Part shown: one piece after another, positions 1-64,000 of the stretch
Layout of the letters: each line of letters opens with the position of its first letter
How positions within the stretch are numbered: the stretch's first letter is position 1
From: Bacilli bacterium
GTDB taxonomy: Bacteria; Bacillota_I; Bacilli_A; RF39; UBA660
Length of the DNA stretch: 64,000 nt
Assembly (NCBI GenBank): GCA_051872765.1
Contig: JBJEED010000008.1
Span: 6,237 to 70,236, forward strand
Direction of reading: 5' to 3'
Notes under the pieces: model-generated
The model's input: only the letters and a program-made list of their open reading frames with translations
Told to the model about the DNA's origin: nothing
The model's database searches: none
Made by a program: the position numbers and the translations under genes

Positions 1-1
1 A

Positions 2-460
2 ATTAGAAAACTTATTATTGTATTAGATAATCTTAGGGATAGTAATAGAAAAAGTTATTTAAATTCTGAAATACAAAGAGATTATGTTATTAATGAAATA
101 AATGATTTATTAATTTTATTAAAAAGAAGAAATGAATGGTTATTAAATAAAATTAGAAATGGTGTTGCTCATAAAAATATTAATTTTGAAGTAGATGGTT
201 ATATAGAAATATTTGATAGAAAAGATAATAGAAATGATGAAGATAGAGATTTTGAATGTAGAATAAGTGTTGAAAATATGGATGATCTTTTAAAACAAAT
301 TGAAAGTCAATCTCAAGAACAATATGAATTATCAGTTGATGATGTTATTAAAGAATTAGAAAGTATAGTAGGAGATATGCAATCATTAGATAATGTAAAA
401 ATATATTTAAAAACTATATTAGATTTTTTGAATGTCAGAGAGAAACCCGTGAATTTATAA
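2..460 (+). CDS. 3' part of a gene truncated by the window edge. The protein carries an Rx4H (RNGVAH) HEPN-like motif and may be an Abi-type protein.
   Basis: Frame 2 is open from nt 2 to the TAA at 458-460. The ORF track reports only the part after the internal Met at 278. Translation reads ...EWLLNKIRNGVAHKNINFEVDGYIEIFDRKDN..., with RNGVAH encoded at 155-172. Confidence 0.5.
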   Translation: MRKLIIVLDNLRDSNRKSYLNSEIQRDYVINEINDLLILLKRRNEWLLNKIRNGVAHKNINFEVDGYIEIFDRKDNRNDEDRDFECRISVENMDDLLKQIESQSQEQYELSVDDVIKELESIVGDMQSLDNVKIYLKTILDFLNVREKPVNL

Positions 461-632
461 AATTAAAAAGAAATTAAATTTGTGAAAATTTAAAAGAAAA
501 TAGTGTAAAGAATGTAGTTGAAAAAGTTTACTTATTTACAAGTTCCTATAAAAAAAATTTTATATTCCATTTAAAAGAGTTGATAATTGGTTACAAGTTT
601 ATGAGTTATTAAAAAGAGATTAAGGTGAAATT

Positions 633-1352
633 ATGGATGAATTATTAATAATAGCAGGACCATGTGCGGTTGAATCAGAGGATCAAATTATAAGAATTGC
701 AAAAAAATTAAAAAAATTAGGTATTAATTATTTAAGAGGAGGAGCGTTTAAGCCTAGAACCAATCCTGATAGTTTTCAGGGTTTAGGGGATGAAGGAATC
801 GAATATTTACTTGAGGCAAAAAAAGAAACTGGTATAAAAATAGTCACTGAACTTATGACTATTGAGCAAGTTAAAAAATTTGCTAATGTTATAGATATAA
901 TACAAATAGGTAGTAGAAATATGTATAATTATGAGTTATTAAAAGAATTAAGTAAATATGATAAACCAGTTATATTAAAAAGAGCATTTTCAGCTACATA
1001 TAATGAATGGATAAATGCTTCAAAATATATAAATAATTCTAAAGTTATATTATGTGAAAGAGGTATTAGAAACTTTGATAATTCCACAAGAAATACACTA
1101 GACATACAAAGTATACCTTATATAAAAAATAACACAAATAACAAGATTATAATAGATCCAAGTCATGCATCAGGACTATCTTATATGATAAAGCCTATGT
1201 CTTTAGCATCTATAGTAGCAGGTGCAGATGGACTTATTATTGAAGTGCATGATAAAAAAGATGAAGCACTTTGTGATAAAGAACAAGCAATAACTATAGA
1301 AGAATTAGAAGAAATATTAAATGATATAAGAAGAATAAAAGAGGTAATATGA
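633..1352 (+). CDS. aroF: 3-deoxy-7-phosphoheptulonate (DAHP) synthase, type I-beta
   Basis: LIIAGPCAVESEDQ, LRGGAFKPRTNPDSFQGLGDEG, IQIGSRNMYNYELLKE, ILCERGIRNFDNSTRNTLD and IIDPSHASG match the class I-beta DAHPS core. An SD-like aaggtga lies upstream. Confidence 0.85.
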   Translation: MDELLIIAGPCAVESEDQIIRIAKKLKKLGINYLRGGAFKPRTNPDSFQGLGDEGIEYLLEAKKETGIKIVTELMTIEQVKKFANVIDIIQIGSRNMYNYELLKELSKYDKPVILKRAFSATYNEWINASKYINNSKVILCERGIRNFDNSTRNTLDIQSIPYIKNNTNNKIIIDPSHASGLSYMIKPMSLASIVAGADGLIIEVHDKKDEALCDKEQAITIEELEEILNDIRRIKEVI

Positions 1353-1849
1353 AAATAAGTGATTTATATTGTGCAAATGAAAATGTTGATTTAGATGATT
1401 ATTTAAAATTATATAAATACATAAAAGATAACATGGAAAATTCTAGTTGGCTAGGAGATTTTACTAAAGAAGAAATAGAAGAATTATTAAAAGTAGGAGC
1501 TAAAATATGGTTATATTACAATAATAATGATCTAGTATGTTCTATGTTTATGCTTCCTTCTAGTAATAAAACATTAAATAAAAATAATGTATTTTATGAC
1601 GAAAAAGTATGTGCTTCTTTAGGACCAATTATGGTAAGTAAAAATTATGTTGGAAATAATCTACAATTTCAAATGATGGAAGAGTTAGAGAGATATTGTA
1701 AAACTAATAATTACAAATATATATTTACCAAAGTTGCAAGTGATAATAAATATTCATTATCTAATATGTTAAAGTTTGGATTTAAAATTACAAATGAATA
1801 TATTAATGAAAGAGGTAAGAATACTACACTAATTAAAGAAGTTAGATAA
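1349..1849 (+). CDS. GNAT-family N-acetyltransferase (probable)
   Basis: ATGA overlap with aroF. The region VSKNYVGNNLQFQMMEELERYC...NMLKFGFKI resembles the GNAT acetyl-CoA-binding motif A. Confidence 0.55.
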   Translation: MKISDLYCANENVDLDDYLKLYKYIKDNMENSSWLGDFTKEEIEELLKVGAKIWLYYNNNDLVCSMFMLPSSNKTLNKNNVFYDEKVCASLGPIMVSKNYVGNNLQFQMMEELERYCKTNNYKYIFTKVASDNKYSLSNMLKFGFKITNEYINERGKNTTLIKEVR

Positions 1850-2141
1850 TAATTTATATGATGATTTGATATTTTACGATATGTATAATTTTGAGGATAA
1901 GATTGTGTCATTAAAAGAGTTCCAGTAGAATTAGAAAAATATAGAAAATTAAAAGAAGAATTAGTTAGTAAATATATTGATAATAGAAGGATGTAGTACA
2001 AGATGCAATCAATAATAAAAATAATTGAATAAAAAACTAGTCTTTTATTCAAAATATTGACTGCAAATTAAAAAGAAATTAAATCTTTAATAATTTCTTT
2101 TTTTATGATATAATATGTAAAGTTTTTAGTGGAGGAATAGT

Positions 2142-4142
2142 ATGAGTGATTTAACTAAAATAAAAGGGTTAGGACCAAAGACCTTAGAGATACTTAGTAA
2201 TATAGGTATAAATACTATGGATGATTTAGTTAATTATTATCCATATAGGCATGATATAATAGTTTTAAATGATATTAAAGAAGCAAAAAATCAAGATAAA
2301 GTAACTATAGAATGTATAGTAGATTCGGTTCCACTAACAAGAAGATTTAAGGCTAATATGACATCATTAACTTTTAGAGCAATGTCTTCCAAAAAGATGA
2401 TAGCGGTTGTAATATTTAATCGTGCTTTTTTAAAAACTCATATTAAACCAGGTGCAGTTATTACAGTTATTGGTAAATATGATGCATTAAGAAATACAGT
2501 AGTAGCATCAGATATCAAATTTGAAAAGTTAGTAACTGGAAGTATAGAAAGTGTTTATCATTTAACAAGTGGACTTACATCAAAATCATTAAAAAAATAT
2601 ATAAATGAAGCATTACTTGTGTATGATGATTATATTGATTACATACCAGATTATTTGAATAAAAAATATAATTTTATAGATAAGAAAAGTGCTGTTAAGA
2701 TGATACATGAACCTAAAAATGAGGATGAAGTAAAACAAGCAATGGTAAAACTTAAATATGAAGAATTATTTAAATTTATGTTTAAAATTAATTATTTAAA
2801 AGAAATAAATAAAGAAAATAAAACAGGATATATTAGAAATATAGATCCATCTGATGTAGATGATTTTATTAGAATGCTTCCATTTGAATTAACAGTAGAT
2901 CAAGATAAAGCAATAGAAGAAATATATAAGGATATGACATCTTGTAAAAGAATGAATAGGATGCTTCAGGGTGATGTTGGTAGTGGTAAAACAATAGTAG
3001 CAGTTATTGCTTCATATATAAATTATTTATCTAAAAATCAAACAGCTCTTATGGCTCCAACTGAAGTACTTGCTACTCAACATTATGAATCAATTAAAGT
3101 GTTACTTGAAAATACTAATATGAGAGTAGGATTACTTGTTGGTAGTATGAAGAAGAAAGATAAAGATGAAGTAGTAGAAAAACTAAAAAGCGGAAAAATT
3201 GATTTATTAATAGGAACTCATGCACTGCTTAGTGAAAATGTTATTTTTAAGAATTTAGGTCTTGTTATAACTGATGAACAACATAGATTTGGTGTAAATC
3301 AAAGAGCTAATTTAAAAAATAAAGGTTTGCTTCCAGATATATTATATATGTCTGCAACACCAATACCAAGAACATTTGCATTAACTATATATGGTGATAT
3401 GGATATATCAAATATTAAAACTAAACCTAAGGGTAGACGTGAGATAAAAACTATTATTAAGAGTGAAAAAGAATTAGTAAGTGTCTATGAACTTATGAAA
3501 AAAGAAATAGAAAACTCTCATCAAATATATATAGTATCTCCATTAATTGAAGAAAGTGATACTATAGATTTAACAACTGTAAATGAAATAAAAAGAAATA
3601 TAGAACTTTATTTTCAAGGTAAAGTAAAAAGTTCTATAATGCATGGTAAATTATCTCGTAATGATAAAGAAAAAATAATGAATGAATTTAAAGAAGGAAA
3701 AACTAATGTATTAATATCAACTACGGTTATTGAAGTAGGAATAGATGTAAAGAATGCTACTATGATAGTTATTTATGATGCAGAAAGATTTGGACTTGCA
3801 ACATTACATCAATTAAGAGGAAGAGTTGGAAGAAATGAATTTGAATCAACATGTGTATTAATCGGGAATGAAGATTGTGAAAGATTAAGAGTTTTACAAG
3901 AGAGTAACGATGGATTTTATATAACAGAAAAAGATTATGAAATGCGTGGAGAAGGAGATTTATTTGGCGTAAAACAAAGTGGCGATATGGAATTTAAGAT
4001 TGCTAATTTACATCAAGATATGAAGATATTATTACAAGCTAAAGCAGATTCTAAAGATTTTTTAGATGAAAATATTAAGAATAATTTTGAAAATTATATA
4101 GAGTATGCTAAAATAATAAATGAACTTACAAATTTAGATTAA
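2142..4142 (+). CDS. recG: ATP-dependent DNA helicase RecG
   Basis: Wedge/OB N-terminus. Helicase motifs: LQGDVGSGKT (Walker A), ITDEQHRFGV (DEQH), MSATPIPRT, and HQLRGRVGRNEFES (motif VI). Confidence 0.95.
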   Translation: MSDLTKIKGLGPKTLEILSNIGINTMDDLVNYYPYRHDIIVLNDIKEAKNQDKVTIECIVDSVPLTRRFKANMTSLTFRAMSSKKMIAVVIFNRAFLKTHIKPGAVITVIGKYDALRNTVVASDIKFEKLVTGSIESVYHLTSGLTSKSLKKYINEALLVYDDYIDYIPDYLNKKYNFIDKKSAVKMIHEPKNEDEVKQAMVKLKYEELFKFMFKINYLKEINKENKTGYIRNIDPSDVDDFIRMLPFELTVDQDKAIEEIYKDMTSCKRMNRMLQGDVGSGKTIVAVIASYINYLSKNQTALMAPTEVLATQHYESIKVLLENTNMRVGLLVGSMKKKDKDEVVEKLKSGKIDLLIGTHALLSENVIFKNLGLVITDEQHRFGVNQRANLKNKGLLPDILYMSATPIPRTFALTIYGDMDISNIKTKPKGRREIKTIIKSEKELVSVYELMKKEIENSHQIYIVSPLIEESDTIDLTTVNEIKRNIELYFQGKVKSSIMHGKLSRNDKEKIMNEFKEGKTNVLISTTVIEVGIDVKNATMIVIYDAERFGLATLHQLRGRVGRNEFESTCVLIGNEDCERLRVLQESNDGFYITEKDYEMRGEGDLFGVKQSGDMEFKIANLHQDMKILLQAKADSKDFLDENIKNNFENYIEYAKIINELTNLD

Positions 4143-4158
4143 TTAAGGAGGGATAATC

Positions 4159-4875
4159 ATGGGAAGAGCTCATGAAGTAAGAGCAAAGGCAATGGCTGCT
4201 ACTGCGGCTAAAAAGTCAAAATTATATTCAATTTATGCAAAAGAAATTATAAAGGCGGCTAAGAGTAATCCAGACCCTGTTAGTAATGATGCTTTAAGAA
4301 GAATTATAGAAAAAGCAAAAAAAGAACAAGTGCCATCAGATGTAATTAATAGAAACTTAGATAAAGCTAAAAAAGGCGAAGGGGAAAATTATGAAACTGT
4401 AGAATACGAAGTATTCGCACAAGGTGGAAGTAATTTAATAGTTAAATGTTTAACTGATAATCCAAATAGAACAATTACTTTTGTTAAAACAGTACTTAAT
4501 AAGTGCGGAGGTAAAATGGCTACTCAAGGTGCAGTTAGTTTTATGTATGAACATTTAGGCGTTGTTGGAATTAAAAATCATAGTGAAGAAGAAGTAATGG
4601 ATGCACTTATTAATGGAGATATTGATGCTAATGATATTGAAGTTGAAGATGATGGAACAATAGTTGTTTATACTGAAGTATCTGACTTAAATAATGCTAA
4701 AAAAGCACTTGAAAATGCATTTGAAGGAATAACATTTGAATTAGATGAAATATCTTATTTTGCTAAAGATACTATTCATCTAGAAGGTGAAGAAAAAGAA
4801 AAATTTGAAAGATTACTTACTATGCTTGATGATATAGATGATGTAAGTAATGTTTATCATAATGTAGAGTTGTAA
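4159..4875 (+). CDS. yebC: YebC/PmpR-family transcriptional regulator / translation factor
   Basis: MGRAHEVRAKAMAATAAKKSK..., LRRIIEKAKKEQVPSDVINRNLDKA, YEVFAQGG, LTDNPNRT. Strong SD ggaggg upstream. Confidence 0.85.
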   Translation: MGRAHEVRAKAMAATAAKKSKLYSIYAKEIIKAAKSNPDPVSNDALRRIIEKAKKEQVPSDVINRNLDKAKKGEGENYETVEYEVFAQGGSNLIVKCLTDNPNRTITFVKTVLNKCGGKMATQGAVSFMYEHLGVVGIKNHSEEEVMDALINGDIDANDIEVEDDGTIVVYTEVSDLNNAKKALENAFEGITFELDEISYFAKDTIHLEGEEKEKFERLLTMLDDIDDVSNVYHNVEL

Positions 4876-4914
4876 AAACTCTATTTTTTATGGTATTATA
4901 ATATTGGTGATAAT

Positions 4915-5211
4915 ATGAAGTTTAAAGATAAAAGAAATGATGATTTGATAGATGAATATAATTCAATAAGATTTAATCCTAATGTTATTGGTTATGGTAG
5001 AATAATAAGTAGAGAAGCTAGCGAAGAGAAAAAAGATTTTGCAATAGCATCTATATTATCTCTTATGAGTATGTGTGGTTATTATGATGAAATTGTTAGA
5101 GACAATAGTAATCTTAGCGAAATGGATGTTGTTAAAAAAATGATAAATAATGCTAAAGAAAAAATAGAACAATATAATCATGAAAGTCAAGAATTAAGAG
5201 GTAGATTATGA
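4915..5211 (+). CDS. hypothetical protein (98 aa)
   Basis: ORF with codon usage like its neighbours. ATGA-coupled to the next ORF. No motif recognised. Confidence 0.45.
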   Translation: MKFKDKRNDDLIDEYNSIRFNPNVIGYGRIISREASEEKKDFAIASILSLMSMCGYYDEIVRDNSNLSEMDVVKKMINNAKEKIEQYNHESQELRGRL

Positions 5212-5471
5212 GTATTAAAATAGATGATGTTATTGAATTTAATAATGGAGAGTATTTAGTTTTAGATGTAATTAATAGAAACGATAATACTTATTTGTAT
5301 CTTATAAATAATCATGAGTTTTTAAATGATATATCTATAACAAAAGTTATTAACAAAGAAGGAAGATATGAATTTGCTAATATAGATGATAATAGTGAAT
5401 TTGATTTTGTTATGAATAAAATATTTTTAGATTTAAGTGATGATATATTAGAATTAGTTGGTGATGAATAA
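5208..5471 (+). CDS. small acidic protein, possibly DUF1292-like
   Basis: 87 aa, acidic. The pattern IKIDDVIEFNNGEYLVLDV...YLYLIN...ITKVINKEG..EFANIDDNSEFDFV resembles the Firmicute DUF1292 family. This is a weak, by-eye call. Confidence 0.45.
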   Translation: MSIKIDDVIEFNNGEYLVLDVINRNDNTYLYLINNHEFLNDISITKVINKEGRYEFANIDDNSEFDFVMNKIFLDLSDDILELVGDE

Positions 5472-5502
5472 AACTTAAGTATTTAAATATGCTTAAGTTT
5501 TT
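5471..5502 (+). terminator. rho-independent terminator closing the yebC / small-ORF unit
   Basis: aaacttaag (5471-5479) pairs with cttaagttt (5492-5500), followed by T residues. Confidence 0.7.
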
Positions 5503-5582
5503 ATTGGATTTAAACTAATATTTAATTATCATATTAAAGCATAATTTTTTAAATAATAATACTTTTATTTAAGTAAGAAGTG

Positions 5583-5591
5583 TGCTATAAT
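5583..5591 (+). promoter_or_regulatory. candidate extended -10 promoter (TGcTATAAT) for the T4SS operon
   Basis: tgctataat lies 35 nt upstream of the ATG at 5626. SD gggag precedes the start. Confidence 0.4.
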
Positions 5592-5625
5592 TTTACATAT
5601 AAAAAGTTGAATAGGGAGTGAAACT

Positions 5626-7599
5626 ATGACGTTTGAGATGTTTTTTTCATCATTTTTTACGACATTATGGTCATGGGATTTGGGAATAGTTAATACTATA
5701 CTATTATTTTTTGACGGAATAATCTATGATTTAGTTGCAAAGATATATGAATTATTTACATTAGTAAGTCAATTGAATTTTAATTATTTAGGGGCAATTA
5801 TTGCACCATTGATAGATAGGATACAAGCAGTAATAATGGTTTTTATTATGTTTAAATTAGGTATTGCGCTTATTCAACTTATGATAAATCCTGATGATGC
5901 CCCTAAAACCGGGCCAAAATTAATAAAAAATATATTTATTGTAGGAGCAATGCTTACCTGCTATAATTTAGTATTTAGTGCTTTAAATGAATTTAGTATG
6001 TTAATAATTGGTGTTCCAGAAAATTATTCATTTACTACATTAAATAGATTAGCGGGTGTTACTAATACTACTGATGATAATGAAGGCTTAATAAACAGAT
6101 TTATATTTGGAAAAGATTTTAATAATGTAGAAATAGGAGATTTCCTTGCATTTGAGACTCTTAGTATATTTATTAGAGATGCAAAAGATGAAACACAATC
6201 TACAATACTTGAAAAAACTATTGCTGATGGAGATGGTTATAATTTTAATAAGGTAAGTAACTTAAGTAACCAAGTTGGAAAAGATGTTTTATATTCTCCA
6301 TTTGTAAGTGGCTTGGTCGGATTATATGTTATTTATTGTATTGGTTCAGTAACTATTGAAGTAGCAGTGAGAATGTTTAAATTAATGGTTCTACAATTAT
6401 TAGCACCAATAGCTATTATTTCAAAACTAAATGAAAAAGAAAATATGTTTAATAATTTTGTTAAAACATATATACAGGTATATATGTCGGCATTTATTAG
6501 AATAGCAACGGTATTAATAATTAATGTATTTGTTGGAAAATTTATTATTAATATTGATGACTTTTTTGGTGGAACATTATCAGATGCCACTGGATTTGGA
6601 ACAAAAATGTTTTTAACACTTATAATTATCATAGCGGGATATACGTTTGCTAAGTCATTACCTGATTTTATTAAACAAATTACAGGAAAAGAAATTGGAA
6701 AGACAGATAAATCATTTGGTAATTTGATTGGTTCTATGGCTGGAATAGGTATTGGAGGCGTTGCTGGTCTTGCAGCTGGTATATCATCTGGTGCAGGAGT
6801 CGCTGGAACAATAGCGAATATGGGAGCAGGTGCTTTCAGTGGTGGAGTTAATGGATTCAAAGGTAATAATATTTCAGAAAAAATTAAAAATATGTCTGGT
6901 AGTGTTAAGAAAGATATTGCAAGAGCCGATGATTGGGGAAGACGCGGATTTGGCAATGTAGTAGGTGGTGCTGTACATGGTGCTATTGGTACTAAAGGTA
7001 GACAAGATATGCAAATGTATAAGTATGATCAAGCAAGTGGTGCATTAAAAGCATATGATGCGGCACAAATTGAAGCAGTTAAAGATTATAAAGTTGGAGA
7101 TTCAACTACAGGCTTTTCTTGGGGACAAGAGACAATTACAGATGCAAGTGGAAACGAAAGAACAGTAAATGTTGAAGATTACTATTCTAAAGGATATGAG
7201 AGTCTAAAACTTGGAGAAGATAAAGATGCATTTGCAAATCAAATGATAGAGTATGATACAAGTTATATTAATTCTATGGCACATTTAGAAGCTGCAAATG
7301 CTAGTGGAAATGAAGCTGAAATAGAAAGAGCTAAAAAAGAACTTGCAGAGGTAAAGACTGCAAGCTTAGATCGTGCTAAGAATCTTTATGATAGAAATAA
7401 AAATGCGACTAAGAACGATAATATAGATGCTAAGAGAGCTGCAGCAGAAGGTGCTGCTAAGAAAGCTGGAATTGAAATTAAAACGAAAGATGGAGCTATA
7501 GATGTTAAAGGAACAACCAAAGAAATTACCAATAAGAAACATGAACTTGAAAATAAAACATCATATGGTCAAACACATGGTGCTAGCAAAGATAAATAG
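5626..7599 (+). CDS. polytopic membrane protein, VirB6/TrbL-like T4SS channel component, with a Gly-rich segment and a long charged C-terminal tail
   Basis: Multiple hydrophobic spans across aa 1-350. Gly/Ala-rich stretch GSMAGIGIGGVAGLAAGISSGAGVAGTIANMGAGAFSGGVNG. Lys/Ala-rich coiled-coil-like tail. It sits directly upstream of the VirB3/VirB4 homologs. Confidence 0.6.
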   Translation: MTFEMFFSSFFTTLWSWDLGIVNTILLFFDGIIYDLVAKIYELFTLVSQLNFNYLGAIIAPLIDRIQAVIMVFIMFKLGIALIQLMINPDDAPKTGPKLIKNIFIVGAMLTCYNLVFSALNEFSMLIIGVPENYSFTTLNRLAGVTNTTDDNEGLINRFIFGKDFNNVEIGDFLAFETLSIFIRDAKDETQSTILEKTIADGDGYNFNKVSNLSNQVGKDVLYSPFVSGLVGLYVIYCIGSVTIEVAVRMFKLMVLQLLAPIAIISKLNEKENMFNNFVKTYIQVYMSAFIRIATVLIINVFVGKFIINIDDFFGGTLSDATGFGTKMFLTLIIIIAGYTFAKSLPDFIKQITGKEIGKTDKSFGNLIGSMAGIGIGGVAGLAAGISSGAGVAGTIANMGAGAFSGGVNGFKGNNISEKIKNMSGSVKKDIARADDWGRRGFGNVVGGAVHGAIGTKGRQDMQMYKYDQASGALKAYDAAQIEAVKDYKVGDSTTGFSWGQETITDASGNERTVNVEDYYSKGYESLKLGEDKDAFANQMIEYDTSYINSMAHLEAANASGNEAEIERAKKELAEVKTASLDRAKNLYDRNKNATKNDNIDAKRAAAEGAAKKAGIEIKTKDGAIDVKGTTKEITNKKHELENKTSYGQTHGASKDK

Positions 7600-7627
7600 A
7601 ATTTAAGAAAAGAAAGGAAAAAAGAAT

Positions 7628-7963
7628 ATGAATCAATATTTAATACCCGCCAACAGCAAAAAAAGTCAATTAATATTAGGCGTATTCACTATGACTGATT
7701 TATGGATTGCTATAGGTTCTGGAGTTATTTCGCTATTATTAATGCTTGCTATTCCTGGTGATCAATTATATATTTTAGTTATAAAATTACTGCCACTTGC
7801 AACAGGATTACTTCTTGTAGTACCAATACCACATTATCATAATGTTCTTACATTTTTAAGAGAGGTATTACTATTTATAGTTAATGAAAAGGAATATATA
7901 TGGAAAGGATGGTGTGCGACAAGCGATATTTATGGCGAAGAAACTAGAAAAAGCACAAACTGA
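7628..7963 (+). CDS. PrgI/VirB3-like small two-TM T4SS protein
   Basis: 111 aa. The N-terminus YLIPANSKKSQLILGVFTMTDLWIAIGSGV is followed by two hydrophobic helices, as in PrgI/TcpE-type proteins that precede VirB4. Confidence 0.55.
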   Translation: MNQYLIPANSKKSQLILGVFTMTDLWIAIGSGVISLLLMLAIPGDQLYILVIKLLPLATGLLLVVPIPHYHNVLTFLREVLLFIVNEKEYIWKGWCATSDIYGEETRKSTN

Positions 7964-8489
7964 AAGTTGGTTACCTATTAAAGGAATACAAAACGGTGAA
8001 ATTATTTTAGACAATGGAGTTAGAGTTACTGGTGTAAAAGTAAGGCCAAGAAATATATTTATTTTAGATTATAATTCTCAAAATAATGCAATATTTAATT
8101 TAAGAAACTTTTATAATACAATCGATTATCCTTTTTGGTTAATTGTATCTGATAGACCGGTTGATATAAATGTATATCTTGCACAATTAAAATTATTGTA
8201 TAATTCAGTCCAGGCTCAAGCAATTAGAAAATTGGTTAGAGAAGATATTGATAAGGCTAATTTGTTTATGAGTAAGGAAGTTAGTGTTACTGATACTGAG
8301 TACTTTATATTATTTAAAGATAAAAGGCCTGAAATGATACAAAAGAAAATACAAAATTTAGTATCTGGACTTGCTAGTGCAGGATTACAATCTGCTCAAG
8401 TTAGTAATGATGATTTAAGAGTCTTAATAGATGGATTTATGAATGGTGGCGATACCACTAAGTTTGGGACGGTGATGAGTACAATATGA
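7884..8489 (+). CDS. VirB4-family ATPase, N-terminal domain encoded as a separate ORF
   Basis: SWLPIKGIQNGEIILDNGVRVTGVKVRPRNIFILDYNSQNNAIFNLRNFYNTIDYPFWLIV matches the N-terminal module of Firmicute VirB4 (TraE/PrgJ/Orf16-type). The start is uncertain: ATG 7884, GTG 7914 (preceded by SD ggaaagga) or ATG 7932. It overlaps the upstream ORF by 32-80 nt. Confidence 0.6.
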   Translation: MKRNIYGKDGVRQAIFMAKKLEKAQTESWLPIKGIQNGEIILDNGVRVTGVKVRPRNIFILDYNSQNNAIFNLRNFYNTIDYPFWLIVSDRPVDINVYLAQLKLLYNSVQAQAIRKLVREDIDKANLFMSKEVSVTDTEYFILFKDKRPEMIQKKIQNLVSGLASAGLQSAQVSNDDLRVLIDGFMNGGDTTKFGTVMSTI

Positions 8490-10276
8490 GCGTAAGTTTT
8501 AAAAGCCAATTGGCTCCTAAGGGATTAGAATTTAGACCTTCTGAAATGATAATTAGTGATAAATATTGTGCTATTTTAACAATAATTAGTTATCCTAAAT
8601 CTATAAGTGAAGGTTATCTTGCAAATATTACTCAATTATCAGGAATCAAAGTATGTATTAAACATATTCCAATTGCATTTTCAGTACTATCTAAAATGCT
8701 TAATAAAGAAATAGCAGATATGAAATCTAGATATTCAAATGAGCATGATAGAACTATTCAAGAACAAATAAGACAAGATTACGAGAGTATTGAGGATTTT
8801 ATTTCAATGTTAACTGCTACTCAAGCGAGAATATTCGACTTTCAAATGCATATTATGATTTCTGCTGATTCTCATGAAGAATTAGAAAATAAAAAAGTAC
8901 AAGTTAAAAATTATTTAGATGCCATGGGAATGAAAGGTATTGTATTAAGATTTGAACAAGAAAAGATTTTAAAGAGTATGCTTCCTATATTTGAAAAAAA
9001 TGATATTGAAGATAGAGTTGGAACACCAATACCATCAGTTACTATGGCTGCGATGTATCCATTTGTATTTGATAGTATTAAAGATCCTGGACTTTCATGC
9101 TTATTAGGTGTTGATTATTCTGGTGGTGTAATTTTATTTAATCAATTTTTATATCAAACTAAAAAAGAGTTTAATAGAAATAATGCTAATATGATTATAC
9201 TAGGTACTTCTGGTAGTGGTAAATCTACTGCTGCTAAAGTATTACTTAGGGCAAATATTAGAAATGGTCATAAAATTGTAGCAATTGACCCTGAAGGTGA
9301 ACTTCAAGAAATGACTAAATTATATGGTGGAGACTTTATTGATTTAGGTAAAGGTGGAGACTTCGGTATGATTAATCCACTTGAAATAGTATTAGATGCC
9401 GATGAAGAAGAAATGGCTGAAGGTACTGGTTATGCTGTACTTACTCGTACTCTTCAAACTTTAAAAGCATTTATGAAATATTATAGTCCTGATATTGAAG
9501 AGGATGTTCTTACATTATTTAGTGAGGTTGTGCAAGATACATATAAAAGATATAAAATAGATTATGATACAGATTTTACTAAAATATTATCTCATGATTA
9601 TCCTACATTTGATGATGTTTATGCAACAATAAAAGGTAGACTTTTATCAATGACTGAACATACTCATGAAAGAGATATTATGGAAAGATTAGAACTTAAA
9701 ATCAGACCATTGACTAAAGAATTAAGATATTATTTTACAGGTAAAACTACAATTGATACTGATGCAGACTTTATTGTATTTAATATTCGTGAATTAATGA
9801 ATGCTGATAATAATATTCGTAATGCATTGTTCTTTAATATTTTGAAATATGCATGGGGACTAACATTAGATAGAGAAATTAATACAATATTAATGGTTGA
9901 TGAGGCACATATGTTGCTTGCTGATCAAAATACTTTAGGTGCTGAGTTCTTGGCTCGTATTCAAAGAAGAAGTCGTAAATATAATACTGGTACGATTATC
10001 ATTACTCAACAACCTACTGATTTTGCTGCACCAAATGTACTAATACATGGTAAGGCAATATTTGATAATGCTTCCTATTATTTAGTGATGGGATTAAAAA
10101 AGCAAGCAGTTGATGATTTGAGTAAATTGGTTGATTTAAATGAACAAGAAAAAGATTCGATTAAGAGATATAGTCAAGGTCAAGCATTGTTTGTATGTGG
10201 TAATAGAAGAATGAGAATTAATGTTATTGCTACACAACAAGAGTTAGAATCATTTGGTTCAGGTGGAGGATTCTAA
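8486..10276 (+). CDS. VirB4-family T4SS ATPase (central and C-terminal ATPase domains)
   Basis: ATGA overlap with the preceding ORF. LAPKGLEFRPSEMIISDKYCAILTIISYPKSISEGYL, Walker A ILGTSGSGKST, IDPEGE, Walker B ILMVDEAHMLL, IIITQQPTDF. Confidence 0.85.
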   Translation: MSVSFKSQLAPKGLEFRPSEMIISDKYCAILTIISYPKSISEGYLANITQLSGIKVCIKHIPIAFSVLSKMLNKEIADMKSRYSNEHDRTIQEQIRQDYESIEDFISMLTATQARIFDFQMHIMISADSHEELENKKVQVKNYLDAMGMKGIVLRFEQEKILKSMLPIFEKNDIEDRVGTPIPSVTMAAMYPFVFDSIKDPGLSCLLGVDYSGGVILFNQFLYQTKKEFNRNNANMIILGTSGSGKSTAAKVLLRANIRNGHKIVAIDPEGELQEMTKLYGGDFIDLGKGGDFGMINPLEIVLDADEEEMAEGTGYAVLTRTLQTLKAFMKYYSPDIEEDVLTLFSEVVQDTYKRYKIDYDTDFTKILSHDYPTFDDVYATIKGRLLSMTEHTHERDIMERLELKIRPLTKELRYYFTGKTTIDTDADFIVFNIRELMNADNNIRNALFFNILKYAWGLTLDREINTILMVDEAHMLLADQNTLGAEFLARIQRRSRKYNTGTIIITQQPTDFAAPNVLIHGKAIFDNASYYLVMGLKKQAVDDLSKLVDLNEQEKDSIKRYSQGQALFVCGNRRMRINVIATQQELESFGSGGGF

Positions 10277-10306
10277 TAGAATCCTCTTTTTTAAAGGAGA
10301 AGTAGT

Positions 10307-13183
10307 ATGGCTAGTAATGGAAATGCAAATAATGGAGTAGAAGAATCATCAAATAATAATATTTCAAGTTCTTCAACTACAGGAAGTAATCCTGTGGGTT
10401 TTTCTGGTGCATTAAAGCCAAATAAAGCAGATATAGATGCAATAAATAAAAGAGGTACAAACGGAGTAGAGCATTCTAAAACATTTAGAAAAAATAATAA
10501 TCTTGAAAAGCAGAGAGTAAGAACTTCTGAACTTGATAATGATGGTCTTGAAGATAAAACTAATTCTAAAATTGAAAGTAAATCTTCTAATACTAAAACT
10601 GATAATAAAGGAAAAGGAGAAAAATCAAAAAGTAAAAATAGTAGTGTTGTTGATATAGTATCAAAAAAGACTGGATTAAAATCCAAGTTATTAAAATTAA
10701 AACTTAAATTAATTATATTAGGTATAGTTTTGTCATTTTTTGTTATTATTTTTATAATTTCATATTTTATTGCCGCTTATGATGCATTATTAAATTCAAT
10801 ATCATCATTTTTTGGCATTTCCGAAACTGAAAGTGAAGAATCTTTATTGAAAAATGAAAAGTACTATATTGATCCTGAAACTGGAGAAGAATATAATACA
10901 GATGAATTAGTTGAGATGTTAAAGGAAGATGAACAATGTAAAACTACTTTTTTTAATGGTTTAAGTGATTGGTTAGATATGTTTGATGGTACAATAGACA
11001 GTTTTTGTACTTATACTAGATATGTGAAAAAAAGTATTGAAAAATTAGAAAAAAAATATCCAACTCTTCATATGGATAGAGCTTTAGTATTATCAGGAAT
11101 ATTTTATGGATACGCAGCTCAACCAAATTATTCTGAGTATATAGATAGTTATAATGCACCATATACAATTAGTGCGGCAGAACATTATGAATCTTTAATG
11201 GATATGCTTAAATCTGGTACTCTTACAGTTGATGATTTAGATGATATGATTAATAATGCAGTTGCCAATCATACACATCCTTATTATGAATGGCAAGTAG
11301 AAGATATATATGATAGAAAAGGAAAATTAATTGAATCTGTTGGTAAGTGTATTAAACAAGAGCAACAAGATGTAAAATATAGTCTACTTAGATGGCAAAT
11401 GTTTTTAAGATTTGGAGATAGTACAGTTAAAACCTATGATAAATTAATGATTAGAAAGAAAGCTTGGGCGTCATCTGATGTTGAATGTAATGGTACTGTA
11501 GATGATGCTACATTACTAGCAAAAATTTCTGCATCTGGAGCACCTAAAAATACTATTGATAATTCTGTTAGAGTTGCGCAAAAATATTTACAAGAGTATG
11601 AAGATCCACCTAATATGAATTTATTTGAACAAAAGGCAGAAATAGAAGGATATGAAAAAGATGTCTTTGAATCATATAATTATAAAGATATATCAGTTAA
11701 TTTTGATTATGTTAATGGATTTGCCTATAATAGATTTCCATACTTTAAAAGAGCATATGAATCTAATATGACTGAACTTTATTATGATGAAGCAATTACT
11801 CCAAAAGTAATTGAAACATTAATATTAAATTCAGAAGAAAAGAAAACGGTAATGAATGATATACTTAATTTTGAAGATCAAGATAATCCTTTAGCATATT
11901 CAAATTTTGGTACGATGTGGTCATCTGTTGGTGGAGCATATTGTGCAGATTATGTTGCAGTTCCATTTAATCAAATAGAGGTAATTATTAAAGATTGTGA
12001 TGGTAGAGAAATAGGCAAAACTAGTTTTAAAGACTATATTATGGGTGTAGCTTATGGAGAAGTAAGTGATAGACATGATGATTATGTTAAATCTGAAATG
12101 GTAGCCGCTATTAGTTATTCTCTTGCAAGAAGAGGAAATTATACAAAAGTTCCAACTATTACTATGAAATCAGGAAACTGTGATCAAGTTTATTGCCCAA
12201 TGAATTCAGGGTGCTCTAGTAATAAATCTAATTTAGATTGTGGTGGATTTTCATGTACTTCTTATTATCCAGGTACAGGTTATACTATGTATCATGGTGC
12301 AGCGGGAGATGCATTAATACAAAAATATGCAAGGTTATATGATGAAGCATCTCAATTCTTACTTGTTAAAGATGGTGCTGTATATAGTGCTGGCTATGTT
12401 TCAACTGTTCAAAATAAGTGGTATGAAATGGCTAAGAGTGGTATGTCATTTACTCAAATAATGCAAGAAACTTATGGTCCAGATGGTGCGGAACTCGTTC
12501 AGTGTATAAATATTGATGATTCTAATAATTCATCAACTATAGCCGATAATAGTATGGGAAATGGGCCTAGTACAGATAGTGTAACAATTAAGAAAGTTGG
12601 TAATACTATTAGTGAAAAGTATGATAAATTATCTCCAGATTTAGGTAAATTTTATGGTTATTCATACAATGATGATCCTGTTGGTAGAGATATTACTATT
12701 AACCCAGATTGGATTAATGCAAATATTATAACAATTAATACTACTTGGAATACATCATATAGAGTTAATACACAAGCAAAATATAATTTTGAACTTGCTT
12801 ATAAAAATATAGGAAATATACTTAATAATGGTGTTAAATTAAGTGATGGAAATATATGTAAATATACAATTGATGACTTACAAGGCGGAACAACATTTGA
12901 ACAAAGAAAATCATCAAGTGGTTTATTTAGTGAAGCATCTTATGGAATTGTTCAATCGTGGAATTATAATAAAGTATATACAATCAATAATAAAGTTTAT
13001 AAACCATATTCTAAGGGTAGTACGATAAGTGATTATAATGAATTTGTAGAGGCACTTGGAAGAGAAGAAGATTGTAGAAATATTAATTATATTTTATATA
13101 AATATGCGTATGAACCGGCAGGTTTTGTTTGGGGAAAAAATAGTGATAACTATGATAGTTCATTATTTAAAATAAATTATTAA
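10307..13183 (+). CDS. T4SS-associated cell-wall hydrolase. It has a low-complexity N-terminus, one TM, a SpoIID/LytB-like domain and a C-terminal M15 (LAS)-like domain whose metal ligands appear substituted.
   Basis: TM LIILGIVLSFFVIIFIISYFIAAY. The SpoIID-like pattern KDYIMGVAYGEVS...YVKSEMVAAISYSLARRGNY...SGNCDQVYCP is encoded at about nt 11935-12205. M15-like remnants are SEASYGIVQSWN (12929-12964) and GFVWGKNSDNYDSSLF (13121-13168). Confidence 0.65.
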   Translation: MASNGNANNGVEESSNNNISSSSTTGSNPVGFSGALKPNKADIDAINKRGTNGVEHSKTFRKNNNLEKQRVRTSELDNDGLEDKTNSKIESKSSNTKTDNKGKGEKSKSKNSSVVDIVSKKTGLKSKLLKLKLKLIILGIVLSFFVIIFIISYFIAAYDALLNSISSFFGISETESEESLLKNEKYYIDPETGEEYNTDELVEMLKEDEQCKTTFFNGLSDWLDMFDGTIDSFCTYTRYVKKSIEKLEKKYPTLHMDRALVLSGIFYGYAAQPNYSEYIDSYNAPYTISAAEHYESLMDMLKSGTLTVDDLDDMINNAVANHTHPYYEWQVEDIYDRKGKLIESVGKCIKQEQQDVKYSLLRWQMFLRFGDSTVKTYDKLMIRKKAWASSDVECNGTVDDATLLAKISASGAPKNTIDNSVRVAQKYLQEYEDPPNMNLFEQKAEIEGYEKDVFESYNYKDISVNFDYVNGFAYNRFPYFKRAYESNMTELYYDEAITPKVIETLILNSEEKKTVMNDILNFEDQDNPLAYSNFGTMWSSVGGAYCADYVAVPFNQIEVIIKDCDGREIGKTSFKDYIMGVAYGEVSDRHDDYVKSEMVAAISYSLARRGNYTKVPTITMKSGNCDQVYCPMNSGCSSNKSNLDCGGFSCTSYYPGTGYTMYHGAAGDALIQKYARLYDEASQFLLVKDGAVYSAGYVSTVQNKWYEMAKSGMSFTQIMQETYGPDGAELVQCINIDDSNNSSTIADNSMGNGPSTDSVTIKKVGNTISEKYDKLSPDLGKFYGYSYNDDPVGRDITINPDWINANIITINTTWNTSYRVNTQAKYNFELAYKNIGNILNNGVKLSDGNICKYTIDDLQGGTTFEQRKSSSGLFSEASYGIVQSWNYNKVYTINNKVYKPYSKGSTISDYNEFVEALGREEDCRNINYILYKYAYEPAGFVWGKNSDNYDSSLFKINY

Positions 13184-13197
13184 TATAAGGAGGAAGA

Positions 13198-13989
13198 ATG
13201 AATAAAGAGAAAAAAATTACATTTATGATTATTTTAACTGCAATAGTACTTTTATCTATTATTACTATTCCTCTTATTATCAAATATAATATAGAAAAAG
13301 ATAAAGATAATTTTCCTGAATATAAAGATATCGATATTGATGAAGATTTATTGAGTAATGAGCAAACTTATGAACAAATAAAAAAAGACTTACAAAATGA
13401 TTTCTACTTTAATAAACTTGCAATAATGACAGATTATGATTATAAAGAGTCATCTACTGAAAATTTACAAGACTTATTATGGCATTTTATATTTAATTAT
13501 GAATTATCTAATGACAGTTATTTTTCATATACTGATTCAGCAAATGGTAAATATTGTTTCAGTAAAAAGAACTTAATAAATGCTTTTAATGAATTTTATA
13601 AGTTGGATATTACAGATAAATATAATTATTTAGAAGGTTATTATAAATATGTTTATATTAGTTCAAAAGGATATTGCTTAGATTTTAAAAGGGTATCTGA
13701 TGAGTATGATAATAATATAAAAATAGCTATTGAGAGAATGTCTATTCTTGGTACTACTATAACAACAGATTTATATGTTTATGAATACTATGCAAGTTCT
13801 ACTAATGAAAAATATTATGAAAATTTATTAGGGCAAGCAATTGATAGTAAAGATTATTCCAAAGCTAAGACATTAGTTGAAAATTACTTAAATGGTACAG
13901 TAACTCATAAGCAAATACAATTTAAAAAGAATACTAGAGGAAAATATTTTAAATATCAAATTTTAGTTAGTAAAAAATTAGTTTATTAA
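13198..13989 (+). CDS. N-terminally membrane-anchored protein of the T4SS operon. It occupies the positional slot of VirB8/TcpC-like components, but homology is not established.
   Basis: 263 aa with a single N-terminal TM (ITFMIILTAIVLLSIITIPLII) and SD aaggagg. No diagnostic motif seen. Confidence 0.4.
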   Translation: MNKEKKITFMIILTAIVLLSIITIPLIIKYNIEKDKDNFPEYKDIDIDEDLLSNEQTYEQIKKDLQNDFYFNKLAIMTDYDYKESSTENLQDLLWHFIFNYELSNDSYFSYTDSANGKYCFSKKNLINAFNEFYKLDITDKYNYLEGYYKYVYISSKGYCLDFKRVSDEYDNNIKIAIERMSILGTTITTDLYVYEYYASSTNEKYYENLLGQAIDSKDYSKAKTLVENYLNGTVTHKQIQFKKNTRGKYFKYQILVSKKLVY

Positions 13990-14038
13990 TGAAAAAAAAT
14001 ATATTATATTGTATAATATATTTGTATGAGGTGAGACT

Positions 14039-16279
14039 ATGAAGTTGAAATTTAGAGCAGAGAAAAAAGATTTTATAATATTTCTTATTTTTTGCGGAGT
14101 ATTGTTATACTTAGTTGCTGTAGCTGTAGTTAATTTAAATAGTTTTGCAGTTGATGGAGTATTTAGTGGTTTAAATCCATTACCTGCATTTTCATTAGAT
14201 TTTATATTTTATACATTAGTTGTGTATATATTTGTAATAGCTGCATTAATGCTTGGTTGTTCTTCTTATTTTTTCGAAAGAGAAAAAGGTTTTGGTATAT
14301 CAACTGAACAAAAAAGTAAAAATGATGGTTATTCAAAACTAATGTCAGATAGTGAAATGAAAAAAGATCGTGGTATTGTTAAAATTAAGCTAACTGATGA
14401 TACTTATGAAGGAGGAGGTATTCCATTTATAAATGATGGAGTAAATGCATGGGTAGATAATAGTGGAGAACCACACGCACTTATTATGGGTGCTTCTGGT
14501 TCTGGTAAAACACAATGTATGATGTTTCCTCTTCTTAAAATTCTTGCAAGACATGGAGAAAGTGTTATTGTAACAGACCCTAAAGGTGAATTATATGAAG
14601 AATGTGGAAAGTTATTGCAGGAAAAGGGGTATAAAGTTATATTATTAAACTTCCGTGATCCTAAAGAAGGATCCGCATGGAATCCATTTAGTTATCCATA
14701 TAGAATATATAAAGAAGGAAATGTAGATAAAGCAAATGAATTGTTACAAGACCTTGCCAGTAATATATTAATAGATCCAAATAATAAAGCAGAACCATTT
14801 TGGGAACAAACAGCATCTAACTTTTTCACAGGATTATCACTAGGCTTATTTGATGATGCTCCTGAAGAAGAAGTTAATATTAATAGTATTAATATGATGG
14901 CGGAAGTTGGTGAGGATAGAATTGGTCCATCAACTTATATAAAAGAATATTTTAAAGCTAAGGGAGAGTTATCTCCTGCCTATATAGCAGCAGCATCTTG
15001 TATAAATGCACCTAATGAAACTCGTGGTGGAATTATGTCTACATTTAGAACAAAGACAAGAATTTTCTCATCACAAGAATCATTATCAGAAATGCTTTCA
15101 TATAGTGATTTTGATATTAGGGATATTGGAAAAGAAAAAACTGCAATATTCTTAAAAGTTCACGATGAAAAAACAACTTATCATGCTCTTGCTACTATAT
15201 TTGTAAAACAAGCATATGAAGCATTGATTGCAACGGCTCAAACATTTCCTAATTTAAAACTTCCTTATAGAACTAATTTTATATTAGATGAATTTGCAAA
15301 TATGCCTGCTATTAAAGATATTGGAACAATGATAACTGCATCTCGTTCAAGAAATATTAGATTTAGTTTCGCTATTCAAAACTTTTCACAATTAAATCAA
15401 GTATATGGAAAAGAAGTTGCAGAAACAATTAAAGGTAACTGTGGAAACTTTGTTTATATCATGAGTACAGAATTAGCTGCTTTAGAGGAAATTAGTAAAT
15501 TACTTGGTGATCAAAAACCTGATAAACCTAAAAAAGATGAACCAGCGCCACCAATTAGACCATTATTTACTGTAAGTGATTTACAAGCGTTAAAAGAAAA
15601 TGAAGTTATATTTAATAGATTTAGAAGTATGCCTTATAAAACTAAACTTACTCCAAACTGGAAAATTGACTGGGGAAGAAAATATGAAAAAATGGGATAC
15701 TCTCAAAGGCCACCACATGAAGTAAAGGTTTTTGATTTAAAAGATTTTGTTCAAAAGTTAAAGGATAAACAAGGAGTTCCTGTTGGATCAGGAATGCCTG
15801 GTGGTTTTAGTGCTGGTATGCCAGGAATGGTAGGTATGCCGGGAATGGTAGGTGGAGGTATGCCAAATCCATTTGCTAGTCCAGGGCCTGTACCAGGAGG
15901 TAGAGGATCATCATCTGGAATTGTACCTACGAGTCTTGATGACTATGTTAGAAAACTTGATGAAAAAATTGCTGAGCTAGAAAGAGAAGAAGCAGAAGAA
16001 AAAGCAAGACAAGAAAAAGAAAAGCAAGCATTATCACAAGGTGTAGTAGAGCAAAAAGAAGTTGTGAAAGAAAAGACACAAGAAGAAATACAAAAAGAAA
16101 TGAATGATATATTTAATCATAACTTAAAAGGAATTACAAGTGAAGAGGAAAAAAATACACAACAATCAACTTACGAAAATATAGAGAATCCTAAAGTTAA
16201 TGTTGATGTTGATAGTGTTGTTGTAAAAAACAATAATAATGATGATGATTTCTTTGATGATTTCTTTGGAAGTGAATAA
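14039..16279 (+). CDS. VirD4/TraG-family type IV coupling protein with an unusual C-terminal tail
   Basis: Two N-terminal TMs. Walker A IMGASGSGKTQ, VTDPKGELYE, Walker B NFILDEFANMPAI, SRSRNIRFSFAIQNFSQLNQVYG. The tail contains GMPGGFSAGMPGMVGMPGMVGGGMPNPF, a coiled coil, and ends DDDFFDDFFGSE. Confidence 0.85.
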   Translation: MKLKFRAEKKDFIIFLIFCGVLLYLVAVAVVNLNSFAVDGVFSGLNPLPAFSLDFIFYTLVVYIFVIAALMLGCSSYFFEREKGFGISTEQKSKNDGYSKLMSDSEMKKDRGIVKIKLTDDTYEGGGIPFINDGVNAWVDNSGEPHALIMGASGSGKTQCMMFPLLKILARHGESVIVTDPKGELYEECGKLLQEKGYKVILLNFRDPKEGSAWNPFSYPYRIYKEGNVDKANELLQDLASNILIDPNNKAEPFWEQTASNFFTGLSLGLFDDAPEEEVNINSINMMAEVGEDRIGPSTYIKEYFKAKGELSPAYIAAASCINAPNETRGGIMSTFRTKTRIFSSQESLSEMLSYSDFDIRDIGKEKTAIFLKVHDEKTTYHALATIFVKQAYEALIATAQTFPNLKLPYRTNFILDEFANMPAIKDIGTMITASRSRNIRFSFAIQNFSQLNQVYGKEVAETIKGNCGNFVYIMSTELAALEEISKLLGDQKPDKPKKDEPAPPIRPLFTVSDLQALKENEVIFNRFRSMPYKTKLTPNWKIDWGRKYEKMGYSQRPPHEVKVFDLKDFVQKLKDKQGVPVGSGMPGGFSAGMPGMVGMPGMVGGGMPNPFASPGPVPGGRGSSSGIVPTSLDDYVRKLDEKIAELEREEAEEKARQEKEKQALSQGVVEQKEVVKEKTQEEIQKEMNDIFNHNLKGITSEEEKNTQQSTYENIENPKVNVDVDSVVVKNNNNDDDFFDDFFGSE

Positions 16280-16285
16280 AAAATT

Positions 16286-16310
16286 AAACCCTTTATGGGT
16301 TTTTTATTTT
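16286..16310 (+). terminator. rho-independent terminator of the T4SS operon
   Basis: aaaccc (16286-16291) pairs with gggttt (16297-16302), followed by a T-run. Confidence 0.75.
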
Positions 16311-16343
16311 AAAATTTTTCATAAACTACATTAGGTGGTTTAT

Positions 16344-16559
16344 ATGAAAATAATAGATGTTAGTGATAAATATACTTATCAGACTAGTCATTTAAATGGA
16401 AGCATAAATATTCCTTATGATGAATTAATTAATAATTATAGGAAATATTTAAATAAAAAAGATAGTTATTATTTATATTGTAAAAGTGGAAAATTAAGTA
16501 AAAGAGCAACGATGGTTTTATCATCTTTAGGATATAATGTATTTACTCTAGAAAAATAG
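16344..16559 (+). CDS. single-domain rhodanese-like protein
   Basis: YLYCKSGKLSKRATMVLSSLGYNVFTL matches the rhodanese active-site loop CxxGxxS plus the C-terminal pattern. ATG at 16344 follows SD aggtgg. The track start 16335 is probably too early. Confidence 0.65.
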   Translation: MKIIDVSDKYTYQTSHLNGSINIPYDELINNYRKYLNKKDSYYLYCKSGKLSKRATMVLSSLGYNVFTLEK

Positions 16560-16584
16560 TATTTTTTGTAATATAATTATTTTG

Positions 16585-17166
16585 ATGCATATGATAGATT
16601 TAATACAAAACACAGTTGATTTTATTTTAAGTACTGGTATTTATGGAGTTGTTTTTTCATGCTTTATAATATTAATTGAATCAATATTTCCTATTATACC
16701 GGTTTTAGTTTTTACATCAATTAACTTTATGTTACTTGGAAATATACTTGGATTTTTAGTTTCTTGGATTTTTACTATACTTGGATGTTTATTATCTTAC
16801 TTTATATTTAGAAATGGATTTGGAAATCATTTTGAAAGATTAACTCAAAATAAAGAAAAGATAAAACAATATACTAAATTATTTAGACATATATCAACTG
16901 ATAAATTATTTTTAATAGTGGCTTTTCCTTTTACTCCTGCATTTATAGTAAATATTGTTGCAGGCCTTGTAAAAATGGATTTTAAAAAGTTTTTAATTGC
17001 TATTATTTTTGGTAAAATAAGTTTAGTAATATATTCTGCATATATTGGATTATCATTTGTTGAAAGTATTCATAACCCAATTATATTACTAAAAGTTGCT
17101 ATTGTAATTTTATTAGTATACATAGCGTATATAATATTTAAAAAAGTATTTAAACTAAATATATAG
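16585..17166 (+). CDS. DedA/TVP38 (VTT-domain) family membrane protein
   Basis: Polytopic, about 190 aa. The FPIIPVLVFTSINFMLLG and AFPFTPAFIVNIVAGLVKMDFKKF patterns are typical of SNARE-associated/DedA proteins. Confidence 0.65.
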   Translation: MHMIDLIQNTVDFILSTGIYGVVFSCFIILIESIFPIIPVLVFTSINFMLLGNILGFLVSWIFTILGCLLSYFIFRNGFGNHFERLTQNKEKIKQYTKLFRHISTDKLFLIVAFPFTPAFIVNIVAGLVKMDFKKFLIAIIFGKISLVIYSAYIGLSFVESIHNPIILLKVAIVILLVYIAYIIFKKVFKLNI

Positions 17167-17176
17167 GAGGAGTATT

Positions 17177-18256
17177 ATGGATTATATAATTATATGTTTG
17201 TTAATAATAGTGATAGTTTTATTAATAATATTAGTTTTAAGAAAAAATGATAATTCAGATATAAATGAAAAATTATCTAGAACAGAAATTAATGTTATTA
17301 AGGAAATAGGGGATTTTAAGCATGATTTTTCTAGCAATTTAAATAAAGATTTTAATACATTAAATGATAGGATTGAGCATAAATTAAATTTAATAAATCA
17401 AAAAGTTAATGAAAAGTTAGAAGATGGTTTTGATAAAACAAATAAAACTTTTAATGAAGTTATGAATAGACTTACTAGAATAGATGAGGCTCAAAAGAAA
17501 ATAGATGGGCTTGGAAGTGAAATAATATCTTTAGAAAGTATATTAACTGATAAGAAGAGTAGAGGCATATTTGGAGAGGTTAATTTATATCATATTTTAT
17601 CATCAATATTTGGTGAAAAAAATGATAATATTTATAAAACTCAATATACCCTTTCTAATACTCTAGTTGCAGATGCAATATTATTTGGACCAGAACCACT
17701 TGGTACAATTTGTATAGACTCTAAATTTCCTCTTGAAAATTATAGAAGACTTGTTGAAAAAGGACTTACTAGTACAGAAAGGGAAGCTAGAAGTAAAGCA
17801 TTTGATAATGATGTTAAAAAACATATAGATGCAATAGCATCAAAATACATAATAGCTGGAGAAACAACTGATCAAGCAATAATGTTTTTACCAGCTGAAG
17901 CAATATTTGCTGAAATAAATGCTTATCATACAAATTTAATAAAGTATGCTGCGAGTAAAAAAGTATGGATAACATCTCCTACGACATTAATGAGTTTATT
18001 AACTATAATTCAATCAGTGTTAATGGGACTTGAAAGAGATAAATATACATCAGTAATTCATGAAGAATTAAATAAATTAGGTGTAGAATTTGGAAGATAT
18101 AGAGAAAGATGGGATAAATTATCAAGAACTATTCAAACAGTTAATAATGATGTTGAAAATATACATAAAACTACTGAAAAGATTACAAAGAGATTTGATA
18201 GCATTAATAATGTTAAGATAGAAAATGATGATATTCAATTAGTAGAAAAACAGTAA
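17177..18256 (+). CDS. rmuC: DNA recombination protein RmuC
   Basis: N-terminal TM and coiled coil. SRGIFGEVNLYHILSSIFG, ADAILFGPEPLGTICIDSKFPLENY, MFLPAEAIFAEI. SD aggagg. Confidence 0.9.
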   Translation: MDYIIICLLIIVIVLLIILVLRKNDNSDINEKLSRTEINVIKEIGDFKHDFSSNLNKDFNTLNDRIEHKLNLINQKVNEKLEDGFDKTNKTFNEVMNRLTRIDEAQKKIDGLGSEIISLESILTDKKSRGIFGEVNLYHILSSIFGEKNDNIYKTQYTLSNTLVADAILFGPEPLGTICIDSKFPLENYRRLVEKGLTSTEREARSKAFDNDVKKHIDAIASKYIIAGETTDQAIMFLPAEAIFAEINAYHTNLIKYAASKKVWITSPTTLMSLLTIIQSVLMGLERDKYTSVIHEELNKLGVEFGRYRERWDKLSRTIQTVNNDVENIHKTTEKITKRFDSINNVKIENDDIQLVEKQ

Positions 18257-18287
18257 AAAAGAATCACTTTAAAATGATTCTTTTTTT
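18257..18287 (+). terminator. rho-independent terminator after rmuC
   Basis: aaaagaatca (18257-18266) pairs with tgattctttt (18275-18284), followed by a T-run. Confidence 0.75.
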
Positions 18288-18375
18288 AGATTTTTATAAG
18301 TGTTTTTGTTGTAAAAATATGTCTAATATGATAAAATTAATTAAAGTAGGAGACTATGCAATTTAGAGGAGCAGT

Positions 18376-20388
18376 TTGACTATGAAGGAAAGAAGAATAT
18401 TAGAAATACTTATTAATATATTATTAGATTTGTTAATTGTTATATTTGGAATTATATTGTTATTCTCAATATATAATAGTGCTCAGACAAAAATATTTGG
18501 CAATGATTATTCAAGTCTATTTGGTTATTCAGTATTTGAAGTACAATCAGGTAGTATGAGAGATAAGATAGATATCGGAGATTGGATTATTGTTAAATAT
18601 AGTACAGATATTAAGTTAGATGATATTATTACTTATAAAAAAGATGATAATTTTATAACTCATAGAGTTGTTGAAGAGTATGTCGATACATATGTAACAA
18701 AGGGAGATGCTAATAACACTAAGGATGAGGCAATAAGCAAGAGTCAAGTCATTGGTAAAGTAGTTAAAATATTACCAAACTTTGGTATTCTTAAAAAAAC
18801 TTTATTTAATCCAATTGTTTTAATAGCATTAATTATCACATTGTATTTATTCAGTTATGTATTTAGAAGTATTAAAAATAGTAAGGATGAAGCAAATATA
18901 AATAAAAATACAAGAACTAAAATAGATGCCCTTATAACAAGATTGTTAAATAAACTTATGTCATTAAAGGACAATAATAAAACTGAATCTAAAAAGAAGA
19001 ATGTATTAGAAGTTGTAGAAGAGAGAACAATAGAATCTAATTCATCTTTTGAAGAGAATAATGATGAAGAAGATTTAGAAGATGATATAGATGAAGAAAT
19101 AGAAATAACACCAATGGATATGGAACAAACAAGATTCTTTAGAATGGTTAGTGTTAATAAAGGTGATGTGGATGGAGTTTATAATAAAAAGAATATAAAA
19201 AAATCAGAAATAATAATTGAAGATTCTAATATTAGTGAAGAAGAGATAGAAAGTAAAACAGAAGCTGAAGTAAAAAAATGCGTAACTGAATTACAAAGCA
19301 AAAAGAAAAAGTTTAAAAATATAATAGATAAGATAATGTATATTAAAGAAGATGAAATTAATTCAATAATTAATGTACTAAATAGAAAAGAAAAGTTCAA
19401 AACAAATGAAAGTACAATAAATGATAGTTTTTTAAAAACATATATATATGCTAGATATTATGGATTATGTGATGATGGAAATTTAGAATATAATTCTAAA
19501 AATATGAATTCTAAGATAAATGAAGTAATAAAAAATAAAGCCACTCAAATGATATCTCAGTATAAAGGTAGTGATAATTTATATGAAGAAAAAGTTGATA
19601 AATATATTAAGTTTTATATGCTTATAAATATTTTAGAAAGTTATAATATTCAGTTTAAAGATATAACTTCTAAAAGAGAAAGTTATAAAAATAAAATATT
19701 ACCAGTACTTAAAAATGAATTGACAAGTGGTCTTGAACTTATGGATATAATTAATAAAATAATTATTATTCAAAAAGTACATTCTAAAATATTAAATTCT
19801 TCATTAGAGAAGTTAAATTCTAATACATTTTCATTGCAAGTAGAGAGTATTGATAAAAATATGTATGCAGTAAATTTAAAGCATAATATTAATTTTAGTA
19901 AGGTTTATAGTGATTATATAGTTGATAAAACTTATTCAGAAGGTGTAATCGCAGAAGATAAAACTATGATAATGATTACTATGTTAATTTCTATAATAGT
20001 TAATGATATGTTAAATAGTAGTTTTAAAAATAAATATTTTATACATGTACCATCTAGTGTATATGAAAAAAGAAATAAACTTGATAGAATATTTGATATG
20101 TTTGATGATGATAGAGGACGTGAGAGTATAATTATTGTTAATGACTATTATGAGGTAATTAAAAATAAAAAAGTTATTAAGGAACTTAAAAAATCAGGCT
20201 ATCATTTTGCAATAGCATTTAGCAAAGAATCTGTCATTAATAGTAAAGATGCTAGCAATATAGTACTTGGAGAATATATAATTGCTAAAAATGAAGTAGT
20301 TGAAAAAATTAAACTTATGGAATTTATTCCAGAAGAATTAAAAGATAAAATAGTTAATGATGATGCTTATTTAAAAATAATAGATTAG
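18376..20388 (+). CDS. SipW-type (S26B, Ser-His) signal peptidase I fused to a ~500-aa cytoplasmic extension of unknown function
   Basis: The N-terminal 165 aa comprise a TM, VQSGSMRD (Ser box), ITHRVV (His box), TKGDANNTKDE and a second TM IVLIALIITLYLFSYVF. An acidic linker and a ~400-aa domain follow. The extreme C-terminus (YFIHVPSS...IIIVNDYYEVIKNKKVIKELKKSGYHFAIAFSKE...GEYIIAKNE) faintly resembles a degenerate EAL-type fold. The start is TTG 18376 or ATG 18382. Confidence 0.7.
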   Translation: MTMKERRILEILINILLDLLIVIFGIILLFSIYNSAQTKIFGNDYSSLFGYSVFEVQSGSMRDKIDIGDWIIVKYSTDIKLDDIITYKKDDNFITHRVVEEYVDTYVTKGDANNTKDEAISKSQVIGKVVKILPNFGILKKTLFNPIVLIALIITLYLFSYVFRSIKNSKDEANINKNTRTKIDALITRLLNKLMSLKDNNKTESKKKNVLEVVEERTIESNSSFEENNDEEDLEDDIDEEIEITPMDMEQTRFFRMVSVNKGDVDGVYNKKNIKKSEIIIEDSNISEEEIESKTEAEVKKCVTELQSKKKKFKNIIDKIMYIKEDEINSIINVLNRKEKFKTNESTINDSFLKTYIYARYYGLCDDGNLEYNSKNMNSKINEVIKNKATQMISQYKGSDNLYEEKVDKYIKFYMLINILESYNIQFKDITSKRESYKNKILPVLKNELTSGLELMDIINKIIIIQKVHSKILNSSLEKLNSNTFSLQVESIDKNMYAVNLKHNINFSKVYSDYIVDKTYSEGVIAEDKTMIMITMLISIIVNDMLNSSFKNKYFIHVPSSVYEKRNKLDRIFDMFDDDRGRESIIIVNDYYEVIKNKKVIKELKKSGYHFAIAFSKESVINSKDASNIVLGEYIIAKNEVVEKIKLMEFIPEELKDKIVNDDAYLKIID

Positions 20389-20401
20389 TGGGAGGTAAAA
20401 T

Positions 20402-21949
20402 ATGAATACATTTTTAAGATTCTTTTATGAATTTATTTCTGTATTCTTTGATGGCTTATTTAGTGGTTTTAAAGGCTTATGGAATGGAATTAAAGAAATG
20501 TTTAAAATTAGTAAGTATGCAAAAATATTAGGAGAATATAAAGAAAGTTTTAATGGTAATGAAAAAGTATTCGTTATTTTATGTATAATCTTCTTAGTAT
20601 TAATAATACTTATGATAGCTATGATTTTATATCTAGTAATCAAGAAGTTAATTAGAAGAGCTACTAATAGAATGAGTAGAGAAGAATTACTTGAAGAAAT
20701 AGCAGGACTTAATGATAAAGTTCGTAAATTAATGAAAGAAAAAGAAGAATTAATGGCTATGAAAGTTTCCCAATTAGGATTAAATCCAGATGATAAAGAA
20801 AGTAATCAAAAAGATAAAAATAAAGATGGAGAAAATGAATCTGAGTCAGAAGAATTTGATAAAGAAACAGCTATTAGATTCCCAACTCTTACATTAATAG
20901 ATGAAGAATATAAGAATTATAAGATTAAAAATTATGAAAATAACTTTACTTTAAAAGAGTTAGTTGATAATTTTAGATGTTTTGCAGCAAGTCAATTAAA
21001 ATTATATTATTCAGAAACATTATTAAGACCTTTTATAGCAGGGCTTGCTTGTGGTAAATTAATTATTTTGCAAGGTATATCTGGTACAGGTAAAACTTCA
21101 CTTGCTTATGCTTGGGGAAAATTTGTATGTAATGATTCTTGTGTTTCTTCTGTAGAACCTTCGTGGAGAGATAAAACTGATTTCTTAGGATATTTTAATG
21201 AACTTACTAAAAAATTTAATGAGACAAGAGCACTTGGTGAGATATATAAAGCAGGATATGATGATAATGTTCATACTATTATATTAGATGAAATGAATTT
21301 AGCTCGTGTTGAATATTATTTTGCTGATTTATTATCAATACTAGAAATGCCAAGGAGAGAAGAATGGTTAGTAGATATTGTTTCTAGTCCATGGCCAAAA
21401 GATCCTAAAAAAATAGAAAAAGGTAAACTTAGATTACCTGGTAATTTATGGTATATTGGTACGATTAATAATGATGATTCAACTTTCCTTGTTACAGATA
21501 AAGTTTATGATAGAGCAATGCCAATAGATATTAATGATAAAGTACCAGCTTTTAAATGTAGAGAACAAGAGGCAGTTCCTATGAATTCTAGTTATTTAGA
21601 ATCATTGTTCCAAGAGGCAATTGATAAATATCCTCTATCTGATAAAACTTTAAACGAAGTTACTAAAATAGATGATTATGTAATTGAGCATTTTAGAATT
21701 GCTTTTGGTAATCGTATTATGAAACAATTAGGTGTATTTACAGCAGTATATGTAGCATGCGGCGGTAAAGAAATGGAAGCAATTGATTACTTTATTGCTA
21801 AGAAAATATTAAGAAAATTTGATCAATTAAGTATTTCTTATATTAGGGATGAAATAGATCCATTCATTTCATTCTTAAATAAAAATTATGGTAAAGGTAC
21901 TATGAAAGAATGCATAGCATTTTTAGAAAGAATTAAGAAAAGTATATAG
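20402..21949 (+). CDS. membrane-anchored McrB-family (COG1401/AAA_5-like) AAA+ NTPase
   Basis: TM VFVILCIIFLVLIILMIAMILYLVI, then coiled coil SREELLEEIAGLNDKVRKLMKEKEELMAMK. McrB-type core: LQGISGTGKTSLA (Walker A, about nt 21074-21100), IILDEMNLARVEYYFADLLSILE, LPGNLWYIGTINNDDSTFLVTDKVYDRA. Confidence 0.75.
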   Translation: MNTFLRFFYEFISVFFDGLFSGFKGLWNGIKEMFKISKYAKILGEYKESFNGNEKVFVILCIIFLVLIILMIAMILYLVIKKLIRRATNRMSREELLEEIAGLNDKVRKLMKEKEELMAMKVSQLGLNPDDKESNQKDKNKDGENESESEEFDKETAIRFPTLTLIDEEYKNYKIKNYENNFTLKELVDNFRCFAASQLKLYYSETLLRPFIAGLACGKLIILQGISGTGKTSLAYAWGKFVCNDSCVSSVEPSWRDKTDFLGYFNELTKKFNETRALGEIYKAGYDDNVHTIILDEMNLARVEYYFADLLSILEMPRREEWLVDIVSSPWPKDPKKIEKGKLRLPGNLWYIGTINNDDSTFLVTDKVYDRAMPIDINDKVPAFKCREQEAVPMNSSYLESLFQEAIDKYPLSDKTLNEVTKIDDYVIEHFRIAFGNRIMKQLGVFTAVYVACGGKEMEAIDYFIAKKILRKFDQLSISYIRDEIDPFISFLNKNYGKGTMKECIAFLERIKKSI

Positions 21950-21965
21950 AAAGGATTAGATTTAT

Positions 21966-23117
21966 ATGGCAAATAAAAATAAATACTCAATTAATAAAAT
22001 AGATGAAAATCTTAAAATTAATGTAAATCATTTTTTAAGTAATATAGAATCAGATATGTTATATAAGTCTAATTATTATGGTGATTTGTTAGATTTTGAT
22101 TGGTTAGATGAAATAGAAAAAGCATGTCCTCATATAGATACTATTGTTAGAAATCCTAAATTAACATTAATTAAGGAAGAAGAAGTAGTTAAGATGGAAA
22201 AGGCTAAAGTAATAACAGTAGAAACTATTAAAGATTTAGCAAAACATACAAACTATATTGATAAATTTGATACTTCAAAGGATAAAGTTGAGCCTAAAAA
22301 AGTTCTAATGGTTCATAGTGAAGAAACATTTAATATATATGAAAATAGATTTTTATATACTTTAATAGATTGTATTGATAGATTTGTTGCAAAAAAAGAA
22401 AATGATTTTAAATCAGTTAATGATTTAAATGATACTAAATTTATTGAATATAGTGGTAATAGTAAAACTGAGACTGAAAAAATTCATATAGATCTTAAGA
22501 TTACATCAGATATAATAAATGTTGATAATATTAATGATAATGTTAAAAAAGAAATTAAAGATGCTTTAAAAAGAATTAAGAGAATAAAAGAATATTTAGG
22601 TAGTTGGCGTAAAAGTGCGATGTATCAAGAATTAGAAAAACAGCATGTATCTCTTATTCAACCACCAATAAAGAAAACAAATATTATATTAAAAAATCCT
22701 AATTTTGGAATTGCAACAAAATTATGGGATTATTTAAGAAAATATGATTTAGAAGATTATAGTGAAGAAAGGTTAAGAAATGATATTGAAAGAGAAAAGA
22801 ATGATTTAAAATCTTTAATAGATCATAGTTTCTTTATTAATTTTTGTGTACTATCTTCTATCAGTAAATATAAAAAAGAGCAAAGACAAAAAATATGTGA
22901 TCATGCAGTAGTATTATTAACAGAGGAAATAAGAAATGTTATTTCAATACTTCAAAATAATGGTTATGAGATAACAGATGAAGAAATATTGCAAATGATG
23001 GCTAAAGAAATAAAGAAAAAACCTGTTAGTAGTAGATTAGCAGGTATGGAAGATGTTAAAAACAAATTTAAAACAGCAATGGATGAATATTTAGAAAGGA
23101 CACAAGATTACTTGTGA
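21966..23117 (+). CDS. McrC-N-terminal/DUF2357-like partner protein, with no clear nuclease motif
   Basis: It directly follows the McrB-like gene. WLDEIEKACPHIDTIVRNPKLTLIKEEEVVKMEKAKVITVETIKDLAKH...TFNIYENRFLYTLIDCIDRFV resembles the region of McrC-like proteins that contains an ENRF-type motif. Only a weak D...IDLK candidate (aa 153-178) is present for a PD-(D/E)xK site. Confidence 0.45.
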   Translation: MANKNKYSINKIDENLKINVNHFLSNIESDMLYKSNYYGDLLDFDWLDEIEKACPHIDTIVRNPKLTLIKEEEVVKMEKAKVITVETIKDLAKHTNYIDKFDTSKDKVEPKKVLMVHSEETFNIYENRFLYTLIDCIDRFVAKKENDFKSVNDLNDTKFIEYSGNSKTETEKIHIDLKITSDIINVDNINDNVKKEIKDALKRIKRIKEYLGSWRKSAMYQELEKQHVSLIQPPIKKTNIILKNPNFGIATKLWDYLRKYDLEDYSEERLRNDIEREKNDLKSLIDHSFFINFCVLSSISKYKKEQRQKICDHAVVLLTEEIRNVISILQNNGYEITDEEILQMMAKEIKKKPVSSRLAGMEDVKNKFKTAMDEYLERTQDYL

Positions 23118-23127
23118 TAAGGATTAA

Positions 23128-23700
23128 ATGAAGAAAGCGATAAAAATAATAAAGAATATTTTTAATGTATTAATTGTTACATTTGTAGTACTTTTTGTAT
23201 TAGTAGTATGTTTACAAAGATTCAGTGATAACAAACTCTCAATATTTAGTTATCGTATGTTTACGGTAGTATCAGGAAGTATGGAACCTAAATATAAAGT
23301 AGGAGATGTGTTAATAGCTAAAGAAGTTGAACCATCAGAAATTAAGATTGGAGATCCAATTAGTTATTTAGGAAAGGTAGGTCAATTTAAAGATAAAGTT
23401 ATAACACATGAAGTGGTTGAAATAGAGGAGTATGAACCTAAGAAATATAGATTTCATACTAAAGGACTTTCAAATATAGTTGAAGATCCAATTGTTGATG
23501 AAACTCAATTATATGGAAAAGTAATTTATAAAACTGTAATATTATCATTTATATATAGTATTGTTTCTAAACCAATAGGTATGTTCATATTAGTATTAGT
23601 TCCAATAATGTATATAATTATTTCTGAAATAATTATAACTTTAGTCGAAAAAGAAGAAAAAAGAAGAGGGCTAAAAAAGGAAACTAAAGAAGATAAATAA
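23128..23700 (+). CDS. sipW: signal peptidase I, SipW type
   Basis: 190 aa with an N-terminal TM, VVSGSMEPKYKVGDVLIAKE, ITHEVV, a HTKGLSN region, a C-terminal TM and a basic tail. Confidence 0.85.
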   Translation: MKKAIKIIKNIFNVLIVTFVVLFVLVVCLQRFSDNKLSIFSYRMFTVVSGSMEPKYKVGDVLIAKEVEPSEIKIGDPISYLGKVGQFKDKVITHEVVEIEEYEPKKYRFHTKGLSNIVEDPIVDETQLYGKVIYKTVILSFIYSIVSKPIGMFILVLVPIMYIIISEIIITLVEKEEKRRGLKKETKEDK

Positions 23701-23725
23701 AAAATAAGCAAAAGGAGGCATTGAA

Positions 23726-24892
23726 GTGAAAGAAAGATATAAAACATATTTAAAATTGAATCTTGTTTCTATATTTTTTATAGCAGTTTCTTTTATTTCG
23801 ATTTCTCTTGCATGGTTTGCTTATAGTGGACTTGTTCGTACTCAAACTGAAATAGATGTTAAAGCTTGGCATATAGAGTTTAATAAAAATGGAGAAGCCG
23901 TATCTAATAATGTAGTTATATCTCTTAGTGATATACAGCCTGGAATGAATAGTACATATGAAAAAATAAATATTAAGAACTATGGTGATTCTGATGCTAA
24001 AATATCATATAAAATAGAAGAGGTTAGAATATTAAATGAAGATTTAAGCATCCCAATTGAATTTGGTTTAATAGAAGATAAATTAGCTAATGATTATCCA
24101 TTTAGCATTAATGTTTCCTTAAATAAAAAATATTTAGATGCTAAGACTGGCGAAGCAGTATTAAATATTGGTGTTGCTTGGCCACTTGATTCAAATACTG
24201 ATGAAGAAGATAGCTATTGGGGAAATTTAGCTTATGAGTATCAACAAACTAATCCAGATGCTCCTTCTATTAAAATTGTGATAGTTATTAAAGCAGAACA
24301 AAATACTGATAATTATAAATATAATTCAGGAGATGTATTTTTATATGATGCTGTTAATAATGTTAAATGTGATAAATTAGGAAATACATGTATTAAAACT
24401 CATATATTAAATACTAATGTAAGTGAGGGTGATGAATTACTTTTACTTCCTGATTTATATGATACTTATCATAGTGGTACATTTAATGAGTATGATACTT
24501 TACTTACAAATACATGGGCTGTAGATAATAGAGATTTAAAATTAAGTGATATATTAAATTTAGTATCTCAAGATATTGACAATACTTATCTTATAAGAAA
24601 TAATTTATCTGATAGAATAATAGGATACATTGAATATAATAATAGATTTGATAGTTATTTAAATAATATTATTAAACCTTATAATTCTTATATTAAATAT
24701 GATACAACAAAATATAGTTTTTTATCATCTAGTAATTGTTATTGGATTAACACTGAATATAATGAAACTCAGGCTTTTGCACTTGTTAAAGATCAAAATA
24801 AAGGAAACATAATTACTCCATATGATAAAACAAATACTTGTAGTGTTATTCCTGTAATAACTTTAAATAAAAGTGTATTAATAAATGAATAG
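23726..24892 (+). CDS. exported protein with a SipW-cognate-type signal peptide, a TasA/camelysin-like N-domain and an extra C-terminal domain
   Basis: GTG start after SD aggagg. The signal end ISLAWFAYSG compares with TasA/CalY ...WAAFND / FAYFSD. ISLSDIQPGMNSTYEKINIKNYGDSDAKISYKI matches the TasA-family beta-sandwich pattern. The C-terminus is ...CYWINTEYNETQAFALV...NTCSVIPVITLNKS. Confidence 0.6.
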   Translation: MKERYKTYLKLNLVSIFFIAVSFISISLAWFAYSGLVRTQTEIDVKAWHIEFNKNGEAVSNNVVISLSDIQPGMNSTYEKINIKNYGDSDAKISYKIEEVRILNEDLSIPIEFGLIEDKLANDYPFSINVSLNKKYLDAKTGEAVLNIGVAWPLDSNTDEEDSYWGNLAYEYQQTNPDAPSIKIVIVIKAEQNTDNYKYNSGDVFLYDAVNNVKCDKLGNTCIKTHILNTNVSEGDELLLLPDLYDTYHSGTFNEYDTLLTNTWAVDNRDLKLSDILNLVSQDIDNTYLIRNNLSDRIIGYIEYNNRFDSYLNNIIKPYNSYIKYDTTKYSFLSSSNCYWINTEYNETQAFALVKDQNKGNIITPYDKTNTCSVIPVITLNKSVLINE

Positions 24893-24898
24893 TTAAAG

Positions 24899-24928
24899 AA
24901 CAATACTTCATATAAGGTATTGTTTTTT
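24899..24928 (+). terminator. rho-independent terminator ending the 18.4-24.9 kb operon
   Basis: aacaatac (24899-24906) pairs with gtattgtt (24917-24924), followed by tttt. Confidence 0.75.
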
Positions 24929-24984
24929 AGTAATAAAATTTATTAAATCAAATGCAATACTTAATTTGATAAATTATCGTAAGA

Positions 24985-25010
24985 AAAAAAGAATAACTTA
25001 ATATTCTTTT
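24985..25010 (-). terminator. terminator of the convergent 203-aa gene
   Basis: aaagaata (24988-24995) pairs with tattcttt (25002-25009). The hairpin is flanked by A-runs and T-runs and sits immediately after the minus-strand stop codon. Confidence 0.6.
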
Positions 25011-25622
25011 TTAAATCTTTTGTGTAAATTGTATATTAGCTTTAATTTGTAAATTATCTTGAGTATTTGATACTTGAGTATCTGAAATATCATCCATTAA
25101 TTCATTTTCTCCTTCATACCATTCAAAATATATTCTAATTGTAAATGGTTCAAATGAATAATTTTCTTCTTGATTATCATAAATTAAAGTTCCTTTTATT
25201 TGATTATTTTCAATATTATTTAATGTAAGTGTATCATTTTCATTATATGAGCTATCTATTAGTGAGTAATTACTTATTAATAAGTCTGGCATATCTTGAT
25301 TTAATAATTCAAGTGTTATAGTGTAATCAAATGATAATTCTACATTTGTAGGATCTACTAAAATATCAAAATATCCTTTAGAAGTAGGAGCGAATGTATT
25401 TGCCTTTATATTTTCATTTTCTTCTAAAACTGGAGCAAGTACTATTTCTGAAGAATTATTATCTGTTATATCATTTTCATTAATTAATATTTGCCATTTA
25501 GAAAATTGCATTTCTAAATTACTTGCGGCATCAACAATATATCTAGAGTAAGTATTACTAATTAATGATATTGTAAATGTCGATACTATAAGTACTAATA
25601 ATACTTTTAATTTATTCTTCAT
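25011..25622 (-). CDS. small exported protein with an N-terminal signal/anchor, probably a SipW-substrate-class (TasA-like fold) protein
   Basis: MKNKLKVLLVLIVSTFTISLISNTYSRYIV..., then FAPTSKGYFDILVDPTNVELSFDYTITLE, a pattern common in SipW-dependent exported proteins. SD ggaggagg. Confidence 0.5.
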   Translation of the reverse strand: MKNKLKVLLVLIVSTFTISLISNTYSRYIVDAASNLEMQFSKWQILINENDITDNNSSEIVLAPVLEENENIKANTFAPTSKGYFDILVDPTNVELSFDYTITLELLNQDMPDLLISNYSLIDSSYNENDTLTLNNIENNQIKGTLIYDNQEENYSFEPFTIRIYFEWYEGENELMDDISDTQVSNTQDNLQIKANIQFTQKI

Positions 25623-25797
25623 GTTACCTCCTCCTTATCTTTACTTTATTATATATTATACATTTAATATACACAATTATTTACATAAAAAAAGTGAAAT
25701 AAAATGTAAAGTTTTACATATAATTTTACAATTATTACATAAATTAATGCTTGATTATTTAATATTAATATAATATTATAAGTCATAGGTGATTTTT

Positions 25798-26928
25798 ATG
25801 GAAAATAAAAACAATATCAATAAAGAAATGTTATTTGCTAAATCTTTTTATCTTCTTGGAAAATCTATGGATACATGTTATGATTGTTCTTATTGTAGAC
25901 TTAATGGGGAAAAGTGTGAGAGTAAACAATATGAAGTAATACCTAGTGATATTAATCCTATATTTACTAATTTGCCGGTTGCTGTTAATTTATTTTATGG
26001 AGATCCTTTGTTACAAATAGAACAAACTATTAAATATTTAGAACAATTAGAGCAAGCTGGTCATAAAGGAATAGTAACAATTATTACTAAAGGAGATTTT
26101 AGTAAGTTTCCTGATAGAGAGTTTAATTTAGATTTACATATTGCTTTTTCAACGTTTGGTGTAGATTCTTATTTAGATGGTAGTTCTATGAGTAGGTTTG
26201 AAAATAATTTGAGTCAAATTGAAAAACGAAAACATAATTATAAATATTCAATAGAGTATAGGCCAATAGTATATAATATAAATGATAGTGAAGAAGCATT
26301 TAATAGGGTAATTCAACTTGCTAAAAAATACAACCTTTCAATTGGATATTCTGGTCTTCAAGGTAAAAAAGAAAGTGTTAAAATATGGAATGAAATGGGA
26401 TATTCTGAGTTACAGCCTTATCCTGGTTATAATTTTGGCCATAAGAAAATCATAGATGAAAAGGTTATTAAACTATTTGAAACAATAGCTAAGAGGGAAG
26501 GAGTGAATGTTTTTAGAAAAACTTCTTGTTTATTTTCATATACTCATGGACTTGATAGAGACTATAATGCTCATTATTATAGACCAAGTGAACTTGGATG
26601 TGAAAATTGTATAATGAGAGAAAAATGTATGGAATATAAAGCTAATTTACCTCTTGATAATAATTTAAGTGATATTATTCCATTTGATTATGAAATTGTT
26701 CATAAAGATAAACATATATGTATTCTAAAGCAAAAGGGTATATGTGAGTTCCCAACAGAGGATTGTGGAAAAATAAGTGGAAATATTATTAGAATTAACG
26801 ATATAATAACAACATCAGATGTTAGGGTTATAAAATGGTTAACTGGTTACACAGTTGATGCTGATTTTTTTGAATCGCCATATATAAGTGAAAACTGGTC
26901 TATGGGACAAAAAATATTAAAAAAATAA
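25798..26928 (+). CDS. Cys-rich protein, possible Fe-S / radical-SAM-like enzyme (uncertain)
   Basis: N-terminal cluster TCYDCSYC (CxxCxxC), followed by barrel-like segments (VAVNLFYGDPLL, VTIITKGD). C-terminal Cys clusters are CENCIMREKC and CILKQKGICEFPTEDC. ATG 25798 follows SD aggtga. Confidence 0.35.
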   Translation: MENKNNINKEMLFAKSFYLLGKSMDTCYDCSYCRLNGEKCESKQYEVIPSDINPIFTNLPVAVNLFYGDPLLQIEQTIKYLEQLEQAGHKGIVTIITKGDFSKFPDREFNLDLHIAFSTFGVDSYLDGSSMSRFENNLSQIEKRKHNYKYSIEYRPIVYNINDSEEAFNRVIQLAKKYNLSIGYSGLQGKKESVKIWNEMGYSELQPYPGYNFGHKKIIDEKVIKLFETIAKREGVNVFRKTSCLFSYTHGLDRDYNAHYYRPSELGCENCIMREKCMEYKANLPLDNNLSDIIPFDYEIVHKDKHICILKQKGICEFPTEDCGKISGNIIRINDIITTSDVRVIKWLTGYTVDADFFESPYISENWSMGQKILKK

Positions 26929-27049
26929 AAATAAGTTTTTATAAATGGAAGTGTTTTATTTTAAATTATTAATTAATAAGTCATAATTTTTTAATAGTTT
27001 AATTAATTATGGTGATTAATAAAAGTTTTAAGAATTAATTATATTTTCT

Positions 27050-27078
27050 TTGAAAAATAAAAAAATAAGTAGTATAAT
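27050..27078 (+). promoter_or_regulatory. sigma-A-type promoter of the metK leader
   Basis: TTGAAA (27050-27055), 17-nt spacer, TATAAT (27073-27078). Confidence 0.55.
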
Positions 27079-27086
27079 AAAATATA

Positions 27087-27206
27087 TCTTATAAAGAGTG
27101 ATTGAGGGACTAGCCCTATGAAATCACACCAACCTATTAGATTAGGTGGTAAAGCTAGAACGATAAGATAACTTTAGTACTCAAGGTTATCTTGGGTATT
27201 TTTTTA
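27087..27206 (+). promoter_or_regulatory. SAM-I (S-box) riboswitch with intrinsic terminator
   Basis: P1 tcttat (27087-27092) pairs with ataaga (27163-27168). Conserved core: AGAGtGattGAGGGActaGCCCtatGAAatCac...CAACC...GGTGgTAAagC. Terminator arm aagataac (27165-27172) pairs with gttatctt (27186-27193), followed by a T-run. The 5' terminator arm overlaps the 3' strand of P1. Confidence 0.85.
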
Positions 27207-27228
27207 TAGGATAAAAGAAGGAGGATAT

Positions 27229-28248
27229 ATGAAATATTATAGTAATGAAATAGTGTTTAGAGGTCATCCTGATAAAGTGTGTGATCAAATAAGTGATGCT
27301 TTATTAGATGAATGTTTGAAGCAAGATAAGAATAGTTGATGCGCTATTGAAGTAATGGGTGGTAAAGGAAAGATATTTATTACTGGTGAAATTACTACTA
27401 AAGCAAAATTAGATGTAATTAATATTACTAAAAGAGTACTTAGAGATGTTGGTTATGATACTAATTATGAGATAGTAGACAACTTAGGAAAGCAAAGTGT
27501 AGACATTGCTCTTGGAACAAATGATAAAGTAGGTGGTGCTGGGGATAATGGAATGATGTTTGGATACGCATGTAAGCAAACAGATAAATATTTGCCACTA
27601 TCTATGGTGATTCTTTAAGAATTTAGTGAATCTTATGATAAACTAAGAAAAAAAGATAGTAGATTTAAAAGTGATGGTAAAGCACAAATAACAGGTATTT
27701 ATGATAATAATAAATTAGTAGCTATAAAATACTTTACTATTTGTTATCAAAATACAGAAACTCAAAGGGATAAGACAGATAAAATATTAATAGATATAGC
27801 TAATAATATAGTAAATAAATATCAAATTAATGTAGAAAACTATTTGATAAATCCAACAGGAAGGTTTTGTATTGGAGGTTTTGATGGAGATGCCGGACTT
27901 ACAGGTAGAAAAATTGTAGTTGATAGTTATCAATCTTTTGCAAATGTTGGTGGTGGTGCTTTTTCTGGAAAAGATCCTAGTAAAGTTGATAGAAGTGGTG
28001 CTTATAAAGCAAGAGAAATTGCAAAAGAATATGTTAAAAATAATAATTATGAATGGTGTTTAGTACAATTATCTTATGCTATTGGTAAAGAAGAGCCACT
28101 AGCAATATATATAACAACCGATAAGGGAGATATAAATGTTCCTAAAAAGCTATATAAGGAATGCAAACCAAAAAATATAATTAAAGATTTAAATCTTAAA
28201 AATATATGTTATGAAGATAGGGCAAAATTTGGTCATTTTAGAGATTAA
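27229..28248 (+). pseudogene. metK: S-adenosylmethionine synthetase gene interrupted by two in-frame stop codons
   Basis: One reading frame gives [28 protein letters not shown]...KNS*CAIEV...GAGDNGMMFGYAC...PLSMVIL*EFSE...INPTGRFCIGGFDGDAGLTGRKIVVDSY...GGGAFSGKDPSKVDRSGAY. TGA lies at 27337-27339 (aligned to the conserved Arg of ..ARVACE..). TAA lies at 27616-27618. There is no frameshift. Confidence 0.85.
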
Positions 28249-28409
28249 TTATTTTTATATTATATTGTTTTAAGATTCAATTTCTTGTTTTAAAATAGTA
28301 AAGATGATAAAATTGTAAAGTAATTATATGTTTAAAGTATTATATTTCATTATATGATAAAAATAATTATTAGATAATTAAAAGAGATATCATGAAGGAA
28401 GTGAATTAC

Positions 28410-30362
28410 ATGTTTAAGTTAGTATCAAAATATAAGCCTAGTGGAGATCAACCACAGGCAATAGAAAAATTAGTAGAAGGAATAAATGAAGGTAAAAAGC
28501 ATCAAGTTTTACTAGGTGCGACTGGAACAGGAAAAACTTTTACTATTGCTAATGTAATTCAAAGAGTTAATAAACCAACTTTAGTTTTAGCACATAATAA
28601 AACTCTTGCTGGACAACTTTATTCAGAATTAAAAGAATTGTTTCCAGAAAATCATGTAGAGTATTTTGTTTCATATTATGATTATTATCAACCAGAAGCA
28701 TATGTTCCAAGTAAAGATTTATATATTGAAAAAGATTCATCTATTAATGATGAAATAGATGAACTAAGACATGCAGCAACTGCAGCTATAATTGATAGTA
28801 GAGATACTATAATTGTTTCTAGTGTATCTTGCATATATAATATTGGTGAAAAAGAAGAATATAAAAATAAAATGTTAAATCTTTATATTGGGCAAAAAAT
28901 AGATAGAGATGTTATACTTGAAAAGTTAGTATCTATGCAATATGAGAGAAATACAATTGATTTTAAGAGAGGTACTTTTAGAGTAAGAGGAGATGTTATA
29001 GAATTAATACCAATAGGTGAAAAGAAAAATGGTATTAGAGTAGAATTGTTTGATGATGAAGTTGAAAGAATTAGTTTTTTTGAGCCTTTAACTGGAAAAA
29101 CAATAAATAATGTAAAAACTGTTAGTATATTTCCAGCATCATTATTTGTAACTAGTGATGTTAAGTTAAAAGAAGCAACAAAAAGAATAGAAAAAGAGTT
29201 AATAGCTAGATTAAAAGAATTGCATGAAGATGGAAAACTATTGGAAGAACAAAGATTAAAAGAAAGAACTATGTATGACTTAGAAATGCTTAAAGAGACA
29301 GGATTTTGTCATGGTATTGAAAATTATAGTAGACATTTATCCTTAAGAGAAAGTGGAGAAACACCAACTACATTAATTGATTTTTTTCCAGAAGATTTTT
29401 TACTAGTTATAGATGAGAGCCATGTAACATTACCACAAGTAAGAGGTATGTATAATGGAGACCATATGAGAAAACAGACACTAGTTGATTTTGGTTTTAG
29501 ATTGCCAAGTGCGATGGATAATAGACCATTAAAATTTGATGAATTTACAAGTAAATTAAATCAAACGATATATGTATCAGCAACACCAGGTGATTATGAG
29601 TTATCGCTTGTTAATAATAAAACTGTAGAACAAATAATAAGACCTACTGGACTTTTAGATCCTCTTATTGAAGTTAGACCAACTAAGAATCAAATTGATA
29701 ATATATTAGAAGAAATAAATAAGAGAATTGAGAATAATGAAAGAGTTTTAATTACTACACTAACAATTAGAATGAGTGAAGAATTAACATCATATTTAAA
29801 AGAACTTGGATATAAAGTAACTTACTTACATAATGAAATTAAAACATTAGAAAGACTTAATATTATTAGAAATTTAAGACTTGGTAAGATAGATATAATT
29901 GTTGGAATAAACTTACTTAGAGAAGGACTTGATATTCCAGAAGTATCACTAATATGTATTATGGATGCAGATAAACAAGGATTTTTAAGAAGCGATAGAA
30001 GTTTAATACAAACAATTGGAAGAGCTGCTAGAAATGAAAATGGTAAGGTAATAATGTATGCTGATGTTATAAGTGATGCTATGAAAAAAGCTATTGATGA
30101 GACATCAAGAAGAAGAAGTATTCAAGAAAAATATAATAAAGAACATAATATTGTTCCAACTACTATAGTAAAAGAAGTCAAAGAAGCTATATCAAATACA
30201 CAGGAAGAAGAAAAAATAGAAACAAAAAAATATTCAAAGAAAGAACTTAACGATATGATAGGAAGATTAGAAATTGAAATGAAAGAAGCAGCAAAAAAAC
30301 TTGATTTTGAAAGAGCTACTGAACTTAGAGATGTTATATTTGAACTTAAAGGATTAAAATAG
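28410..30362 (+). CDS. uvrB: excinuclease ABC subunit B
   Basis: [59 protein letters not shown], and a C-terminal UVR motif [12 protein letters not shown] 28410 follows SD aaggaag. An alternative ATG lies at 28392. Confidence 0.95.
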
Positions 30363-30445
30363 TGTTGATAAAAAAGTGATAAAATGATATCATATCAATG
30401 GGATGTGATTATATGAAAAGATTGCATTTTATGAAAAAAAGATTT

Positions 30446-30478
30446 AAGAGTATTTAAATTTTTTAAGTACTCTTTTTT
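30446..30478 (+). terminator. probable terminator after uvrB
   Basis: aagagta (30446-30452) pairs with tactctt (30468-30474), followed by tttt. The 15-nt loop is large. Confidence 0.45.
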
Positions 30479-30495
30479 AGTGAGAAGGAGTTTTA

Positions 30496-31638
30496 ATGAA
30501 GGAGCAAATCGAAAAAGAAAAACTAAGATTAATGGTATTTCAAAGTGCTAAAGAGTTAGGAGAAAAAGTTGATAAGCATTTACTAGATAAATATGGACTT
30601 GATAGTGAACAATATACATTCATTGTTCCAATAAAAGAAAATTTTTTTGAGGATGGTCATTTTAAAGTAGAAATTGAAGAAACCGTTAGAGGAAAAGATT
30701 TATTTTTACTTACTGATATTGGAAACTATTCTATTGAATACACAATGCATGGCTTTATAAATCATACAAGTCCACAAGATTTATTAATGCAATTAAAAGA
30801 TGGAATTAATGCTAGTAATTGTCATGCTAAGAGTATTAATATTGTAATGCCTTTATTGTATGCAGGAAGACAACATAGAAGAAATACAAGAGAATCCCTT
30901 GCTTGTGGAGCCGCATTAAGAGAAATTGATAATTTAAGTAGAATAAAAAGTTTTATTACTTTTGATGCACATGATCAAGGCGTTGAGCATGCTGTTCAAA
31001 ATATGGAATTTGATAATTTTTATGTAACTAATACTATATTAGATGAATTTATTAAAGATTTAAGTATTGAAGAATTAAAAAATCTAGTATTTATTGCTCC
31101 TGATACTGGTGCGACGGGAAGACGAAATGTATATTTAAATTCATTTGCTAGTCCATATATTAATAGAGAAGCAGGAGGATTTATTAAGCAAAGAGATTAT
31201 AATAATTTAGTTAATGGAAAATATCCAGTAGTATCTCATGATTACTTTGGAAATGGTAATTTAGAAGGCAGAACAGCTATTGTTACAGATGATATGATAT
31301 CAAGTGGTGGTAGTATGTTTGATGTAATAGATGAACTTAAGAAAAATAATGTTTCTAAAATATATTTAATCGTAACATATTCACTATTTACAAGAGGTAT
31401 AGATAGATTTGAAGAATATTATAAAGAAGGAAAATTAGATGGAATATATACAAGTAATCTATCTTATATTCCAAAAGAATATCAAGATAGAGAATGGCTA
31501 CATATATGTGATTGTAGTTATGCTCTTGCTGATATTATTTACAATATTCATAATGATTTATCGATTTCATCAATATTAAGAGATAAATCTGCTCCAATAA
31601 AATTATTAGAAAAGAAGTTTAATGGAAATCAAAGATAA
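30496..31638 (+). CDS. prs: ribose-phosphate pyrophosphokinase-family protein (long, 380-aa form)
   Basis: VMPLLYAGRQHRR, FDAHDQGVEHA, IAPDTGATGR, and the PRPP-binding loop AIVTDDMISSGGSMFD. Confidence 0.75.
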   Translation: MKEQIEKEKLRLMVFQSAKELGEKVDKHLLDKYGLDSEQYTFIVPIKENFFEDGHFKVEIEETVRGKDLFLLTDIGNYSIEYTMHGFINHTSPQDLLMQLKDGINASNCHAKSINIVMPLLYAGRQHRRNTRESLACGAALREIDNLSRIKSFITFDAHDQGVEHAVQNMEFDNFYVTNTILDEFIKDLSIEELKNLVFIAPDTGATGRRNVYLNSFASPYINREAGGFIKQRDYNNLVNGKYPVVSHDYFGNGNLEGRTAIVTDDMISSGGSMFDVIDELKKNNVSKIYLIVTYSLFTRGIDRFEEYYKEGKLDGIYTSNLSYIPKEYQDREWLHICDCSYALADIIYNIHNDLSISSILRDKSAPIKLLEKKFNGNQR

Positions 31639-31740
31639 AATCATTTAATGAAAAATCAAAGGGATTATAAATTTTTTGACAAGTTGCATAAAATATGATA
31701 CAATCATTAAACATCTCAAACAAAGGAGGAGGATTATAGA

Positions 31741-32109
31741 ATGGAATATTTTAAAAAAATGTTACAGAATTATGATCAATTTGATATTGAGCCACATATA
31801 TCTTATAGTAAAGGTGCACTTGAACAATTAGCGATGGAAGAACCTATATTAGTAATATGGACTAAAGAATATCAAGGAGTAAATATTACTAGTTATACTG
31901 AGTATGCAGAATATATCAAAAATGTAAAAGATAGATGTGATAAATATAATTTAAATGAAGAAGCTCATTTACCAGAAGTTATCAAAGTTATAACTGATAG
32001 TTATACTACTAGTGAAATTATGGATATACTTATGAGTCATGTTGGTAGAGAGAGATTAGAACTATTAAGTAAGCTTAATGATAATAAAAAATTGCATTCA
32101 AGAAAATAA
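31741..32109 (+). CDS. hypothetical protein (122 aa)
   Basis: Strong SD aaggaggagg. No motif recognised. Confidence 0.5.
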   Translation: MEYFKKMLQNYDQFDIEPHISYSKGALEQLAMEEPILVIWTKEYQGVNITSYTEYAEYIKNVKDRCDKYNLNEEAHLPEVIKVITDSYTTSEIMDILMSHVGRERLELLSKLNDNKKLHSRK

Positions 32110-32140
32110 GATAGAAAATATGAAAGTTTCTATCTTTTTT
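32109..32140 (+). terminator. rho-independent terminator
   Basis: agatagaaa (32109-32117) pairs with tttctatct (32127-32135), followed by a T-run. Confidence 0.7.
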
Positions 32141-32152
32141 ATAGTTTTACCC

Positions 32153-32181
32153 TTGACAAAAAGTTTAATTAATTGTAATAT
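32153..32181 (+). promoter_or_regulatory. sigma-A-type promoter for the rel leader
   Basis: TTGACA (32153-32158), 17-nt spacer, TAATAT (32176-32181). Confidence 0.55.
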
Positions 32182-32213
32182 CTATTCATAATTTATTTTT
32201 TTGAGGTGATCGT

Positions 32214-32291
32214 ATGAAAATAAATAATATAATTAATAAAAAAATAATTTATTATTTTCATATGTTTACCATGCATAAAAGTCGTAAATGA
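32214..32291 (+). CDS. 25-codon leader peptide ORF upstream of rel
   Basis: SD gaggtga lies 4 nt upstream of the ATG. The peptide is MKINNIINKKIIYYFHMFTMHKSRK. Its TGA stop (32289-32291) lies in the loop of the downstream terminator hairpin. Confidence 0.45.
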   Translation: MKINNIINKKIIYYFHMFTMHKSRK

Positions 32292-32310
32292 ATAATTGCG
32301 ACTTTTTTTT
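32277..32310 (+). terminator. intrinsic terminator/attenuator between the leader ORF and rel
   Basis: aaaagtcg (32277-32284) pairs with cgactttt (32299-32306) and is followed by T8. It ends about 20 nt before the rel start, leaving no room for a separate rel promoter. Confidence 0.65.
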
Positions 32311-32331
32311 ATAAGAAAAGGGTGTGAGATT

Positions 32332-33771
32332 ATGAATAGTGTTACTTTAAAAGAACTTTTAGATTTGATTAATACTTATAATAGGGAAGATGTTGAAAAG
32401 ATAAAAAAGGCATATGAGTATGCTAAAACTCTTCATAATGGTCAAATAAGACAAAGTGGAGAAGAATATATTACACATCCATTAAATGTTGCTTATATTT
32501 TAGCTGAGATGCATGCTGATAGTGATACTATTTGTGCTGGATTACTTCATGACACATTAGAGGATACTAATATTACTAAAGAAGATATTGCTCATGATTT
32601 TAATCCACAAATCGCATCATTAGTAGATGGCGTTACTAAATTATCTAAAATGAATTTTTCTAGTAAAGAGGAACAAAATTTTGCTAATACTAGAAAAATA
32701 ATCACTAGTATAAGTGATGATGTTAGAATTATTATTATTAAATTAGCAGATCGATTACATAATATGAGAACACTTGAATTTAAAAGTGCTTTTAAACAAA
32801 AAGAAAATTCTGTTGAAACCATGGAAATATTTGTTCCTCTTGCGTATTTAATTGGTGCATATAGAATTAAGTCTGAACTTGAAGATATATCACTTAGATA
32901 TTTAAAGCCAGATAAATACAAAGAAATAGAAGAAAAAAAACTTAGTGTTGAAGAATATTATAAAGAATGTGCAAATGAAATGTTATATAAGATATCTAGG
33001 ATATTAAACGATAGAGAAATTCCAAATGAAATAAAAATAAGAACAAAAAATATTTATGGTATATATAAAAAAATGTGTGAAGGAAATAAAATAAATGATA
33101 TTCATGATTTAGTAGCATTAAAAGTAATAGTTGATGAAATTGATAATTGTTATATCACTCTTGGTCTTATACATAGAGAGTATAAACCAATTAATAGTAG
33201 ATTTAAAGATTATATTAGTTGTCCTAAAACTAATATGTATAGTTCGCTTCATTCAACCGTATTTGGTCCATCTGATACTATAATTCAAACGCAAATTAGA
33301 ACATTTGATATGGATAAAATTGCATCATTTGGATTAACGGCATATTTTGATACAGAAAAAGGTAATGCAAGAGAAACTATGCAAAAAGCTTTAAATGAAA
33401 AATTTCAATTTTATAAATCACTATCAGAAATAGATAGTACTTTTAGTGATAATAGACAATTTGTTAATCAAGTAAAATATGAATTATTTTCATCTTTAAT
33501 ATATGTATATAATTCTAATGGAGATGTTATTGAATTACCAATTGGTTCAACTGTAATTGATTTTGCATATAAACTTGGAAGTGAAATAGGAAATACATTA
33601 GTTGGAGCAGTAGTTAATGATAGATTTGTAAGTGTTGATACTATTCTACATAATAAAGATAGAGTTAAAGTTCTTACTAACGAATTATCTTTTGGACCAC
33701 GATTAGAATGGGAAAATAAAGTTCGTACAAGTTATGCTAGATCAAAAATAAAAGATTTTTATAATGGATAA
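32332..33771 (+). CDS. rel: bifunctional (p)ppGpp synthetase/hydrolase of the Rel/SpoT family. This is a short form that ends just after the TGS domain.
   Basis: HD domain HNGQIRQSGEEYITHPLNVA...LLHDTLEDT. Synthetase region YGIYKKM, LVALKVIV, RFKDYISCPKTNMYSSLHSTV, QIRT. TGS region IYVYNSNGDVIELPIGSTVIDFAY...DRVKVLT. The protein is 479 aa from ATG 32332, so it lacks the usual ~250-aa C-terminal regulatory region. Confidence 0.9.
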   Translation: MNSVTLKELLDLINTYNREDVEKIKKAYEYAKTLHNGQIRQSGEEYITHPLNVAYILAEMHADSDTICAGLLHDTLEDTNITKEDIAHDFNPQIASLVDGVTKLSKMNFSSKEEQNFANTRKIITSISDDVRIIIIKLADRLHNMRTLEFKSAFKQKENSVETMEIFVPLAYLIGAYRIKSELEDISLRYLKPDKYKEIEEKKLSVEEYYKECANEMLYKISRILNDREIPNEIKIRTKNIYGIYKKMCEGNKINDIHDLVALKVIVDEIDNCYITLGLIHREYKPINSRFKDYISCPKTNMYSSLHSTVFGPSDTIIQTQIRTFDMDKIASFGLTAYFDTEKGNARETMQKALNEKFQFYKSLSEIDSTFSDNRQFVNQVKYELFSSLIYVYNSNGDVIELPIGSTVIDFAYKLGSEIGNTLVGAVVNDRFVSVDTILHNKDRVKVLTNELSFGPRLEWENKVRTSYARSKIKDFYNG

Positions 33772-33825
33772 ATATAAAAAAGTAATTGTTTTATGATTTT
33801 AATAATATATTTAAGTGGTGAATAT

Positions 33826-34977
33826 ATGAAGAAAATTTTTATAACGATTATTTTTTTGTTTATGTTGATAAACAATGTTTATGGAAGTGAAGTTGATTTA
33901 GCAAAGAATGCAGAAAGTGCAATATTATTGGAAACATCAACTGGCAAAATTATTTATGAAAAAGATATTCATACTAAAAGAAGTCCTGCTAGTATGACAA
34001 AAATAATGACATTACTACTTACTATGGAAGCTCTTGATAATGAAATAATACACTTAGATGATAAAGTTACTATATCAAAAAATGCTTCTAGTATGGGTGG
34101 TACTCAAATATTTTTAGAAGAAGGAAGTAGTGTTGATGTTGAAACATTAATAAAAGGTATATCAATAGCATCTGCAAATGATGCTGCAGTAGCAATAGGT
34201 GAATTTATTGGTGGAACAGAAGAAAATTTTGTTTTAATGATGAATGAAAAAGCAAAAGAATTAGGATGTAAGAATACTAATTTTAAAAATCCTCATGGTT
34301 TAGATGAAAAAGATCATTATACAAGTGCATATGATTTATCATTAATTGCAAAAGAATTATTAAAGCATGAAAAAATACTTAAATATACAAGTACTTATGA
34401 AGACTATATTAACGTATCTGGGGAGAATCATTGGTTAGTTAATACAAATAAATTAGTTAGATTTTATAAAGGAATAGATGGACTTAAAACAGGTTATACA
34501 GATAATGCTAAATATTGTTTAACTGCAACTATGAAGAAAAATAATATGAGATTATTAACTATAGTTATGAAAGAGGATACAAAGGATAATAGAAATAATG
34601 ATACTATTGCTATGATGGAATATGGATTTAGTCAGTATGGAGTAGAAAATGTTATATTAAAAGATGAATATGAAGATAAGATAGTTATTAATAATGCAAA
34701 AAAAAGAGAAGTTAAATATTATTTGACAGAAGATGTAAATATCATCTCTAAAAAAGGTAACAGAGATATAGATTATAAAATAGATAAAGAACTATATAAT
34801 GTAAAAGCACCAATAAGTAAAAATACAAAAGTAGGTAAATTAAAAATAACATATGATAATGTAGTATATGAATATGACTTAGTGGTTAAAGAAGATGTGG
34901 AAAAAGCAAATCTTTTAAATGTTATATATTCAGTATTTAAAGATATGATAAGTGGAGTAAAATTATTAAATAAATAA
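33826..34977 (+). CDS. D-alanyl-D-alanine carboxypeptidase (PBP5/DacF-like)
   Basis: Signal peptide, SPASMTKIMT (SxxK), ASANDAA (SxN), and LKTGYTDNAKYC (KTG). Confidence 0.85.
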   Translation: MKKIFITIIFLFMLINNVYGSEVDLAKNAESAILLETSTGKIIYEKDIHTKRSPASMTKIMTLLLTMEALDNEIIHLDDKVTISKNASSMGGTQIFLEEGSSVDVETLIKGISIASANDAAVAIGEFIGGTEENFVLMMNEKAKELGCKNTNFKNPHGLDEKDHYTSAYDLSLIAKELLKHEKILKYTSTYEDYINVSGENHWLVNTNKLVRFYKGIDGLKTGYTDNAKYCLTATMKKNNMRLLTIVMKEDTKDNRNNDTIAMMEYGFSQYGVENVILKDEYEDKIVINNAKKREVKYYLTEDVNIISKKGNRDIDYKIDKELYNVKAPISKNTKVGKLKITYDNVVYEYDLVVKEDVEKANLLNVIYSVFKDMISGVKLLNK

Positions 34978-35240
34978 TTATTTAATATTAAAATAATCTA
35001 TTGTTTAGAAAATACAATTAATTTGAGATACTAAATTATTAGTATTTCTTTTTTGTAATATATTTTATAGTAATGAATAAAAATGAATATTAAATGAGAA
35101 AGAATAATAAAATGCAAAAATAAAAATTATTACAATTATATCTACATGATTTAAGTATTAATTTTTTTTACTTTTGATTAAAATGTGAACAAATTTATTC
35201 AATAAAAAATATTAATATTTTATTATTTAATATTAATATT

Positions 35241-36302
35241 TTATACTTTTACTAAATATTCTTTAACAATAACTTCAATTATTTTAATAAGATTTTTTTT
35301 AGTTTCTATATCAATTTTATTAATCTTCTTAATTATGTTAATTGTACTTTTTATATTTTTAATTTCATTAATATTATTAATACCTTTTTTTTCATATTCA
35401 GAAAAAATATTATTTATAATTAGTTCTTTAGTACTATAAGGAATTTTATCTAAACATTCTTCTAGCTTTATTTCTGTATTTTTTGATTTTTTACTTTGGG
35501 TTGATGGAATAAAGTGATCATTATCTATTAACCATGTGCTTGCAGAATGACATAAAATGTTTTTTTTGTAAGATTTTATTACATGGTATGAGTCATTTTT
35601 TAATAAAATACCTACAAGACTATTATCAGGTATTATATGGATATATTTATCTTTGATTTTTTTATATTTTTTAGATTCAAATTCTTCTTTTTTTAATCCA
35701 GGGCCATCATTTGAATATATTTTTTTAATTTTTTTATTAATATAGCATTTTGAATACATAGCGGATACTAAAGCAAGATTTCCACCTTTAGAATGTCCTG
35801 CGACTATAATATTTTTATCAAATATAGATACAACCTCATTAATATAATTAATCGCATATTTTTGAGCATCTACTGGAAATTTAAATGACATATATGCATC
35901 TTCTTTCCAACCACTTAATAATTCATCTGTACCTTCAAAACCAATAAATTTTAATTTTTTATCTATTTCAAACGTTAAAGCAGAAAATTGTGAATCTATG
36001 CTTGATATATAGCGATAATTTGAAAGCAATATATCTTTATATCTTTTACTATCAATTAATAGTTTTAATAATTTATATGCATCTTTTTGGGCTCTTCCTA
36101 GTTTAGATATTTCTTTTTGATTATGTGTATGAAGATAATCTAATCCAACACTTCTTAAATCTCTTTTAATTTTTTTATAATCTACTATACCAGTGAAATC
36201 AAGATACATAACAACTGATAAAATCAGATTATCGATTTCATTAAATTCTTTTTTATTAAAATCATAAATACCAAATTTTTTTACATAATCATATATATTC
36301 AT
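35241..36302 (-). CDS. DUF2974 (Mbeg1-like) alpha/beta-hydrolase family protein
   Basis: FEGTDELLSGWKEDAYMSF and the nucleophile elbow VAGHSKGGNLA. Confidence 0.7.
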   Translation of the reverse strand: MNIYDYVKKFGIYDFNKKEFNEIDNLILSVVMYLDFTGIVDYKKIKRDLRSVGLDYLHTHNQKEISKLGRAQKDAYKLLKLLIDSKRYKDILLSNYRYISSIDSQFSALTFEIDKKLKFIGFEGTDELLSGWKEDAYMSFKFPVDAQKYAINYINEVVSIFDKNIIVAGHSKGGNLALVSAMYSKCYINKKIKKIYSNDGPGLKKEEFESKKYKKIKDKYIHIIPDNSLVGILLKNDSYHVIKSYKKNILCHSASTWLIDNDHFIPSTQSKKSKNTEIKLEECLDKIPYSTKELIINNIFSEYEKKGINNINEIKNIKSTINIIKKINKIDIETKKNLIKIIEVIVKEYLVKV

Positions 36303-36306
36303 TTAA

Positions 36307-37020
36307 TCACTTTCTTTTTTTCTTTTCATATTTTTCTTTTGCTTGATCACTTATTTCTTTTATATTATTATTTATTTTTTTAATTTTAATAATGAAATTT
36401 GGATAAGCATCTTTAATACGTCTATAGAAGATTGAATTTTCATCCAACCATTTTACCATATATTGTTTTATAGCTTCTGTATTATCTTTATTTGTATCTT
36501 TTATTTCATTCTTTATTTTATTCATTATAGTATAAGAAAAAATATTATCTGCTAGGTAAATTATGAATAATATAATTGCTAATACTACTTGCATTTTTAA
36601 ACTAATTTTTTCGACAAGAGATATTATGAATGGATGCAATACATATATTACAAAAACACTTAATATTCCAAATGGAATCATTGTATCTAAACAAATTCTT
36701 CCGTTTAAGTTAAATCTACTTGTAGAATAATCCCACCATCTTGCTTTAAATATTTTTTCCATAAGATAACTTGTGATATATTCTAAAATAGAGCAGACAA
36801 AGATTGATTTTAAAAATACAGATAGTATGTCACCCTTATAAGATCCTATTAATAAAACAATTGATAAAACACCATAACCATATATTGGACATATTGGACC
36901 AATTAAAAAACCACGATTAATAAATCTTTTATCTTCAATTAATTTACAAATAACTTCCATTAACCATCCTAAAAAAGCGTAAATTATAAAATATAAGAAA
37001 TATTTTGCTATTGTTTCCAT
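36307..37020 (-). CDS. polytopic membrane protein, CmpB-like (putative ABC-transporter type IV family)
   Basis: FLYFIIYAFLGWLMEVICK...NRGFLIGPICPIYGYG is characteristic of this family. Confidence 0.65.
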   Translation of the reverse strand: METIAKYFLYFIIYAFLGWLMEVICKLIEDKRFINRGFLIGPICPIYGYGVLSIVLLIGSYKGDILSVFLKSIFVCSILEYITSYLMEKIFKARWWDYSTSRFNLNGRICLDTMIPFGILSVFVIYVLHPFIISLVEKISLKMQVVLAIILFIIYLADNIFSYTIMNKIKNEIKDTNKDNTEAIKQYMVKWLDENSIFYRRIKDAYPNFIIKIKKINNNIKEISDQAKEKYEKKKRK

Positions 37021-37061
37021 GAAACCTCCACTTATTTATATAGTATAAAGAAGAAAAGCTT

Positions 37062-38945
37062 TTACTTTTCTTCTGATAATATTTCACATATTAGGTTAGT
37101 TATTTCTGTTGGATTATCAATAGATAGTCCTTCAATTAGCCTTGCTTGAGCATATAATATACGTGAATATTTTTTTAATTCTTCTTTATCTTCTTTGTAT
37201 AATTTTTCAATCTTTTTTGCGATTGGATGATTTTCATTTATTTCTAATATTTTTTGAGCATTAATGTGTTCATCAGTAGGCATAGCATTAATTACTTTTT
37301 CCATCTCAATTGAAATATTTCCTTCGCTTGAAAGACATACTGGATGTTTTTTTAATTTATTTGTATATTTAATATCTTTAATATCTTTTATTTCATTTTT
37401 CATTAAATTAAACATATCTTTTGCTTCTTCATTATGTTTATTTAATTCTTCTTTTTCACTTTCAGTTGAAAGATCAGTTTCAGAAGATGCTACATTTACA
37501 AATTTTTTATTTTCATAAGAGTTAAGTGTTTGTAAAACAAATTCATCCATATAATCAATACAATATAGAACTTCAATATCTTTTTCTTTTATTTTCTCAA
37601 TTACTGGTAAATTATCTATTTTATCTATTGTTTCACCACAACAATAATAAATAGTTTCATTATCTTTATTATTATCAACATATTCTTTTAGAGTTATTAA
37701 TTTCTTTGTTTTTGATGATGTAAACATTAGTAAATCTTTTAATTTGTCTTTATTCATACCAAATTGGTCATAAACACCAAACTTAATATTAGAACCAAAT
37801 GCATTAAAGAATTTTTCGTATTTATCACGTTCTTCTTTTTGCATATTACTTAATTCTTTAGTTATTTTTGTTTCAATTGATTTAGTAATTGTCTTTAGAG
37901 ATTTATCTTGTTGTAATATTTCACGAGATATATTTAATGATAAATCAGGAGAATCAACTACACCTTTTACAAAACTATAATAATCTGGTAGTAAATCAGA
38001 ACATTTTTCCATTATTAATACGCCATTTGAGTATAATTGTAAACCTTTTTCATAATTTTTCGTATAAAAATCATAGGCTGGATGAGATGGAATAAATAAT
38101 AATGAATTATAACTTACTATCCCCTCAGCACTTGTATGAATAACTTTTAATGGTTCTTCATAGTCAAAGAATTTATCAGAATAAAATGTATTATAATCAG
38201 CTTCTTTTATTTTTGATTTATTTCTCTTCCATATAGGTTTCATATCATTCAATATTTCTTTTTCACTTACTTCAACATATTCATCTTTACTACCTTCTTT
38301 TAATTTACTATGAGGCATATCCATTTCAATAGGGTAAGTAATGTAATTTGAATATTTTTTAACAAGAGAAGATATTTTATGCTCATGTAATAATTCATCA
38401 AAATCATAGTCTTCTGTATTTTTTCTAATTGTTAATATGATATCTGTACCATTTGATTCTTTTGTTGCATTAGAAATTGTATATCCATCTGTTCCACTAG
38501 ATTCCCATTTGTGAGCAGTATCCTCTTGATAAGATTTACTAATTACTTCAATTTTGTCACTAACCATGAAAGCAGAATAAAATCCTACTCCGAATTGACC
38601 TATTATGTCTATATCTTTCTTATGTTCATTTTCTTCTTTAAAAACATCTGAATCTGATTTAGCAATAGTACCCAAATTATTTTCAAGTTCTTCTTGAGTC
38701 ATACCAATACCATTATCACTTATAGTTAATGTACGATTATCTTTGTCAATTTTAATACTTATTTTAAAATCATTTTTATTGATTTTAATACTATCATCTG
38801 TAAGTGATTTATAGTATAGTTTATCAATCGCATCACTAGCGTTAGATATTAATTCTCTTAAAAATATTTCTTTATTTGTATATATTGAATTAATCATTAA
38901 ATCCATTAGTTTTTTAGATTCAGTTTTAAATTGTTTTTTTGCCAT
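37062..38945 (-). CDS. htpG: molecular chaperone HtpG (Hsp90)
   Basis: FKTESKKLMDLMINSIYTNKEIFLRELISNASDAIDKL, DNGIGMT, IGQFGVGFYSAFMV. The start is set at MAKKQF (38945), 8 nt after SD ggagag. The track ORF extends further upstream. Confidence 0.95.
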   Translation of the reverse strand: MAKKQFKTESKKLMDLMINSIYTNKEIFLRELISNASDAIDKLYYKSLTDDSIKINKNDFKISIKIDKDNRTLTISDNGIGMTQEELENNLGTIAKSDSDVFKEENEHKKDIDIIGQFGVGFYSAFMVSDKIEVISKSYQEDTAHKWESSGTDGYTISNATKESNGTDIILTIRKNTEDYDFDELLHEHKISSLVKKYSNYITYPIEMDMPHSKLKEGSKDEYVEVSEKEILNDMKPIWKRNKSKIKEADYNTFYSDKFFDYEEPLKVIHTSAEGIVSYNSLLFIPSHPAYDFYTKNYEKGLQLYSNGVLIMEKCSDLLPDYYSFVKGVVDSPDLSLNISREILQQDKSLKTITKSIETKITKELSNMQKEERDKYEKFFNAFGSNIKFGVYDQFGMNKDKLKDLLMFTSSKTKKLITLKEYVDNNKDNETIYYCCGETIDKIDNLPVIEKIKEKDIEVLYCIDYMDEFVLQTLNSYENKKFVNVASSETDLSTESEKEELNKHNEEAKDMFNLMKNEIKDIKDIKYTNKLKKHPVCLSSEGNISIEMEKVINAMPTDEHINAQKILEINENHPIAKKIEKLYKEDKEELKKYSRILYAQARLIEGLSIDNPTEITNLICEILSEEK

Positions 38946-39097
38946 TTTCATCTCTCCTTTGTTTACATTATATGTTATATCACTAAAAATTAGCACTGTC
39001 AATACTAAAGTGCTAATTTTTAAAAAATAAATAATTGCTTTTTTTCTTATTTTGTAGTAGAGTAATTGATAATTCATTTGAAAGGGGAGATAATATT

Positions 39098-39601
39098 ATG
39101 TTAGATTATGATGAGGAAATTTTATTAGAACAATATATAACATATAACAATATGAGTAAGACTACTAGAGATATGTGCATGCATTTAATTTCTAATATTA
39201 AAGAAGTAACTGATAGTGAAGTTGTTATTAGTGGTAATAATCAAAGAAGTTATAGTATTGTATCAATGAATTTTAATAGCGATGGTTATGTAATTAAGTT
39301 TAATGGTTTTTTAACAAATGAAGATGAAAATAGATTTATTGATGGAACTATAGTTAGAAAAGCAAATAATTACTATGTTAATACCAATATATATAGATTA
39401 GATGAATTTTTAGATGATGAAGATAGAGATTATTCTACACATGAAGTGTTTACTATTAAAGATGATAAAATATTGAGAAAAACATTATATAAGCCAGCTA
39501 TTGGTTACTTTGAAGAGGAGTTACCTTTATTTGATGATATTCAATTATATAATTATTATTATCAAAAAATAGGTAAAAATGATAAGAAAATAACATTATA
39601 A
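39098..39601 (+). CDS. hypothetical protein (167 aa)
   Basis: ATG 39098 follows SD aggggag. No motif recognised. Confidence 0.45.
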   Translation: MLDYDEEILLEQYITYNNMSKTTRDMCMHLISNIKEVTDSEVVISGNNQRSYSIVSMNFNSDGYVIKFNGFLTNEDENRFIDGTIVRKANNYYVNTNIYRLDEFLDDEDRDYSTHEVFTIKDDKILRKTLYKPAIGYFEEELPLFDDIQLYNYYYQKIGKNDKKITL

Positions 39602-39616
39602 AAACTAAGATTAATC

Positions 39617-40714
39617 TTAGTTTTTATGTGATTTTTTAACTTTTAAAATAAATAGAGTTAAAAATATAATTATTATTAATATCCCGGCAATTACTGATGG
39701 GAAAGAAATATAATCAAATGATTCTAAATAATTATTATTTTTATAAAATATGGTAGGTATTAAGAACAATATTAGTATTACGATATAGTTTAATATTTTA
39801 TTTGTTTTATATTTAAAATTAAATGTTTTTTTAATACAATTAAATATAAATAACAATGCAACACTTGCTGCATTAATTCCGCTTAATAGCCAAAATATTA
39901 TAAATACATTTTCTACAGAGTCAATAAATGTTGATATCTGTATCTTATTTAATACTGTATATATTGGATAATCAAATATATTAGCAAGTTTAACTCCATA
40001 GACACCAAGTGTTAAAAGTATTGCAAAAAATACTATTAAAAATGTAAATAAGTGCATTATAAAAAAGTATTTATTGAATTTATTTTTATCTACTAAATCA
40101 TCTTTTTTAACAATATTTATAAAAAATATTGGAGCAGAAAAGTATAATGAAAAAACTAAAGAAGACTTTAATATATTAGTTTTACTTGTTGTGATAATAG
40201 GTAAATAGTTTTCAAAATTAATTTCATTCCATAATCCATATACTACAAGTAAGTAAATGCACAAACAAATATATATACATATAGTAGTTACTCTAGTAGT
40301 TGTTTCTTCTCCTTTGCTAGCCATATTATAAGTTATAAATAATACAAGTAAATAAATATAAGTTTTATTTGTCCTAACTAAATATTGACCTGATAAAAAA
40401 GAGGTAAGTCTATAGGTAATAAAGATATATAAAAGAATTGAACAAATAATGATAATTATATTAAAAATAATAGATATTTTTCCATAAGCAAATTTTACTT
40501 TTTCTGGTAAAGTTTCATCTGTTCTAAGTGAAAATAATTTAACAATAGCAAAAGAAATAATTAAACTAATTATATATCCAATTATCATAGCTATAAAAGT
40601 ATCTGTCTTAGCTGTATCTAAAATATATGAACTAAATATTCCATAAAATGTTGAACATCCAAGAGGAAAAACTACACTACATAAAGCTAAACTATTAATT
40701 TTATCTTTTTTCAT
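39617..40714 (-). CDS. spore germination receptor B subunit (GerAB/GerKB-type permease)
   Basis: About 10 TM segments over 365 aa. It is the last gene of the A-C-B operon and overlaps the C-subunit gene. Confidence 0.75.
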   Translation of the reverse strand: MKKDKINSLALCSVVFPLGCSTFYGIFSSYILDTAKTDTFIAMIIGYIISLIISFAIVKLFSLRTDETLPEKVKFAYGKISIIFNIIIIICSILLYIFITYRLTSFLSGQYLVRTNKTYIYLLVLFITYNMASKGEETTTRVTTICIYICLCIYLLVVYGLWNEINFENYLPIITTSKTNILKSSLVFSLYFSAPIFFINIVKKDDLVDKNKFNKYFFIMHLFTFLIVFFAILLTLGVYGVKLANIFDYPIYTVLNKIQISTFIDSVENVFIIFWLLSGINAASVALLFIFNCIKKTFNFKYKTNKILNYIVILILFLIPTIFYKNNNYLESFDYISFPSVIAGILIIIIFLTLFILKVKKSHKN

Positions 40715-41775
40715 CGTCTTTTTTCTCCAATCGAATTAATTGCTACATTGATATCAATATTAGTTTTAATATTATTTAAATCTAAATTATCTTTTATTTT
40801 GTTATAATATTTATTATCATGTTTATAAATATAGTTGATAATACCTAAAAAGTCATAATTATTGGTTTTTGAAATATTAATCACATCATTTAAACTTGCT
40901 ATTAATTCTTTCTCTGTAAGTTTATTTAATTTTTTTATTGTGTTTTTATCATTTAAATCATAATTACATTTATAATTATTTACATCTGCAACTAATTTAA
41001 TATTAAAATTCATAGTATTATCTTTCCAATTTTTTTTCGTTTTAATACTATCTATATTTATTGAAAAAGAACCTCCGTCACATTCTAAGTCAATAACTGA
41101 CTGACCAACATTGTTAGTTAGAATATTATAATTTATTGATTGATTTTCATTCAATGTTATTTCTTTATTATCTTTAAAGAAAATTAAATCATCTAAATTA
41201 ATATTTTTTTCACCATTTTCATCTTCTTTAATTGTAATATTTGGGAATAAAGGATCTAAACCTTTTTCTAAATTTTTATAGACTAAATCTATAAAAGAAA
41301 GAGACATTGATGATGACATTAATTTTTTATTATATATAGCTAACTGTTCAATATATAATGATACTCCACTTGAATTTGTATTAACTTTAAATAGATCTTT
41401 TACATATTTTTGATCTGTTACAAATACATCATAATTCATTTTTGATTTAGAGTTTCTAAGAAAATAATCATAAAAATCTACATTGTTTTTTAATACATCT
41501 TTTGTTAAAATTAATACCTTTAAATGATATATTAATATATTTTTATTTAGTTCATTTGATATATCTGATAAACATTTATCTATCATTTTACATTTTGTTG
41601 TTATAACTTTTATAGATGATTTTTCATCATTTAATATAAGTTCTGATGTTATTTCAAAAGATTCATCTTTATAATCAATTATCATTCCTGGTATTACTAC
41701 TAAATCATTTATTTCAACATAATCAGAGCAGCCACTACAAAGTAATAAACATAATATTAACAATATTTTTTTCAT
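40711..41775 (-). CDS. spore germination receptor C subunit (Ger(x)C lipoprotein)
   Basis: Lipobox LLCSGC, followed by SDYVEINDLVVIPGMIIDY, typical of Ger(x)C. Confidence 0.8.
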   Translation of the reverse strand: MKKILLILCLLLCSGCSDYVEINDLVVIPGMIIDYKDESFEITSELILNDEKSSIKVITTKCKMIDKCLSDISNELNKNILIYHLKVLILTKDVLKNNVDFYDYFLRNSKSKMNYDVFVTDQKYVKDLFKVNTNSSGVSLYIEQLAIYNKKLMSSSMSLSFIDLVYKNLEKGLDPLFPNITIKEDENGEKNINLDDLIFFKDNKEITLNENQSINYNILTNNVGQSVIDLECDGGSFSINIDSIKTKKNWKDNTMNFNIKLVADVNNYKCNYDLNDKNTIKKLNKLTEKELIASLNDVINISKTNNYDFLGIINYIYKHDNKYYNKIKDNLDLNNIKTNIDINVAINSIGEKRR

Positions 41776-43157
41776 AAATCACCTTTATTAGTATTTTGAG
41801 TTAATAGTCCTTTCTTTATTAATTGTTTTTTACTTTCACCAAGTATTGGCGCTATGGGAAGTAAAAATGGTTTACCAAATGATTTAATACTACATAAATC
41901 AGTAAGTAAGAACATAAAACCAAATAATATACCAACTATACCAAAAAATGAAGCAAGAATCATAAGACTATAGCGATATGCTCTTATAAAAGATTGAAAG
42001 TTTTGATATATAAAGAATATAGAACTAATTGCAGTAATAGCGACAATTATAACCATAATAGGAGATATTATTCCAGCACCAACAGCGGCATCACCAAGTA
42101 CTAAAGCACCTAGAATAGAAAGTGAAGTACCTCTAGATGTTGGTGTTAATGCATCTGCTTCATAAAGTATTTCAAATGTTAACATTAAAAGTAAAGCTTC
42201 TATTATTACTGGAAAAGGAACACCATTTCTTTGTATTGAAAACTTTATTAACAAATCTATTGGTAACATTTGCTGATCATAAGTTATTAAAGATAAGTAA
42301 AGTGCTGGTGTAAATATTGTTATAAAAAGTACAATTATTCTTAATATCTTAACAAAATAAACATACACTTTTTTATGATAATTATCCTCATCATTATAGA
42401 AAAAATCAATAAAGAAAGTTGGTATAATTAAAACACTATTTGAGTTTTCAGTTACAACACATATTTTTCCTTCACTAAGAGCTTTAGCAATTATATCTGG
42501 TTTTTCAGTCATCTTAGCGGTTGGAAATAATGATTTATTTTCTTTTTTAATAAGTTCTTTTATATAATAAGTATCTAATATTTTATCTGTTTTAATATTT
42601 TTTATACTTGTAAGAGTATAATTTAATAATTCACTATCAACTAAATTATTCATATACATAACACATATTTTTGTCTTGGTTTTTTCTCCCAAAATAAGCT
42701 CATTAAAATATAAGTTTTCATCTTTAAGTCTTTTTCGAATTAATCCTAAATTAGTATTATAGTTTTCATTAAACGAATCTTTAGGTCCTCTGATAGTTGG
42801 TTCACTTGATGGTTCACTAACGGCTCTATCAAGCTCTGCTTTTGTTTCAAAAACAATTATTTCATTTTTATATATAACTGCACTAAATCCACTAAATAAG
42901 TAAAAAAACAAATCTTTCTTTTTTATCTCAATAAAACTAACAGAAGGTATATAATTCATAATATCTTTTTTTAAAGATGAAAATTCACTTTTAATTAAAC
43001 TTCTTTTAGCTAAGTAATCTAGTATATATTGATTAGTTAATGTTGATGATGATACTGTTTGAATATTAACAATATATAATTTATTTAAACCAAAAGACAT
43101 CTCCTTAATCTGGAGATCTGGCATATGCTCTTTAGTTTTATATAATTCATCTATCAT
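41772..43157 (-). CDS. spore germination receptor A subunit (GerA family)
   Basis: IRGPKDSFNENYNTNLGLIRKRL and a C-terminal 4-5 TM bundle (PFPVIIEALLLMLTFEILYEA, GDAAVGAGIISP). The exact start is uncertain. Confidence 0.85.
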   Translation of the reverse strand: MIDELYKTKEHMPDLQIKEMSFGLNKLYIVNIQTVSSSTLTNQYILDYLAKRSLIKSEFSSLKKDIMNYIPSVSFIEIKKKDLFFYLFSGFSAVIYKNEIIVFETKAELDRAVSEPSSEPTIRGPKDSFNENYNTNLGLIRKRLKDENLYFNELILGEKTKTKICVMYMNNLVDSELLNYTLTSIKNIKTDKILDTYYIKELIKKENKSLFPTAKMTEKPDIIAKALSEGKICVVTENSNSVLIIPTFFIDFFYNDEDNYHKKVYVYFVKILRIIVLFITIFTPALYLSLITYDQQMLPIDLLIKFSIQRNGVPFPVIIEALLLMLTFEILYEADALTPTSRGTSLSILGALVLGDAAVGAGIISPIMVIIVAITAISSIFFIYQNFQSFIRAYRYSLMILASFFGIVGILFGFMFLLTDLCSIKSFGKPFLLPIAPILGESKKQLIKKGLLTQNTNKGDL

Positions 43158-43258
43158 GTTATTAGTATGTATTTATATTTAAAAGATATTCTTGACTAAT
43201 ATAATATTTTACATATTATATTAAAAGTTTTATGCTTATTTAATTAATATTATTTGTG

Positions 43259-43285
43259 ACTATAGTCTATTATTTGCATATTCTA
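43259..43285 (+). promoter_or_regulatory. candidate mother-cell (sigma-K/sigma-E-like) promoter of cotE
   Basis: AC (43259-43260), 16-nt spacer, CATAttcTA (43277-43285). This fits the AC-N16/17-CATAnnnTA form and lies about 15 nt upstream of the cotE SD. Confidence 0.35.
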
Positions 43286-43300
43286 TATTAGGAGGATAAT

Positions 43301-43843
43301 ATGTTTAATAATTATAAAGAAATAGTGACTAAAGCAATAATAGGAAAAGGTAAAAAGACATTTAAAAATGACTATGAAATAACTACAGAAAAAGAAGTTG
43401 ATACTGTTCTTGGTTGTTGGGTAATAAATCATAATTTAAAAGGCGTTAAGGAAGATGATTATATTAAAATAAATGGTAGTTATGATATAAATATTTGGTA
43501 TAGTTATGATAATAATACTAAAACAGATGTTGTTTCTAATAAAATGTTTTATGAAGAGAAGGTAAGAGTTAAATTGAAAGAAAACGCTAGTGAAAGTGAA
43601 GATACTGAAGTTATTATTAGAAGTCTTAAAAATCCAACATGTATAGATGTAAGTAATGAAGATAAAACAATTAAATATACTATATCTAAAGAACTTGGTA
43701 TTGAAATAGTAGGAAATGCTAAAATTAAAATAGCAGTATCTAATGCTGATGAAGATTATGATATAATTGTAGATGAAGATGCTGTTAATAAAGAGATAGA
43801 TAAGCAAGTTAATGTTAATTATTTAGATGATAAAGAAAAGTAA
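43301..43843 (+). CDS. cotE: spore coat morphogenetic protein CotE
   Basis: YKEIVTKAIIGKGKK..., VLGCWVINHNLKG, INGSYDINIWYSYDNNTKTDVV and an acidic C-terminus are collinear with B. subtilis CotE. Length is 180 aa. Confidence 0.85.
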   Translation: MFNNYKEIVTKAIIGKGKKTFKNDYEITTEKEVDTVLGCWVINHNLKGVKEDDYIKINGSYDINIWYSYDNNTKTDVVSNKMFYEEKVRVKLKENASESEDTEVIIRSLKNPTCIDVSNEDKTIKYTISKELGIEIVGNAKIKIAVSNADEDYDIIVDEDAVNKEIDKQVNVNYLDDKEK

Positions 43844-43864
43844 TCAATTTTTGATTATTTTTAT
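43841..43864 (+). terminator. probable terminator after cotE
   Basis: taatcaa (43841-43847) pairs with ttgatta (43851-43857), followed by a T-run. Confidence 0.5.
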
Positions 43865-43972
43865 TTAATAATATAATTCACTTAAATAAAAATAAATATT
43901 TTTGAAAATACTTATATTAAGTTAATTATTTATTATTTTTTATGATATAATTTATGCTAGGAGAATGATTGT

Positions 43973-46255
43973 ATGAATGATAGACTAAATGCTTTTAAAA
44001 TAAAATTTTATGAATATTGTGTTACTTATTATAATATGTGTTTAAGTACAAAAGATAGTACTTATTTACAATATTATAAAGAATTATTAAGAATATATAA
44101 TGAAATAAATGAATCTATCGTAACATATAGTCAACTAAAAAAATATATTAGTGATTTAGAGAAAAAGAGAAATATGAATTTAATAACATCATTTGATATA
44201 GTAAATGATGTTATTAAAATATTTGATTCTATAAATATTAATCATCAACAATGTATTATTATAAAGAATTTAATATTCGATTTAGCTAATAATTATTATC
44301 GTATATGTATAAAAAGTAAAAATAAAAAAGATATTAATAATTATAAATTTATTAAGAGTATATATAATCATATAAAAGAATTAAATGATGAAGAGTTTAT
44401 TGAATATTTTAAATATTTAAAGGAAAAAAAGTTTTATAATATAGATGAAAAAAATATTATTTTAGAAATATTAAAAATATATGATAGTGTTTTAAATAAT
44501 AATATAAAAGAAAATAATAAAATAAATCATACTTCAAAAAATTCTAATATATACAATAAGAATTTAGCAGATAAAATAACAATATTATCCAAAACAAATG
44601 TGAAATCTCGTCTGTCAGAGTATTTAAATAATAGAACTAAGGTTTTATCTTCTTTTAAATATTCTATGAATTATGCTAGTTATTATGTTTGTTATATTAT
44701 TGATCATTATACGGTAAAAAGTATGTTAGAGGGGAATACATTAGATGAGATACAAAAAACTTATTTAAAAGAAATAAATAGACAGATGTTAAAAGATCCT
44801 TATTTATTCTTTAGTTTACCTTTAAGTAACTTATCAAAGGAAAAACTATTATTATTTAAAAGATATATGCCGGATATTGATATTATATTATCTAATTGTA
44901 AAAAACTATTAAATGAAGCAAAAACAATAAATGAAAAAATTAGTTTATCATTTCATGTAAGTGATAATGAATTAGATAAATTATTTAAATTTTTAACTTA
45001 TTACATTTCTTATAACAGAATAAAAGATGAATTTAATTATGAAATATTGATAAATTATTTATTTAAAAAGAATTATTTAAATTATTATGAGATATCTTTC
45101 TTAATTAAATATTTTGGATATAAAAAGTGTGTTGAAGAGAATCTTACTGATGTTGATATTAATGTTGCATGTTGTGATGAAAAGAAAGGACAGAGTGTTC
45201 TAGGAAGTTATATTGGTGGGCTAGTAATTGTTAATAAAGATCATGCAATTGGAACAACATTTGTTAATAATACTTTAAATAACTCATCAACACCACTATT
45301 AATCAAAAACAAAAAAGTAATATATGAAGGTTCAACAATACTTGGAACTTTATATCATGAACTTACTCATGCTTTACAAGAAAGAGATTATATAAATCAT
45401 AGTAATACATTTAGAGAATATATTTGGTCTATAAAAAACATAGCAGTTGAATCTGATCCAAAATATTTTACTAGAAATTATAGATTTTCTGAGTGTGAGG
45501 CTGATGCTGATCAAAATATGTTTTTAGAGTTTAAAAAAGTAGCAGAAACTTATTTGAAATCTCAAAATTTATCAACAAGAGCAGAAAGTCATAGAAAAAA
45601 ATTTGAAAATAGGTTATTATTTAGTCCAAAAGCAGATTCATATGGGTTTAAACAAATTACAGGTAAATATGAAAAAGAAATTGCTGATAATTTTTTTAGA
45701 AAGAATCCAAAAGAGTTAGAAAAATATCCAATATTTAAGCAGTTTTATGACAATAGAGGAATACCTTTTAGTTTAGTAACAATGTTATCAAATACATTAT
45801 TTAATGATGAAGGATATTATTATAACCAGTTAGTTGGGAAAATATATCAAAAAGAGAATATTAGCAAAGAAGATTTCTTGAGTAAAAATATGAATCAAAG
45901 ATTGACAATTATAAAAAACATAAATACTATATTAAGATATATTAATAAAAGGCTTAAGAAAGCAAGTAGATTGTTAGAAAGTAAAGAAAATGAACTTATT
46001 TCGTTTCAAACGCAAGGAGTTGATGAAACAATACTAATTAACAATAATATATTAATTGATTTAAAAATAGGTAATATTCTTATTAATTGGCATAATAATA
46101 TGCTTAAAGTTGACCCAAGTATTAATGATAAAATTAGTTCTATAGACAGTAGTATAAATATTGATTTTAATTATGAAACTAATATTTTTAGAATTTACGA
46201 AGAAAGAATTAAAAAATTAATAGGAGAAGATATTGAGAAAGGAATAAAATTATGA
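43973..46255 (+). CDS. 760-aa HExxH (gluzincin-like) protein of unknown function, paralog A
   Basis: LGTLYHELTHALQE (HELTH at 45356-45370), with SECEADAD about 45 aa downstream. No signal peptide. The long N-terminal region is predicted helical. It is clearly paralogous to 46438-48630. An extended -10 tgatataat lies at 43943-43951. Confidence 0.7.
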   Translation: MNDRLNAFKIKFYEYCVTYYNMCLSTKDSTYLQYYKELLRIYNEINESIVTYSQLKKYISDLEKKRNMNLITSFDIVNDVIKIFDSININHQQCIIIKNLIFDLANNYYRICIKSKNKKDINNYKFIKSIYNHIKELNDEEFIEYFKYLKEKKFYNIDEKNIILEILKIYDSVLNNNIKENNKINHTSKNSNIYNKNLADKITILSKTNVKSRLSEYLNNRTKVLSSFKYSMNYASYYVCYIIDHYTVKSMLEGNTLDEIQKTYLKEINRQMLKDPYLFFSLPLSNLSKEKLLLFKRYMPDIDIILSNCKKLLNEAKTINEKISLSFHVSDNELDKLFKFLTYYISYNRIKDEFNYEILINYLFKKNYLNYYEISFLIKYFGYKKCVEENLTDVDINVACCDEKKGQSVLGSYIGGLVIVNKDHAIGTTFVNNTLNNSSTPLLIKNKKVIYEGSTILGTLYHELTHALQERDYINHSNTFREYIWSIKNIAVESDPKYFTRNYRFSECEADADQNMFLEFKKVAETYLKSQNLSTRAESHRKKFENRLLFSPKADSYGFKQITGKYEKEIADNFFRKNPKELEKYPIFKQFYDNRGIPFSLVTMLSNTLFNDEGYYYNQLVGKIYQKENISKEDFLSKNMNQRLTIIKNINTILRYINKRLKKASRLLESKENELISFQTQGVDETILINNNILIDLKIGNILINWHNNMLKVDPSINDKISSIDSSINIDFNYETNIFRIYEERIKKLIGEDIEKGIKL

Positions 46256-46434
46256 ATAATGGTGAAGAAGTTTTAGATGATGTCATATCATTTGATGATG
46301 TAATAGATGTTTTTACAAATGATGATTTAGAAAATTTAGAATCATTTGATGATATTAATAATTATCAATTATTTGATGATAATATAGAACAATTAGAAGA
46401 ATTTTTATCAAGAGAAGACGATGAAGAGTGGTAA
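46252..46434 (+). CDS. 60-aa hyper-acidic protein with three FDD motifs
   Basis: MNNGEEVLDDVISFDDVIDVFTNDDLENLESFDDINNYQLFDDNIEQLEEFLSREDDEEW. ATGA overlap with the upstream gene. The next ATG follows its stop after 3 nt. Confidence 0.6.
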   Translation: MNNGEEVLDDVISFDDVIDVFTNDDLENLESFDDINNYQLFDDNIEQLEEFLSREDDEEW

Positions 46435-46437
46435 TTT

Positions 46438-48630
46438 ATGTTTAATAGTTTAGATGAGTACAAAAAAAGTATTCAAAAGTTATATATATATTATAAAGAA
46501 GTATCTAGTTATAATGATGAATATAAACAAGATTATGATACTTGTTTAAATATATTTAATGATATTAATAAGTTATCTAGTTTTAGTGAACTTGAAAACT
46601 ATATGAGTAAATTAAGTAATAAAGATAATAATATTATATCTGAAATATGCATTAGATTTTCCCCATATAGTAGTCTTGAAAATTTAAAAAAGAAAATATA
46701 TTTAGCTATAAAAAATATTAAATCTAGATATCCAAATATAAATAAAAAAGATATTAATAAAGCTAAATTTATGATTAATGTATTTAATGATATTTGCTAT
46801 TGTGATACAGAATCGATTACTGATTATTTTAATAATTTAAAAAGAAATCTAAGTAAATATAATTTAGAAGAAAAAAAGATTGTTTATGAATTATTAGGAA
46901 TGTATAAGGAGTATTATCCTTCAAAAAATATATCTACATTATATAATGAAAAACTAGCAAATAGTATAAATAAAATTAAAAATATAGATTTTAGTAAAAA
47001 AATTAAGACTATATTACCAAAAAGGACTAAATCATTATCAGATCCTAATTATAGTATATTTTATAATGATATATTGTTTTGTAAAAAAATAGATCATAAA
47101 GTTACAATGGATATGGTTAATGATAATAAACTTAATGAATGGGAAATAGATTATTTAACTCAGATAAATAATCAGATGGTATCAGACCCATACTTATTTT
47201 TAGCTTTACCGCTTAGTAATTTAAGCATTTCAATTTTAAAGAAATATAGTAAATATATGCCTAATATTGAAGAGGTATATAATAGGGCTTCTATGCTATA
47301 TAAGCAAGCAATTCTTCTTAATGATAGATATGTAAATAAAGAAAAATTGAGTGAAGAAGAAGAGAATATATTATTTAAATTTCTAGACTATTATATATCT
47401 AAAAATAGACTTGATAGAGATTTTAATTATGAGTTATATATTTATTATTTAATGAATAAAAAATCTACTTTATCATTTCATGAAGCCTCTTTCTTAACAA
47501 AGTATTTAGGATATAAAAAATGTGCTGATGAAAATATAGAAAGTATAGATATATCATTTTGTAGATATGATAAAAATATATTAAATGAATCCAGTGATAC
47601 TTGTGGGTTATATTCAAACGGAATTGTAACTATTAATAAAAGGCTACTAAAAGATTGTGTAATTAATGAAGAAGATAAAACTACTTTATATGTACTAAAA
47701 GTATTATTTCATGAATTAAGACATGCTTTGCAAGAAAAAGAAAAAAATGATAAGACTAATAGTCAATTGTGTTATGATGATATAATATTTAATATAATAA
47801 ATAGATATAATATGAAAGATTATGATATAAATTATTCTGAGTATTATAATGAATTAGATGCTAATAAAGCATCATATGATGATGTACTTGAGATATTATT
47901 AAGGTATAGAAATAATGATGAAATGAATATGTTATGGGCTCATGGTAGAGCAAATTCAAATGCAAATAGGGAAATGTTTACAAATAGAAAAAGAAAGTCT
48001 ATGTTTAAAAAAATAATTAGACCAACTGCTATTCATGAAAAGGAATATACAGATAGATTTTTTGCAAAAAATCCTAAGAAATTAGAAGACTTTCCATTAT
48101 TTAAACAATTATATGATGAAAAAGGTAATCCTTATAATTTAGATACTTTCTTAACAATTTATCATAAAGGAAAGCAACAATATTATTATAATTTTTTTGT
48201 AGCTTTAATATATGAAGGACAAACCATTAATAAAGAAAGTATAAAAAATAAAACAAACACAGATAAAATTAATATGATTAGAAATATGTGTAATTTATTT
48301 TCAATTTTATTAGATAGATTATTTATATCTAGAGAAATAATATATAACTCTGATAGTATTAAAGAATATGGAAGCAAAAAAATAATTTGTGATAATATTC
48401 TTATAGACATTAAAATTGGTAAAAAAATAATGTTATGGTATAAAAATATATTAGAAGATTCAAAAGAATTAAAAGATATGATTTCTAAATTAGATAAAGA
48501 TTTATTAGATGATTTTAATACAAAATGTATGTGGTTTGATAAAATAATAAAAGAGTTTGAAGAAAAAGGTGTCATATTGAAAGGTAATGCTATAAATATC
48601 GTATATTCTTTATTTAATATAGTTAAATAA
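46438..48630 (+). CDS. 730-aa HExxH (gluzincin-like) protein of unknown function, paralog B
   Basis: LKVLFHELRHALQE (HELRH at 47710-47724), with YNELDANK about 45 aa downstream. Blocks shared with paralog A include DPYLF..LPLSNLS, LFKFL.YYIS.NR...FNYE, KY.GYKKC..EN, FF.KNPK.LE.-P.FKQ.YD..G.P, and NILIDxKIG. Confidence 0.7.
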   Translation: MFNSLDEYKKSIQKLYIYYKEVSSYNDEYKQDYDTCLNIFNDINKLSSFSELENYMSKLSNKDNNIISEICIRFSPYSSLENLKKKIYLAIKNIKSRYPNINKKDINKAKFMINVFNDICYCDTESITDYFNNLKRNLSKYNLEEKKIVYELLGMYKEYYPSKNISTLYNEKLANSINKIKNIDFSKKIKTILPKRTKSLSDPNYSIFYNDILFCKKIDHKVTMDMVNDNKLNEWEIDYLTQINNQMVSDPYLFLALPLSNLSISILKKYSKYMPNIEEVYNRASMLYKQAILLNDRYVNKEKLSEEEENILFKFLDYYISKNRLDRDFNYELYIYYLMNKKSTLSFHEASFLTKYLGYKKCADENIESIDISFCRYDKNILNESSDTCGLYSNGIVTINKRLLKDCVINEEDKTTLYVLKVLFHELRHALQEKEKNDKTNSQLCYDDIIFNIINRYNMKDYDINYSEYYNELDANKASYDDVLEILLRYRNNDEMNMLWAHGRANSNANREMFTNRKRKSMFKKIIRPTAIHEKEYTDRFFAKNPKKLEDFPLFKQLYDEKGNPYNLDTFLTIYHKGKQQYYYNFFVALIYEGQTINKESIKNKTNTDKINMIRNMCNLFSILLDRLFISREIIYNSDSIKEYGSKKIICDNILIDIKIGKKIMLWYKNILEDSKELKDMISKLDKDLLDDFNTKCMWFDKIIKEFEEKGVILKGNAINIVYSLFNIVK

Positions 48631-48684
48631 AAATAACTTTATCTATCTATATAGTTATGCTATAATTTACTAGAGGTTGTAAAT

Positions 48685-50340
48685 ATGCAAAGATTTAAAC
48701 AAATTATTATTGTATTTTTTGGTATATTACTTCTTAGTGGTTGTACATTTAATAGTCAAAATAATATGACTATAAATAAAGATGGGAAAATGATATATCA
48801 AATGTTAATTTCTTTTGATAAAGAAACTATATCAAAAATGATAATATCTGAAGATGAAAATGTAGAAGTTAATGAAGAAATAATGTATGAATATATAGAT
48901 AATGCTTTTGATAGTTCTAGTTTTGAGGGTTTAAAAAGAGAAAACTATTCAGATGAAAATTACATAGGATTTAAATATTTATATGAAATAGATAATATAG
49001 ATAAAATATCTGACAAAAATATAGATGAAGTAAATTTAAATGTATTTAATTCTAATAAGAAAATTACAGATATGAAATTATTTAAAAAAGATGAAAAAGA
49101 ATATTCTGCAAACTTCTCATTTAAATTAGATGAAGATATTGATCCTCAAAATATAACATTTAATACAAATTTTAGTGTTACACTTCCATATAAAGCACTT
49201 TCACATAATGCAAAAAGTATTACAGATAATGGAAAAACATTAAATTGGATAATAGATGTAACTAAAGATGATAATATTAAATTTACATTTTCTTTAACTA
49301 ATGTAAATTTAATAGAAGAAAGTTCTTTAATAATAGTATCAATTATAATATTGGCAGTTGTAATATTAAGTATATATAAGATTAAAGGTAAGAATAAAAA
49401 GAAAAATAAAATATTTTATATATTGTCTATATTAATAGAAATAATTATTATTGGAACTATTATATTTATTTATAATAAACCATCATATATATCATCTCTA
49501 ATCAAGCCAACAACTAAAGGATTAAGTAGTAGTTTGATTGAATATAAAGATAATATAATAACAGTATCATATAATAAATTAAATGATACCATGAATTCAC
49601 TTAATAAATTATTGACATATACAGAATCAACAGATGAACTATATACAAATATAGTTGATAATATGATGAAAAATGATGAACAAATAAAAATGTATGATTC
49701 TTCTGAAAACCAAAAAGTATTAGAAACAACAATATCAAAAGAGCAGGCAAAGGAATTAATTAAAAGTGAAGAAATAGAAAATGATATACTTTTAAAAATA
49801 ATATTTAATGATGTTGACAAAGATAAAGTTATAGAAGAAATAGATTATAAAATTAATAGAGAACAAATAATTAGAGAAAAAATAGTGGCTACTGCATTAG
49901 CAGAAGTTGGAAAAACGGGTGAAACATATTGGGAATGGTATTTAGGACATAGTTCAACGTTTATGGAATATTGTGCAGCGTTTGTTAGTTGGGTTGCTGA
50001 TAAGAATGGACAACTTGATAATGGAAATGTTCCAAAATTTGCATGGGTAAGCGCAGGAGTTGATTATTATAAGGATAAAGGTTGGTTTAAATATAATAAA
50101 GATTATGATCCAAAGCCTGGAGATATAGTATTCTTTAATTGGAATAGTGCTAATGACTTGATTGATCATGTTGCATTTGTAGAAAAATATGAAAATGGTT
50201 ATGTATATACTATTGAAGGGAACGTTGGTGGAAATTCAAGCATGTCGCGAGCAGAAAAAGCAAAAGTAAGAAAAGTAGTACAAAGAAAATATAAAAAGAA
50301 TAGTTTACATTTATATGGATATGGAGTTCCTGAATATTAA
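48685..50340 (+). CDS. lipoprotein with two internal TM segments and a C-terminal CHAP (cysteine/histidine amidohydrolase-peptidase) domain
   Basis: Lipobox LLLSGC. TMs at about aa 214-232 and 243-265. CHAP region MEYCAAFVSWVADKNG...PKPGDIVFFNW...DHVAFVEKYENGYVYTIEGN. Confidence 0.7.
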   Translation: MQRFKQIIIVFFGILLLSGCTFNSQNNMTINKDGKMIYQMLISFDKETISKMIISEDENVEVNEEIMYEYIDNAFDSSSFEGLKRENYSDENYIGFKYLYEIDNIDKISDKNIDEVNLNVFNSNKKITDMKLFKKDEKEYSANFSFKLDEDIDPQNITFNTNFSVTLPYKALSHNAKSITDNGKTLNWIIDVTKDDNIKFTFSLTNVNLIEESSLIIVSIIILAVVILSIYKIKGKNKKKNKIFYILSILIEIIIIGTIIFIYNKPSYISSLIKPTTKGLSSSLIEYKDNIITVSYNKLNDTMNSLNKLLTYTESTDELYTNIVDNMMKNDEQIKMYDSSENQKVLETTISKEQAKELIKSEEIENDILLKIIFNDVDKDKVIEEIDYKINREQIIREKIVATALAEVGKTGETYWEWYLGHSSTFMEYCAAFVSWVADKNGQLDNGNVPKFAWVSAGVDYYKDKGWFKYNKDYDPKPGDIVFFNWNSANDLIDHVAFVEKYENGYVYTIEGNVGGNSSMSRAEKAKVRKVVQRKYKKNSLHLYGYGVPEY

Positions 50341-50370
50341 AAATACATTTTTTGAAAATGTATTTTTTGT
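50340..50370 (+). terminator. rho-independent terminator
   Basis: aaaatacatttt (50340-50351) pairs with aaaatgtatttt (50355-50366), followed by T residues. Confidence 0.75.
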
Positions 50371-50467
50371 TAATAATAAAATAAAACTTATTTGTAAATA
50401 AAGAATTATTGTTTAATGAATGTATAAATGTTATAATTTATATAAGTAGATAAGTAGGAGGTATGAT

Positions 50468-51160
50468 ATGATTTATACAAAAGAAGTAGAAAATATGTGT
50501 AAGGTAGCTAAAGGTGTAGAACATGGACCTGCTCCTATTCCAGAAGATGGCAAATGGGTTAAGGCTCGTGAAATAAAAGATATAAGTGGACTTACACATG
50601 GTATTGGATGGTGTGCTCCACAACAAGGTGCATGTAAGTTAACTTTAAATATAAAAGAAGGAATAATACAAGAAGCATTAGTTGAGACAATTGGATGTAG
50701 TGGTATGACTCATAGTGCTGCTATGGCAGGAGAAATATTAGTTGGAAAAACTATTTTAGAAGCATTAAATACTGATTTAGTTTGTGATGCAATTAATACA
50801 GCAATGAGAGAATTATTTTTACAAATAGTATATGGAAGAAGTCAATCAGCATTTTCTGAGGGTGGACTTGCAATTGGAGCTGGTCTTGAAGATTTAGGTA
50901 AAGGAACTAGGAGTCAAGTTGGAACAATTTATTCAACATTAGAAAAAGGACCTAGGTATTTAGAATTAGCAGAGGGATATATTGTTGAAGTTGGTCTTGA
51001 TGAAAAAGATGAAATAATTGGATATAAATATGTAAATATGGGTAAGATGATGGAAAATATTAAAAAAGGAATGGATGCTCTTGAAGCTATTGAAGCAGCT
51101 AGTGGAACTTATGGTAGATTTGATGAAGCTGTTAAGAAAATAGATCCAAGACATGAGTAG
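50468..51160 (+). CDS. NifU/IscU-N-terminal-like protein (usual partner of GGGtGRT proteins)
   Basis: GWCAPQQGACKLTLNIKEGIIQEALVETIGCSGMTHSAAMAGEILVGKTILEAL resembles the IscU/NifU scaffold fold with Cys residues. SD aggagg. Confidence 0.55.
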   Translation: MIYTKEVENMCKVAKGVEHGPAPIPEDGKWVKAREIKDISGLTHGIGWCAPQQGACKLTLNIKEGIIQEALVETIGCSGMTHSAAMAGEILVGKTILEALNTDLVCDAINTAMRELFLQIVYGRSQSAFSEGGLAIGAGLEDLGKGTRSQVGTIYSTLEKGPRYLELAEGYIVEVGLDEKDEIIGYKYVNMGKMMENIKKGMDALEAIEAASGTYGRFDEAVKKIDPRHE

Positions 51161-51169
51161 GAGGATATA

Positions 51170-52168
51170 ATGGCATTATTTGAAAGTTATGATAGAAGAA
51201 TTAAACAAATAGAAGAAGTAATGAAAAAATATGGTATTAAAGATTTTGATGATGCAAGAAAAATATGTACTGATAAAGGATTTGATCCATATGAAATAGT
51301 TAAAAGTATCCAACCAATTTGTTTTGAAAATGCTTGTTGGGCTTATACATTAGGTGCAGCAATAGCAATTAAATCAAATAGAATAAAAGCAAGTGAAGCT
51401 GCTGTAGCTATAGGAGAGGGATTACAAGCCTTTTGTATTCCAGGAAGTGTAGCAGATGATAGAAAAGTTGGTCTTGGTCATGGAAATCTTGCATCTATGT
51501 TATTATCAGAAGATACTAAATGTTTTGCATTTCTTGCAGGACATGAATCATTTGCGGCAGCAGAAGGAGCTATTGGAATTGCAAAAAGTGCTAATAAAGT
51601 TAGAAAGGAACCTTTAAGAGTAATTTTAAATGGTCTTGGAAAAGATGCAGCTCAAATAATATCTAGAATAAATGGCTTTACTTATGTTAAAACAGATTTT
51701 GATTTCTTTACAGGAAAAGTAAATGTAATTGAGAGAATTCCTTACTCTAATACAGAAAGAAGTAAGGTTAATTGTTATGGATGCAACGATGTAAGAGAAG
51801 GTGTCGCTATAATGCATATGGAAGGTGTTGATGTATCAATAACTGGTAATTCAACAAATCCTACTCGTTTTCAACATCCAGTAGCTGGAACATATAAAAA
51901 AGAATGTATTGAAAGAGGCAAAAAATATTTTTCAGTTGCATCTGGTGGAGGTACTGGAAGAACACTTCATCCAGATAATATGGCCGCAGGACCTGCTTCT
52001 TATGGTATGACAGATACTATGGGAAGAATGCATAGTGATGCTCAATTTGCTGGGTCATCAAGTGTACCTGCACATGTTGAGATGATGGGACTTATTGGTA
52101 TGGGAAATAATCCAATGGTAGGAGCAACTGTATCAGTATCAGTAGCGGTAGAGGAACATTGCAATTAA
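51170..52168 (+). CDS. GGGtGRT-family protein (function unknown)
   Basis: Contains the eponymous SGGGTGRTLHPDNMAAGPASYGMTDTMGRMH motif. SD aggagg. Confidence 0.8.
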   Translation: MALFESYDRRIKQIEEVMKKYGIKDFDDARKICTDKGFDPYEIVKSIQPICFENACWAYTLGAAIAIKSNRIKASEAAVAIGEGLQAFCIPGSVADDRKVGLGHGNLASMLLSEDTKCFAFLAGHESFAAAEGAIGIAKSANKVRKEPLRVILNGLGKDAAQIISRINGFTYVKTDFDFFTGKVNVIERIPYSNTERSKVNCYGCNDVREGVAIMHMEGVDVSITGNSTNPTRFQHPVAGTYKKECIERGKKYFSVASGGGTGRTLHPDNMAAGPASYGMTDTMGRMHSDAQFAGSSSVPAHVEMMGLIGMGNNPMVGATVSVSVAVEEHCN

Positions 52169-52181
52169 TAAAAATTAAGTT

Positions 52182-53063
52182 TTGTGGGTGATAAATGTGA
52201 AAAAATTTAAAATTGAAGGAACTAATGCAACTTTATTAAAAAGCATTGATAAAAAAATTATTAGAAAGAAAAAAATAAAGGGTCTATGTGCTTATCCAAG
52301 GATTGTTCCGCAAAATAAAATTCTAAAATTATTGAAAAATAGTAATTTAAGATATCCTAAATTAATAAGAAATAGATTAACAACGATTGATATTGAATGT
52401 ATAGAAGGAAAACCAATTGCTAATATTGATAAAAATTATCTAACAGGAATAGTTTGTAATTATATATATGAAATGAGTAAAATTGATTGTACATCTATAA
52501 AAAAATATTCAAAATGGACAAATAATTCTGAATTTTTATACTATCAGATAAATAACTTATTATTACTTGTTAGAAAAAGTGGATATATAGATATACTAAA
52601 GAAAATAGGTGTGGATTTTAATTCACTTTTAACACTAAAAAATATTAAACTTGATGATAGCAGAAGACAAATGTTAATACATGGAGATATTAACAAAAAT
52701 AATATTATTCAGGATAATAGCCAATATACACTAATAGATTGGGAATTATCTTGCTATGGTGATGTTGCATACGATTTAGCTTTATTTTTTGTAAATGAAA
52801 ATTATACTGAATCTGAAATGAAGGTAGTAGTTGATAGATTGTGTGGTTCATTGTTGTTAAATCCAAACACAATTGTTAATGATATTTCTGTTTATATGAA
52901 ATTTGAATATTATAGAAAAAGTATAGTAGGTTTTATTGAGGCAATAAATCTAAAAAATAAAAAGCAATCAAATGAAAATTTATTACAGCAAACTTATGAA
53001 TATTATTCAAAAATAACTAGGCCAATAATATTAGAAAATATTAAGAATATAATTAACAATTAA
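52182..53063 (+). CDS. APH/choline-kinase-family phosphotransferase
   Basis: Brenner/catalytic motif LIHGDINKNNII, plus TLIDWELSCYGDVAYDLA. It lies 13 nt downstream of the GGGtGRT gene. The start codon is uncertain (non-ATG 52182 or GTG 52197). Confidence 0.65.
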   Translation: MWVINVKKFKIEGTNATLLKSIDKKIIRKKKIKGLCAYPRIVPQNKILKLLKNSNLRYPKLIRNRLTTIDIECIEGKPIANIDKNYLTGIVCNYIYEMSKIDCTSIKKYSKWTNNSEFLYYQINNLLLLVRKSGYIDILKKIGVDFNSLLTLKNIKLDDSRRQMLIHGDINKNNIIQDNSQYTLIDWELSCYGDVAYDLALFFVNENYTESEMKVVVDRLCGSLLLNPNTIVNDISVYMKFEYYRKSIVGFIEAINLKNKKQSNENLLQQTYEYYSKITRPIILENIKNIINN

Positions 53064-53073
53064 AATAAATATT

Positions 53074-53104
53074 AAACATATACAATTGAGTATATGTTTT
53101 TTAG
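53074..53104 (+). terminator. rho-independent terminator
   Basis: aaacatata (53074-53082) pairs with tatatgttt (53091-53099), followed by a T-run. Confidence 0.7.
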
Positions 53105-53130
53105 TTTATTTATGATAAAATACTAAAATG

Positions 53131-53189
53131 CAACTAAAAATTGACAAAAAACAACTAAAAATTGGTAGTACGCAACTGGTTGTTATAAT
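53131..53189 (+). promoter_or_regulatory. promoter of the XRE gene overlapped by three 21-bp-phased CAACT repeats (candidate operator array)
   Basis: CAACTAAAAATTG occurs at 53131-53143 and again at 53152-53164. CAACTGGTTG lies at 53173-53182. TTGGTA (53162-53167), 16-nt spacer, TATAAT (53184-53189). Confidence 0.5.
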
Positions 53190-53216
53190 AGAATTTGGGT
53201 ATGAAAGGAGAAAAAA

Positions 53217-54596
53217 ATGAACTTAAAAGAAAACTTAAAAAAGATTAGAAAAGATAATAATTTATCACAAGAAGATTTAGCAGAAAAATTAGGAGTATCA
53301 AGACAATCGGTTTCTAAATGGGAATCTGGTCAAGCATATCCAGAAATGGATAAAGTGATACAAATATGTAATTTATTTAATTTGAATATTGATGATTTAT
53401 TAAATCAAAATATTAAGGAGGTAGAAAATAATAATAAATCTAGAACTAATATTAATAAATATATAGATGATTTTTTAGATTTTATTACTAAAACTATTAA
53501 AATGTTTTCTAGTATGAAGTTTAAGGATAAATTAAAATGTTTATTTGAACAATGTGTCGTAGTTGGAATGCTAGCCTTAATATTTTTATGTATTGGAGCA
53601 GTATTATTAGCGGTTGTAGATAATATTTTATATTTATTACCAGAGAGTATTAATTATGCTTTATATAATATCTTGAGTTCTATATATTTATTTATATCCG
53701 TCATATTAATTATTATAATTCTTATTCATGTATTTAAAACTAGATATTTAAATTATTATATTATTGTTGATGCTGATGAAGAAAATAATGAATTAATAGA
53801 TGAAACTAGAGTTGTTGAAAATAAAAATGTTGATTATAAATTTATAGAAGAAAAGAAAGAAAAAATTATTATTAGAGATCCTAAACATTCAGAATATAAA
53901 TTTTTAAATGGTATACTTAAGTGTTTATTGTTTGCTGTTAAAGTACTAGATGCATTTATTGGACTTTTCTTCTGTTTTACATTTGTAGTGTTTGTAATAG
54001 CTTTTGTAATATCGTTTTTGATAGCTAAGAGTGGGTTGTTATTTTTTGGTATATTATTAATTGTAATTTCATGTATTATAATAAATTATATTATTCTTAA
54101 TATCTCGTATAATTTTATTATTAATAAAAAGATTAAAAAAGTATTAATTGGCATGTTGATACTATTATCATTGGTTTTATTTGGAACAGGAAGTGGTTTA
54201 TCTCTTATTAGCATTAAAGATTTTAAAATATTAGAAACACCTAATTCTAATAATATTATTACAAGTGAAAGAATAATTGAAATGAGTGATGATCTTATTA
54301 TAGATGTAGAAGATAATAAGATTAAAATTATAGAAAGCGATAATAACGATTTAAGATTTGTTATAAAAAATATTAAGGGATGTAAAACTAAATTTTATGA
54401 AGGTGATTTAGATTTGATATATTATTATAATGTTTGTGATTTTAGCCCAGAATTATTTAGTGGATTTGTTGATTCGATAAATAATAAAGAAATATTAGAT
54501 TATTCATATAATGAAGTAGAATTATATACAAATGCTAAAAATATAGAAACATTAAAAACAAATAAAAAAAAGTTTTATCACTTTGATGAGTATTAA
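53217..54596 (+). CDS. XRE-family HTH regulator fused to a multi-TM region and a C-terminal extracytoplasmic domain
   Basis: LKKIRKDNNLSQEDLAEKLGVSRQSVSKWESGQAYPEMDKVIQICNLFNLNIDDLL, followed by at least 5 hydrophobic helices. Confidence 0.8.
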   Translation: MNLKENLKKIRKDNNLSQEDLAEKLGVSRQSVSKWESGQAYPEMDKVIQICNLFNLNIDDLLNQNIKEVENNNKSRTNINKYIDDFLDFITKTIKMFSSMKFKDKLKCLFEQCVVVGMLALIFLCIGAVLLAVVDNILYLLPESINYALYNILSSIYLFISVILIIIILIHVFKTRYLNYYIIVDADEENNELIDETRVVENKNVDYKFIEEKKEKIIIRDPKHSEYKFLNGILKCLLFAVKVLDAFIGLFFCFTFVVFVIAFVISFLIAKSGLLFFGILLIVISCIIINYIILNISYNFIINKKIKKVLIGMLILLSLVLFGTGSGLSLISIKDFKILETPNSNNIITSERIIEMSDDLIIDVEDNKIKIIESDNNDLRFVIKNIKGCKTKFYEGDLDLIYYYNVCDFSPELFSGFVDSINNKEILDYSYNEVELYTNAKNIETLKTNKKKFYHFDEY

Positions 54597-54672
54597 TAAG
54601 TAAAAAAGAATTGATATTTTAAAAGGATTGTAACTTACAAATTATAAGTTACAATCCTTTTTTATAATTATA

Positions 54673-55017
54673 CTATTTTTTATCAATTGTATTTTTAATA
54701 GATGAATAAGTTAATCCAATGTTAAGTAATATACCAACTATGTATCCAACAATTGAAGGTACACTATAATTATCTTGCAAAGATACAACTAATATTGCAT
54801 TGATTAAATAGCATCCTATATACAAATATAAATATGGTAATGGTTTTCCTTTTAGCATATAAACTAATGCAACTACTTCACCAATGCAAGTTAATGTTGA
54901 TATTATGTATATATAACCAGCATTAATTGAAAGTGCATTTGATAGTACTCCTATAGAAGCAATGACAAGAACAAAGATTAACCAAACTTTACCAATTGTA
55001 GGTATTTTTTCTGACAT
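54673..55017 (-). CDS. small membrane protein (114 aa, 4 predicted TM)
   Basis: Hydrophobic ORF with SD aaggagga upstream. No motif recognised. Confidence 0.5.
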   Translation of the reverse strand: MSEKIPTIGKVWLIFVLVIASIGVLSNALSINAGYIYIISTLTCIGEVVALVYMLKGKPLPYLYLYIGCYLINAILVVSLQDNYSVPSIVGYIVGILLNIGLTYSSIKNTIDKK

Positions 55018-55092
55018 ATTTTATCCTCCTTAATTATAATATAGCATATTTTTTATTAATTAAATAATTTTTTATTAATTTTATAACAAAGA

Positions 55093-55173
55093 TTGACAGT
55101 TAAAAGTCTTTTTGATATATTGTTAATAACAGAAACAAATAAGTTTCTTTTATAAAAATATTTGTTATTAATA
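55093..55173 (+). promoter_or_regulatory. NAD-operon promoter with two near-palindromic TGTTAnTAAnA sites (candidate NrtR operators)
   Basis: TTGACA (55093-55098), 17-nt spacer, TATATT (55116-55121). TGTTAATAACA lies at 55121-55131, abutting the -10. TGTTATTAATA lies at 55163-55173. A hairpin agaaac/gtttct lies at 55131-55148. Confidence 0.4.
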
Positions 55174-55311
55174 AATTGTTAGAAAGAAAGTTATAAAATG
55201 AAAAATATTTACAATAGAAAGTGTATAAATTATGTTATTATATTTAAGAATATGAGTTTTTATGAGTAATATTTATGCTAAAAATGTTTTAATGATAAGG
55301 AGTTGATTTAA

Positions 55312-56067
55312 ATGTTTAATGCAGAAGAAGAAACAAATAAAATTGTTGAATTTATAAGAGATTACTATAAGGAAAATAATTTAAAAGGAGTAGTAATAGG
55401 CGTTAGTGGTGGAAAAGACTCAGCCGTAGTTTGTGCATTATTTGTTCGCGCAATTGGAAGAGAAAATGTTCTTGGAGTAACACTTCCATGTCATTCAAAT
55501 AATACTGATAGAACTGATGCAATTAAAGTTGCCAATAAATATGGATTTGAACTTATTAATTTAGATTTAACACCATGCTTTGATAGTTTTATTAATGAAA
55601 TAGATAAACTTGGTAGTTTTACTGATAAACAAACTATTGATAGTAATATTAATCTAAAACCAAGACTTAGAATGAGTAGTTTGTATTATCTAGCACAATT
55701 ATATTCCCAAATAAAAGGAGGAACATATATTGTTGCTGGCACTTCAAATATGTGTGAACTATATGTAGGCTATTTCACTAAAGGAGGAGATTCTACTTAT
55801 GATATTGGAACTCTTAATAATTTTACTGTTGATGAAGTAATTAAAATAGGAGAGTATCTTGATGTACCAGATGAAATAATTCATAAAACTCCAAGTGATG
55901 GTTTAAGCAATTTGAGTGATGAAGATAAACTTGGTGTTAAATATAAAGATATCGCATCATACATAAATAACGAAGATATTGATAGTGAAATTTCAAGTAA
56001 AATAGAAAAATTACATAAAAATAATGAACATAAATTTAACATTCCTGTATATAAAAGGGAAGAGTAA
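55312..56067 (+). CDS. nadE: NH3-dependent NAD+ synthetase
   Basis: PP-loop GVSGGKDSAVV, plus KPRLRMSSLY and YFTKGGDS. Confidence 0.9.
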   Translation: MFNAEEETNKIVEFIRDYYKENNLKGVVIGVSGGKDSAVVCALFVRAIGRENVLGVTLPCHSNNTDRTDAIKVANKYGFELINLDLTPCFDSFINEIDKLGSFTDKQTIDSNINLKPRLRMSSLYYLAQLYSQIKGGTYIVAGTSNMCELYVGYFTKGGDSTYDIGTLNNFTVDEVIKIGEYLDVPDEIIHKTPSDGLSNLSDEDKLGVKYKDIASYINNEDIDSEISSKIEKLHKNNEHKFNIPVYKREE

Positions 56068-56076
56068 GGAAAAAAT

Positions 56077-56643
56077 ATGAGAATAGGTATATATGTAGGT
56101 AGTTTTAATCCAGTTCATAAAGGACATATCGCTATTTCTAATTATATAGTTGATAATAATTATGTTGATAAATTGTTAATCGTACCAACAGGTAATTATT
56201 GGAATAAAAATAATAATATAGATTTATCACTTAGAATAAAGATGATAGAAAAGTATGAAAATGATAAAATTAAAGTAGAGCGTGAGTTTAATGATTCTAA
56301 ATATACATATGAATTATTTAGAAAGTTAAAAAAAAGATATATAGATGATCAATTATATTTAATTATTGGAGCAGATAACATTATATCTTTTGACAAGTGG
56401 ATGAATTATAAAGAATTATTAAATTATGGATTAATAATTTATAATAGAGATAATATAGATGTTTCATTATATTTAGAAAAAATTGATAAAACAGAAAATT
56501 ATTTTGTTTTAAATAATGCACCTAAATATGATATATCAAGTACTAATATTAGAAAAACTATTAAAGATTTTTATAATCTTAGTGATATGCTTGATAAGCA
56601 TGTTTTGGATACTATTTTAGAATATAATTTATATAATGATTAG
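56077..56643 (+). CDS. nadD: nicotinate-nucleotide adenylyltransferase
   Basis: GIYVGSFNPVHKGHI ((T/H)xGH motif), IIGADNIISFDKW, ISSTNIRK. Confidence 0.9.
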   Translation: MRIGIYVGSFNPVHKGHIAISNYIVDNNYVDKLLIVPTGNYWNKNNNIDLSLRIKMIEKYENDKIKVEREFNDSKYTYELFRKLKKRYIDDQLYLIIGADNIISFDKWMNYKELLNYGLIIYNRDNIDVSLYLEKIDKTENYFVLNNAPKYDISSTNIRKTIKDFYNLSDMLDKHVLDTILEYNLYND

Positions 56644-56650
56644 GAGAAGT

Positions 56651-57121
56651 ATGAAAGAAGAAATAATAATAAAAAAATTAATATCTAATAAAGAAACAAT
56701 CGCAACCATGGAGTCTTGTACAGCGGGATATCTAGTAGCTAATCTAACTAATGTAGATGGTTCTAGTGAAGTTATAAAAGTATCCCTTGTTACTTATTCA
56801 AATGAATATAAAATTAAATTTGGAGTTAAAGCTCAAACTATAGAAAAATATAGTGTTTATAGTAATGAAACATCAAGAGAAATGGCAAAAAGTGTAAGTG
56901 ATTTTGCAAATAGTACATATGGAATTGGTATTACAGGACAAATAAATAGAGTAGATCCTAATAATCCTTATGGAAAAGATAATGAAATATTTGTGACTAT
57001 TTATAATTCAAAAAATAAAGAATATAATGATTTTATAATAGTTTGTCCAAATAAAAAAAGAAAATTATGTAAAGAATATATAATAGATAAAGTATATGAT
57101 AAATTAATTGAAATTTTATAG
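56651..57121 (+). CDS. pncC: nicotinamide-nucleotide amidohydrolase (CinA C-terminal / PncC domain)
   Basis: TIATMESCTAGYLVANLT and YGIGITGQ. ATG 56651 follows SD aggag, which overlaps the nadD stop codon. Confidence 0.8.
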   Translation: MKEEIIIKKLISNKETIATMESCTAGYLVANLTNVDGSSEVIKVSLVTYSNEYKIKFGVKAQTIEKYSVYSNETSREMAKSVSDFANSTYGIGITGQINRVDPNNPYGKDNEIFVTIYNSKNKEYNDFIIVCPNKKRKLCKEYIIDKVYDKLIEIL

Positions 57122-57129
57122 GAGAGAAT

Positions 57130-59127
57130 ATGAATTATTTGTTAGAACTTAAAAATAAAAATATAGATATTTATCCAATTAAGCAATTATTACTTACTAA
57201 AGAAAAGAATTTTAATTTAGTAAGAATTAAATCACTTAAAGAATTAAAAACAAATTTAGTGTATAAAAGTATATTAAATCAACTAGAAATACTAGATACT
57301 TTTAATACTAAGTTTAAAGATATTATAAGTGAAGTAATTTTGTGGAGTGATGTTGCTAAAGCAGGTTCAAGTGAAGAAAGGAAAAAATGGGTAAAGAATA
57401 AATATAATTTATTTTGTCATAATATTGGTTCTAGTCAGATATATAAAGAGCATACTAACAATTATAGTGAACTTATATATATTTTAATTAAAACTCATGG
57501 TTATATAGGACAGTATTTGCAAGGTGAAGTAAAATTATCTACAAACATTGAACTATATAATTTAATAGAAAATAAAATAATAAAGAAAGAAGAATTAAAA
57601 GAAATATTACTTATTTTAAACGAATGTATTATAAGAGATGTCTCTAACAATTTATATATTAATATTAAGAATGATATTGAAAAAACGATAATTAAAATCG
57701 TTAATAATGATTTTGATAATGATGAGGATATAGTTTTAAAACTTGATAGGCTTAATAATGGAATTACTAGTGATGATAAAAATAAGATAAATTTAATAAT
57801 ACAAGATAACGATATAAAAGTTAGATTAACAAATATATTTAATAATTATGAACTTTGGTATTTTAAATCTGCACTTGGATCTTTTTCTATTGAAGAACAA
57901 ATAAAAATATTATTATTACTTCCATATGAAAATAAAGATTTAAAAGTAACATTTAATAGTTTAATGAAAAGTATTTATCTTGATTATAAAAATATAAGAA
58001 GAACAAACATTTATAAACAAAGAATAATACAAAAATATTTAAGTGATATGGAGTATAAACAAATAATTAACAAACAGATAAATGATAATATAAATATAAC
58101 TTATCAAAATAAGATAAAAAATGATGTTATTGAGTTTAATTTTATATTTTCTAAAGTTGCAACTAAATTAATAGAGTTTTGTGAAATAGCATATGAATCT
58201 AATAGTTTATATAATAAAGCAGTAATAATGTTATATGATTTATTTGGATTTAGAAAAGATGAATATGATAGATTTTATAATGAAATTGAATATTTACAGA
58301 CTATGAATAGTAGTATTAACCATAAAGCAAAACTACTTGAATTTATTAAAGGAAATAATATTCTTGATGTTGGTCCTGGTGGAGGAGCATTAATGGATTT
58401 AATATTAGATACATATGAAGATAAAAATGTATATGGAATAGATATTTCAAGTAATGTTATTGATGAACTTAATAAAAGAAAATTAAAAGAGAAAAGAAAG
58501 TATAATTTAGTTAAAGGAAATGCTTTATATTTAGAAAAATATTTTAATGAGAAAAGTCTTGATACTATAATTTTTTCATCTATTATTCACGAATTATATT
58601 CTTATATTGAATTTGATGGAAAAAGATTTAATTATGATACGATTAAAAAAGCATTAAAAAGTGCTTATAATATACTTGATGTTGGTGGTAGAATTATTAT
58701 TAGAGATGGTATTATGAGTAGTACTAATAATAAACGTATTATAGAGTTTAAAAATAGTAATGATATTAATATTTTAAAAAAGTATAAAAATGATTTTAAG
58801 GGTAGAAATATTGAATATGAAATAATAAGTGATAATAAAGTATTAATGAATGAAAATGATTCAATGGAATTTTTATATACATATACTTGGGGAGATGAGT
58901 CTTATTCACTTGAAGTAAAAGAACAATTTGGATATTTTAATTTAAATGAATATAAAAAGTTTATATTAGATAATTTAGAAAATTCTAAAATAGTTTATTC
59001 GTGTGAATTTTTACAAAGTGGATATACTGATCATTTATTAAATAAAATATCTTATTATGATGAAGATATGAATACTATTACTTTGCCTAATAGTACTTGT
59101 ATAATAGTAATAGAGAAAGGTTTTTAA
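57130..59127 (+). CDS. 665-aa protein with an unknown N-terminal ~380 aa and a C-terminal class I SAM-dependent methyltransferase domain
   Basis: Motif I ILDVGPGGGALMD, post-I VYGIDIS, IIFSSIIHELY, LDVGGRIIIRDG. It is embedded in the NAD operon with 8-nt and 2-nt intergenic gaps. Confidence 0.7.
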   Translation: MNYLLELKNKNIDIYPIKQLLLTKEKNFNLVRIKSLKELKTNLVYKSILNQLEILDTFNTKFKDIISEVILWSDVAKAGSSEERKKWVKNKYNLFCHNIGSSQIYKEHTNNYSELIYILIKTHGYIGQYLQGEVKLSTNIELYNLIENKIIKKEELKEILLILNECIIRDVSNNLYINIKNDIEKTIIKIVNNDFDNDEDIVLKLDRLNNGITSDDKNKINLIIQDNDIKVRLTNIFNNYELWYFKSALGSFSIEEQIKILLLLPYENKDLKVTFNSLMKSIYLDYKNIRRTNIYKQRIIQKYLSDMEYKQIINKQINDNINITYQNKIKNDVIEFNFIFSKVATKLIEFCEIAYESNSLYNKAVIMLYDLFGFRKDEYDRFYNEIEYLQTMNSSINHKAKLLEFIKGNNILDVGPGGGALMDLILDTYEDKNVYGIDISSNVIDELNKRKLKEKRKYNLVKGNALYLEKYFNEKSLDTIIFSSIIHELYSYIEFDGKRFNYDTIKKALKSAYNILDVGGRIIIRDGIMSSTNNKRIIEFKNSNDINILKKYKNDFKGRNIEYEIISDNKVLMNENDSMEFLYTYTWGDESYSLEVKEQFGYFNLNEYKKFILDNLENSKIVYSCEFLQSGYTDHLLNKISYYDEDMNTITLPNSTCIIVIEKGF

Positions 59128-59129
59128 AA

Positions 59130-59963
59130 ATGAATTATAGTAGTGAAAGTGAATTTTTAAAAAATTATGATGCTAGTAAGTATGATAGATTATCTGTAAC
59201 AAGTGATATATTATTATTCAGCGTTTCTGATGGACATAGTGAAAATTATAGAAAGTTAAAGAAAAAATATTTTAGTGTATTATTAGTTAAAAGAAAAAAT
59301 TATCCATTTAAAGATAAATGGTGTTTGCCTGGTGGATTTATAAGAAGTGATGAAACAACCGAAGATGCAGCAAGAAGGATACTTGCAAATGAGACAAATC
59401 TTCATGATGTATTTATGGAACAGTTGTATACATTTGATGATATTGATAGAGATCCAAGATGTAGAACTCTTGGTGTTACTTATATGTCTTTAGTTGATAA
59501 AAATAAATTAAATTGTGATTTATTTTCTAATGCATCTTGGTTTAATATAATTTGTTTAGAAGATGATTCATCATATCATGTAACACTTGATAATGGTAGT
59601 GAAGAGTTGAAATTTGTTGTTAGTAAAACTTTAAAAGAGAGTACAACTGATAGGTATAAATTTGATATAGTATCAAGCGATATAGCCTTTGATCATCCAA
59701 AAGCAATTATTAGTGGAATAGAAAGACTTAAGAATAAGATAATGTATACAGATATAGTATTTAATATGATGGGAGAGTATTTTACATTAGGAGAACTTCA
59801 ACAAGTATATGAAGTTATTTTAGGTAAAAAACTATTAGATGCAGCATTTAGAAGAATTATTGCTAGTAAAGTAGAAGCAACTAATAAAATGAAGACTGGA
59901 GAAGGACACAGGCCAAGCAAATTATTTAAATATAGAGGTAGAAAAAATGAGAAAAATAAATAG
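59130..59963 (+). CDS. nrtR: NrtR-type regulator (Nudix-like domain plus C-terminal winged helix)
   Basis: Degenerate Nudix box LPGGFIRSDETTEDAARRILANETNL. C-terminal FTLGELQQVYEVILGKKLLDAAFRRII. ATG 59130 follows SD gagaaagg. Confidence 0.75.
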   Translation: MNYSSESEFLKNYDASKYDRLSVTSDILLFSVSDGHSENYRKLKKKYFSVLLVKRKNYPFKDKWCLPGGFIRSDETTEDAARRILANETNLHDVFMEQLYTFDDIDRDPRCRTLGVTYMSLVDKNKLNCDLFSNASWFNIICLEDDSSYHVTLDNGSEELKFVVSKTLKESTTDRYKFDIVSSDIAFDHPKAIISGIERLKNKIMYTDIVFNMMGEYFTLGELQQVYEVILGKKLLDAAFRRIIASKVEATNKMKTGEGHRPSKLFKYRGRKNEKNK

Positions 59964-60741
59964 AGTTAAATTATTTTCAAATAAAACTGAAAAATCAGAA
60001 AAGATAGCATATGAGCTTACTAAAATATTAAAAGAATATGGTTTTGAAATTGCTGAGGATTATGATTTAGCAATAGCTATTGGAGGAGACGGGGCTTTTC
60101 TTCGTATGGTAAAAGATAATAACTTTGATAGTAGCATATACTATGTAGGTGTTAATACTGGGACTCTTGGTTTCTTACAAGAAATTAAGCCAGAAGAAAT
60201 AAGAAAATTTGTAGAATCACTTAATAATGATGAATTTAAAGTAGATTATATAGGTGTTTTAGAAGTGAAAATTACTACAGATAATAAAGTATCTAAATAT
60301 TATACATTAAACGAACTTGTTGTAAGAGAACTTGAATTAAATGCATTTTATGCCGATTTATATATTGATAAAGTGAAATTAGAGAAATTTGTAGGAGATG
60401 GTCTTTTAATTGCAACATCAGTTGGATCTAGTGCATATAATACAAGTTTTAGAGGAGCTTTAGTCTATAATACTTTACATACTATTCAAATAAATCCAAT
60501 AGCGCCTATTAATACACGTGCATATAGAAATTTAATAAATCCAATTATTTTACCTGAACATAAACATATAGAAATATATCCAACTAAACCAACTGTACTT
60601 GCTGTATTTGATGGGGAAAATAAAAGATATAATAATGTTTTAAAAATAGAATGTTGCGTTAAAAATAAAAAACTAAAATTCTTAAGAACAAAAGATTATA
60701 ATTATATTAATATTATAAATGAAAAATTTTTAACAGATTAA
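59947..60741 (+). CDS. nadK: NAD+ kinase
   Basis: IAIGGDGAFLR, VNTGTLGFL, GDGLLIATSVGSSAYN. It overlaps the nrtR end by 17 nt. Confidence 0.9.
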   Translation: MRKINRVKLFSNKTEKSEKIAYELTKILKEYGFEIAEDYDLAIAIGGDGAFLRMVKDNNFDSSIYYVGVNTGTLGFLQEIKPEEIRKFVESLNNDEFKVDYIGVLEVKITTDNKVSKYYTLNELVVRELELNAFYADLYIDKVKLEKFVGDGLLIATSVGSSAYNTSFRGALVYNTLHTIQINPIAPINTRAYRNLINPIILPEHKHIEIYPTKPTVLAVFDGENKRYNNVLKIECCVKNKKLKFLRTKDYNYINIINEKFLTD

Positions 60742-61049
60742 ATAATAATATTGATTTATTAAGTATTTATGTGAAAAAAATAAGATGTTATAATAAAAAA
60801 AGTAATGAGTAAAATGGCATTTAAAATAGGAATGTGGTGATTAAAATTATTTTTTTGATTTATATTATACTAAAATGAAAACTATACTTTAAATAGCGAT
60901 TATAATAAACCAATTAAATATGGATGGAATGTAATATATTTTGGTAAGAATGAAGAAAAGAATGTTGTATTTATTGATAACCTAAAAGATTTAGTTAATT
61001 ATTTAAATATATAATAGTAATAATTTTATATAATCAACATATTATTAGT

Positions 61050-62045
61050 ATGAAGAAAATATTAATAATATTGTTGTTTTTTTTATGCATTAAAGTTAAT
61101 GCATCAATAGTAGTAATGGATGCAGATAGTGGAAGAGTTTTATATAGTGAAAACATGAATGAAAGAAAATTAATAGCTTCAACAACTAAAATTATGACAA
61201 GTATTATAGCCTTAGAAAATGGAAATTTAGAAGATGTTTTTAAAGCAGGTAGAGAGATAAGAGAAGTAAATGGTTCAATGATTTATATAAAAGAGAATGA
61301 AAGTATGTCACTTAATGATCTATTATATGGACTTATGCTTAGAAGTGGAAATGATGCGGCTATGGTTATAGCTAATAATGTACTTGGTTATGATAATTTT
61401 ATTGCAGAGATGAATATTAAAGCATTTAAACTTGGTATGAATAATACTACTTTTGAAAATCCACATGGTCTTAATGATAATACTAAAAACTATTCAACTG
61501 CTTATGATTTATCTCTTTTAATGAAATATGCAATTAATAATGAAGAGTTTCTTAAAATAACAAGTACTAAGAAATACAAAGAATGGTATAATAAAAACGA
61601 ATTATTAATAGACTATAAATATCTAATTAGTGGAAAGATTGGATATACACAAAAAAGTGGACAAGTTTTTGTAAGTGCTGCTAGAAAAAATAATAAAACA
61701 CTAATAATTTCATCGATTGATGAAGGTGATAAATTTAATTTACATAAAAAACTATATGAGAAATATTTTGAAATGTATGATAAATATAAAATATTAAATA
61801 AGTATACTCTTTCTTTTAAAGTAAAAAATAAAAATAACAATCATTATTTTATATTAGATGACTTTGATATGCTTATGAAAAAAGATGAAATAGATAAATT
61901 AAAAATTGAAGCTGATTTAGATAATGAATATGTTCTTGTATATCTTTCTAACAAACTAATACATACAGAAAAACTATATAAAAATTCATATAATCTTACT
62001 AAAAGAAGTAAATTAAAAGAGTTATTGTCATTTTTTAAATTTTAA
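61050..62045 (+). CDS. D-alanyl-D-alanine carboxypeptidase (second PBP5-type paralog)
   Basis: Signal peptide, ASTTKIMT (SxxK), RSGNDAA (SxN), and GKIGYTQKSG (KxG). Confidence 0.8.
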   Translation: MKKILIILLFFLCIKVNASIVVMDADSGRVLYSENMNERKLIASTTKIMTSIIALENGNLEDVFKAGREIREVNGSMIYIKENESMSLNDLLYGLMLRSGNDAAMVIANNVLGYDNFIAEMNIKAFKLGMNNTTFENPHGLNDNTKNYSTAYDLSLLMKYAINNEEFLKITSTKKYKEWYNKNELLIDYKYLISGKIGYTQKSGQVFVSAARKNNKTLIISSIDEGDKFNLHKKLYEKYFEMYDKYKILNKYTLSFKVKNKNNNHYFILDDFDMLMKKDEIDKLKIEADLDNEYVLVYLSNKLIHTEKLYKNSYNLTKRSKLKELLSFFKF

Positions 62046-62071
62046 TGTAAAATGTATGCAGGTGACTAAAT

Positions 62072-62785
62072 ATGGAAAGATTACAAAAATATTTAAGTGC
62101 TTGTGGGGTAGCATCTAGGCGTAAAAGTGAAGAGTTAATTTTAAATGGTAAAGTTAAAGTAAACGGAATAGTTGTTTGCGAACTTGGTAGTAAAGTAAGT
62201 GATAGTGATACCATCATGGTAGATGGATTAATTGTAAATAGACAAGATAAAGAATATTATTTACTATATAAACCTGAAAAAACTATATGTTCAGTTAGTG
62301 ATGATAAGGGTAGAGTTTGTGTTGTTGATTTAATTGATACTAAAGAGAAAATATTCCCAGTTGGAAGACTTGATTATGATACTAGTGGTTTATTACTTTT
62401 AACAAACGATGGAAATATAACAAATAAATTAACTCATCCTAAAGGAAATGTTGAAAAAACATATTTAGCTAAAGTGGACGGAATTGTTACAAAAGATGAA
62501 CTAAGCATGCTAGAAAAAGGAATAATATTAGATGGTGTTAAGACTAAAAGAGCATTAGCAAAATTAAAAAAAATAGATAAAAAAAATAATAAGTCATATG
62601 TTGAATTAACAATAACAGAAGGAAGAAATCATCAAGTTAAGAACATGTTTAATTTTATAGGCCATAAAGTATTAAAATTAAAAAGAGTATCATATGCTTT
62701 TTTAACATTAGACAATCTTAGTATTGGGGAATACAGACGTTTGACTATAAAAGAAGTAAAACAATTATATAATTATGTAAAATAA
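62072..62785 (+). CDS. rluB: pseudouridine synthase, RsuA/RluB family
   Basis: S4 domain RLQKYLSACGVASRRKSEELILNGKVKVNG. Catalytic VGRLDYDTSGLLLLTNDG. EGRNHQVKNMF. Confidence 0.85.
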   Translation: MERLQKYLSACGVASRRKSEELILNGKVKVNGIVVCELGSKVSDSDTIMVDGLIVNRQDKEYYLLYKPEKTICSVSDDKGRVCVVDLIDTKEKIFPVGRLDYDTSGLLLLTNDGNITNKLTHPKGNVEKTYLAKVDGIVTKDELSMLEKGIILDGVKTKRALAKLKKIDKKNNKSYVELTITEGRNHQVKNMFNFIGHKVLKLKRVSYAFLTLDNLSIGEYRRLTIKEVKQLYNYVK

Positions 62786-62806
62786 AAAAATAGACTTGCT
62801 ATTTTT
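62786..62806. terminator. bidirectional terminator between the convergent rluB and ferredoxin genes
   Basis: aaaaatag (62786-62793) pairs with ctattttt (62799-62806). A-runs and T-runs flank the hairpin on both sides. Confidence 0.6.
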
Positions 62807-63010
62807 TTATTTTTCTTCTTCGATTACAATTGCTTCTCCAGGACAAGCTTCAACAATATTAAGTAATTCTTTTTTATCTTCTTCATCAATCACTTCTTTG
62901 ATAACCTCACTAAATCCCTCATCATTAATTGCAAAATATTTATCGTATTGAGCAGCACATAAACCACATCCAATACAATTTTCATTAACTCTTAATTTTT
63001 CCATTTTCAT
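62807..63010 (-). CDS. small single-cluster ferredoxin
   Basis: CIGCGLCAA...ACPGEAI (CxxCxxC...CP) in 67 aa. SD aaggagaa. Confidence 0.8.
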   Translation of the reverse strand: MKMEKLRVNENCIGCGLCAAQYDKYFAINDEGFSEVIKEVIDEEDKKELLNIVEACPGEAIVIEEEK

Positions 63011-63109
63011 TTTCTCCTTATCAATACTATTGTAACTTAAAAAAATTAAAAAATCTATGCTTTATTGAAAAGTATGTCTAATTATGTTATCATTAATATG
63101 GTGAATGCT

Positions 63110-64000
63110 ATGAGTTCAAGGATGGATAAATATGAAAATAATATTGGTTATGATAGTTTGAGTAGAACTAAAAGAAATGAACATATATATAATTCAACAG
63201 ATATGAATGAACTATCAAGAATAAAGACAAATAATAATGTTAGTATAATTTCTGATAGTGGAAAAACTGTTAATTTAGAAAAGATTAAAAGTTATATAGA
63301 TAGCATAAACAATAATGATGAAGATGAAAGAAAGAAAATTTCTATTGATATACCTGAAAAAGAAGAATTAGTCATTGTAAGAAAAGAAGAAAAAGATTAT
63401 GATATAAATGCTGTTTTAGAAAAAGCAAAAGAAAATCAAGAAACTGATTATGAAGAAAATAGACATAGAAAGATAAATAATACTCAAATAGATATATTAA
63501 AGAGTATAAAAATAAAAAATACTAAGAAACCCGATGATTTAACACCATCTATAGATGAACTTAATACTGAAGAGAAGACTATTGTTGACTTAATACAAAA
63601 TATTCAAAATAATAGTAGTAATACTAAAAAAGAAAGCAAAAATGATCTTTTTGAAGAACTAATGGGAGAAGATGGCGACACTATAGTTATGGGTGCTAAT
63701 GATAGTAGCAATATAAAAGAAGAATTACTTAGTATGACACAAGATTTAGATAATATTAAACTACCTGAAAATGATTTTACACAAGAAATTAATATTGAAA
63801 TAGAAAAATTAAAATCTAAAAATGATGATGAAGATGATAGTGATGATACAGATGAAATAAAACAAGATAATTCTTTTTATACAAATTCTGTATCTTTTGA
63901 CAAATCAGATTTTGAAGGATTTGAAGATTTAGAAGATAGAGCTAAGAAAAGTAGTGTACTTACAAAAATTGCTATAGTTCTTGTATTGTTATTGTTACTT
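63110..64000 (+). CDS. 5' part of a gene running off the window. The protein has a ~285-aa acidic/low-complexity cytoplasmic region followed by the start of a TM helix.
   Basis: The frame is open from ATG 63110 to the window end (297 codons): MSSRMDKYENNIGYDSLSRTKRNEHIYN...DDEDDSDDTDE...SSVLTKIAIVLVLLLLL. It is absent from the ORF track because it has no stop codon. Confidence 0.6.
   Translation, partial: MSSRMDKYENNIGYDSLSRTKRNEHIYNSTDMNELSRIKTNNNVSIISDSGKTVNLEKIKSYIDSINNNDEDERKKISIDIPEKEELVIVRKEEKDYDINAVLEKAKENQETDYEENRHRKINNTQIDILKSIKIKNTKKPDDLTPSIDELNTEEKTIVDLIQNIQNNSSNTKKESKNDLFEELMGEDGDTIVMGANDSSNIKEELLSMTQDLDNIKLPENDFTQEINIEIEKLKSKNDDEDDSDDTDEIKQDNSFYTNSVSFDKSDFEGFEDLEDRAKKSSVLTKIAIVLVLLLLL

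Follow-up and report, generated by a model that had tools for sequence, protein, structure and literature searches.

An operon of uncultured gut Bacilli combining a McrB-type GTPase, SipW-type signal peptidases and exported proteins, with a predicted role in surface-fibre building

What could a McrB-type GTPase be doing in the same operon as signal peptidases and the exported proteins that they might process? This question is raised by six genes of the window (the whole stretch of DNA that was analysed, 64,000 nucleotides). According to the original prediction, no system of such kind had been described. This did not stand, as in the CoCoPALM class named by Bell et al. (eLife 2024; PMC11090510) an NxD-motif McrB GTPase that carries a transmembrane helix and coiled coil occurs with a McrC homologue and with signal peptidases. 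The locus is a member of this named but uncharacterised class, and the function that we infer for this operon of uncultured gut Bacilli is a predicted role in surface-fibre building. The published account is one paragraph without a component list, too brief for a comparison in detail. Shared features are the NxD-motif McrB-type GTPase following a transmembrane helix and a helical or coiled-coil segment, the adjoining DUF2357 McrC homologue, the associated genes of the signal-peptidase family and the occurrence in Bacillota, whereas the present locus differs in the short coiled coil of its GTPase, in two peptidases that both retain the catalytic Ser and His, and in a conserved third cytoplasmic protein (p1C). 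The features of the locus are the following.

18255-18292, + strand: intrinsic terminator, AT-rich hairpin and U run (-9.7 kcal/mol, z -3.4 against shuffles)
18309-18337, + strand: candidate sigma-70-type promoter, TTGTAA, 17 nt spacer, TAAAAT, TG extension (consensus scan 9/12)
18376-20388, + strand: p1, 670 aa
18376-18900, + strand: p1 residues 1-175 (p1N), SipW/ER-type signal peptidase I domain (TIGR02228, hydropathy)
18901-19365, + strand: p1 residues 176-330 (p1L), charged and poorly conserved linker, cytoplasmic side (relatives search, sequence composition)
19366-20388, + strand: p1 residues 331-670 (p1C), cytoplasmic helical bundle and alpha/beta domain (AlphaFold2)
20402-21949, + strand: p2, 515 aa, membrane-anchored McrB-type AAA+ GTPase (PDB McrB match, alignment A1, hydropathy)
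21966-23117, + strand: p3, 383 aa, McrC N-terminal (DUF2357) homologue (Pfam DUF2357, E 1.7e-10)
23128-23700, + strand: p4, 190 aa, stand-alone SipW/ER-type signal peptidase I (TIGR02228, hydropathy, alignment column counts)
23726-24892, + strand: p5, 388 aa, exported protein (N-terminal membrane segment by hydropathy, similarity to p6)
24895-24932, + strand: intrinsic terminator, AT-rich hairpin and U run (-12.1 kcal/mol, z -5.5 against shuffles)
24978-25012, - strand: intrinsic terminator ending p6 (-7.7 kcal/mol, z -3.6)
25011-25622, - strand: p6, 203 aa, exported protein, convergent to p1-p5 (AlphaFold2, alignment A3, RBS)

The predicted layout, five co-oriented genes between two terminators and a convergent sixth gene, was recovered with all six ORFs at exactly the expected coordinates. 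Both AT-rich hairpins fold significantly better than their shuffles; a GC-based terminator scan had missed them. The first closes the upstream rmuC gene (Pfam RmuC, E 9e-58) and forms the 5' boundary of the unit, and the second closes the five-gene unit. Inside p1-p5, no terminator was seen in the terminator scan, and the intergenic gaps are, in order, 13, 16, 10 and 25 nt, so that of the spacers of 9-25 nt first reported the upper bound is exact and the lower one becomes 10 nt. A Shine-Dalgarno-like site precedes every one of the six genes, the strongest being AAGGAGGAGG, 5' of p6. Judging from the spacing of the site 5' of p1, this gene probably starts at the ATG at 18382. The promoter candidate is weak evidence, since chance yields such sites as often in AT-rich DNA. 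Conjugation genes are also found nearby in the window.

Two SipW-type peptidases, one of them fused to a cytoplasmic domain, had been predicted, and both were confirmed: against TIGR02228 (NCBIfam; signal peptidase I, archaeal/ER type; cut-off 51.85 bits), the N-terminus of p1 scores 71.5 bits and p4 82.2 bits, with 37% identity between p1N and p4. By hydropathy, membrane segments flank the peptidase domain in p1 (residues 5-38 and 136-167) and occupy both ends of p4 (residues 3-35 and 136-175). Judged by motif, both enzymes are catalytically intact, with SGSM and THR in p1N, and in p4 SGSM (catalytic Ser) and THE (catalytic His). About 30% of the SipW-like genes of related loci have lost these two residues. 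Streptococcal SipA, a pilus assembly factor, has likewise lost its catalytic Ser and His. The SipA/LepA proteins resemble the present ones as members of the signal-peptidase family in a surface-fibre locus, but SipA is a homologue of the bacterial P type and not of the ER/SipW type. Neither a sortase gene nor an LPXTG pilin was noticed in the six-gene locus or the related loci inspected.

The assignment of p2 to the McrB family was also upheld: its residues 196-390 match the AAA+ domain of E. coli McrB (PDB 6hz4; E 2.6e-5), and NCBIfam McrB PRK11331 is matched at E 1.4e-5, far under its cut-off. The invariant columns of alignment A1 give Walker A at G225-T232, Walker B at D296-E297 and the NxD motif at N356-D358. 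N356 and D358 are invariant in 16 divergent orthologues and are followed by D, E or Q; as this pattern is exactly the signature of the NxD clade, p2 belongs to that clade. The AAA+ module begins at about residue 190, after a conserved amphipathic segment, the only membrane segment (residues 49-87, hydropathy), a short charged helix (about 91-125) and an acidic linker. The transmembrane anchor first proposed is retained; the charged helix, in the place of the coiled coil, is short and failed the heptad heuristic. No FtsB homology of the N-terminus was detected by hmmscan. p3, correctly predicted to resemble the N-terminal part of McrC, scores 41 bits against Pfam DUF2357 (cut-off 23.3 bits). 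This domain was matched by 25 out of 25 members of the p3 family and a nuclease family by none of the 25, while a sequence search of the PDB with p3 gave no match. The protein has a heptad-like segment (178-220, heptad heuristic) and a helical C-terminal part.

In comparison with the type IV restriction system McrBC (E. coli K-12; PDB 6hz4, 6ut6), the AAA+ GTPase fold, Walker A/B, the sensor Asn and the DUF2357 partner, whose domain serves in McrC to activate the hexamer, are all shared. However, p2 has a membrane anchor in place of the DNA-binding N-terminal domain and NxD instead of NxxD, p3 lacks the PD-(D/E)xK nuclease, and peptidases and exported proteins are encoded in the same operon. 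p2 is presumably hexameric, and p3 would be its nuclease-free McrC-N (DUF2357) activator.

The exported proteins p5 and p6, each with an N-terminal membrane segment by hydropathy, are of one family: the N-terminal ~200 aa of p5 are related to p6, and iterated searches from both have 67 ORF matches in common. The C-terminal ~190 aa of p5 (p5C) are limited to the closest clade (loci L001-L020 and L073 only). In the AlphaFold2 model of p6 (pLDDT 71.5, moderate confidence), a signal/anchor helix (2-23) is followed by a conserved unstructured segment with TYSRY (23-40) and by a predicted jelly-roll beta-sandwich. This N-terminal segment is disordered in the model yet invariant, the invariant residues of alignment A3 being T24, Y25, S26, Y28 and W43. 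The two proteins had been called TasA-like, a label that was not borne out. Pfam scans gave no match to Peptidase_M73/TasA, no solved structure matched the exported-family profile, and known pilin or TasA families had no sequence match in Pfam, NCBIfam and structure-profile searches. The fold search with p6 returned generic jelly-rolls only (TM about 0.3), and TasA was not one of the 50 matches listed. The tapA-sipW-tasA operon of Bacillus subtilis and sipW-bsaA-bsaB-bsaC of Clostridium perfringens resemble the locus in having a dedicated ER-type signal peptidase beside exported beta-sandwich proteins, whose signal peptide ends in an aromatic motif and whose N-terminal segment is unstructured. 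In contrast, p5 and p6 have no detectable homology with TasA/camelysin, no TapA or VWA protein is found here, and those operons have no NTPase, where the present one has two peptidases, along with a cytoplasmic module made of three proteins.

We then looked at the neighbourhood of the McrB-like gene in 84 related loci. In all 84, p2 and p3 lie side by side; 81 have a SipW gene, 73 have exported-family genes and 68 a convergent p6-like gene. The synteny is kept across at least 80 species-level genomes, from close relatives (p2 77% identical) to Clostridia MAGs (48-50%), in which the exported proteins bear YAWFT-type signal ends, while the flanking genes vary. Over chance adjacency, this conserved linkage favours one of the two options first offered, in which the processing or assembly of SipW substrates is coupled to an NTP-driven device. 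The third cytoplasmic partner, p1C, is encoded in 76 loci, as a separate gene in 55 (54 of them adjoining p2) and fused to SipW in the 21 of the clade nearest the window. The stand-alone form of most related genomes is a gene of ~330 aa directly upstream of the GTPase gene; Clostridia versions of the locus have no p1C. The linker p1L was matched in the closest relatives only, and weakly. Neither this partner nor its SipW fusion in this lineage is found in the brief CoCoPALM description (PMC11090510).

The cytoplasmic module consists of p2, which its N-terminal segment fixes to the membrane, p3 and p1C. It is coupled genetically, and here also physically, to the extracytoplasmic machinery (p1N, p4, p5 and p6). 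We consider it rather probable, as the best explanation of the whole, that this CoCoPALM GTPase module is coupled to SipW processing and fibre assembly of p5 and p6. What the data establish is which genes are present, the families to which they belong, their conserved linkage and the SipW::p1C fusion, whereas the mechanism is a proposal. The subunits would leave the cytoplasm via Sec and remain tethered by their signal peptide, until SipW cuts beside the conserved aromatic motif (TYSRY in p6, AWFAYS in p5). The released unstructured N-terminal segment would then enter the adjacent subunit, so that a surface fibre grows in the manner of TasA, BsaA and AbpA, with p6 as candidate major subunit. 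The GTPase complex may gate or power the assembly step from the cytoplasm, via the membrane-spanning SipW::p1C and its own anchor. Against this reading, no NTPase is known to be required for the fibres of TasA, BsaA and AbpA, which leaves a GTPase unexplained. Moreover, the nearest relatives of p2 (CoCoNuTs, PADLOC PDC-M26A) are predicted defence proteins.

Alternatively, the locus could be an inside-out switch with no motor, in which p1C senses a cytoplasmic nucleotide (e.g. c-di-GMP), the GTPase acts as a timer and SipW is turned on or off, the fibre following the signal. The model of p1C (pLDDT 86, pTM 0.81) has top fold matches that are nearly all EAL domains, led by the degenerate, catalytically dead and c-di-GMP-binding FimX (4ag0, E 8e-4), then LapD. 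In this lineage it is joined through a membrane segment to the peptidase p1N, which resembles LapD controlling the protease LapG: in both cases a cytoplasmic domain is connected, through the membrane, with proteolysis outside the cytoplasm. In addition, the most conserved stretch of p1C (domain residues 173-199) forms a loop at the surface, modelled with low confidence, which would suit a binding site. However, the TM-scores are just 0.33-0.44 (0.33/0.44 for FimX), none of 27 p1C family members matches Pfam EAL, profile-profile comparison with canonical EAL domains gives a probability of 0.06%, and neither the EAL nor the DDFGTG signature is present, nor are HAMP or GGDEF domains; the alpha/beta domain appears weakly EAL-like, the fold resemblance to FimX and LapD lying in the C-terminal half of p1C. 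The protease is here a fused signal peptidase and not a separate cysteine protease. As Clostridia versions have no p1C, the mechanism cannot have this protein at its core, and we regard the switch as unlikely.

The other option first offered was membrane-associated defence or abortive infection. In a form of it derived from McrBC, nucleic acid entering the cell would be sensed by the GTPase pair, while the effector would be the peptidases together with the exported proteins, e.g. by blocking adsorption through surface remodelling. The remaining members of the NxD clade in which p2 falls (CoCoNuTs) have been predicted to act in defence (PMC11090510), p2 matches the PADLOC candidate PDC-M26A (E 1.3e-38), and the conjugation genes of the window are near. 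This option was nevertheless weakened. PADLOC matches the GTPase only, and nuclease, toxin and nucleic-acid-binding domains were searched for in all six proteins and none was detected, nor any other effector. The synteny, stable down to 48% identity amid changing flanks, is unlike that of defence islands, and among 2.9 million viral contigs only 3 relatives, all distant (29-33% identity), were found. No other protein of the locus comes close to p2 in conservation: it has at least 8000 matches, the best 120 of which are at least 69% identical over the full length. Such conservation and abundance suit core cellular machinery better than a defence gene of patchy occurrence. A role in defence is quite improbable, and less probable than the switch.

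Finally, that a McrBC remnant and a sipW/fibre locus are two unrelated units and chance neighbours, for which it can only be said that either module also occurs alone elsewhere (PMC11580942), is extremely improbable and is refuted by the census; the 10-25 nt gaps of a unit free of internal terminators and the SipW::p1C fusion encoded directly upstream of p2 also speak against it.

The ORF listing returned six genes, p1 to p6, exactly where the original prediction had placed them. Gaps of 13, 16, 10 and 25 nt separate the co-oriented p1 to p5, and p6 is convergent with them. Each gene is preceded by a ribosome-binding site, that of p6 being the strongest. Folding also gave AT-rich hairpins followed by a U run at three places, the two proposed terminators among them; a GC-based scan had overlooked these two because the G+C content of the window is only 24%.

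Genes and terminators of the locus (positions in the window)
18255-18292, terminator (-9.7 kcal/mol, z -3.4)
18376-20388, + strand, p1, 670 aa, SipW-type domain with a C-terminal extension
20402-21949, + strand, p2, 515 aa, membrane-anchored McrB-type AAA+ GTPase
21966-23117, + strand, p3, 383 aa, DUF2357 protein
23128-23700, + strand, p4, 190 aa, second SipW-type peptidase
23726-24892, + strand, p5, 388 aa, exported protein
24895-24932, terminator (-12.1 kcal/mol, z -5.5)
24978-25012, - strand, terminator (-7.7 kcal/mol, z -3.6)
25011-25622, - strand, p6, 203 aa, exported protein

From the spacing to an AGAGGAG site, the ATG at 18382 is a more likely start for p1 than the TTG at 18376.

The AAA+ module of p2 begins at about residue 190. 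A phmmer search against the PDB matched residues 192-390 to E. coli McrB (6hz4, E 2.6e-5; 6ut6, E 3.7e-5). In an alignment of 16 p2 orthologues, down to 32% identity, the Walker A (GISGTGKT) and Walker B (LDEMN) motifs, N356 and D358 are invariant, and the assignment of p2 to the McrB family was thus upheld. Position 359 is D, E or Q in this alignment and Asp in the window. Residues 1-190 comprise an amphipathic segment, a membrane segment (49-87), a basic stretch, a charged helix (about 91-125) and an acidic linker; according to hydropathy and the alignment, the membrane segment, the basic stretch and the charged helix are conserved across the orthologues. No DNA-binding family was found in these 190 residues by family profile scans, no FtsB/DivIC family was matched by p2 in hmmscan at E up to 1, and the heptad heuristic called no coiled coil in p2. 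The N-terminal extensions of 10 wider AAA+ relatives contained no Pfam domain.

The neighbouring p3 matches Pfam DUF2357, the N-terminal domain of McrC, with 41 bits (cut-off 23.3), and so do all 25 relatives tested, in line with the McrC-like character initially proposed. When the p3 profile was compared with solved structures, neither McrC nor any nuclease was matched, so that DUF2357 is the single link between p3 and McrC. In family profile scans, neither p3 nor any of 24 relatives matched a nuclease family; as judged from sequence, p3 appears to have no active nuclease domain, PD-(D/E)xK included. The heptad heuristic gave a heptad-like segment at residues 178-220 of p3, and the DUF2357 proteins of two related loci (L081 and L082) carry long K/E-rich tails.

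The pair therefore differs from canonical McrBC in that p2 has no DNA-binding (modified-base reader) domain and an NxD instead of an NxxD motif, and in that no PD-(D/E)xK nuclease was detected in p3. In their survey of McrBC systems, Bell et al. (eLife 2024, PMC11090510) described a large GTPase branch with this NxD motif, usually followed by D or E. Within this branch they named a class, CoCoPALM, whose GTPase is a fusion with an FtsB-like transmembrane and coiled-coil region, whose McrC homologue (DUF2357) often has a coiled coil and no active nuclease, and with which genes of the signal peptidase family are associated; its analysis was left to a later paper (PMC11090510). Our literature search found no such follow-up, the part of the supplements of PMC11090510 that was accessible does not mention CoCoPALM, and a search for SipW together with McrB returned only an E. 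coli strain genotype. The window shares with CoCoPALM the homology to McrB, the NxD motif followed by Asp, a membrane anchor with a helix, an adjacent DUF2357 protein with no detected nuclease, and signal peptidases, here two. The candidate counterpart in p2 of the FtsB-like transmembrane and coiled-coil region is its membrane segment with the charged helix, for which hmmscan gave no FtsB/DivIC match at E up to 1 and the heptad heuristic no call. The locus is a member of this named, uncharacterised class, and the original statement that no described system is known to couple a McrBC-type motor to a signal-peptidase/fibre module does not hold: the association is real and already has a name. What is new here is a well-documented member and its added anatomy, not the discovery of the association.

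Then, we examined the two peptidases. Against TIGR02228 (NCBIfam, ER/archaeal-type signal peptidase I; cut-off 51.85), p4 scores 82.2 bits and the first 175 residues of p1 score 71.5 bits. The two domains are 37% identical and both keep the SGSM and TH(R/E) motifs with the catalytic Ser and His, as expected for the two SipW-type peptidases first proposed. With scores of 51 (p1) and 73 (p4) on the Bacillus SipW equivalog NF046067, far under its cut-off of 190, they are not orthologues of B. subtilis SipW. Hydropathy places one membrane segment on either side of each catalytic domain; since two segments bracket that of p1, the other ~500 residues of p1 are predicted to be cytoplasmic. Among the 193 SipW-like ORFs of the 84 related loci (L001-L084), about 30% have neither the catalytic Ser nor the catalytic His (L040:5767-6294 and ~55 others), and related loci therefore often hold an inactive peptidase paralogue. 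These paralogues resemble streptococcal SipA, whereas both copies of the window are intact. One ORF (L078:12646-13908) joins SipW to a p5-like exported protein, which is either a second type of fusion or a sequencing error.

Both p5 and p6 have an N-terminal signal-type segment. Their first ~60 residues are common to both, and iterated searches from the N-terminal part of p5 and from p6 share 67 ORF matches, some with signal peptides ending in YAWFT; we therefore treated them as one family. Residues ~200-388 of p5 occur only in the closest clade (L001-L020 and L073) and have no family match, and most relatives have a protein of ~200 aa in this position. An NCBI entry from a MAG named "Bacilli bacterium" has the same protein sequence as p6. 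The AlphaFold2 model of p6 (pLDDT 71.5) consists of a signal/anchor helix (2-23), a disordered segment (23-40) that holds the family-invariant T24-Y25-S26-x-Y28, and a beta-sandwich. Foldseek aligned this model with generic jelly-rolls (viral capsids, carbohydrate-binding modules; TM ~0.3), and TasA was not among the 50 matches listed. Pfam Peptidase_M73 (TasA/camelysin) was matched neither by p5 and p6 nor by 10 exported paralogues of related loci. A profile of 53 sequences of the exported family matched no solved structure in the PDB, no pilin family of Pfam or NCBIfam matched p5 or p6, and TIGR04088 (SipW-cognate signal) did not match them at E up to 1; a paralogue (L040:15470-16525) scores 18.1 on this model, just under the cut-off of 19. 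The likeness of the YAWF and TYSRY motifs to the WAAF of TasA is by eye only. The exported proteins had been called TasA-like, and none of the Pfam and NCBIfam scans, the 53-sequence profile and Foldseek gave a specific match to TasA: the label is an analogy, not a demonstrated relationship. The analogy lies in four features: a dedicated peptidase of the ER type, an aromatic motif where the signal ends, a beta-sandwich, and an N-terminal segment that is free.

We then investigated the conservation of the linkage. At least 8000 matches to p2 were obtained, the best 120 of which align over the full length with an identity of 69% or more. With one genome per GTDB species, at least 584 relatives were found, the best 80 being full-length with 48-77% identity; orthologues of p2 are present in at least 80 genomes at the species level. 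The MAGs from which they come carry the labels Bacilli, Tenericutes, Mollicutes, Erysipelotrichaceae or Clostridium sp. CAG:567, and the most distant ones Oscillospiraceae, Lachnospiraceae or Clostridia. In the Clostridia MAGs, SipW and YAWFT-type exported genes surround this same membrane-anchored GTPase and a DUF2357 protein, the latter having a long tail rich in Lys and Glu. Of the 84 related loci, which include four copies of one and the same place, all 84 have p2 next to p3; a SipW-like gene is present in 81, the C-terminal module of p1 (p1C) in 76, an exported-family gene in 73 and a convergent p6-like gene in 68. These counts are lower bounds, as contig ends cut several loci. The genes flanking the operon vary between genomes.

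The p1C module, i.e. the last 340 residues of p1, is a stand-alone gene of ~330 aa in 55 of these loci, directly upstream of p2 in 54 of the 55. It is fused to the SipW domain in the 21 loci of the clade nearest the window, which makes the fusion lineage-specific; the five most divergent loci lack p1C. The fusion physically ties the peptidase to the cytoplasmic module and points to proteins that are likely in contact across the membrane. An intermediate gene order (SipW, exported, SipW, exported, exported, p1C, p2, p3, SipW, exported, convergent exported) was found, for example, in L040, a 1.55-Mb MAG chromosome; the locus of the window resembles a reduced version, with SipW and p1C merged into one gene. 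In related genomes the locus is much larger (L040:5767-16525), its p1C-GTPase-DUF2357 core being flanked by SipW-like genes, three in number, and by six or seven paralogues of the exported proteins.

From the components, their hydropathy-predicted topology, the conserved linkage and the fusion, all of them observed, we infer a working in four steps. First, Sec would export the subunits, which their signal peptides would hold in the membrane. Second, SipW would cut them beside the aromatic motif. Third, the freed N-terminal segment would complement the neighbouring subunit to form a fibre, as it does in the fibres of TasA, BsaA and AbpA (PMC9674648, PMC11580942, PMC9245690). Fourth, a GTPase ring activated by p3 would gate or power a step of fibre formation at the cytoplasmic face, via p1C and the membrane anchors. 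We consider membership of the class together with a functional coupling to fibre biogenesis fairly probable, and give any specific motor mechanism much less weight than this general reading. If this coupling exists, a motor that is otherwise known only in DNA restriction would here serve the cell envelope, a striking exaptation, and would be the first NTPase tied to SipW-dependent fibres. For the SipW-dependent fibres of Bacillus, Clostridium and archaea, assembly is believed to need no energy input.

A bolder reading, which we hold as possible but doubtful, is that CoCoPALM loci represent an unrecognised NTP-dependent way of building surface filaments in Gram-positive and wall-reduced Bacillota. 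Both the SipW cleavage of membrane-anchored jelly-roll subunits and the insertion of these subunits into the fibre would be driven or licensed by the membrane-tethered McrB-type GTPase ring, together with its McrC-N activator and with p1C as an adaptor. Filament building would then use a repurposed restriction-enzyme motor and would differ from sortase pili, from type IV pili and from TasA fibres, which self-assemble.

Systems of the CoCoPALM type abound in the uncultured gut Bacilli with small genomes that live in humans and livestock (at least 8000 matches to p2). Given this abundance and its presence in at least 80 species-level genomes, the operon may influence how a large and poorly known share of the gut microbiota attaches or aggregates.

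A switch that senses nucleotides, with p1C at its centre, is a rather unlikely alternative to fibre coupling. In the confident AlphaFold2 model of p1C (pLDDT 86, pTM 0.81), a helical bundle is joined by a beta hairpin and by a domain of alternating beta and alpha elements, and a loop of low confidence contains the most conserved stretch of p1C. Among the top 16 Foldseek matches, 14 are EAL domains, the foremost being FimX and LapD, c-di-GMP receptors that are catalytically dead; these matches are weak (best, FimX 4ag0; E 8e-4, prob 1.0, TM 0.33/0.44). Pfam EAL is absent from 27 members of the p1C family, the p1C profile matched nothing in the PDB, and hhalign against a canonical EAL alignment built from PDB sequences gave a probability of 0.06%. 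With weak fold matches and every sequence test negative, the alpha/beta domain of p1C can be called EAL-like only tentatively.

A role in defence is less probable still. The PADLOC profile PDC-M26A matches p2 at 1.3e-38 (profile positions 201-431 of 724), most likely through shared ancestry within the NxD clade; the other five proteins have no PADLOC match, the PDC-M26 system is incomplete, and we found no literature on it. Against defence, no effector was detected, synteny is stable while the flanks change, and viral contigs contain almost no orthologues (three distant relatives only). The chance adjacency of two unrelated units, to which we assign a negligible probability, is excluded by the conserved linkage in the 84 loci between variable flanks.

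Finally, we looked at the surroundings of the operon. Just upstream, a type IV secretion or conjugation gene cluster (5626-16279, + strand) includes a TrbL_4-like gene, a TraG P-loop/VirB4-like ATPase and a VirD4-type coupling protein (1e-51); beside the operon of other genomes, this cluster is not conserved. Downstream, a SAM riboswitch (RF00162, 64.4 bits, 27086-27169) precedes a metK-like frame (27086-28248 with the riboswitch, + strand), broken by two in-frame codons, TGA (27337) and TAA (27616). The gene is likewise called in three pieces in two independent Logan assemblies, and the break is therefore a real pseudogene or recoding event, not an assembly error. A code with TGA read as Trp, suspected from this frame, was rejected: under code 11, the six genes and those around them are all intact, and the frame contains TAA as well as TGA. 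Between p6 and the riboswitch, a gene divergent from p6 (25789-26928, + strand) encodes a cytoplasmic protein of 379 aa that has Cys-rich motifs (CYDCSYC...C near the N-terminus) and no Pfam match. This gene also follows p6 in two independent assemblies of the organism of the window (L088 and L089).

Follow-up and report, generated by a model that had tools for sequence, protein, structure and literature searches.

A membrane-anchored, McrBC-derived NTPase pair, very probably of the CoCoPALM class, in an operon with SipW-type signal peptidases, and its possible role in surface-fibre assembly

The window analyzed here, a stretch of 64,000 nucleotides from a Bacilli bacterium, encodes a McrB-like NTPase and a DUF2357 protein, whose genes are packed into one operon with those of two SipW-type signal peptidases and several predicted secreted proteins (Table 1). 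We consider it very probable that this pair is a CoCoPALM, a class of McrBC-derived systems that are recruited to the membrane and have neither the nuclease nor the DNA recognition of McrBC any longer. The full reading, in which a CoCoPALM-class membrane pair drives the SipW-dependent assembly of a surface fibre, is one on which we would place an even bet.

Table 1. Genes of the block around the McrB-like/DUF2357 pair, with positions counted from the first letter of the window
Feature	Position	Strand	Description
SipW/archaeal-type signal peptidase I fusion	18376..20388	+	670 aa; TIGR02228 7.1e-20, aa 14-162
McrB-like AAA+ NTPase	20402..21949	+	515 aa; membrane-anchored, NxD branch
DUF2357 (McrC N-terminal) partner	21966..23117	+	383 aa; long helices and β-hairpin
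SipW-type signal peptidase I	23128..23700	+	190 aa; SGSMEP...THEV; TIGR02228 3.4e-23, SipW model 2e-20
Predicted secreted/anchored protein X	23726..24892	+	388 aa; TM 7-37, then LAWFAY
Predicted secreted protein Y, candidate fibre subunit	25011..25622	-	203 aa; N-terminal hydrophobic helix, TY[AS][KR]Y motif

The NTPase begins with an amphipathic N-terminus (residues 1–55), followed by a transmembrane (TM) helix at about 56–80, a basic patch, a coiled coil at about 93–127, an acidic linker, and the AAA+ domain at about 185–515. No DNA-binding domain is found in the N-terminal 185 residues, which are taken up by the amphipathic segment, the TM helix, the coiled coil, and the acidic linker instead. 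The initial annotation had proposed that the first three of these replace the DNA-binding domain, and both hydropathy and conservation among relatives agree with it. The Kyte-Doolittle window peaks at 3.67 (aa 49–87) and the hydrophobic segment is retained in all 28 aligned relatives, so that the TM prediction is genuine rather than spurious. There are six Lys or Arg residues in the 15 that follow the helix and three before it, and the positive-inside rule predicts a cytoplasmic AAA+ domain with the 55-residue N-terminus outside. The coiled coil, about 35 residues long and leucine-zipper-like (LLEE..LN..V..L.KEKEE..AMKVSQLGL), is among the best-conserved parts of the N-terminal region, and the amphipathic segment of ∼55 residues is conserved as well.

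Both open reading frames are present at the positions and with the sizes originally given, and the motifs quoted for the pair, GISGTGKTS, ILDEMNLARVEYYFADLLSILE, GTINNDDSTFLVTDKVYDRA, WLDEIEKACPHIDTIVRNP, and YENRFLYTLIDCIDRFV, are all found. Assignment of the larger protein to the McrB family is backed by matches to the E. coli McrB structures 6hz4, 6ut6, and 7vsr (E about 3e-5, aa 192–390), to the NCBIfam McrB model (1.4e-5), and, far closer than either, to the PADLOC candidate PDC-M26A (1.3e-38). Homology to McrB, though distant, is significant on these sequence matches. The Walker A, Walker B, NNDD, and VTDKVYDRA regions are nearly invariant in 80 relatives, with GTINNDDST strictly so, and the predicted nucleotide-hydrolysis site is intact together with its catalytic motifs. 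The N-x-D sensor is kept, with D, E, Q, or G at the fourth position, in every one of the nearest 150 cluster representatives in which the motif was located. An invariant N-x-D with a variable fourth position is the definition that Bell et al. give of the NxD branch, and we place the NTPase there. HMMER aligns NNDD without a gap to the E. coli NTAD, and the NxD "deletion" is not visible from one protein alone.

The partner gene starts 16 nt after the NTPase gene on the same strand. Its product scores 1.7e-10 against Pfam DUF2357, exceeding the gathering score, and among 40 diverse relatives of the partner all match DUF2357 and none matches a Pfam nuclease family. The AlphaFold model, moderate in quality (pLDDT 70, pTM 0.45), predicts an elongated protein with helices of 25–35 residues (119–153, 191–215, 265–298, and 303–331) and a helical C-terminus; it contains no α/β nuclease core. 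Residues 68–121 are conserved but modelled at low confidence. A Foldseek search of the PDB with this model returned only noise (E 0.5 or worse), and no sequence match to the partner was found in the PDB. The assignment to the DUF2357/McrC-N type and the doubt about a PD-(D/E)xK nuclease, both put forward in the initial annotation, are thus borne out. The sole catalytic candidates it had named were rightly called unconvincing, since D153, D156, D176, and K178 vary freely among relatives; the numbering of two of them was off by one, the residues given as D175 and K177 being D176 and K178. No acidic-acidic-lysine triad is conserved among the relatives. Alignment of the partner profile to E. coli McrC with hhalign gave nothing (probability 0.1%), as one would expect, the sequence of E. 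coli McrC not being of the DUF2357 type. By sequence, profile, and AlphaFold model, the partner is a DUF2357 module with helices and without a PD-(D/E)xK nuclease.

The genes that flank the pair give it its setting. The stop codon of the 670-residue fusion lies 13 nt upstream of the NTPase gene. Its N-terminus contains a TM segment, the catalytic motifs SGSM...THRV, and a second TM segment (5–38 and 136–167), and the peptidase part is followed by a predicted cytoplasmic domain of ∼500 residues. In most relatives this domain is a separate protein of ∼335 residues encoded directly upstream of the McrB-like gene, and the C-terminal part of the fusion matches the corresponding upstream reading frames of loci L019 and L063. 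A possible identity of the cytoplasmic domain as a degenerate EAL domain was dropped, as Pfam gave no support. Of 80 loci, 78 have the second SipW directly behind the partner, the exceptions being L009 and L027, where no SipW match follows it. The initial annotation had missed this operon of signal peptidases and secreted proteins around the pair, as well as the fact that the architecture had already been named CoCoPALM (PMC11090510).

Protein X has a conserved core of ∼200 residues and a C-terminal extension specific to the sublineage of the window; its relatives, with a median length of 211 residues, share the motif N[ST]FAWFIY. The AlphaFold model of Y (pLDDT 70) is a jelly-roll-like β-sandwich. 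Foldseek ranks jelly-roll/CBM β-sandwiches highest for it (E about 1e-3), matches that are weak and generic; TasA is not among the top 50, and the Y-family profile matches only designed proteins among PDB sequences (E 0.38 or worse). The secreted proteins of the locus match no Pfam family, Peptidase_M73 (TasA/camelysin) included. For fam1, fam4, fam5, fam6, fam7, fam8, and the ∼335-residue upstream protein, no Pfam or NCBIfam family is found besides near-threshold matches to TIGR04088, the "SipW-dependent-type signal peptide", on which two proteins of fuller loci score 16.5–18.1 bits (cutoff 19). In X (LAWFAY) and Y (NTYSRY) the SipW-type motif is recognized by eye only. Several proteins of the block carry putative signal peptides that resemble the SipW-dependent type, and Y is a plausible candidate for a fibre subunit. 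Neither in the block nor in the fuller loci was a nuclease or HEPN family found. Scanning for promoters and terminators gave 90 sites where 90 were expected, and was uninformative because the DNA is AT-rich.

The order McrB-like, DUF2357, SipW, X, and Y, the last on the opposite strand, is retained in essentially all of the 80 species-level loci, across which identity falls to 53% for the McrB-like protein and to about 30% for the partner. The outer flanks, RmuC and UvrB, are not kept. Fuller versions of the locus, L019 (3575–14332) among them, comprise 11–13 genes, mostly with TYAKY, FAWF, TYALFE, or TYAWFT N-termini, and the window holds a reduced version from which several subunit genes of the relatives are absent. 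In a second lineage (43% identical, 47% G+C), four to six TYAWF proteins are followed by SipW, McrB-like, DUF2357, and SipW genes, and the partners there have long apolipoprotein-like helical repeats. More than 8000 full-length homologues at ≥69% identity were found; relatives are carried by at least 243 species, in records labelled Bacilli, Clostridia, Erysipelotrichaceae, Tenericutes, and others.

These observations suggest a part for the pair in surface-fibre biogenesis, a proposal that we weigh about equally for and against. By analogy with McrBC, the AAA+ protein would form a hexameric ring, and the DUF2357 protein would insert into it and stimulate the hydrolysis of GTP or another NTP. 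Instead of translocating or cleaving DNA, the cycle would act, by way of the coiled coil and TM helices, on the external side of the membrane. There it would drive or gate how β-sandwich subunits cleaved by SipW are processed, exported, or polymerized into a surface fibre or pilus, and the cytoplasmic part of the SipW fusion may couple the peptidase to the NTPase machine. This specific motor model, which leans on the analogy, is less probable than the fibre role as such. Still tentative, and in our judgment somewhat on the doubtful side, is the wider proposal of a new surface-filament machinery that would be core and vertically inherited in uncultured low-G+C gut and rumen Bacillota. There, a McrBC-derived NTPase ring with a DUF2357 "shaft", held at the membrane by its anchor, would do the work that falls to PilB-type ATPases, sortases, or chaperone-ushers in other pili, and would assemble or extrude SipW-processed β-sandwich subunits.

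According to the literature on TasA and the archaeal bundling pilus, fibres of the TasA type form extracellularly with no NTPase involved, which makes the need for a motor questionable. The same fact favors a different role for the pair, that of a regulator or quality-control ATPase, which would serve as a checkpoint for SipW cleavage or report the state of the fibre to the cytoplasm, rather than work as a mechanical motor. The linkage to two SipW genes and the fusion of one of them to a cytoplasmic domain are in keeping with such a checkpoint and with the motor model alike. No DNA-binding or signalling output domain was found in the block, and we consider the regulator unlikely, if the most credible of the alternatives.

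A defence or abortive-infection function was also considered. In it, invaders would be sensed by the NTPase, and the TM helix and amphipathic N-terminus would serve as the effector in place of the lost nuclease, by damaging the membrane. The ancestry of the family in type IV restriction systems is in line with this, as are the defence candidate PDC-M26A as closest profile, the resemblance of sister clades with long coiled coils to CoCoNuT defence systems, and the N-terminal TM helices in 84 of the 147 nearest cluster representatives. The genomic behavior of the block is nevertheless unlike that of defence islands. It is a single fixed block in the 80 loci, with relatives across the many species noted above, and the McrB-like protein diverges at a rate similar to that of UvrB within the same loci. 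Among 72,556 plasmids and 50,697 phage records there is no full-length copy, no neighbour, the partner included, has another PADLOC match, and the operon partners in two distant lineages are signal peptidases and secreted proteins. Taken with this evidence, a defence role appears improbable.

Slightly less probable again is a cell-division or envelope factor, in which a TM helix and leucine zipper like those of FtsB, FtsL, or DivIC recruit the NTPase to the divisome while the SipW genes reflect general secretion needs. The CoCoPALM TM/coiled-coil module has been described by Bell et al. as FtsB-homologous (PMC11090510). Among 28 N-termini of the family we find matches to FtsL in 11 (best E 0.0025), to FtsL_2 in 8, and to DivIC in 7 (best 0.068), and the NTPase is conserved like a core gene. 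All of these matches, however, are below threshold and stand amid many other families that consist of a TM segment and a helix. The coiled coils of FtsB and FtsL lie outside the membrane, whereas that of the NTPase is predicted to be cytoplasmic, giving the two modules opposite predicted topologies. Moreover, the conserved block holds no division genes and is dominated by SipW and candidate SipW substrates. Finally, the McrB homology and the DUF2357 partner might suggest a regular McrBC restriction enzyme with a nuclease that has diverged beyond detection. This is highly improbable given 40 partners without a nuclease family, a model without an α/β core, the lack of a conserved triad, and a conserved TM anchor where a DNA-binding domain would be; the early view that this is no conventional type IV restriction enzyme is upheld, nuclease and DNA-binding domain both being absent.

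The motor module of McrBC, a textbook example of a restriction enzyme, is here under strong purifying selection without a nuclease or a DNA-binding domain, and its gene is linked to those of signal peptidases and secreted proteins. Should the fibre-assembly reading be true, a defence motor has been recruited to a machine of the cell surface, and would represent a new energy source for filament assembly in Gram-positive bacteria. The carriers are abundant uncultured gut and rumen bacteria, and a surface fibre conserved throughout such a clade would be a candidate means of adhering to, or interacting with, the host.

Canonical McrBC of E. coli shares with the pair a homologous AAA+ core, the DE-x-N Walker B, an Asn sensor motif, and a partner gene immediately downstream. 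It differs in its N-terminal DNA-binding domain, in place of which we find a membrane anchor, and in its NxxD sensor, which is N-x-D here; the partner in the window has neither the PD-(D/E)xK nuclease nor detectable similarity to E. coli McrC. The closest AAA+ relatives belong to CoCoNuT/PDC-M26 systems, with 37–45% identity to proteins of 700–870 residues that have long N-terminal regions, and with the NxD[D/E] motif and nuclease-less McrC homologues in common. In CoCoNuTs the coiled coils are long and soluble, and a HEPN or other nuclease always accompanies them (PMC11090510), whereas the coiled coil described here is short and sits behind a TM helix, and no nuclease was found in the block.

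[quoted passage not shown] Those operons, in contrast, contain no NTPase, and X and Y have no sequence match to TasA or camelysin. The TANB77 gut pilus cluster (PMC11680825) was ruled out as a match, as it is a Tad-type pilus at a different locus.

CoCoPALM, named in 2024, is described by an FtsB-like TM and coiled-coil fusion to McrB, an association with signal peptidases, and coiled coils in both subunits (PMC11090510). We found a single paragraph on it in the literature, with neither a gene-by-gene anatomy of the locus nor an experiment (PMC11090510). The NxD McrB-like NTPase of the window is likewise fused to a TM helix and a coiled coil, signal-peptidase neighbours of the SipW type lie directly upstream, as the fusion, and directly downstream, and the helical DUF2357/McrC-like partner has no nuclease, its helices being read from the AlphaFold model. 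None of the features tested contradicts membership. The class had thus already been named, and what is added here is a further member together with a gene-by-gene anatomy of its locus.

The two open reading frames lie where the initial annotation placed them, 16 nt apart, and every motif that it quoted is present in the translations. Its assignment of the first product to the McrB family holds: the E. coli McrB structures 6hz4, 6ut6 and 7vsr match aa 192-390 (E ~3e-5), the NCBIfam McrB model gives 1.4e-5, Pfam AAA_5 matches weakly, and a far better match comes from the PADLOC candidate PDC-M26A (1.3e-38). Across an alignment of 80 relatives the Walker A (GISGTGKTS) and Walker B (ILDEMN) motifs, GTINNDDSTF and VTDKVYDRAMPIDIN are near-invariant; because its catalytic motifs are so conserved, the sequence points to an active, strongly constrained NTPase. 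Among 1.84 billion cluster representatives searched, 710 are relatives at E 1e-30 or better, and wherever the sensor motif was found in the nearest 150 it is N-x-D, with D, E, Q or G as the next residue. As judged from this motif, the NTPase is a member of the "NxD" branch of McrB-like GTPases as Bell et al. define it (PMC11090510).

The N-terminal module, described earlier as an amphipathic segment, a TM helix and a coiled coil, is likewise conserved among the aligned relatives. Residues 1-55 are amphipathic and hydrophobic (M1, F7, Y39 and Y46 do not vary, E54 and W55 hardly at all), and residues ~56-80 form a hydrophobic helix (Kyte-Doolittle peak 3.67). A basic patch comes next, with six K/R among the 15 residues that follow the helix vs three before it, and then a coiled coil that is short and resembles a leucine zipper (LLEE..LN..V..L.KEKEE..AMKVSQLGL). 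Together, the positive-inside rule and the requirement for cytoplasmic nucleotide would place the AAA+ domain in the cytoplasm and the first 55 residues outside. The TM prediction is not spurious, since 84 of 147 scored cluster representatives carry at least one TM helix before the AAA+ domain; the remaining 63 have long, soluble N-terminal regions. In six close AAA+ relatives, P0367, P0369 and P0373 (50-54% identity) and the multi-TM P0393, P0444 and P0446 (36-41%), the amphipathic and coiled-coil module is replaced, in some by a large predicted extracellular domain with one TM helix and in others by multi-pass membrane domains. McrB-like NTPases tethered to the membrane thus come in a variety of architectures.

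The partner matches DUF2357, as do all 40 diverse relatives considered (26-77% identity), and neither PD-(D/E)xK nor any other nuclease family is matched in any of the 40. Its profile does not align with E. coli McrC in hhalign, and no relative was found among PDB sequences by single sequence or by profile. The AlphaFold model (71 sequences; pLDDT 70, pTM 0.45) is mostly helical (119-153, 191-215, 265-298 and 303-331) with a β-hairpin at 156-183; it lacks an αβββαβ nuclease core, and Foldseek against the PDB gives nothing below E 0.5. The candidate catalytic residues of the initial annotation, D153, D156, D176 and K178, lie in the hairpin and vary freely among relatives (mostly S; D/N/E; S/E/N; and S/N/K, respectively). 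Invariance is seen instead at E120, at Y125-E126-N127-R128 and in the block PPIKKTN.ILKN.NF...W. The best-conserved stretch, aa 68-121, is modelled at low confidence, as might be expected of an interface that becomes ordered only when bound to the ring. Overall, the reading of a membrane-located, nuclease-free McrBC-like pair is supported.

The two genes do not stand alone. A 670-aa protein with an N-terminal SipW/archaeal-type signal peptidase I (TIGR02228 7e-20) ends 13 nt 5' of the NTPase gene, a second SipW-type peptidase (3e-23) begins 10 nt 3' of the partner, and the 388-aa X and convergent 203-aa Y that follow both have a hydrophobic N-terminal segment. With one genome taken per species, a relative occurs in at least 243 species, all uncultured gut or rumen Bacillota. 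The order McrB-like/DUF2357/SipW/X/Y(-) is kept essentially throughout 80 retained loci, across which identity drops to 53% for the McrB-like protein and ~30% for the partner; the outer flanks RmuC and UvrB are not conserved across them. Most species have a fuller locus of 11-13 genes, with several ~200-340-aa proteins in which an N-terminal TM is followed by TYAKY, FAWF, TYALFE or TYAWFT, and with a ~335-aa cytoplasmic protein immediately 5' of the McrB-like gene; in the window this protein forms a single chain with the first SipW. On TIGR04088, the model of the SipW-dependent-type signal peptide, two of the TYAWFT proteins reach 16.5-18.1 bits, short of the cutoff of 19. The Y model is an N-terminal helix and a β-sandwich, with jelly-roll and CBM domains as best fold matches (E ~1e-3).

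Fuller loci also hold a SipW-like paralogue, not present in the window, in which the catalytic serine motif SGSM is missing; it resembles an inactive peptidase and may act as a chaperone or scaffold. In two species the downstream SipW and X read as a single 415-427-aa frame, which represents either a peptidase fused to its substrate or the loss of a stop codon. Some loci begin with a 600-1200-aa protein that has a SipW-like N-terminal motif, repetitive β-rich sequence and no Pfam family, and that could be a tip adhesin.

Coordinates of features in the window and in related loci
Feature	Locus	Position	Strand	Remarks
TrbL-like	window	5626-7599	+	
VirB4/TraG P-loop ATPase	window	8486-10276	+	
958-aa protein	window	10307-13183	+	no family
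VirD4/TraG coupling protein	window	14039-16279	+	
SipW fusion	window	18376-20388	+	670 aa
McrB-like NTPase	window	20402-21949	+	515 aa (ORF listing)
DUF2357 partner	window	21966-23117	+	383 aa; Pfam DUF2357 1.7e-10, above gathering score
Downstream SipW	window	23128-23700	+	
X	window	23726-24892	+	388 aa
Y	window	25011-25622	-	203 aa
Cys-rich ORF	window	25789-26928	+	379 aa; CYDCSYC...
metK	window	27229-28248	+	pieces 27229-27339, 27355-27618, 27844-28248
SGSM-less SipW paralogue	L019	3575-4108		
SGSM-less SipW paralogue	L005	5394-5948		
SGSM-less SipW paralogue	L063	3767-4294		
Joint SipW-X frame	L034	10658-11941		
Joint SipW-X frame	L023	10656-11903		
Cluster-start protein	L005	821-4057		
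Cluster-start protein	L073	415-4002		
Cluster-start protein	L049	179-1984		

A second lineage, sampled as 80 metagenome loci fetched via P0365 (43% identical, same N-terminal architecture; G+C 47% vs 24% here), has the order [4-6 TYAWF-type proteins]/SipW/McrB-like/DUF2357 partner/SipW/more TYAWF proteins. Both peptidases were confirmed as SipW-type, and the partners (580-1259 aa, DUF2357, long helical repeats) match no nuclease family. The linkage therefore extends well past the inherited gene order of one clade.

The NTPase is a core gene rather than a mobile one. More than 8000 full-length homologues share at least 69% identity; neither the 72,556 plasmids nor the 50,697 phage records searched contain a full-length copy; its divergence is comparable to that of UvrB in shared loci (87 vs 88% in the closest relative, L001; 57 vs 69% in L075); and the window is chromosomal, carrying RecG, UvrB, PRPP synthetase and RelA/SpoT. 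Genes resembling a type IV secretion system are found just 5' (5626-16279, +) and may represent either an integrated conjugative element or a resident system; the order from VirD4 to RmuC recurs in L001. On the 3' side, metK (S-adenosylmethionine synthetase) is broken into at least three pieces, which suggests a pseudogene or assembly frameshift errors. The Cys-rich ORF matches nothing in Pfam or NCBIfam and is probably unrelated to the cluster, since it does not adjoin it in other species.

The computed basis for a mechanism is an intact NTPase site (by sequence), a predicted membrane anchor and a nuclease-free McrC-N partner, within an operon of SipW peptidases and candidate SipW substrates in which one SipW is fused to a cytoplasmic domain. 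By analogy with McrBC structures and biochemistry, the AAA+ protein would assemble as a hexameric ring, which the DUF2357 protein would enter to stimulate hydrolysis. The cycle, relayed via the coiled coil and TM helices, might then drive or gate a step towards a surface fibre built of β-sandwich subunits, be it their processing, their export or their polymerisation. We consider a role in surface-fibre biogenesis an evenly balanced proposition, and the specific motor model more doubtful than that. Four rivals are each less likely than the fibre role. A membrane-acting defence effector has the PADLOC match in its favour and the core inheritance against it; a divisome factor would draw on the sub-threshold resemblance to FtsL/DivIC; a regulatory checkpoint would draw on the same SipW linkage as the fibre reading; and a cryptic nuclease is the least likely.

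Bell, Makarova, Wolf and Koonin (eLife 2024, PMC11090510) devote one paragraph to a large NxD GTPase clade whose members carry a fused FtsB-like domain of TM and coiled coil; they name the clade CoCoPALM and defer details to a later paper; the name was not found elsewhere in the literature searched. The present system shows all the testable defining features of the class except FtsB homology: for the "FtsB-like" module there are at most sub-threshold FtsL/DivIC matches, and a coiled coil predicted to be cytoplasmic fits that description uneasily. The pair very probably belongs to CoCoPALM.

Follow-up and report, generated by a model that had tools for sequence, protein, structure and literature searches.

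Organization of the locus

Downstream of the spore coat gene cotE, the window (the whole 64-kb stretch of DNA that was analysed) carries three genes, termed A, S and B, that are real, coupled in translation and subject to purifying selection. The genes, their neighbours and the features discussed below are as follows.

43301..43843, + strand: cotE, outer spore coat morphogenetic protein (Pfam CotE, E = 4.2e-43)
43838..43867, + strand: hairpin and U-rich tract over the cotE stop codon (-5.3 kcal/mol, z = -2.5)
43922..43951, + strand: putative sigma-A-type promoter of A-S-B (-35-like element and extended -10)
43959..43963, + strand: AGGAG resembling a Shine-Dalgarno site, 9 nt ahead of the start codon of A
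43973-46255, + strand: gene A, 760-aa ORF, zincin-like
43973..44503, + strand: lineage-specific helical extension at the N-terminus of A (residues 1-177); a disordered linker comes next (residues 178-189, pLDDT < 50)
45083..45772, + strand: zincin-like core of A (residues ~371-600), delimited from the model and the conserved columns
45356..45370, + strand: HELTH of A (residues 462-466), invariant in 61/61 members
45497..45499, + strand: E509 of A, within N-Y-x5-E-x-[DE]-A
46252-46434, + strand: gene S, 60-aa hyper-acidic ORF
46438-48630, + strand: gene B, 730-aa ORF, paralog of A
47710-47724, + strand: HELRH of B (residues 425-429)
47851-47853, + strand: E472 of B, predicted Glu ligand
48685..50340, + strand: CHAP-domain lipoprotein (Pfam CHAP, E = 5e-14)

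The three ORFs have exactly the coordinates, strand and lengths given by the first-pass annotation, which had also placed them between cotE and a CHAP lipoprotein gene, as the Pfam matches bear out, and had proposed their translational coupling. Both junctions were read directly in the sequence: the start codon of S lies over the stop codon of A in an ATGA overlap (46252-46255), and S is separated from B by a 3-nt gap (TAA-ttt-ATG, 46432-46440). The trio is best read as a chromosomal operon of two paralogous zincin-like enzymes and a small acidic partner.

cotE, which is also the upstream neighbour in the related loci L002 and L003, is a transcription unit separate from A-S-B. The hairpin at 43838..43867, missed by a G+C-biased terminator scan, is probably a weak intrinsic terminator of cotE, and the divergent L003 has a hairpin of different sequence with a U-run at the corresponding position (-7.9 kcal/mol, z = -3.0). 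Ahead of gene A lie a -35-like TTAATT (43922-27), an 18-nt spacer and the extended -10 TGATATAAT (43943-51). This last element, already described as sigma-A-like in the first-pass annotation, is present and kept in the orthologous loci. Its sequence is unchanged between the window, L002 and L004 and also in the distant L003; there, TTGATT stands 17 nt upstream of TATAAT. Similar elements precede the relatives in L014 and L016. TGnTATAAT occurs just 15 times on both strands of the 64-kb window. Judged from these motifs, the 43922..43951 segment would act as a sigma-A-type promoter, and in no lineage did the upstream sequence contain a sigma-E/K-like CATAnnnTA element. The CHAP gene, whose product has a lipoprotein-type N-terminus (...LLLSGC), shows its own TGCTATAAT upstream when the sequence is read; L003 has no called counterpart, and L001 has no room for one. 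It is probably a lineage-specific neighbour lying outside the A-S-B module.

A and B are paralogs with a helical architecture

The A and B proteins align end to end (BLASTP, 33% identity, 52% positives, E = 7e-93), in keeping with the full-length collinear paralogy noted at first reading. The A protein is identical to the NCBI entry 'MAG: hypothetical protein ACI33S_01065 [Bacilli bacterium]'. The dN/dS ratio is 0.24 for A (against L002) and 0.15 for B, and both proteins are basic (pI 8.6-9.0). As the first-pass annotation had stated for secretion signals, a 19-residue Kyte-Doolittle scan found no signal peptide, nor any transmembrane segment, in either protein, peak hydropathy reaching 1.27 in A and 1.34 in B versus 2.89 in the CHAP lipoprotein. 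A and B are thus best regarded as cytoplasmic proteins. The A-S-B duplication was seen solely in the cotE-linked clade; gene A retains the family's ancestral insertion ahead of HExxH, which B has lost. In most members of the family, which measure 550-620 aa, the match to the profile begins only at position ~173.

AlphaFold2 gave confident models for full-length A (pLDDT 91.8, pTM 0.77) and for the B core domain (pLDDT 89.9, pTM 0.88). In both, a small sheet is followed by the HExxH helix and then by a helix bearing the later Glu, amid large helical domains; the A core consists of a backing helix, a 3-stranded sheet and these two helices. The region of A before HExxH is modelled as helical, as had been predicted, save for a small beta-sheet at residues 395-421. 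Foldseek returned no significant PDB or viral match. All matches to the core had E >= 1, and among these weak matches the M1 gluzincins were the sole recurring enzyme class (81-166 aligned residues, rmsd 3-6 A), while the full-length model matched helical-repeat scaffolds only. The helical domains around the core are without a match to any known fold.

Conservation in this rare family centres on the HExxH...E signature

Each protein contains a single HExxH, HELTH at residue 462 of A and HELRH at residue 425 of B, and further on the E-x-D-A (E509/D511/A512 in A; E472/D474/A475 in B) that the first-pass annotation had pointed out. A HExxH arose by chance in 45/5000 and 20/5000 composition-preserving shuffles (<1%). 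In an alignment of 61 divergent members, whose mean column identity is 13%, six residues are invariant (H462, E463, H466, Q469, E509 and G596); with G411, Y499, N502, Y503, A512 and P579 they make up the invariant or near-invariant columns of the core, which also bears a conserved NPxxLxxYP...G motif. E509 is found in 61/61 members, N502 in 58, Y503 in 56 and A512 in 57, while position 511 is Asp in 50 and Glu in 8. The distance from the second His to the Glu is 38-50 residues, with a mode of 42. HExxH...E is thus the most conserved feature of the family, the putative ligand and base residues never varying. By analogy with known zincins, H462 and H466 are predicted zinc ligands and E463 the predicted catalytic base, and E509 is the predicted third ligand. 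Because the motif is invariant and the confident models set it within a zincin-like order of sheet, helix and helix, the A/B family is best read as having a gluzincin-type active site.

Searches of Pfam, NCBIfam, PHROG, PADLOC and PDB sequences gave no significant match for A, S or B, and no characterised peptidase was matched significantly in sequence or structure. Exhaustive searching with HMMER recovered only 91 related clusters from 1.8 billion, most of them 550-620 aa long. When 39 members were scanned against Pfam, every match lay below the gathering threshold and all were of metallopeptidase type: DUF3920 in 11/39, DUF6782 ('putative metallopeptidase') in 9/39, and single weak matches to Tox-MPTase3 (E = 6e-4), WLM and SprT-like (E about 0.04). 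The chromosomal neighbourhoods of the relatives are of housekeeping type.

The small protein S, of 60 aa, contains 23 D+E and 1 K+R (net charge -22) and is unique among the 49 small ORFs of the window (40-70 aa, six frames) in having a net charge <= -10. Purifying selection acts on it (dN/dS 0.13). In 5/10 independent genomic contexts the large gene has a small acidic ORF immediately after it, homologous or analogous ORFs being present directly downstream in L001, L002, L003, L006, L007, L011-13 and L014/15, and absent beside the most distant members (L008-L010, L016-L018). Outside the cotE-linked clade the likeness between S proteins is mostly compositional, and S matched no described inhibitor or immunity family. 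This selection and recurrence support the acidic partner suggested in the first-pass annotation: S is a real, conserved partner gene of the enzyme, and is best read as regulating or assisting it.

Proposed function and alternative explanations

Overall, we lean modestly towards A and B representing a previously undescribed, rare family of the zincin superfamily from uncultured low-GC gut Bacilli, cytoplasmic, of gluzincin type and provided with an acidic partner. The two His of HExxHxxQ and the Glu ~42 residues downstream (N-Y-x5-E-x-D-A) would bind one zinc ion, the HExxH Glu would serve as general base in gluzincin chemistry, and the substrate would be held as an added strand of the 3-stranded sheet that precedes this helix of the active site. 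The large helical domains on either side of the core would limit access to the site, and peptides or unfolded segments would therefore be the likely substrates. S (43-61 residues across the family), being translationally coupled, would most likely bind the basic enzyme (pI about 9) stoichiometrically and act as inhibitor, chaperone or adaptor. The ancestral module would have been one enzyme plus S, the enzyme having been duplicated and an N-terminal helical extension gained in the cotE-linked clade.

The genomic setting raises the question of a sporulation-specific protease, working within the mother cell on proteins of the coat or elsewhere in the spore in functional connection with CotE, with S as a timing inhibitor. 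In the window, L002, L003 and L004 the module comes straight after cotE and is oriented like it; in another lineage it lies between gpr (Peptidase_A25) and spoIIP, and in a third directly after cse60. The hosts with enough context all appear to be spore formers (gerA, cotE, spoIIP, spoIIM). This idea is nevertheless weakened by the hairpin and U-run after cotE in both lineages and by the conserved sigma-A-type promoter of the module itself, as well as by the lack of upstream CATAnnnTA. Moreover, 7/10 independent contexts have no adjacent sporulation gene, and three or more of ten would be expected with P about 0.18 at an estimated ~15% chance per locus. Since A and B have no signal peptide, access to the cortex or spore surface is unlikely, and a protease role there, as offered by the first-pass annotation, is only weakly suggested by the synteny (3/10 contexts, by estimate no more than chance would give). 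We consider a sporulation-specific protease unlikely. The effector or toxin role offered by the first-pass annotation fares worse. A conflict system (polymorphic-toxin-like, toxin-antitoxin or anti-phage), with a metallopeptidase toxin and S as immunity protein or antitoxin, would suit the toxin-immunity-like layout of a big enzyme and a tightly coupled small gene, the one weak Tox-MPTase3 match and the rare, patchy distribution. However, neither a secretion nor a trafficking domain was found, nor LXG, RHS or a signal sequence; the zincin core lies in the middle of the modelled protein and does not form a C-terminal cassette; PADLOC gave no significant match, and phage records, plasmid records and viral contigs yielded no member of the family. 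The module occupies a syntenic, vertically inherited position across genomes diverged to about 36% identity, dN/dS of A, S and B resembles that of neighbouring housekeeping genes, distant members are without a partner and B has none of its own, all of which makes such a system quite improbable.

Two further explanations concern the nature of the protein itself. About 70% of it consists of helical domains without known fold, and the full-length model resembles helical-repeat scaffolds, as would befit a non-catalytic structural or adaptor protein with HExxH as a metal-binding or structural relic; yet pseudo-enzymes usually lose catalytic or ligand residues, and here all 61 members keep both the HExxH Glu and the third-ligand Glu while nearly all else varies, making a relic very unlikely. 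We give still less weight to a SprT/Wss1-like protease acting on DNA-protein crosslinks with S as a DNA-mimic regulator. The weak SprT-like and WLM matches speak for it, the enzyme is basic, S is as small and as charged as DNA-mimic proteins typically are, and PolC, RecD2 and DNA ligase genes occur in some neighbourhoods, but these neighbourhoods are heterogeneous, no DNA-binding domain was detected, and the two matches come from single sequences.

Comparison with known systems

The favoured zincin family resembles the gluzincins (MEROPS clan MA(E), including thermolysin M4 and the M1 enzymes aminopeptidase N and ERAP) in having a HExxH helix after a small beta-sheet and, in the A and B models, a subsequent helix whose Glu is probably the third zinc ligand; its E-x-[DE]-A context recalls the E-x-x-x-D of thermolysin. 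It differs in its His-to-Glu spacing (38-50 versus about 18-20 residues in M1 and M4), the lack of a GxMEN motif, the lack of a significant sequence or fold match, and flanking helical domains unrelated to anything detected. The first-pass annotation had suggested M34-type enzymes (anthrax lethal factor, PPEP-1/Zmp1). Only the spacing is similar, about 44 residues in lethal factor versus a mode of 42 here, and M34 enzymes are secreted whereas A and B have no signal peptide. Pfam and PDB-sequence searches linked A and B neither to lethal factor nor to PPEP-type enzymes, the Foldseek matches listed include no structure of either kind, and no MEROPS family matched; M34 membership is not supported.

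DUF6782, DUF3920, Tox-MPTase3, SprT-like and WLM share the HExxH helix in recurrent sub-threshold matches (best E about 1e-3); the one viewed in detail spans about 36 residues round the motif. These small zincins measure about 130-240 aa, in contrast to the conserved 550-620-aa architecture of the A/B family. Protease and inhibitor or immunity pairs likewise have a tightly coupled small ORF directly after a protease-like gene, whereas S is hyper-acidic, 43-61 aa long and unmatched by any described family, its interaction being putative. The M3B oligoendopeptidase F (PepF) is a cytoplasmic, largely helical enzyme of about 600 aa with HExxH and a Glu. Although Pfam Peptidase_M3 does not match the A/B family, and the Foldseek matches listed include no structure of M3, M2 or M32 type, the family shares with PepF and other large helical oligopeptidases its size, cytoplasmic location, helical make-up and HExxH plus Glu. 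A PepF-type oligopeptidase, with access limited to peptides, is thus a plausible functional analogy for A and B.

Organisation of the gene trio and its surroundings

The module consists of three coupled genes, which lie exactly at the positions claimed for them in the first-pass annotation:

43973-46255, + strand, A, ORF of 760 aa (zincin-like)
46252-46434, + strand, S, ORF of 60 aa (hyper-acidic)
46438-48630, + strand, B, ORF of 730 aa (paralog of A)

The paralogy of A and B proposed there was borne out by a full-length alignment (33% identity; E = 7e-93), and each protein does carry one HExxH, at residue 462 in A and residue 425 in B, a single such motif being expected from composition alone in <1% of shuffles. 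The DNA itself shows that A and S overlap by ATGA and that S is joined to B through TAA-ttt-ATG, and the flanks are those initially described, with cotE upstream (Pfam E = 4e-43) and a CHAP-domain lipoprotein gene downstream. Further upstream of cotE, on the opposite strand, stand a gerA-type germinant receptor operon and htpG. The G+C content of the trio region is 20-23%, and A is a 100% match to a hypothetical protein of the NCBI "MAG: Bacilli bacterium".

Downstream of the module, a gene pair at 50468-52168 (+ strand) encodes a NifU-N-like protein (230 aa) and a GGGtGRT-family protein (Pfam E = 2e-195); this pair is kept downstream of the module in two loci of relatives, L002 and L003, and apparently in a third, L001. 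The CHAP lipoprotein gene (48685-50340), which has its own TGCTATAAT element, is interposed between the module and this pair only in the window, in L002 and probably in L004. Elsewhere, the window carries at 5626-16279 (+ strand) a cluster of conjugation and type IV secretion genes, probably an integrated conjugative element:

5626-7599, + strand, TrbL-like
8486-10276, + strand, VirB4/TraG-type P-loop ATPase
10307-13183, + strand, 958-aa ORF with no Pfam match
14039-16279, + strand, type IV coupling protein

Between these genes (5.6-16.3 kb) and the trio stand uvrB, relA and other housekeeping genes. The sole Rfam match in the window is a SAM riboswitch (RF00162; 27086-27169, + strand; 64.4 bits, E = 1e-12), no tRNA genes were found in it, and two large neighbouring ORFs (670 and 515 aa; 18376-21949, + strand) gave no Pfam match at E <= 1e-5.

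Family membership and sequence signature

Searches of A, S and B against Pfam, NCBIfam, PHROGs, PADLOC and PDB sequences returned nothing significant; the PADLOC defence models gave only non-significant matches at E = 0.012, which composition may explain, and what came back from PDB sequences, whether a single protein or a profile served as query, was confined to designed helical proteins or low-complexity matches. A word-indexed protein search, swamped by low-complexity words, recovered near-identical proteins and one 43% relative only. By an exhaustive HMMER search, in which a five-sequence profile was run against 1.84 billion cluster representatives, 91 representatives were matched, 25 of them at E < 1e-10. 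One ortholog and one partial relative were all that a scan of the genome collection yielded, and the family was not found in JGI metagenomes or IMG/VR contigs by pattern scans, nor in phage and plasmid records by tblastn; literature searches found no description of it.

Most members are 550-620 aa long, and their profile match begins only at position ~173, so that A and B each start with a lineage-specific extension of ~177 residues. Within A, residues ~30-170 (window 43973-44503, + strand) show by eye a repeated helical motif (YKELLRIYNEINES...YSQLKKYISDLEKK versus YKFIKSIYNHIKEL...FIEYFKYLKEK), hinting that the N-terminal extension arose by internal duplication.

In the alignment of 61 sequences (mean column identity 13%; numbering according to A), the invariant residues are H462, E463, H466, Q469, E509 and G596, besides Met1, and the columns of G411, Y499, N502, Y503, A512 and P579 are near-invariant. 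The signature of the family therefore reads HExxHxxQ, followed after 38-50 residues (mode 42) by a Glu inside N-Y-x5-E-x-[DE]-A. The HExxH and the downstream Glu singled out in the first-pass annotation are thus kept among homologs (H462, E463, H466 and E509 in 61/61), and this centring of conservation on two His and the Glu, with the catalytic Glu retained, favours an active gluzincin-type metal site over a relic motif. E509 is the predicted third zinc ligand.

A short basic Gly-Arg C-terminus (...GMGRR, ...GRGR, ...YGRNR, ...VGRR, ...YGRKS, ...GRGGR) is found in many single-copy members, among them P0011-P0013, P0017, P0018, P0039, P0050, P0057 and P0088; the tandem copies of A and B in the cotE-linked clade, the lineage with the duplicated module downstream of cotE, lack it. 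It might be a tag for docking or degradation, or touch the acidic partner. One member, P0026 (636 aa), has a hydrophobic C-terminal stretch, ...GFQLLALTSLISSIIIAVIGIIFVILV, which suggests a tail-anchored membrane variant.

The acidic partner

S contains 23 Asp+Glu and 1 Lys+Arg (net -22), while A and B are basic (pI 8.96 and 8.63). Among the 49 ORFs of 40-70 aa found in six frames of the window, it alone has a net charge <= -10. Comparison with L002, an ortholog locus at 87-91%, gave the same dN/dS of 0.13 for S and cotE, against 0.15 for B and 0.24 for A; this constraint, together with its unique charge, marks S as a real gene. The table lists relatives in which the large gene is likewise followed by a small acidic ORF that overlaps its stop or abuts on it.

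Table. Small acidic ORFs accompanying family genes in relatives (locus; length of S; net charge)
L001; 61 aa; -21
L002; 60 aa; -24
L003; 47 aa; -17
L006; 48 aa; -10
L007; 43 aa; -11
L011-13; 48 aa; -10
L014/15; 59 aa; -11

Within the cotE-linked clade the S proteins are clearly homologous (57-59% identity) and have in common the motif DxFTxxDL...YxLxDxDIExLEEFLSxEDxExW; that of L006 shares an ...LxEF[IL]S... segment, the similarity beyond it being compositional only. No small acidic partner ORF accompanies the most distant members (L008-10 and L016-18), and a Rosetta-stone test detected no acidic tail fused to the members devoid of S. Most plausibly, S, predicted to be co-produced with the basic enzyme in stoichiometric amounts, attaches to it and serves as inhibitor, chaperone or adaptor; S may stand for a mode of cytoplasmic protease control that has not been described.

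Evolution of the tandem pair

Outside the cotE-linked clade, the common state is a single-copy enzyme with S, and all tandem copies fall into one clade (100% bootstrap). The A-type proteins retain an insertion before the HExxH (TSFxNNxL...EG) that is common to the single-copy relatives and has been lost from the B-type proteins. In L003 (8001-11744), A (645 aa) and B (556 aa) group together with 100% bootstrap and not with the A and B of the window, which points to gene conversion or to an independent duplication at the same site; there, the N-terminal extension is partial in A and absent from B. The best-supported course is that enzyme plus S was the ancestral unit, the duplication and the N-terminal extension having been gained in this lineage.

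Probable promoter and terminator, and genomic context

In this AT-rich DNA, a generic promoter scan was uninformative (78 sites found versus 84 expected) and a generic terminator scan missed the AT-rich hairpin after cotE. The cotE-to-A spacer was analysed by phylogenetic footprinting of the window, L002, L004 and the distant L003 (proteins ~36% identical). Right after the cotE stop, a hairpin followed by a U-run persists with stem sequences that differ between the two lineages (-5.3 and -7.9 kcal/mol; z = -2.5 and -3.0, respectively), and TGATATAAT is invariant in the spacer of all four. The sigma-A-like extended -10 read earlier at this place, a predicted candidate promoter, is conserved across the same four loci; a -35-like TTGATT lies 17 nt upstream of TATAAT in L003, and a TTAATT at 18 nt in the window. 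Counting both strands, the 64-kb window has just 15 copies of TGnTATAAT. L014 and L016 likewise have TGnTAnAAT-type elements ahead of the family gene, and by eye the upstream sequences of L008 and L011 show good -35/-10 pairs. No lineage showed the sigma-E/K-like CATAnnnTA upstream. It seems from these footprints that a housekeeping-type promoter belongs to the module itself and that cotE ends in a separate terminator.

Ten independent neighbourhoods were compared, and a sporulation gene adjoins the family gene in three of them (cotE, gpr/spoIIP and cse60). The other seven have none, being marked by PolC/AspRS, queA-miaA/NUDIX-RecD2, htpG/rhomboid, a MurJ-like gene/PHP, RNase HII, RNase J/FtsY and radical SAM/GH31. 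At a chance rate of ~15% per locus, three or more of ten would be met with an estimated probability of ~0.18, so the synteny of the module with sporulation genes is suggestive only. In L014 (5947-9861) and L015 (1880-5775), the enzyme and the acidic ORF stand between gpr (germination protease, Peptidase_A25) and spoIIP, two genes that are adjacent in Bacillus subtilis; a TGTTATAAT element lies there 26 nt upstream of the enzyme start, near the end of gpr. In L011, the genes on either side of the family gene (5153-6903 and 9163-9996) encode three acidic paralogs of ~270 aa; their N-termini (...GATFAYFSAN...) seem to resemble those of TasA/camelysin-type exported proteins, with no Pfam match recorded.

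Predicted structure and superfamily placement

A was modelled with AlphaFold2 from the 61-sequence alignment (pLDDT 91.8, pTM 0.77). The model is all-helical except for a small sheet (395-400, 411-414, 417-421) and a hairpin in the insertion of A; the sheet directly precedes the HExxH helix (453-474), E509 is at the start of helix 507-528, and a disordered linker (178-189) separates the N-terminal extension from the remainder. A model of the B core (residues 330-600; 39 sequences; pLDDT 89.9, pTM 0.88) displays the same order of elements. Metallopeptidase catalytic domains of the zincin topology consist of a backing helix, a sheet, an active-site helix and a Glu helix, and the order of elements predicted in both models fits it.

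With Foldseek, the full-length model retrieved from PDB and BFVD only helical-repeat scaffolds (TM <= 0.2), and the core model nothing significant from PDB (best E about 1). Among the weak core matches, the sole recurring enzyme class was that of the M1 gluzincin aminopeptidases (PSA, PepN, ERAP1/2, IRAP, APN), over 81-166 columns with an rmsd of 3-6 A and a probability of 0.2-0.4; these matches of a predicted model are consistent with a zincin core without amounting to proof. Pfam scans of all 61 members and of 39 isolated cores gave sub-threshold zincin DUFs only: under relaxed settings DUF3920 was matched by 11/39 cores, DUF6782 ("putative metallopeptidase") by 9/39, in one member over ~36 residues around the motif, and Tox-MPTase3, WLM and SprT-like once each, all below threshold. 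Any relationship to DUF6782 or DUF3920 would be distant at most. A significant match to a known characterised family, the outcome that the first-pass annotation had named as counting against its proposal, came from none of Pfam, PDB and Foldseek.

Overall, the best-supported placement of A, B and their relatives is as a new family of predicted cytoplasmic metallopeptidases, of the gluzincin type within the zincin superfamily (Pfam clan Peptidase_MA).

Alternative readings and significance

A sporulation-specific protease draws some support from synteny and is weakened by the promoter and terminator evidence; membership of the cotE operon was rejected in view of the terminator-like hairpin seen in two lineages, the module's own conserved sigma-A-type -10 and the lack of CATAnnnTA, which also gives no support to a sporulation-sigma promoter. 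The layout of the genes would also suit a toxin-immunity or defence pair, in that a small downstream cognate gene is a feature of effector-immunity systems and S overlaps the stop of A; B and the distant members have no such gene. This reading is, however, contradicted by the lack of trafficking domains (signal peptide, LXG and RHS are absent, and there is no Pfam domain), by vertical synteny and ordinary purifying selection, by the failure to find the family in the phage, plasmid and viral collections searched, and by a zincin core that is central rather than a C-terminal cassette. A secreted effector was likewise rejected, neither A nor B having a signal peptide or a trafficking/secretion domain, and the effector or toxin with a cognate inhibitor put forward at first is not supported for a vertically inherited protein with a central core and no secretion domain.

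The invariance of the catalytic residues argues against a non-catalytic scaffold. A DNA-linked protease of SprT-like type, its partner mimicking DNA, is a speculative reading. We also consider it improbable that A, S and B form a new kind of self-regulated cytoplasmic protease complex, in which the two zincins, built on helical domains without known fold, would be gated by S as a mimic of substrate or nucleic acid and would carry out a specific processing step; if so, uncultured low-GC gut Bacilli could use it to mature spore proteins, for example, or to strip bound proteins from DNA.

HExxH families that lack a description are not rare, and we regard A and B as representing a new family, with a partner that is also new, of a superfamily that is very well known. 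The family would add to the zincin metallopeptidases a confidently predicted structure of which ~70% is without match to a solved fold, and would give testable access to the "dark matter" genes of spore-forming gut Bacilli that are uncultured and very low in G+C. Being rare, narrow in taxonomic range and not suggestive of a phenotype or substrate, it is of moderate broader impact; experiments on it would be reasonable in view of the confident and largely unmatched model, the repeated presence of an acidic partner and the narrow distribution.

Comparison with known metallopeptidases

The M34-type assignment (anthrax lethal factor/PPEP), initially proposed from the motif spacing, was abandoned: no Pfam, PDB-sequence or listed Foldseek match places the family there, and the M34 enzymes are secreted by means of a signal peptide, whereas the N-termini of A and B are not hydrophobic (maximum KD19 1.3) and show no signal peptide. 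In contrast to the M1 aminopeptidases, A and B lack GxMEN, and the spacing is 38-50 residues instead of HExxH-x18-E. As to M3 (PepF/thimet-like), Pfam gave no Peptidase_M3 match, and none of the listed Foldseek matches was an M3 structure. On these defining features the family stands apart from M34, M1 and M3, while it is predicted to work in the same way as the gluzincins.
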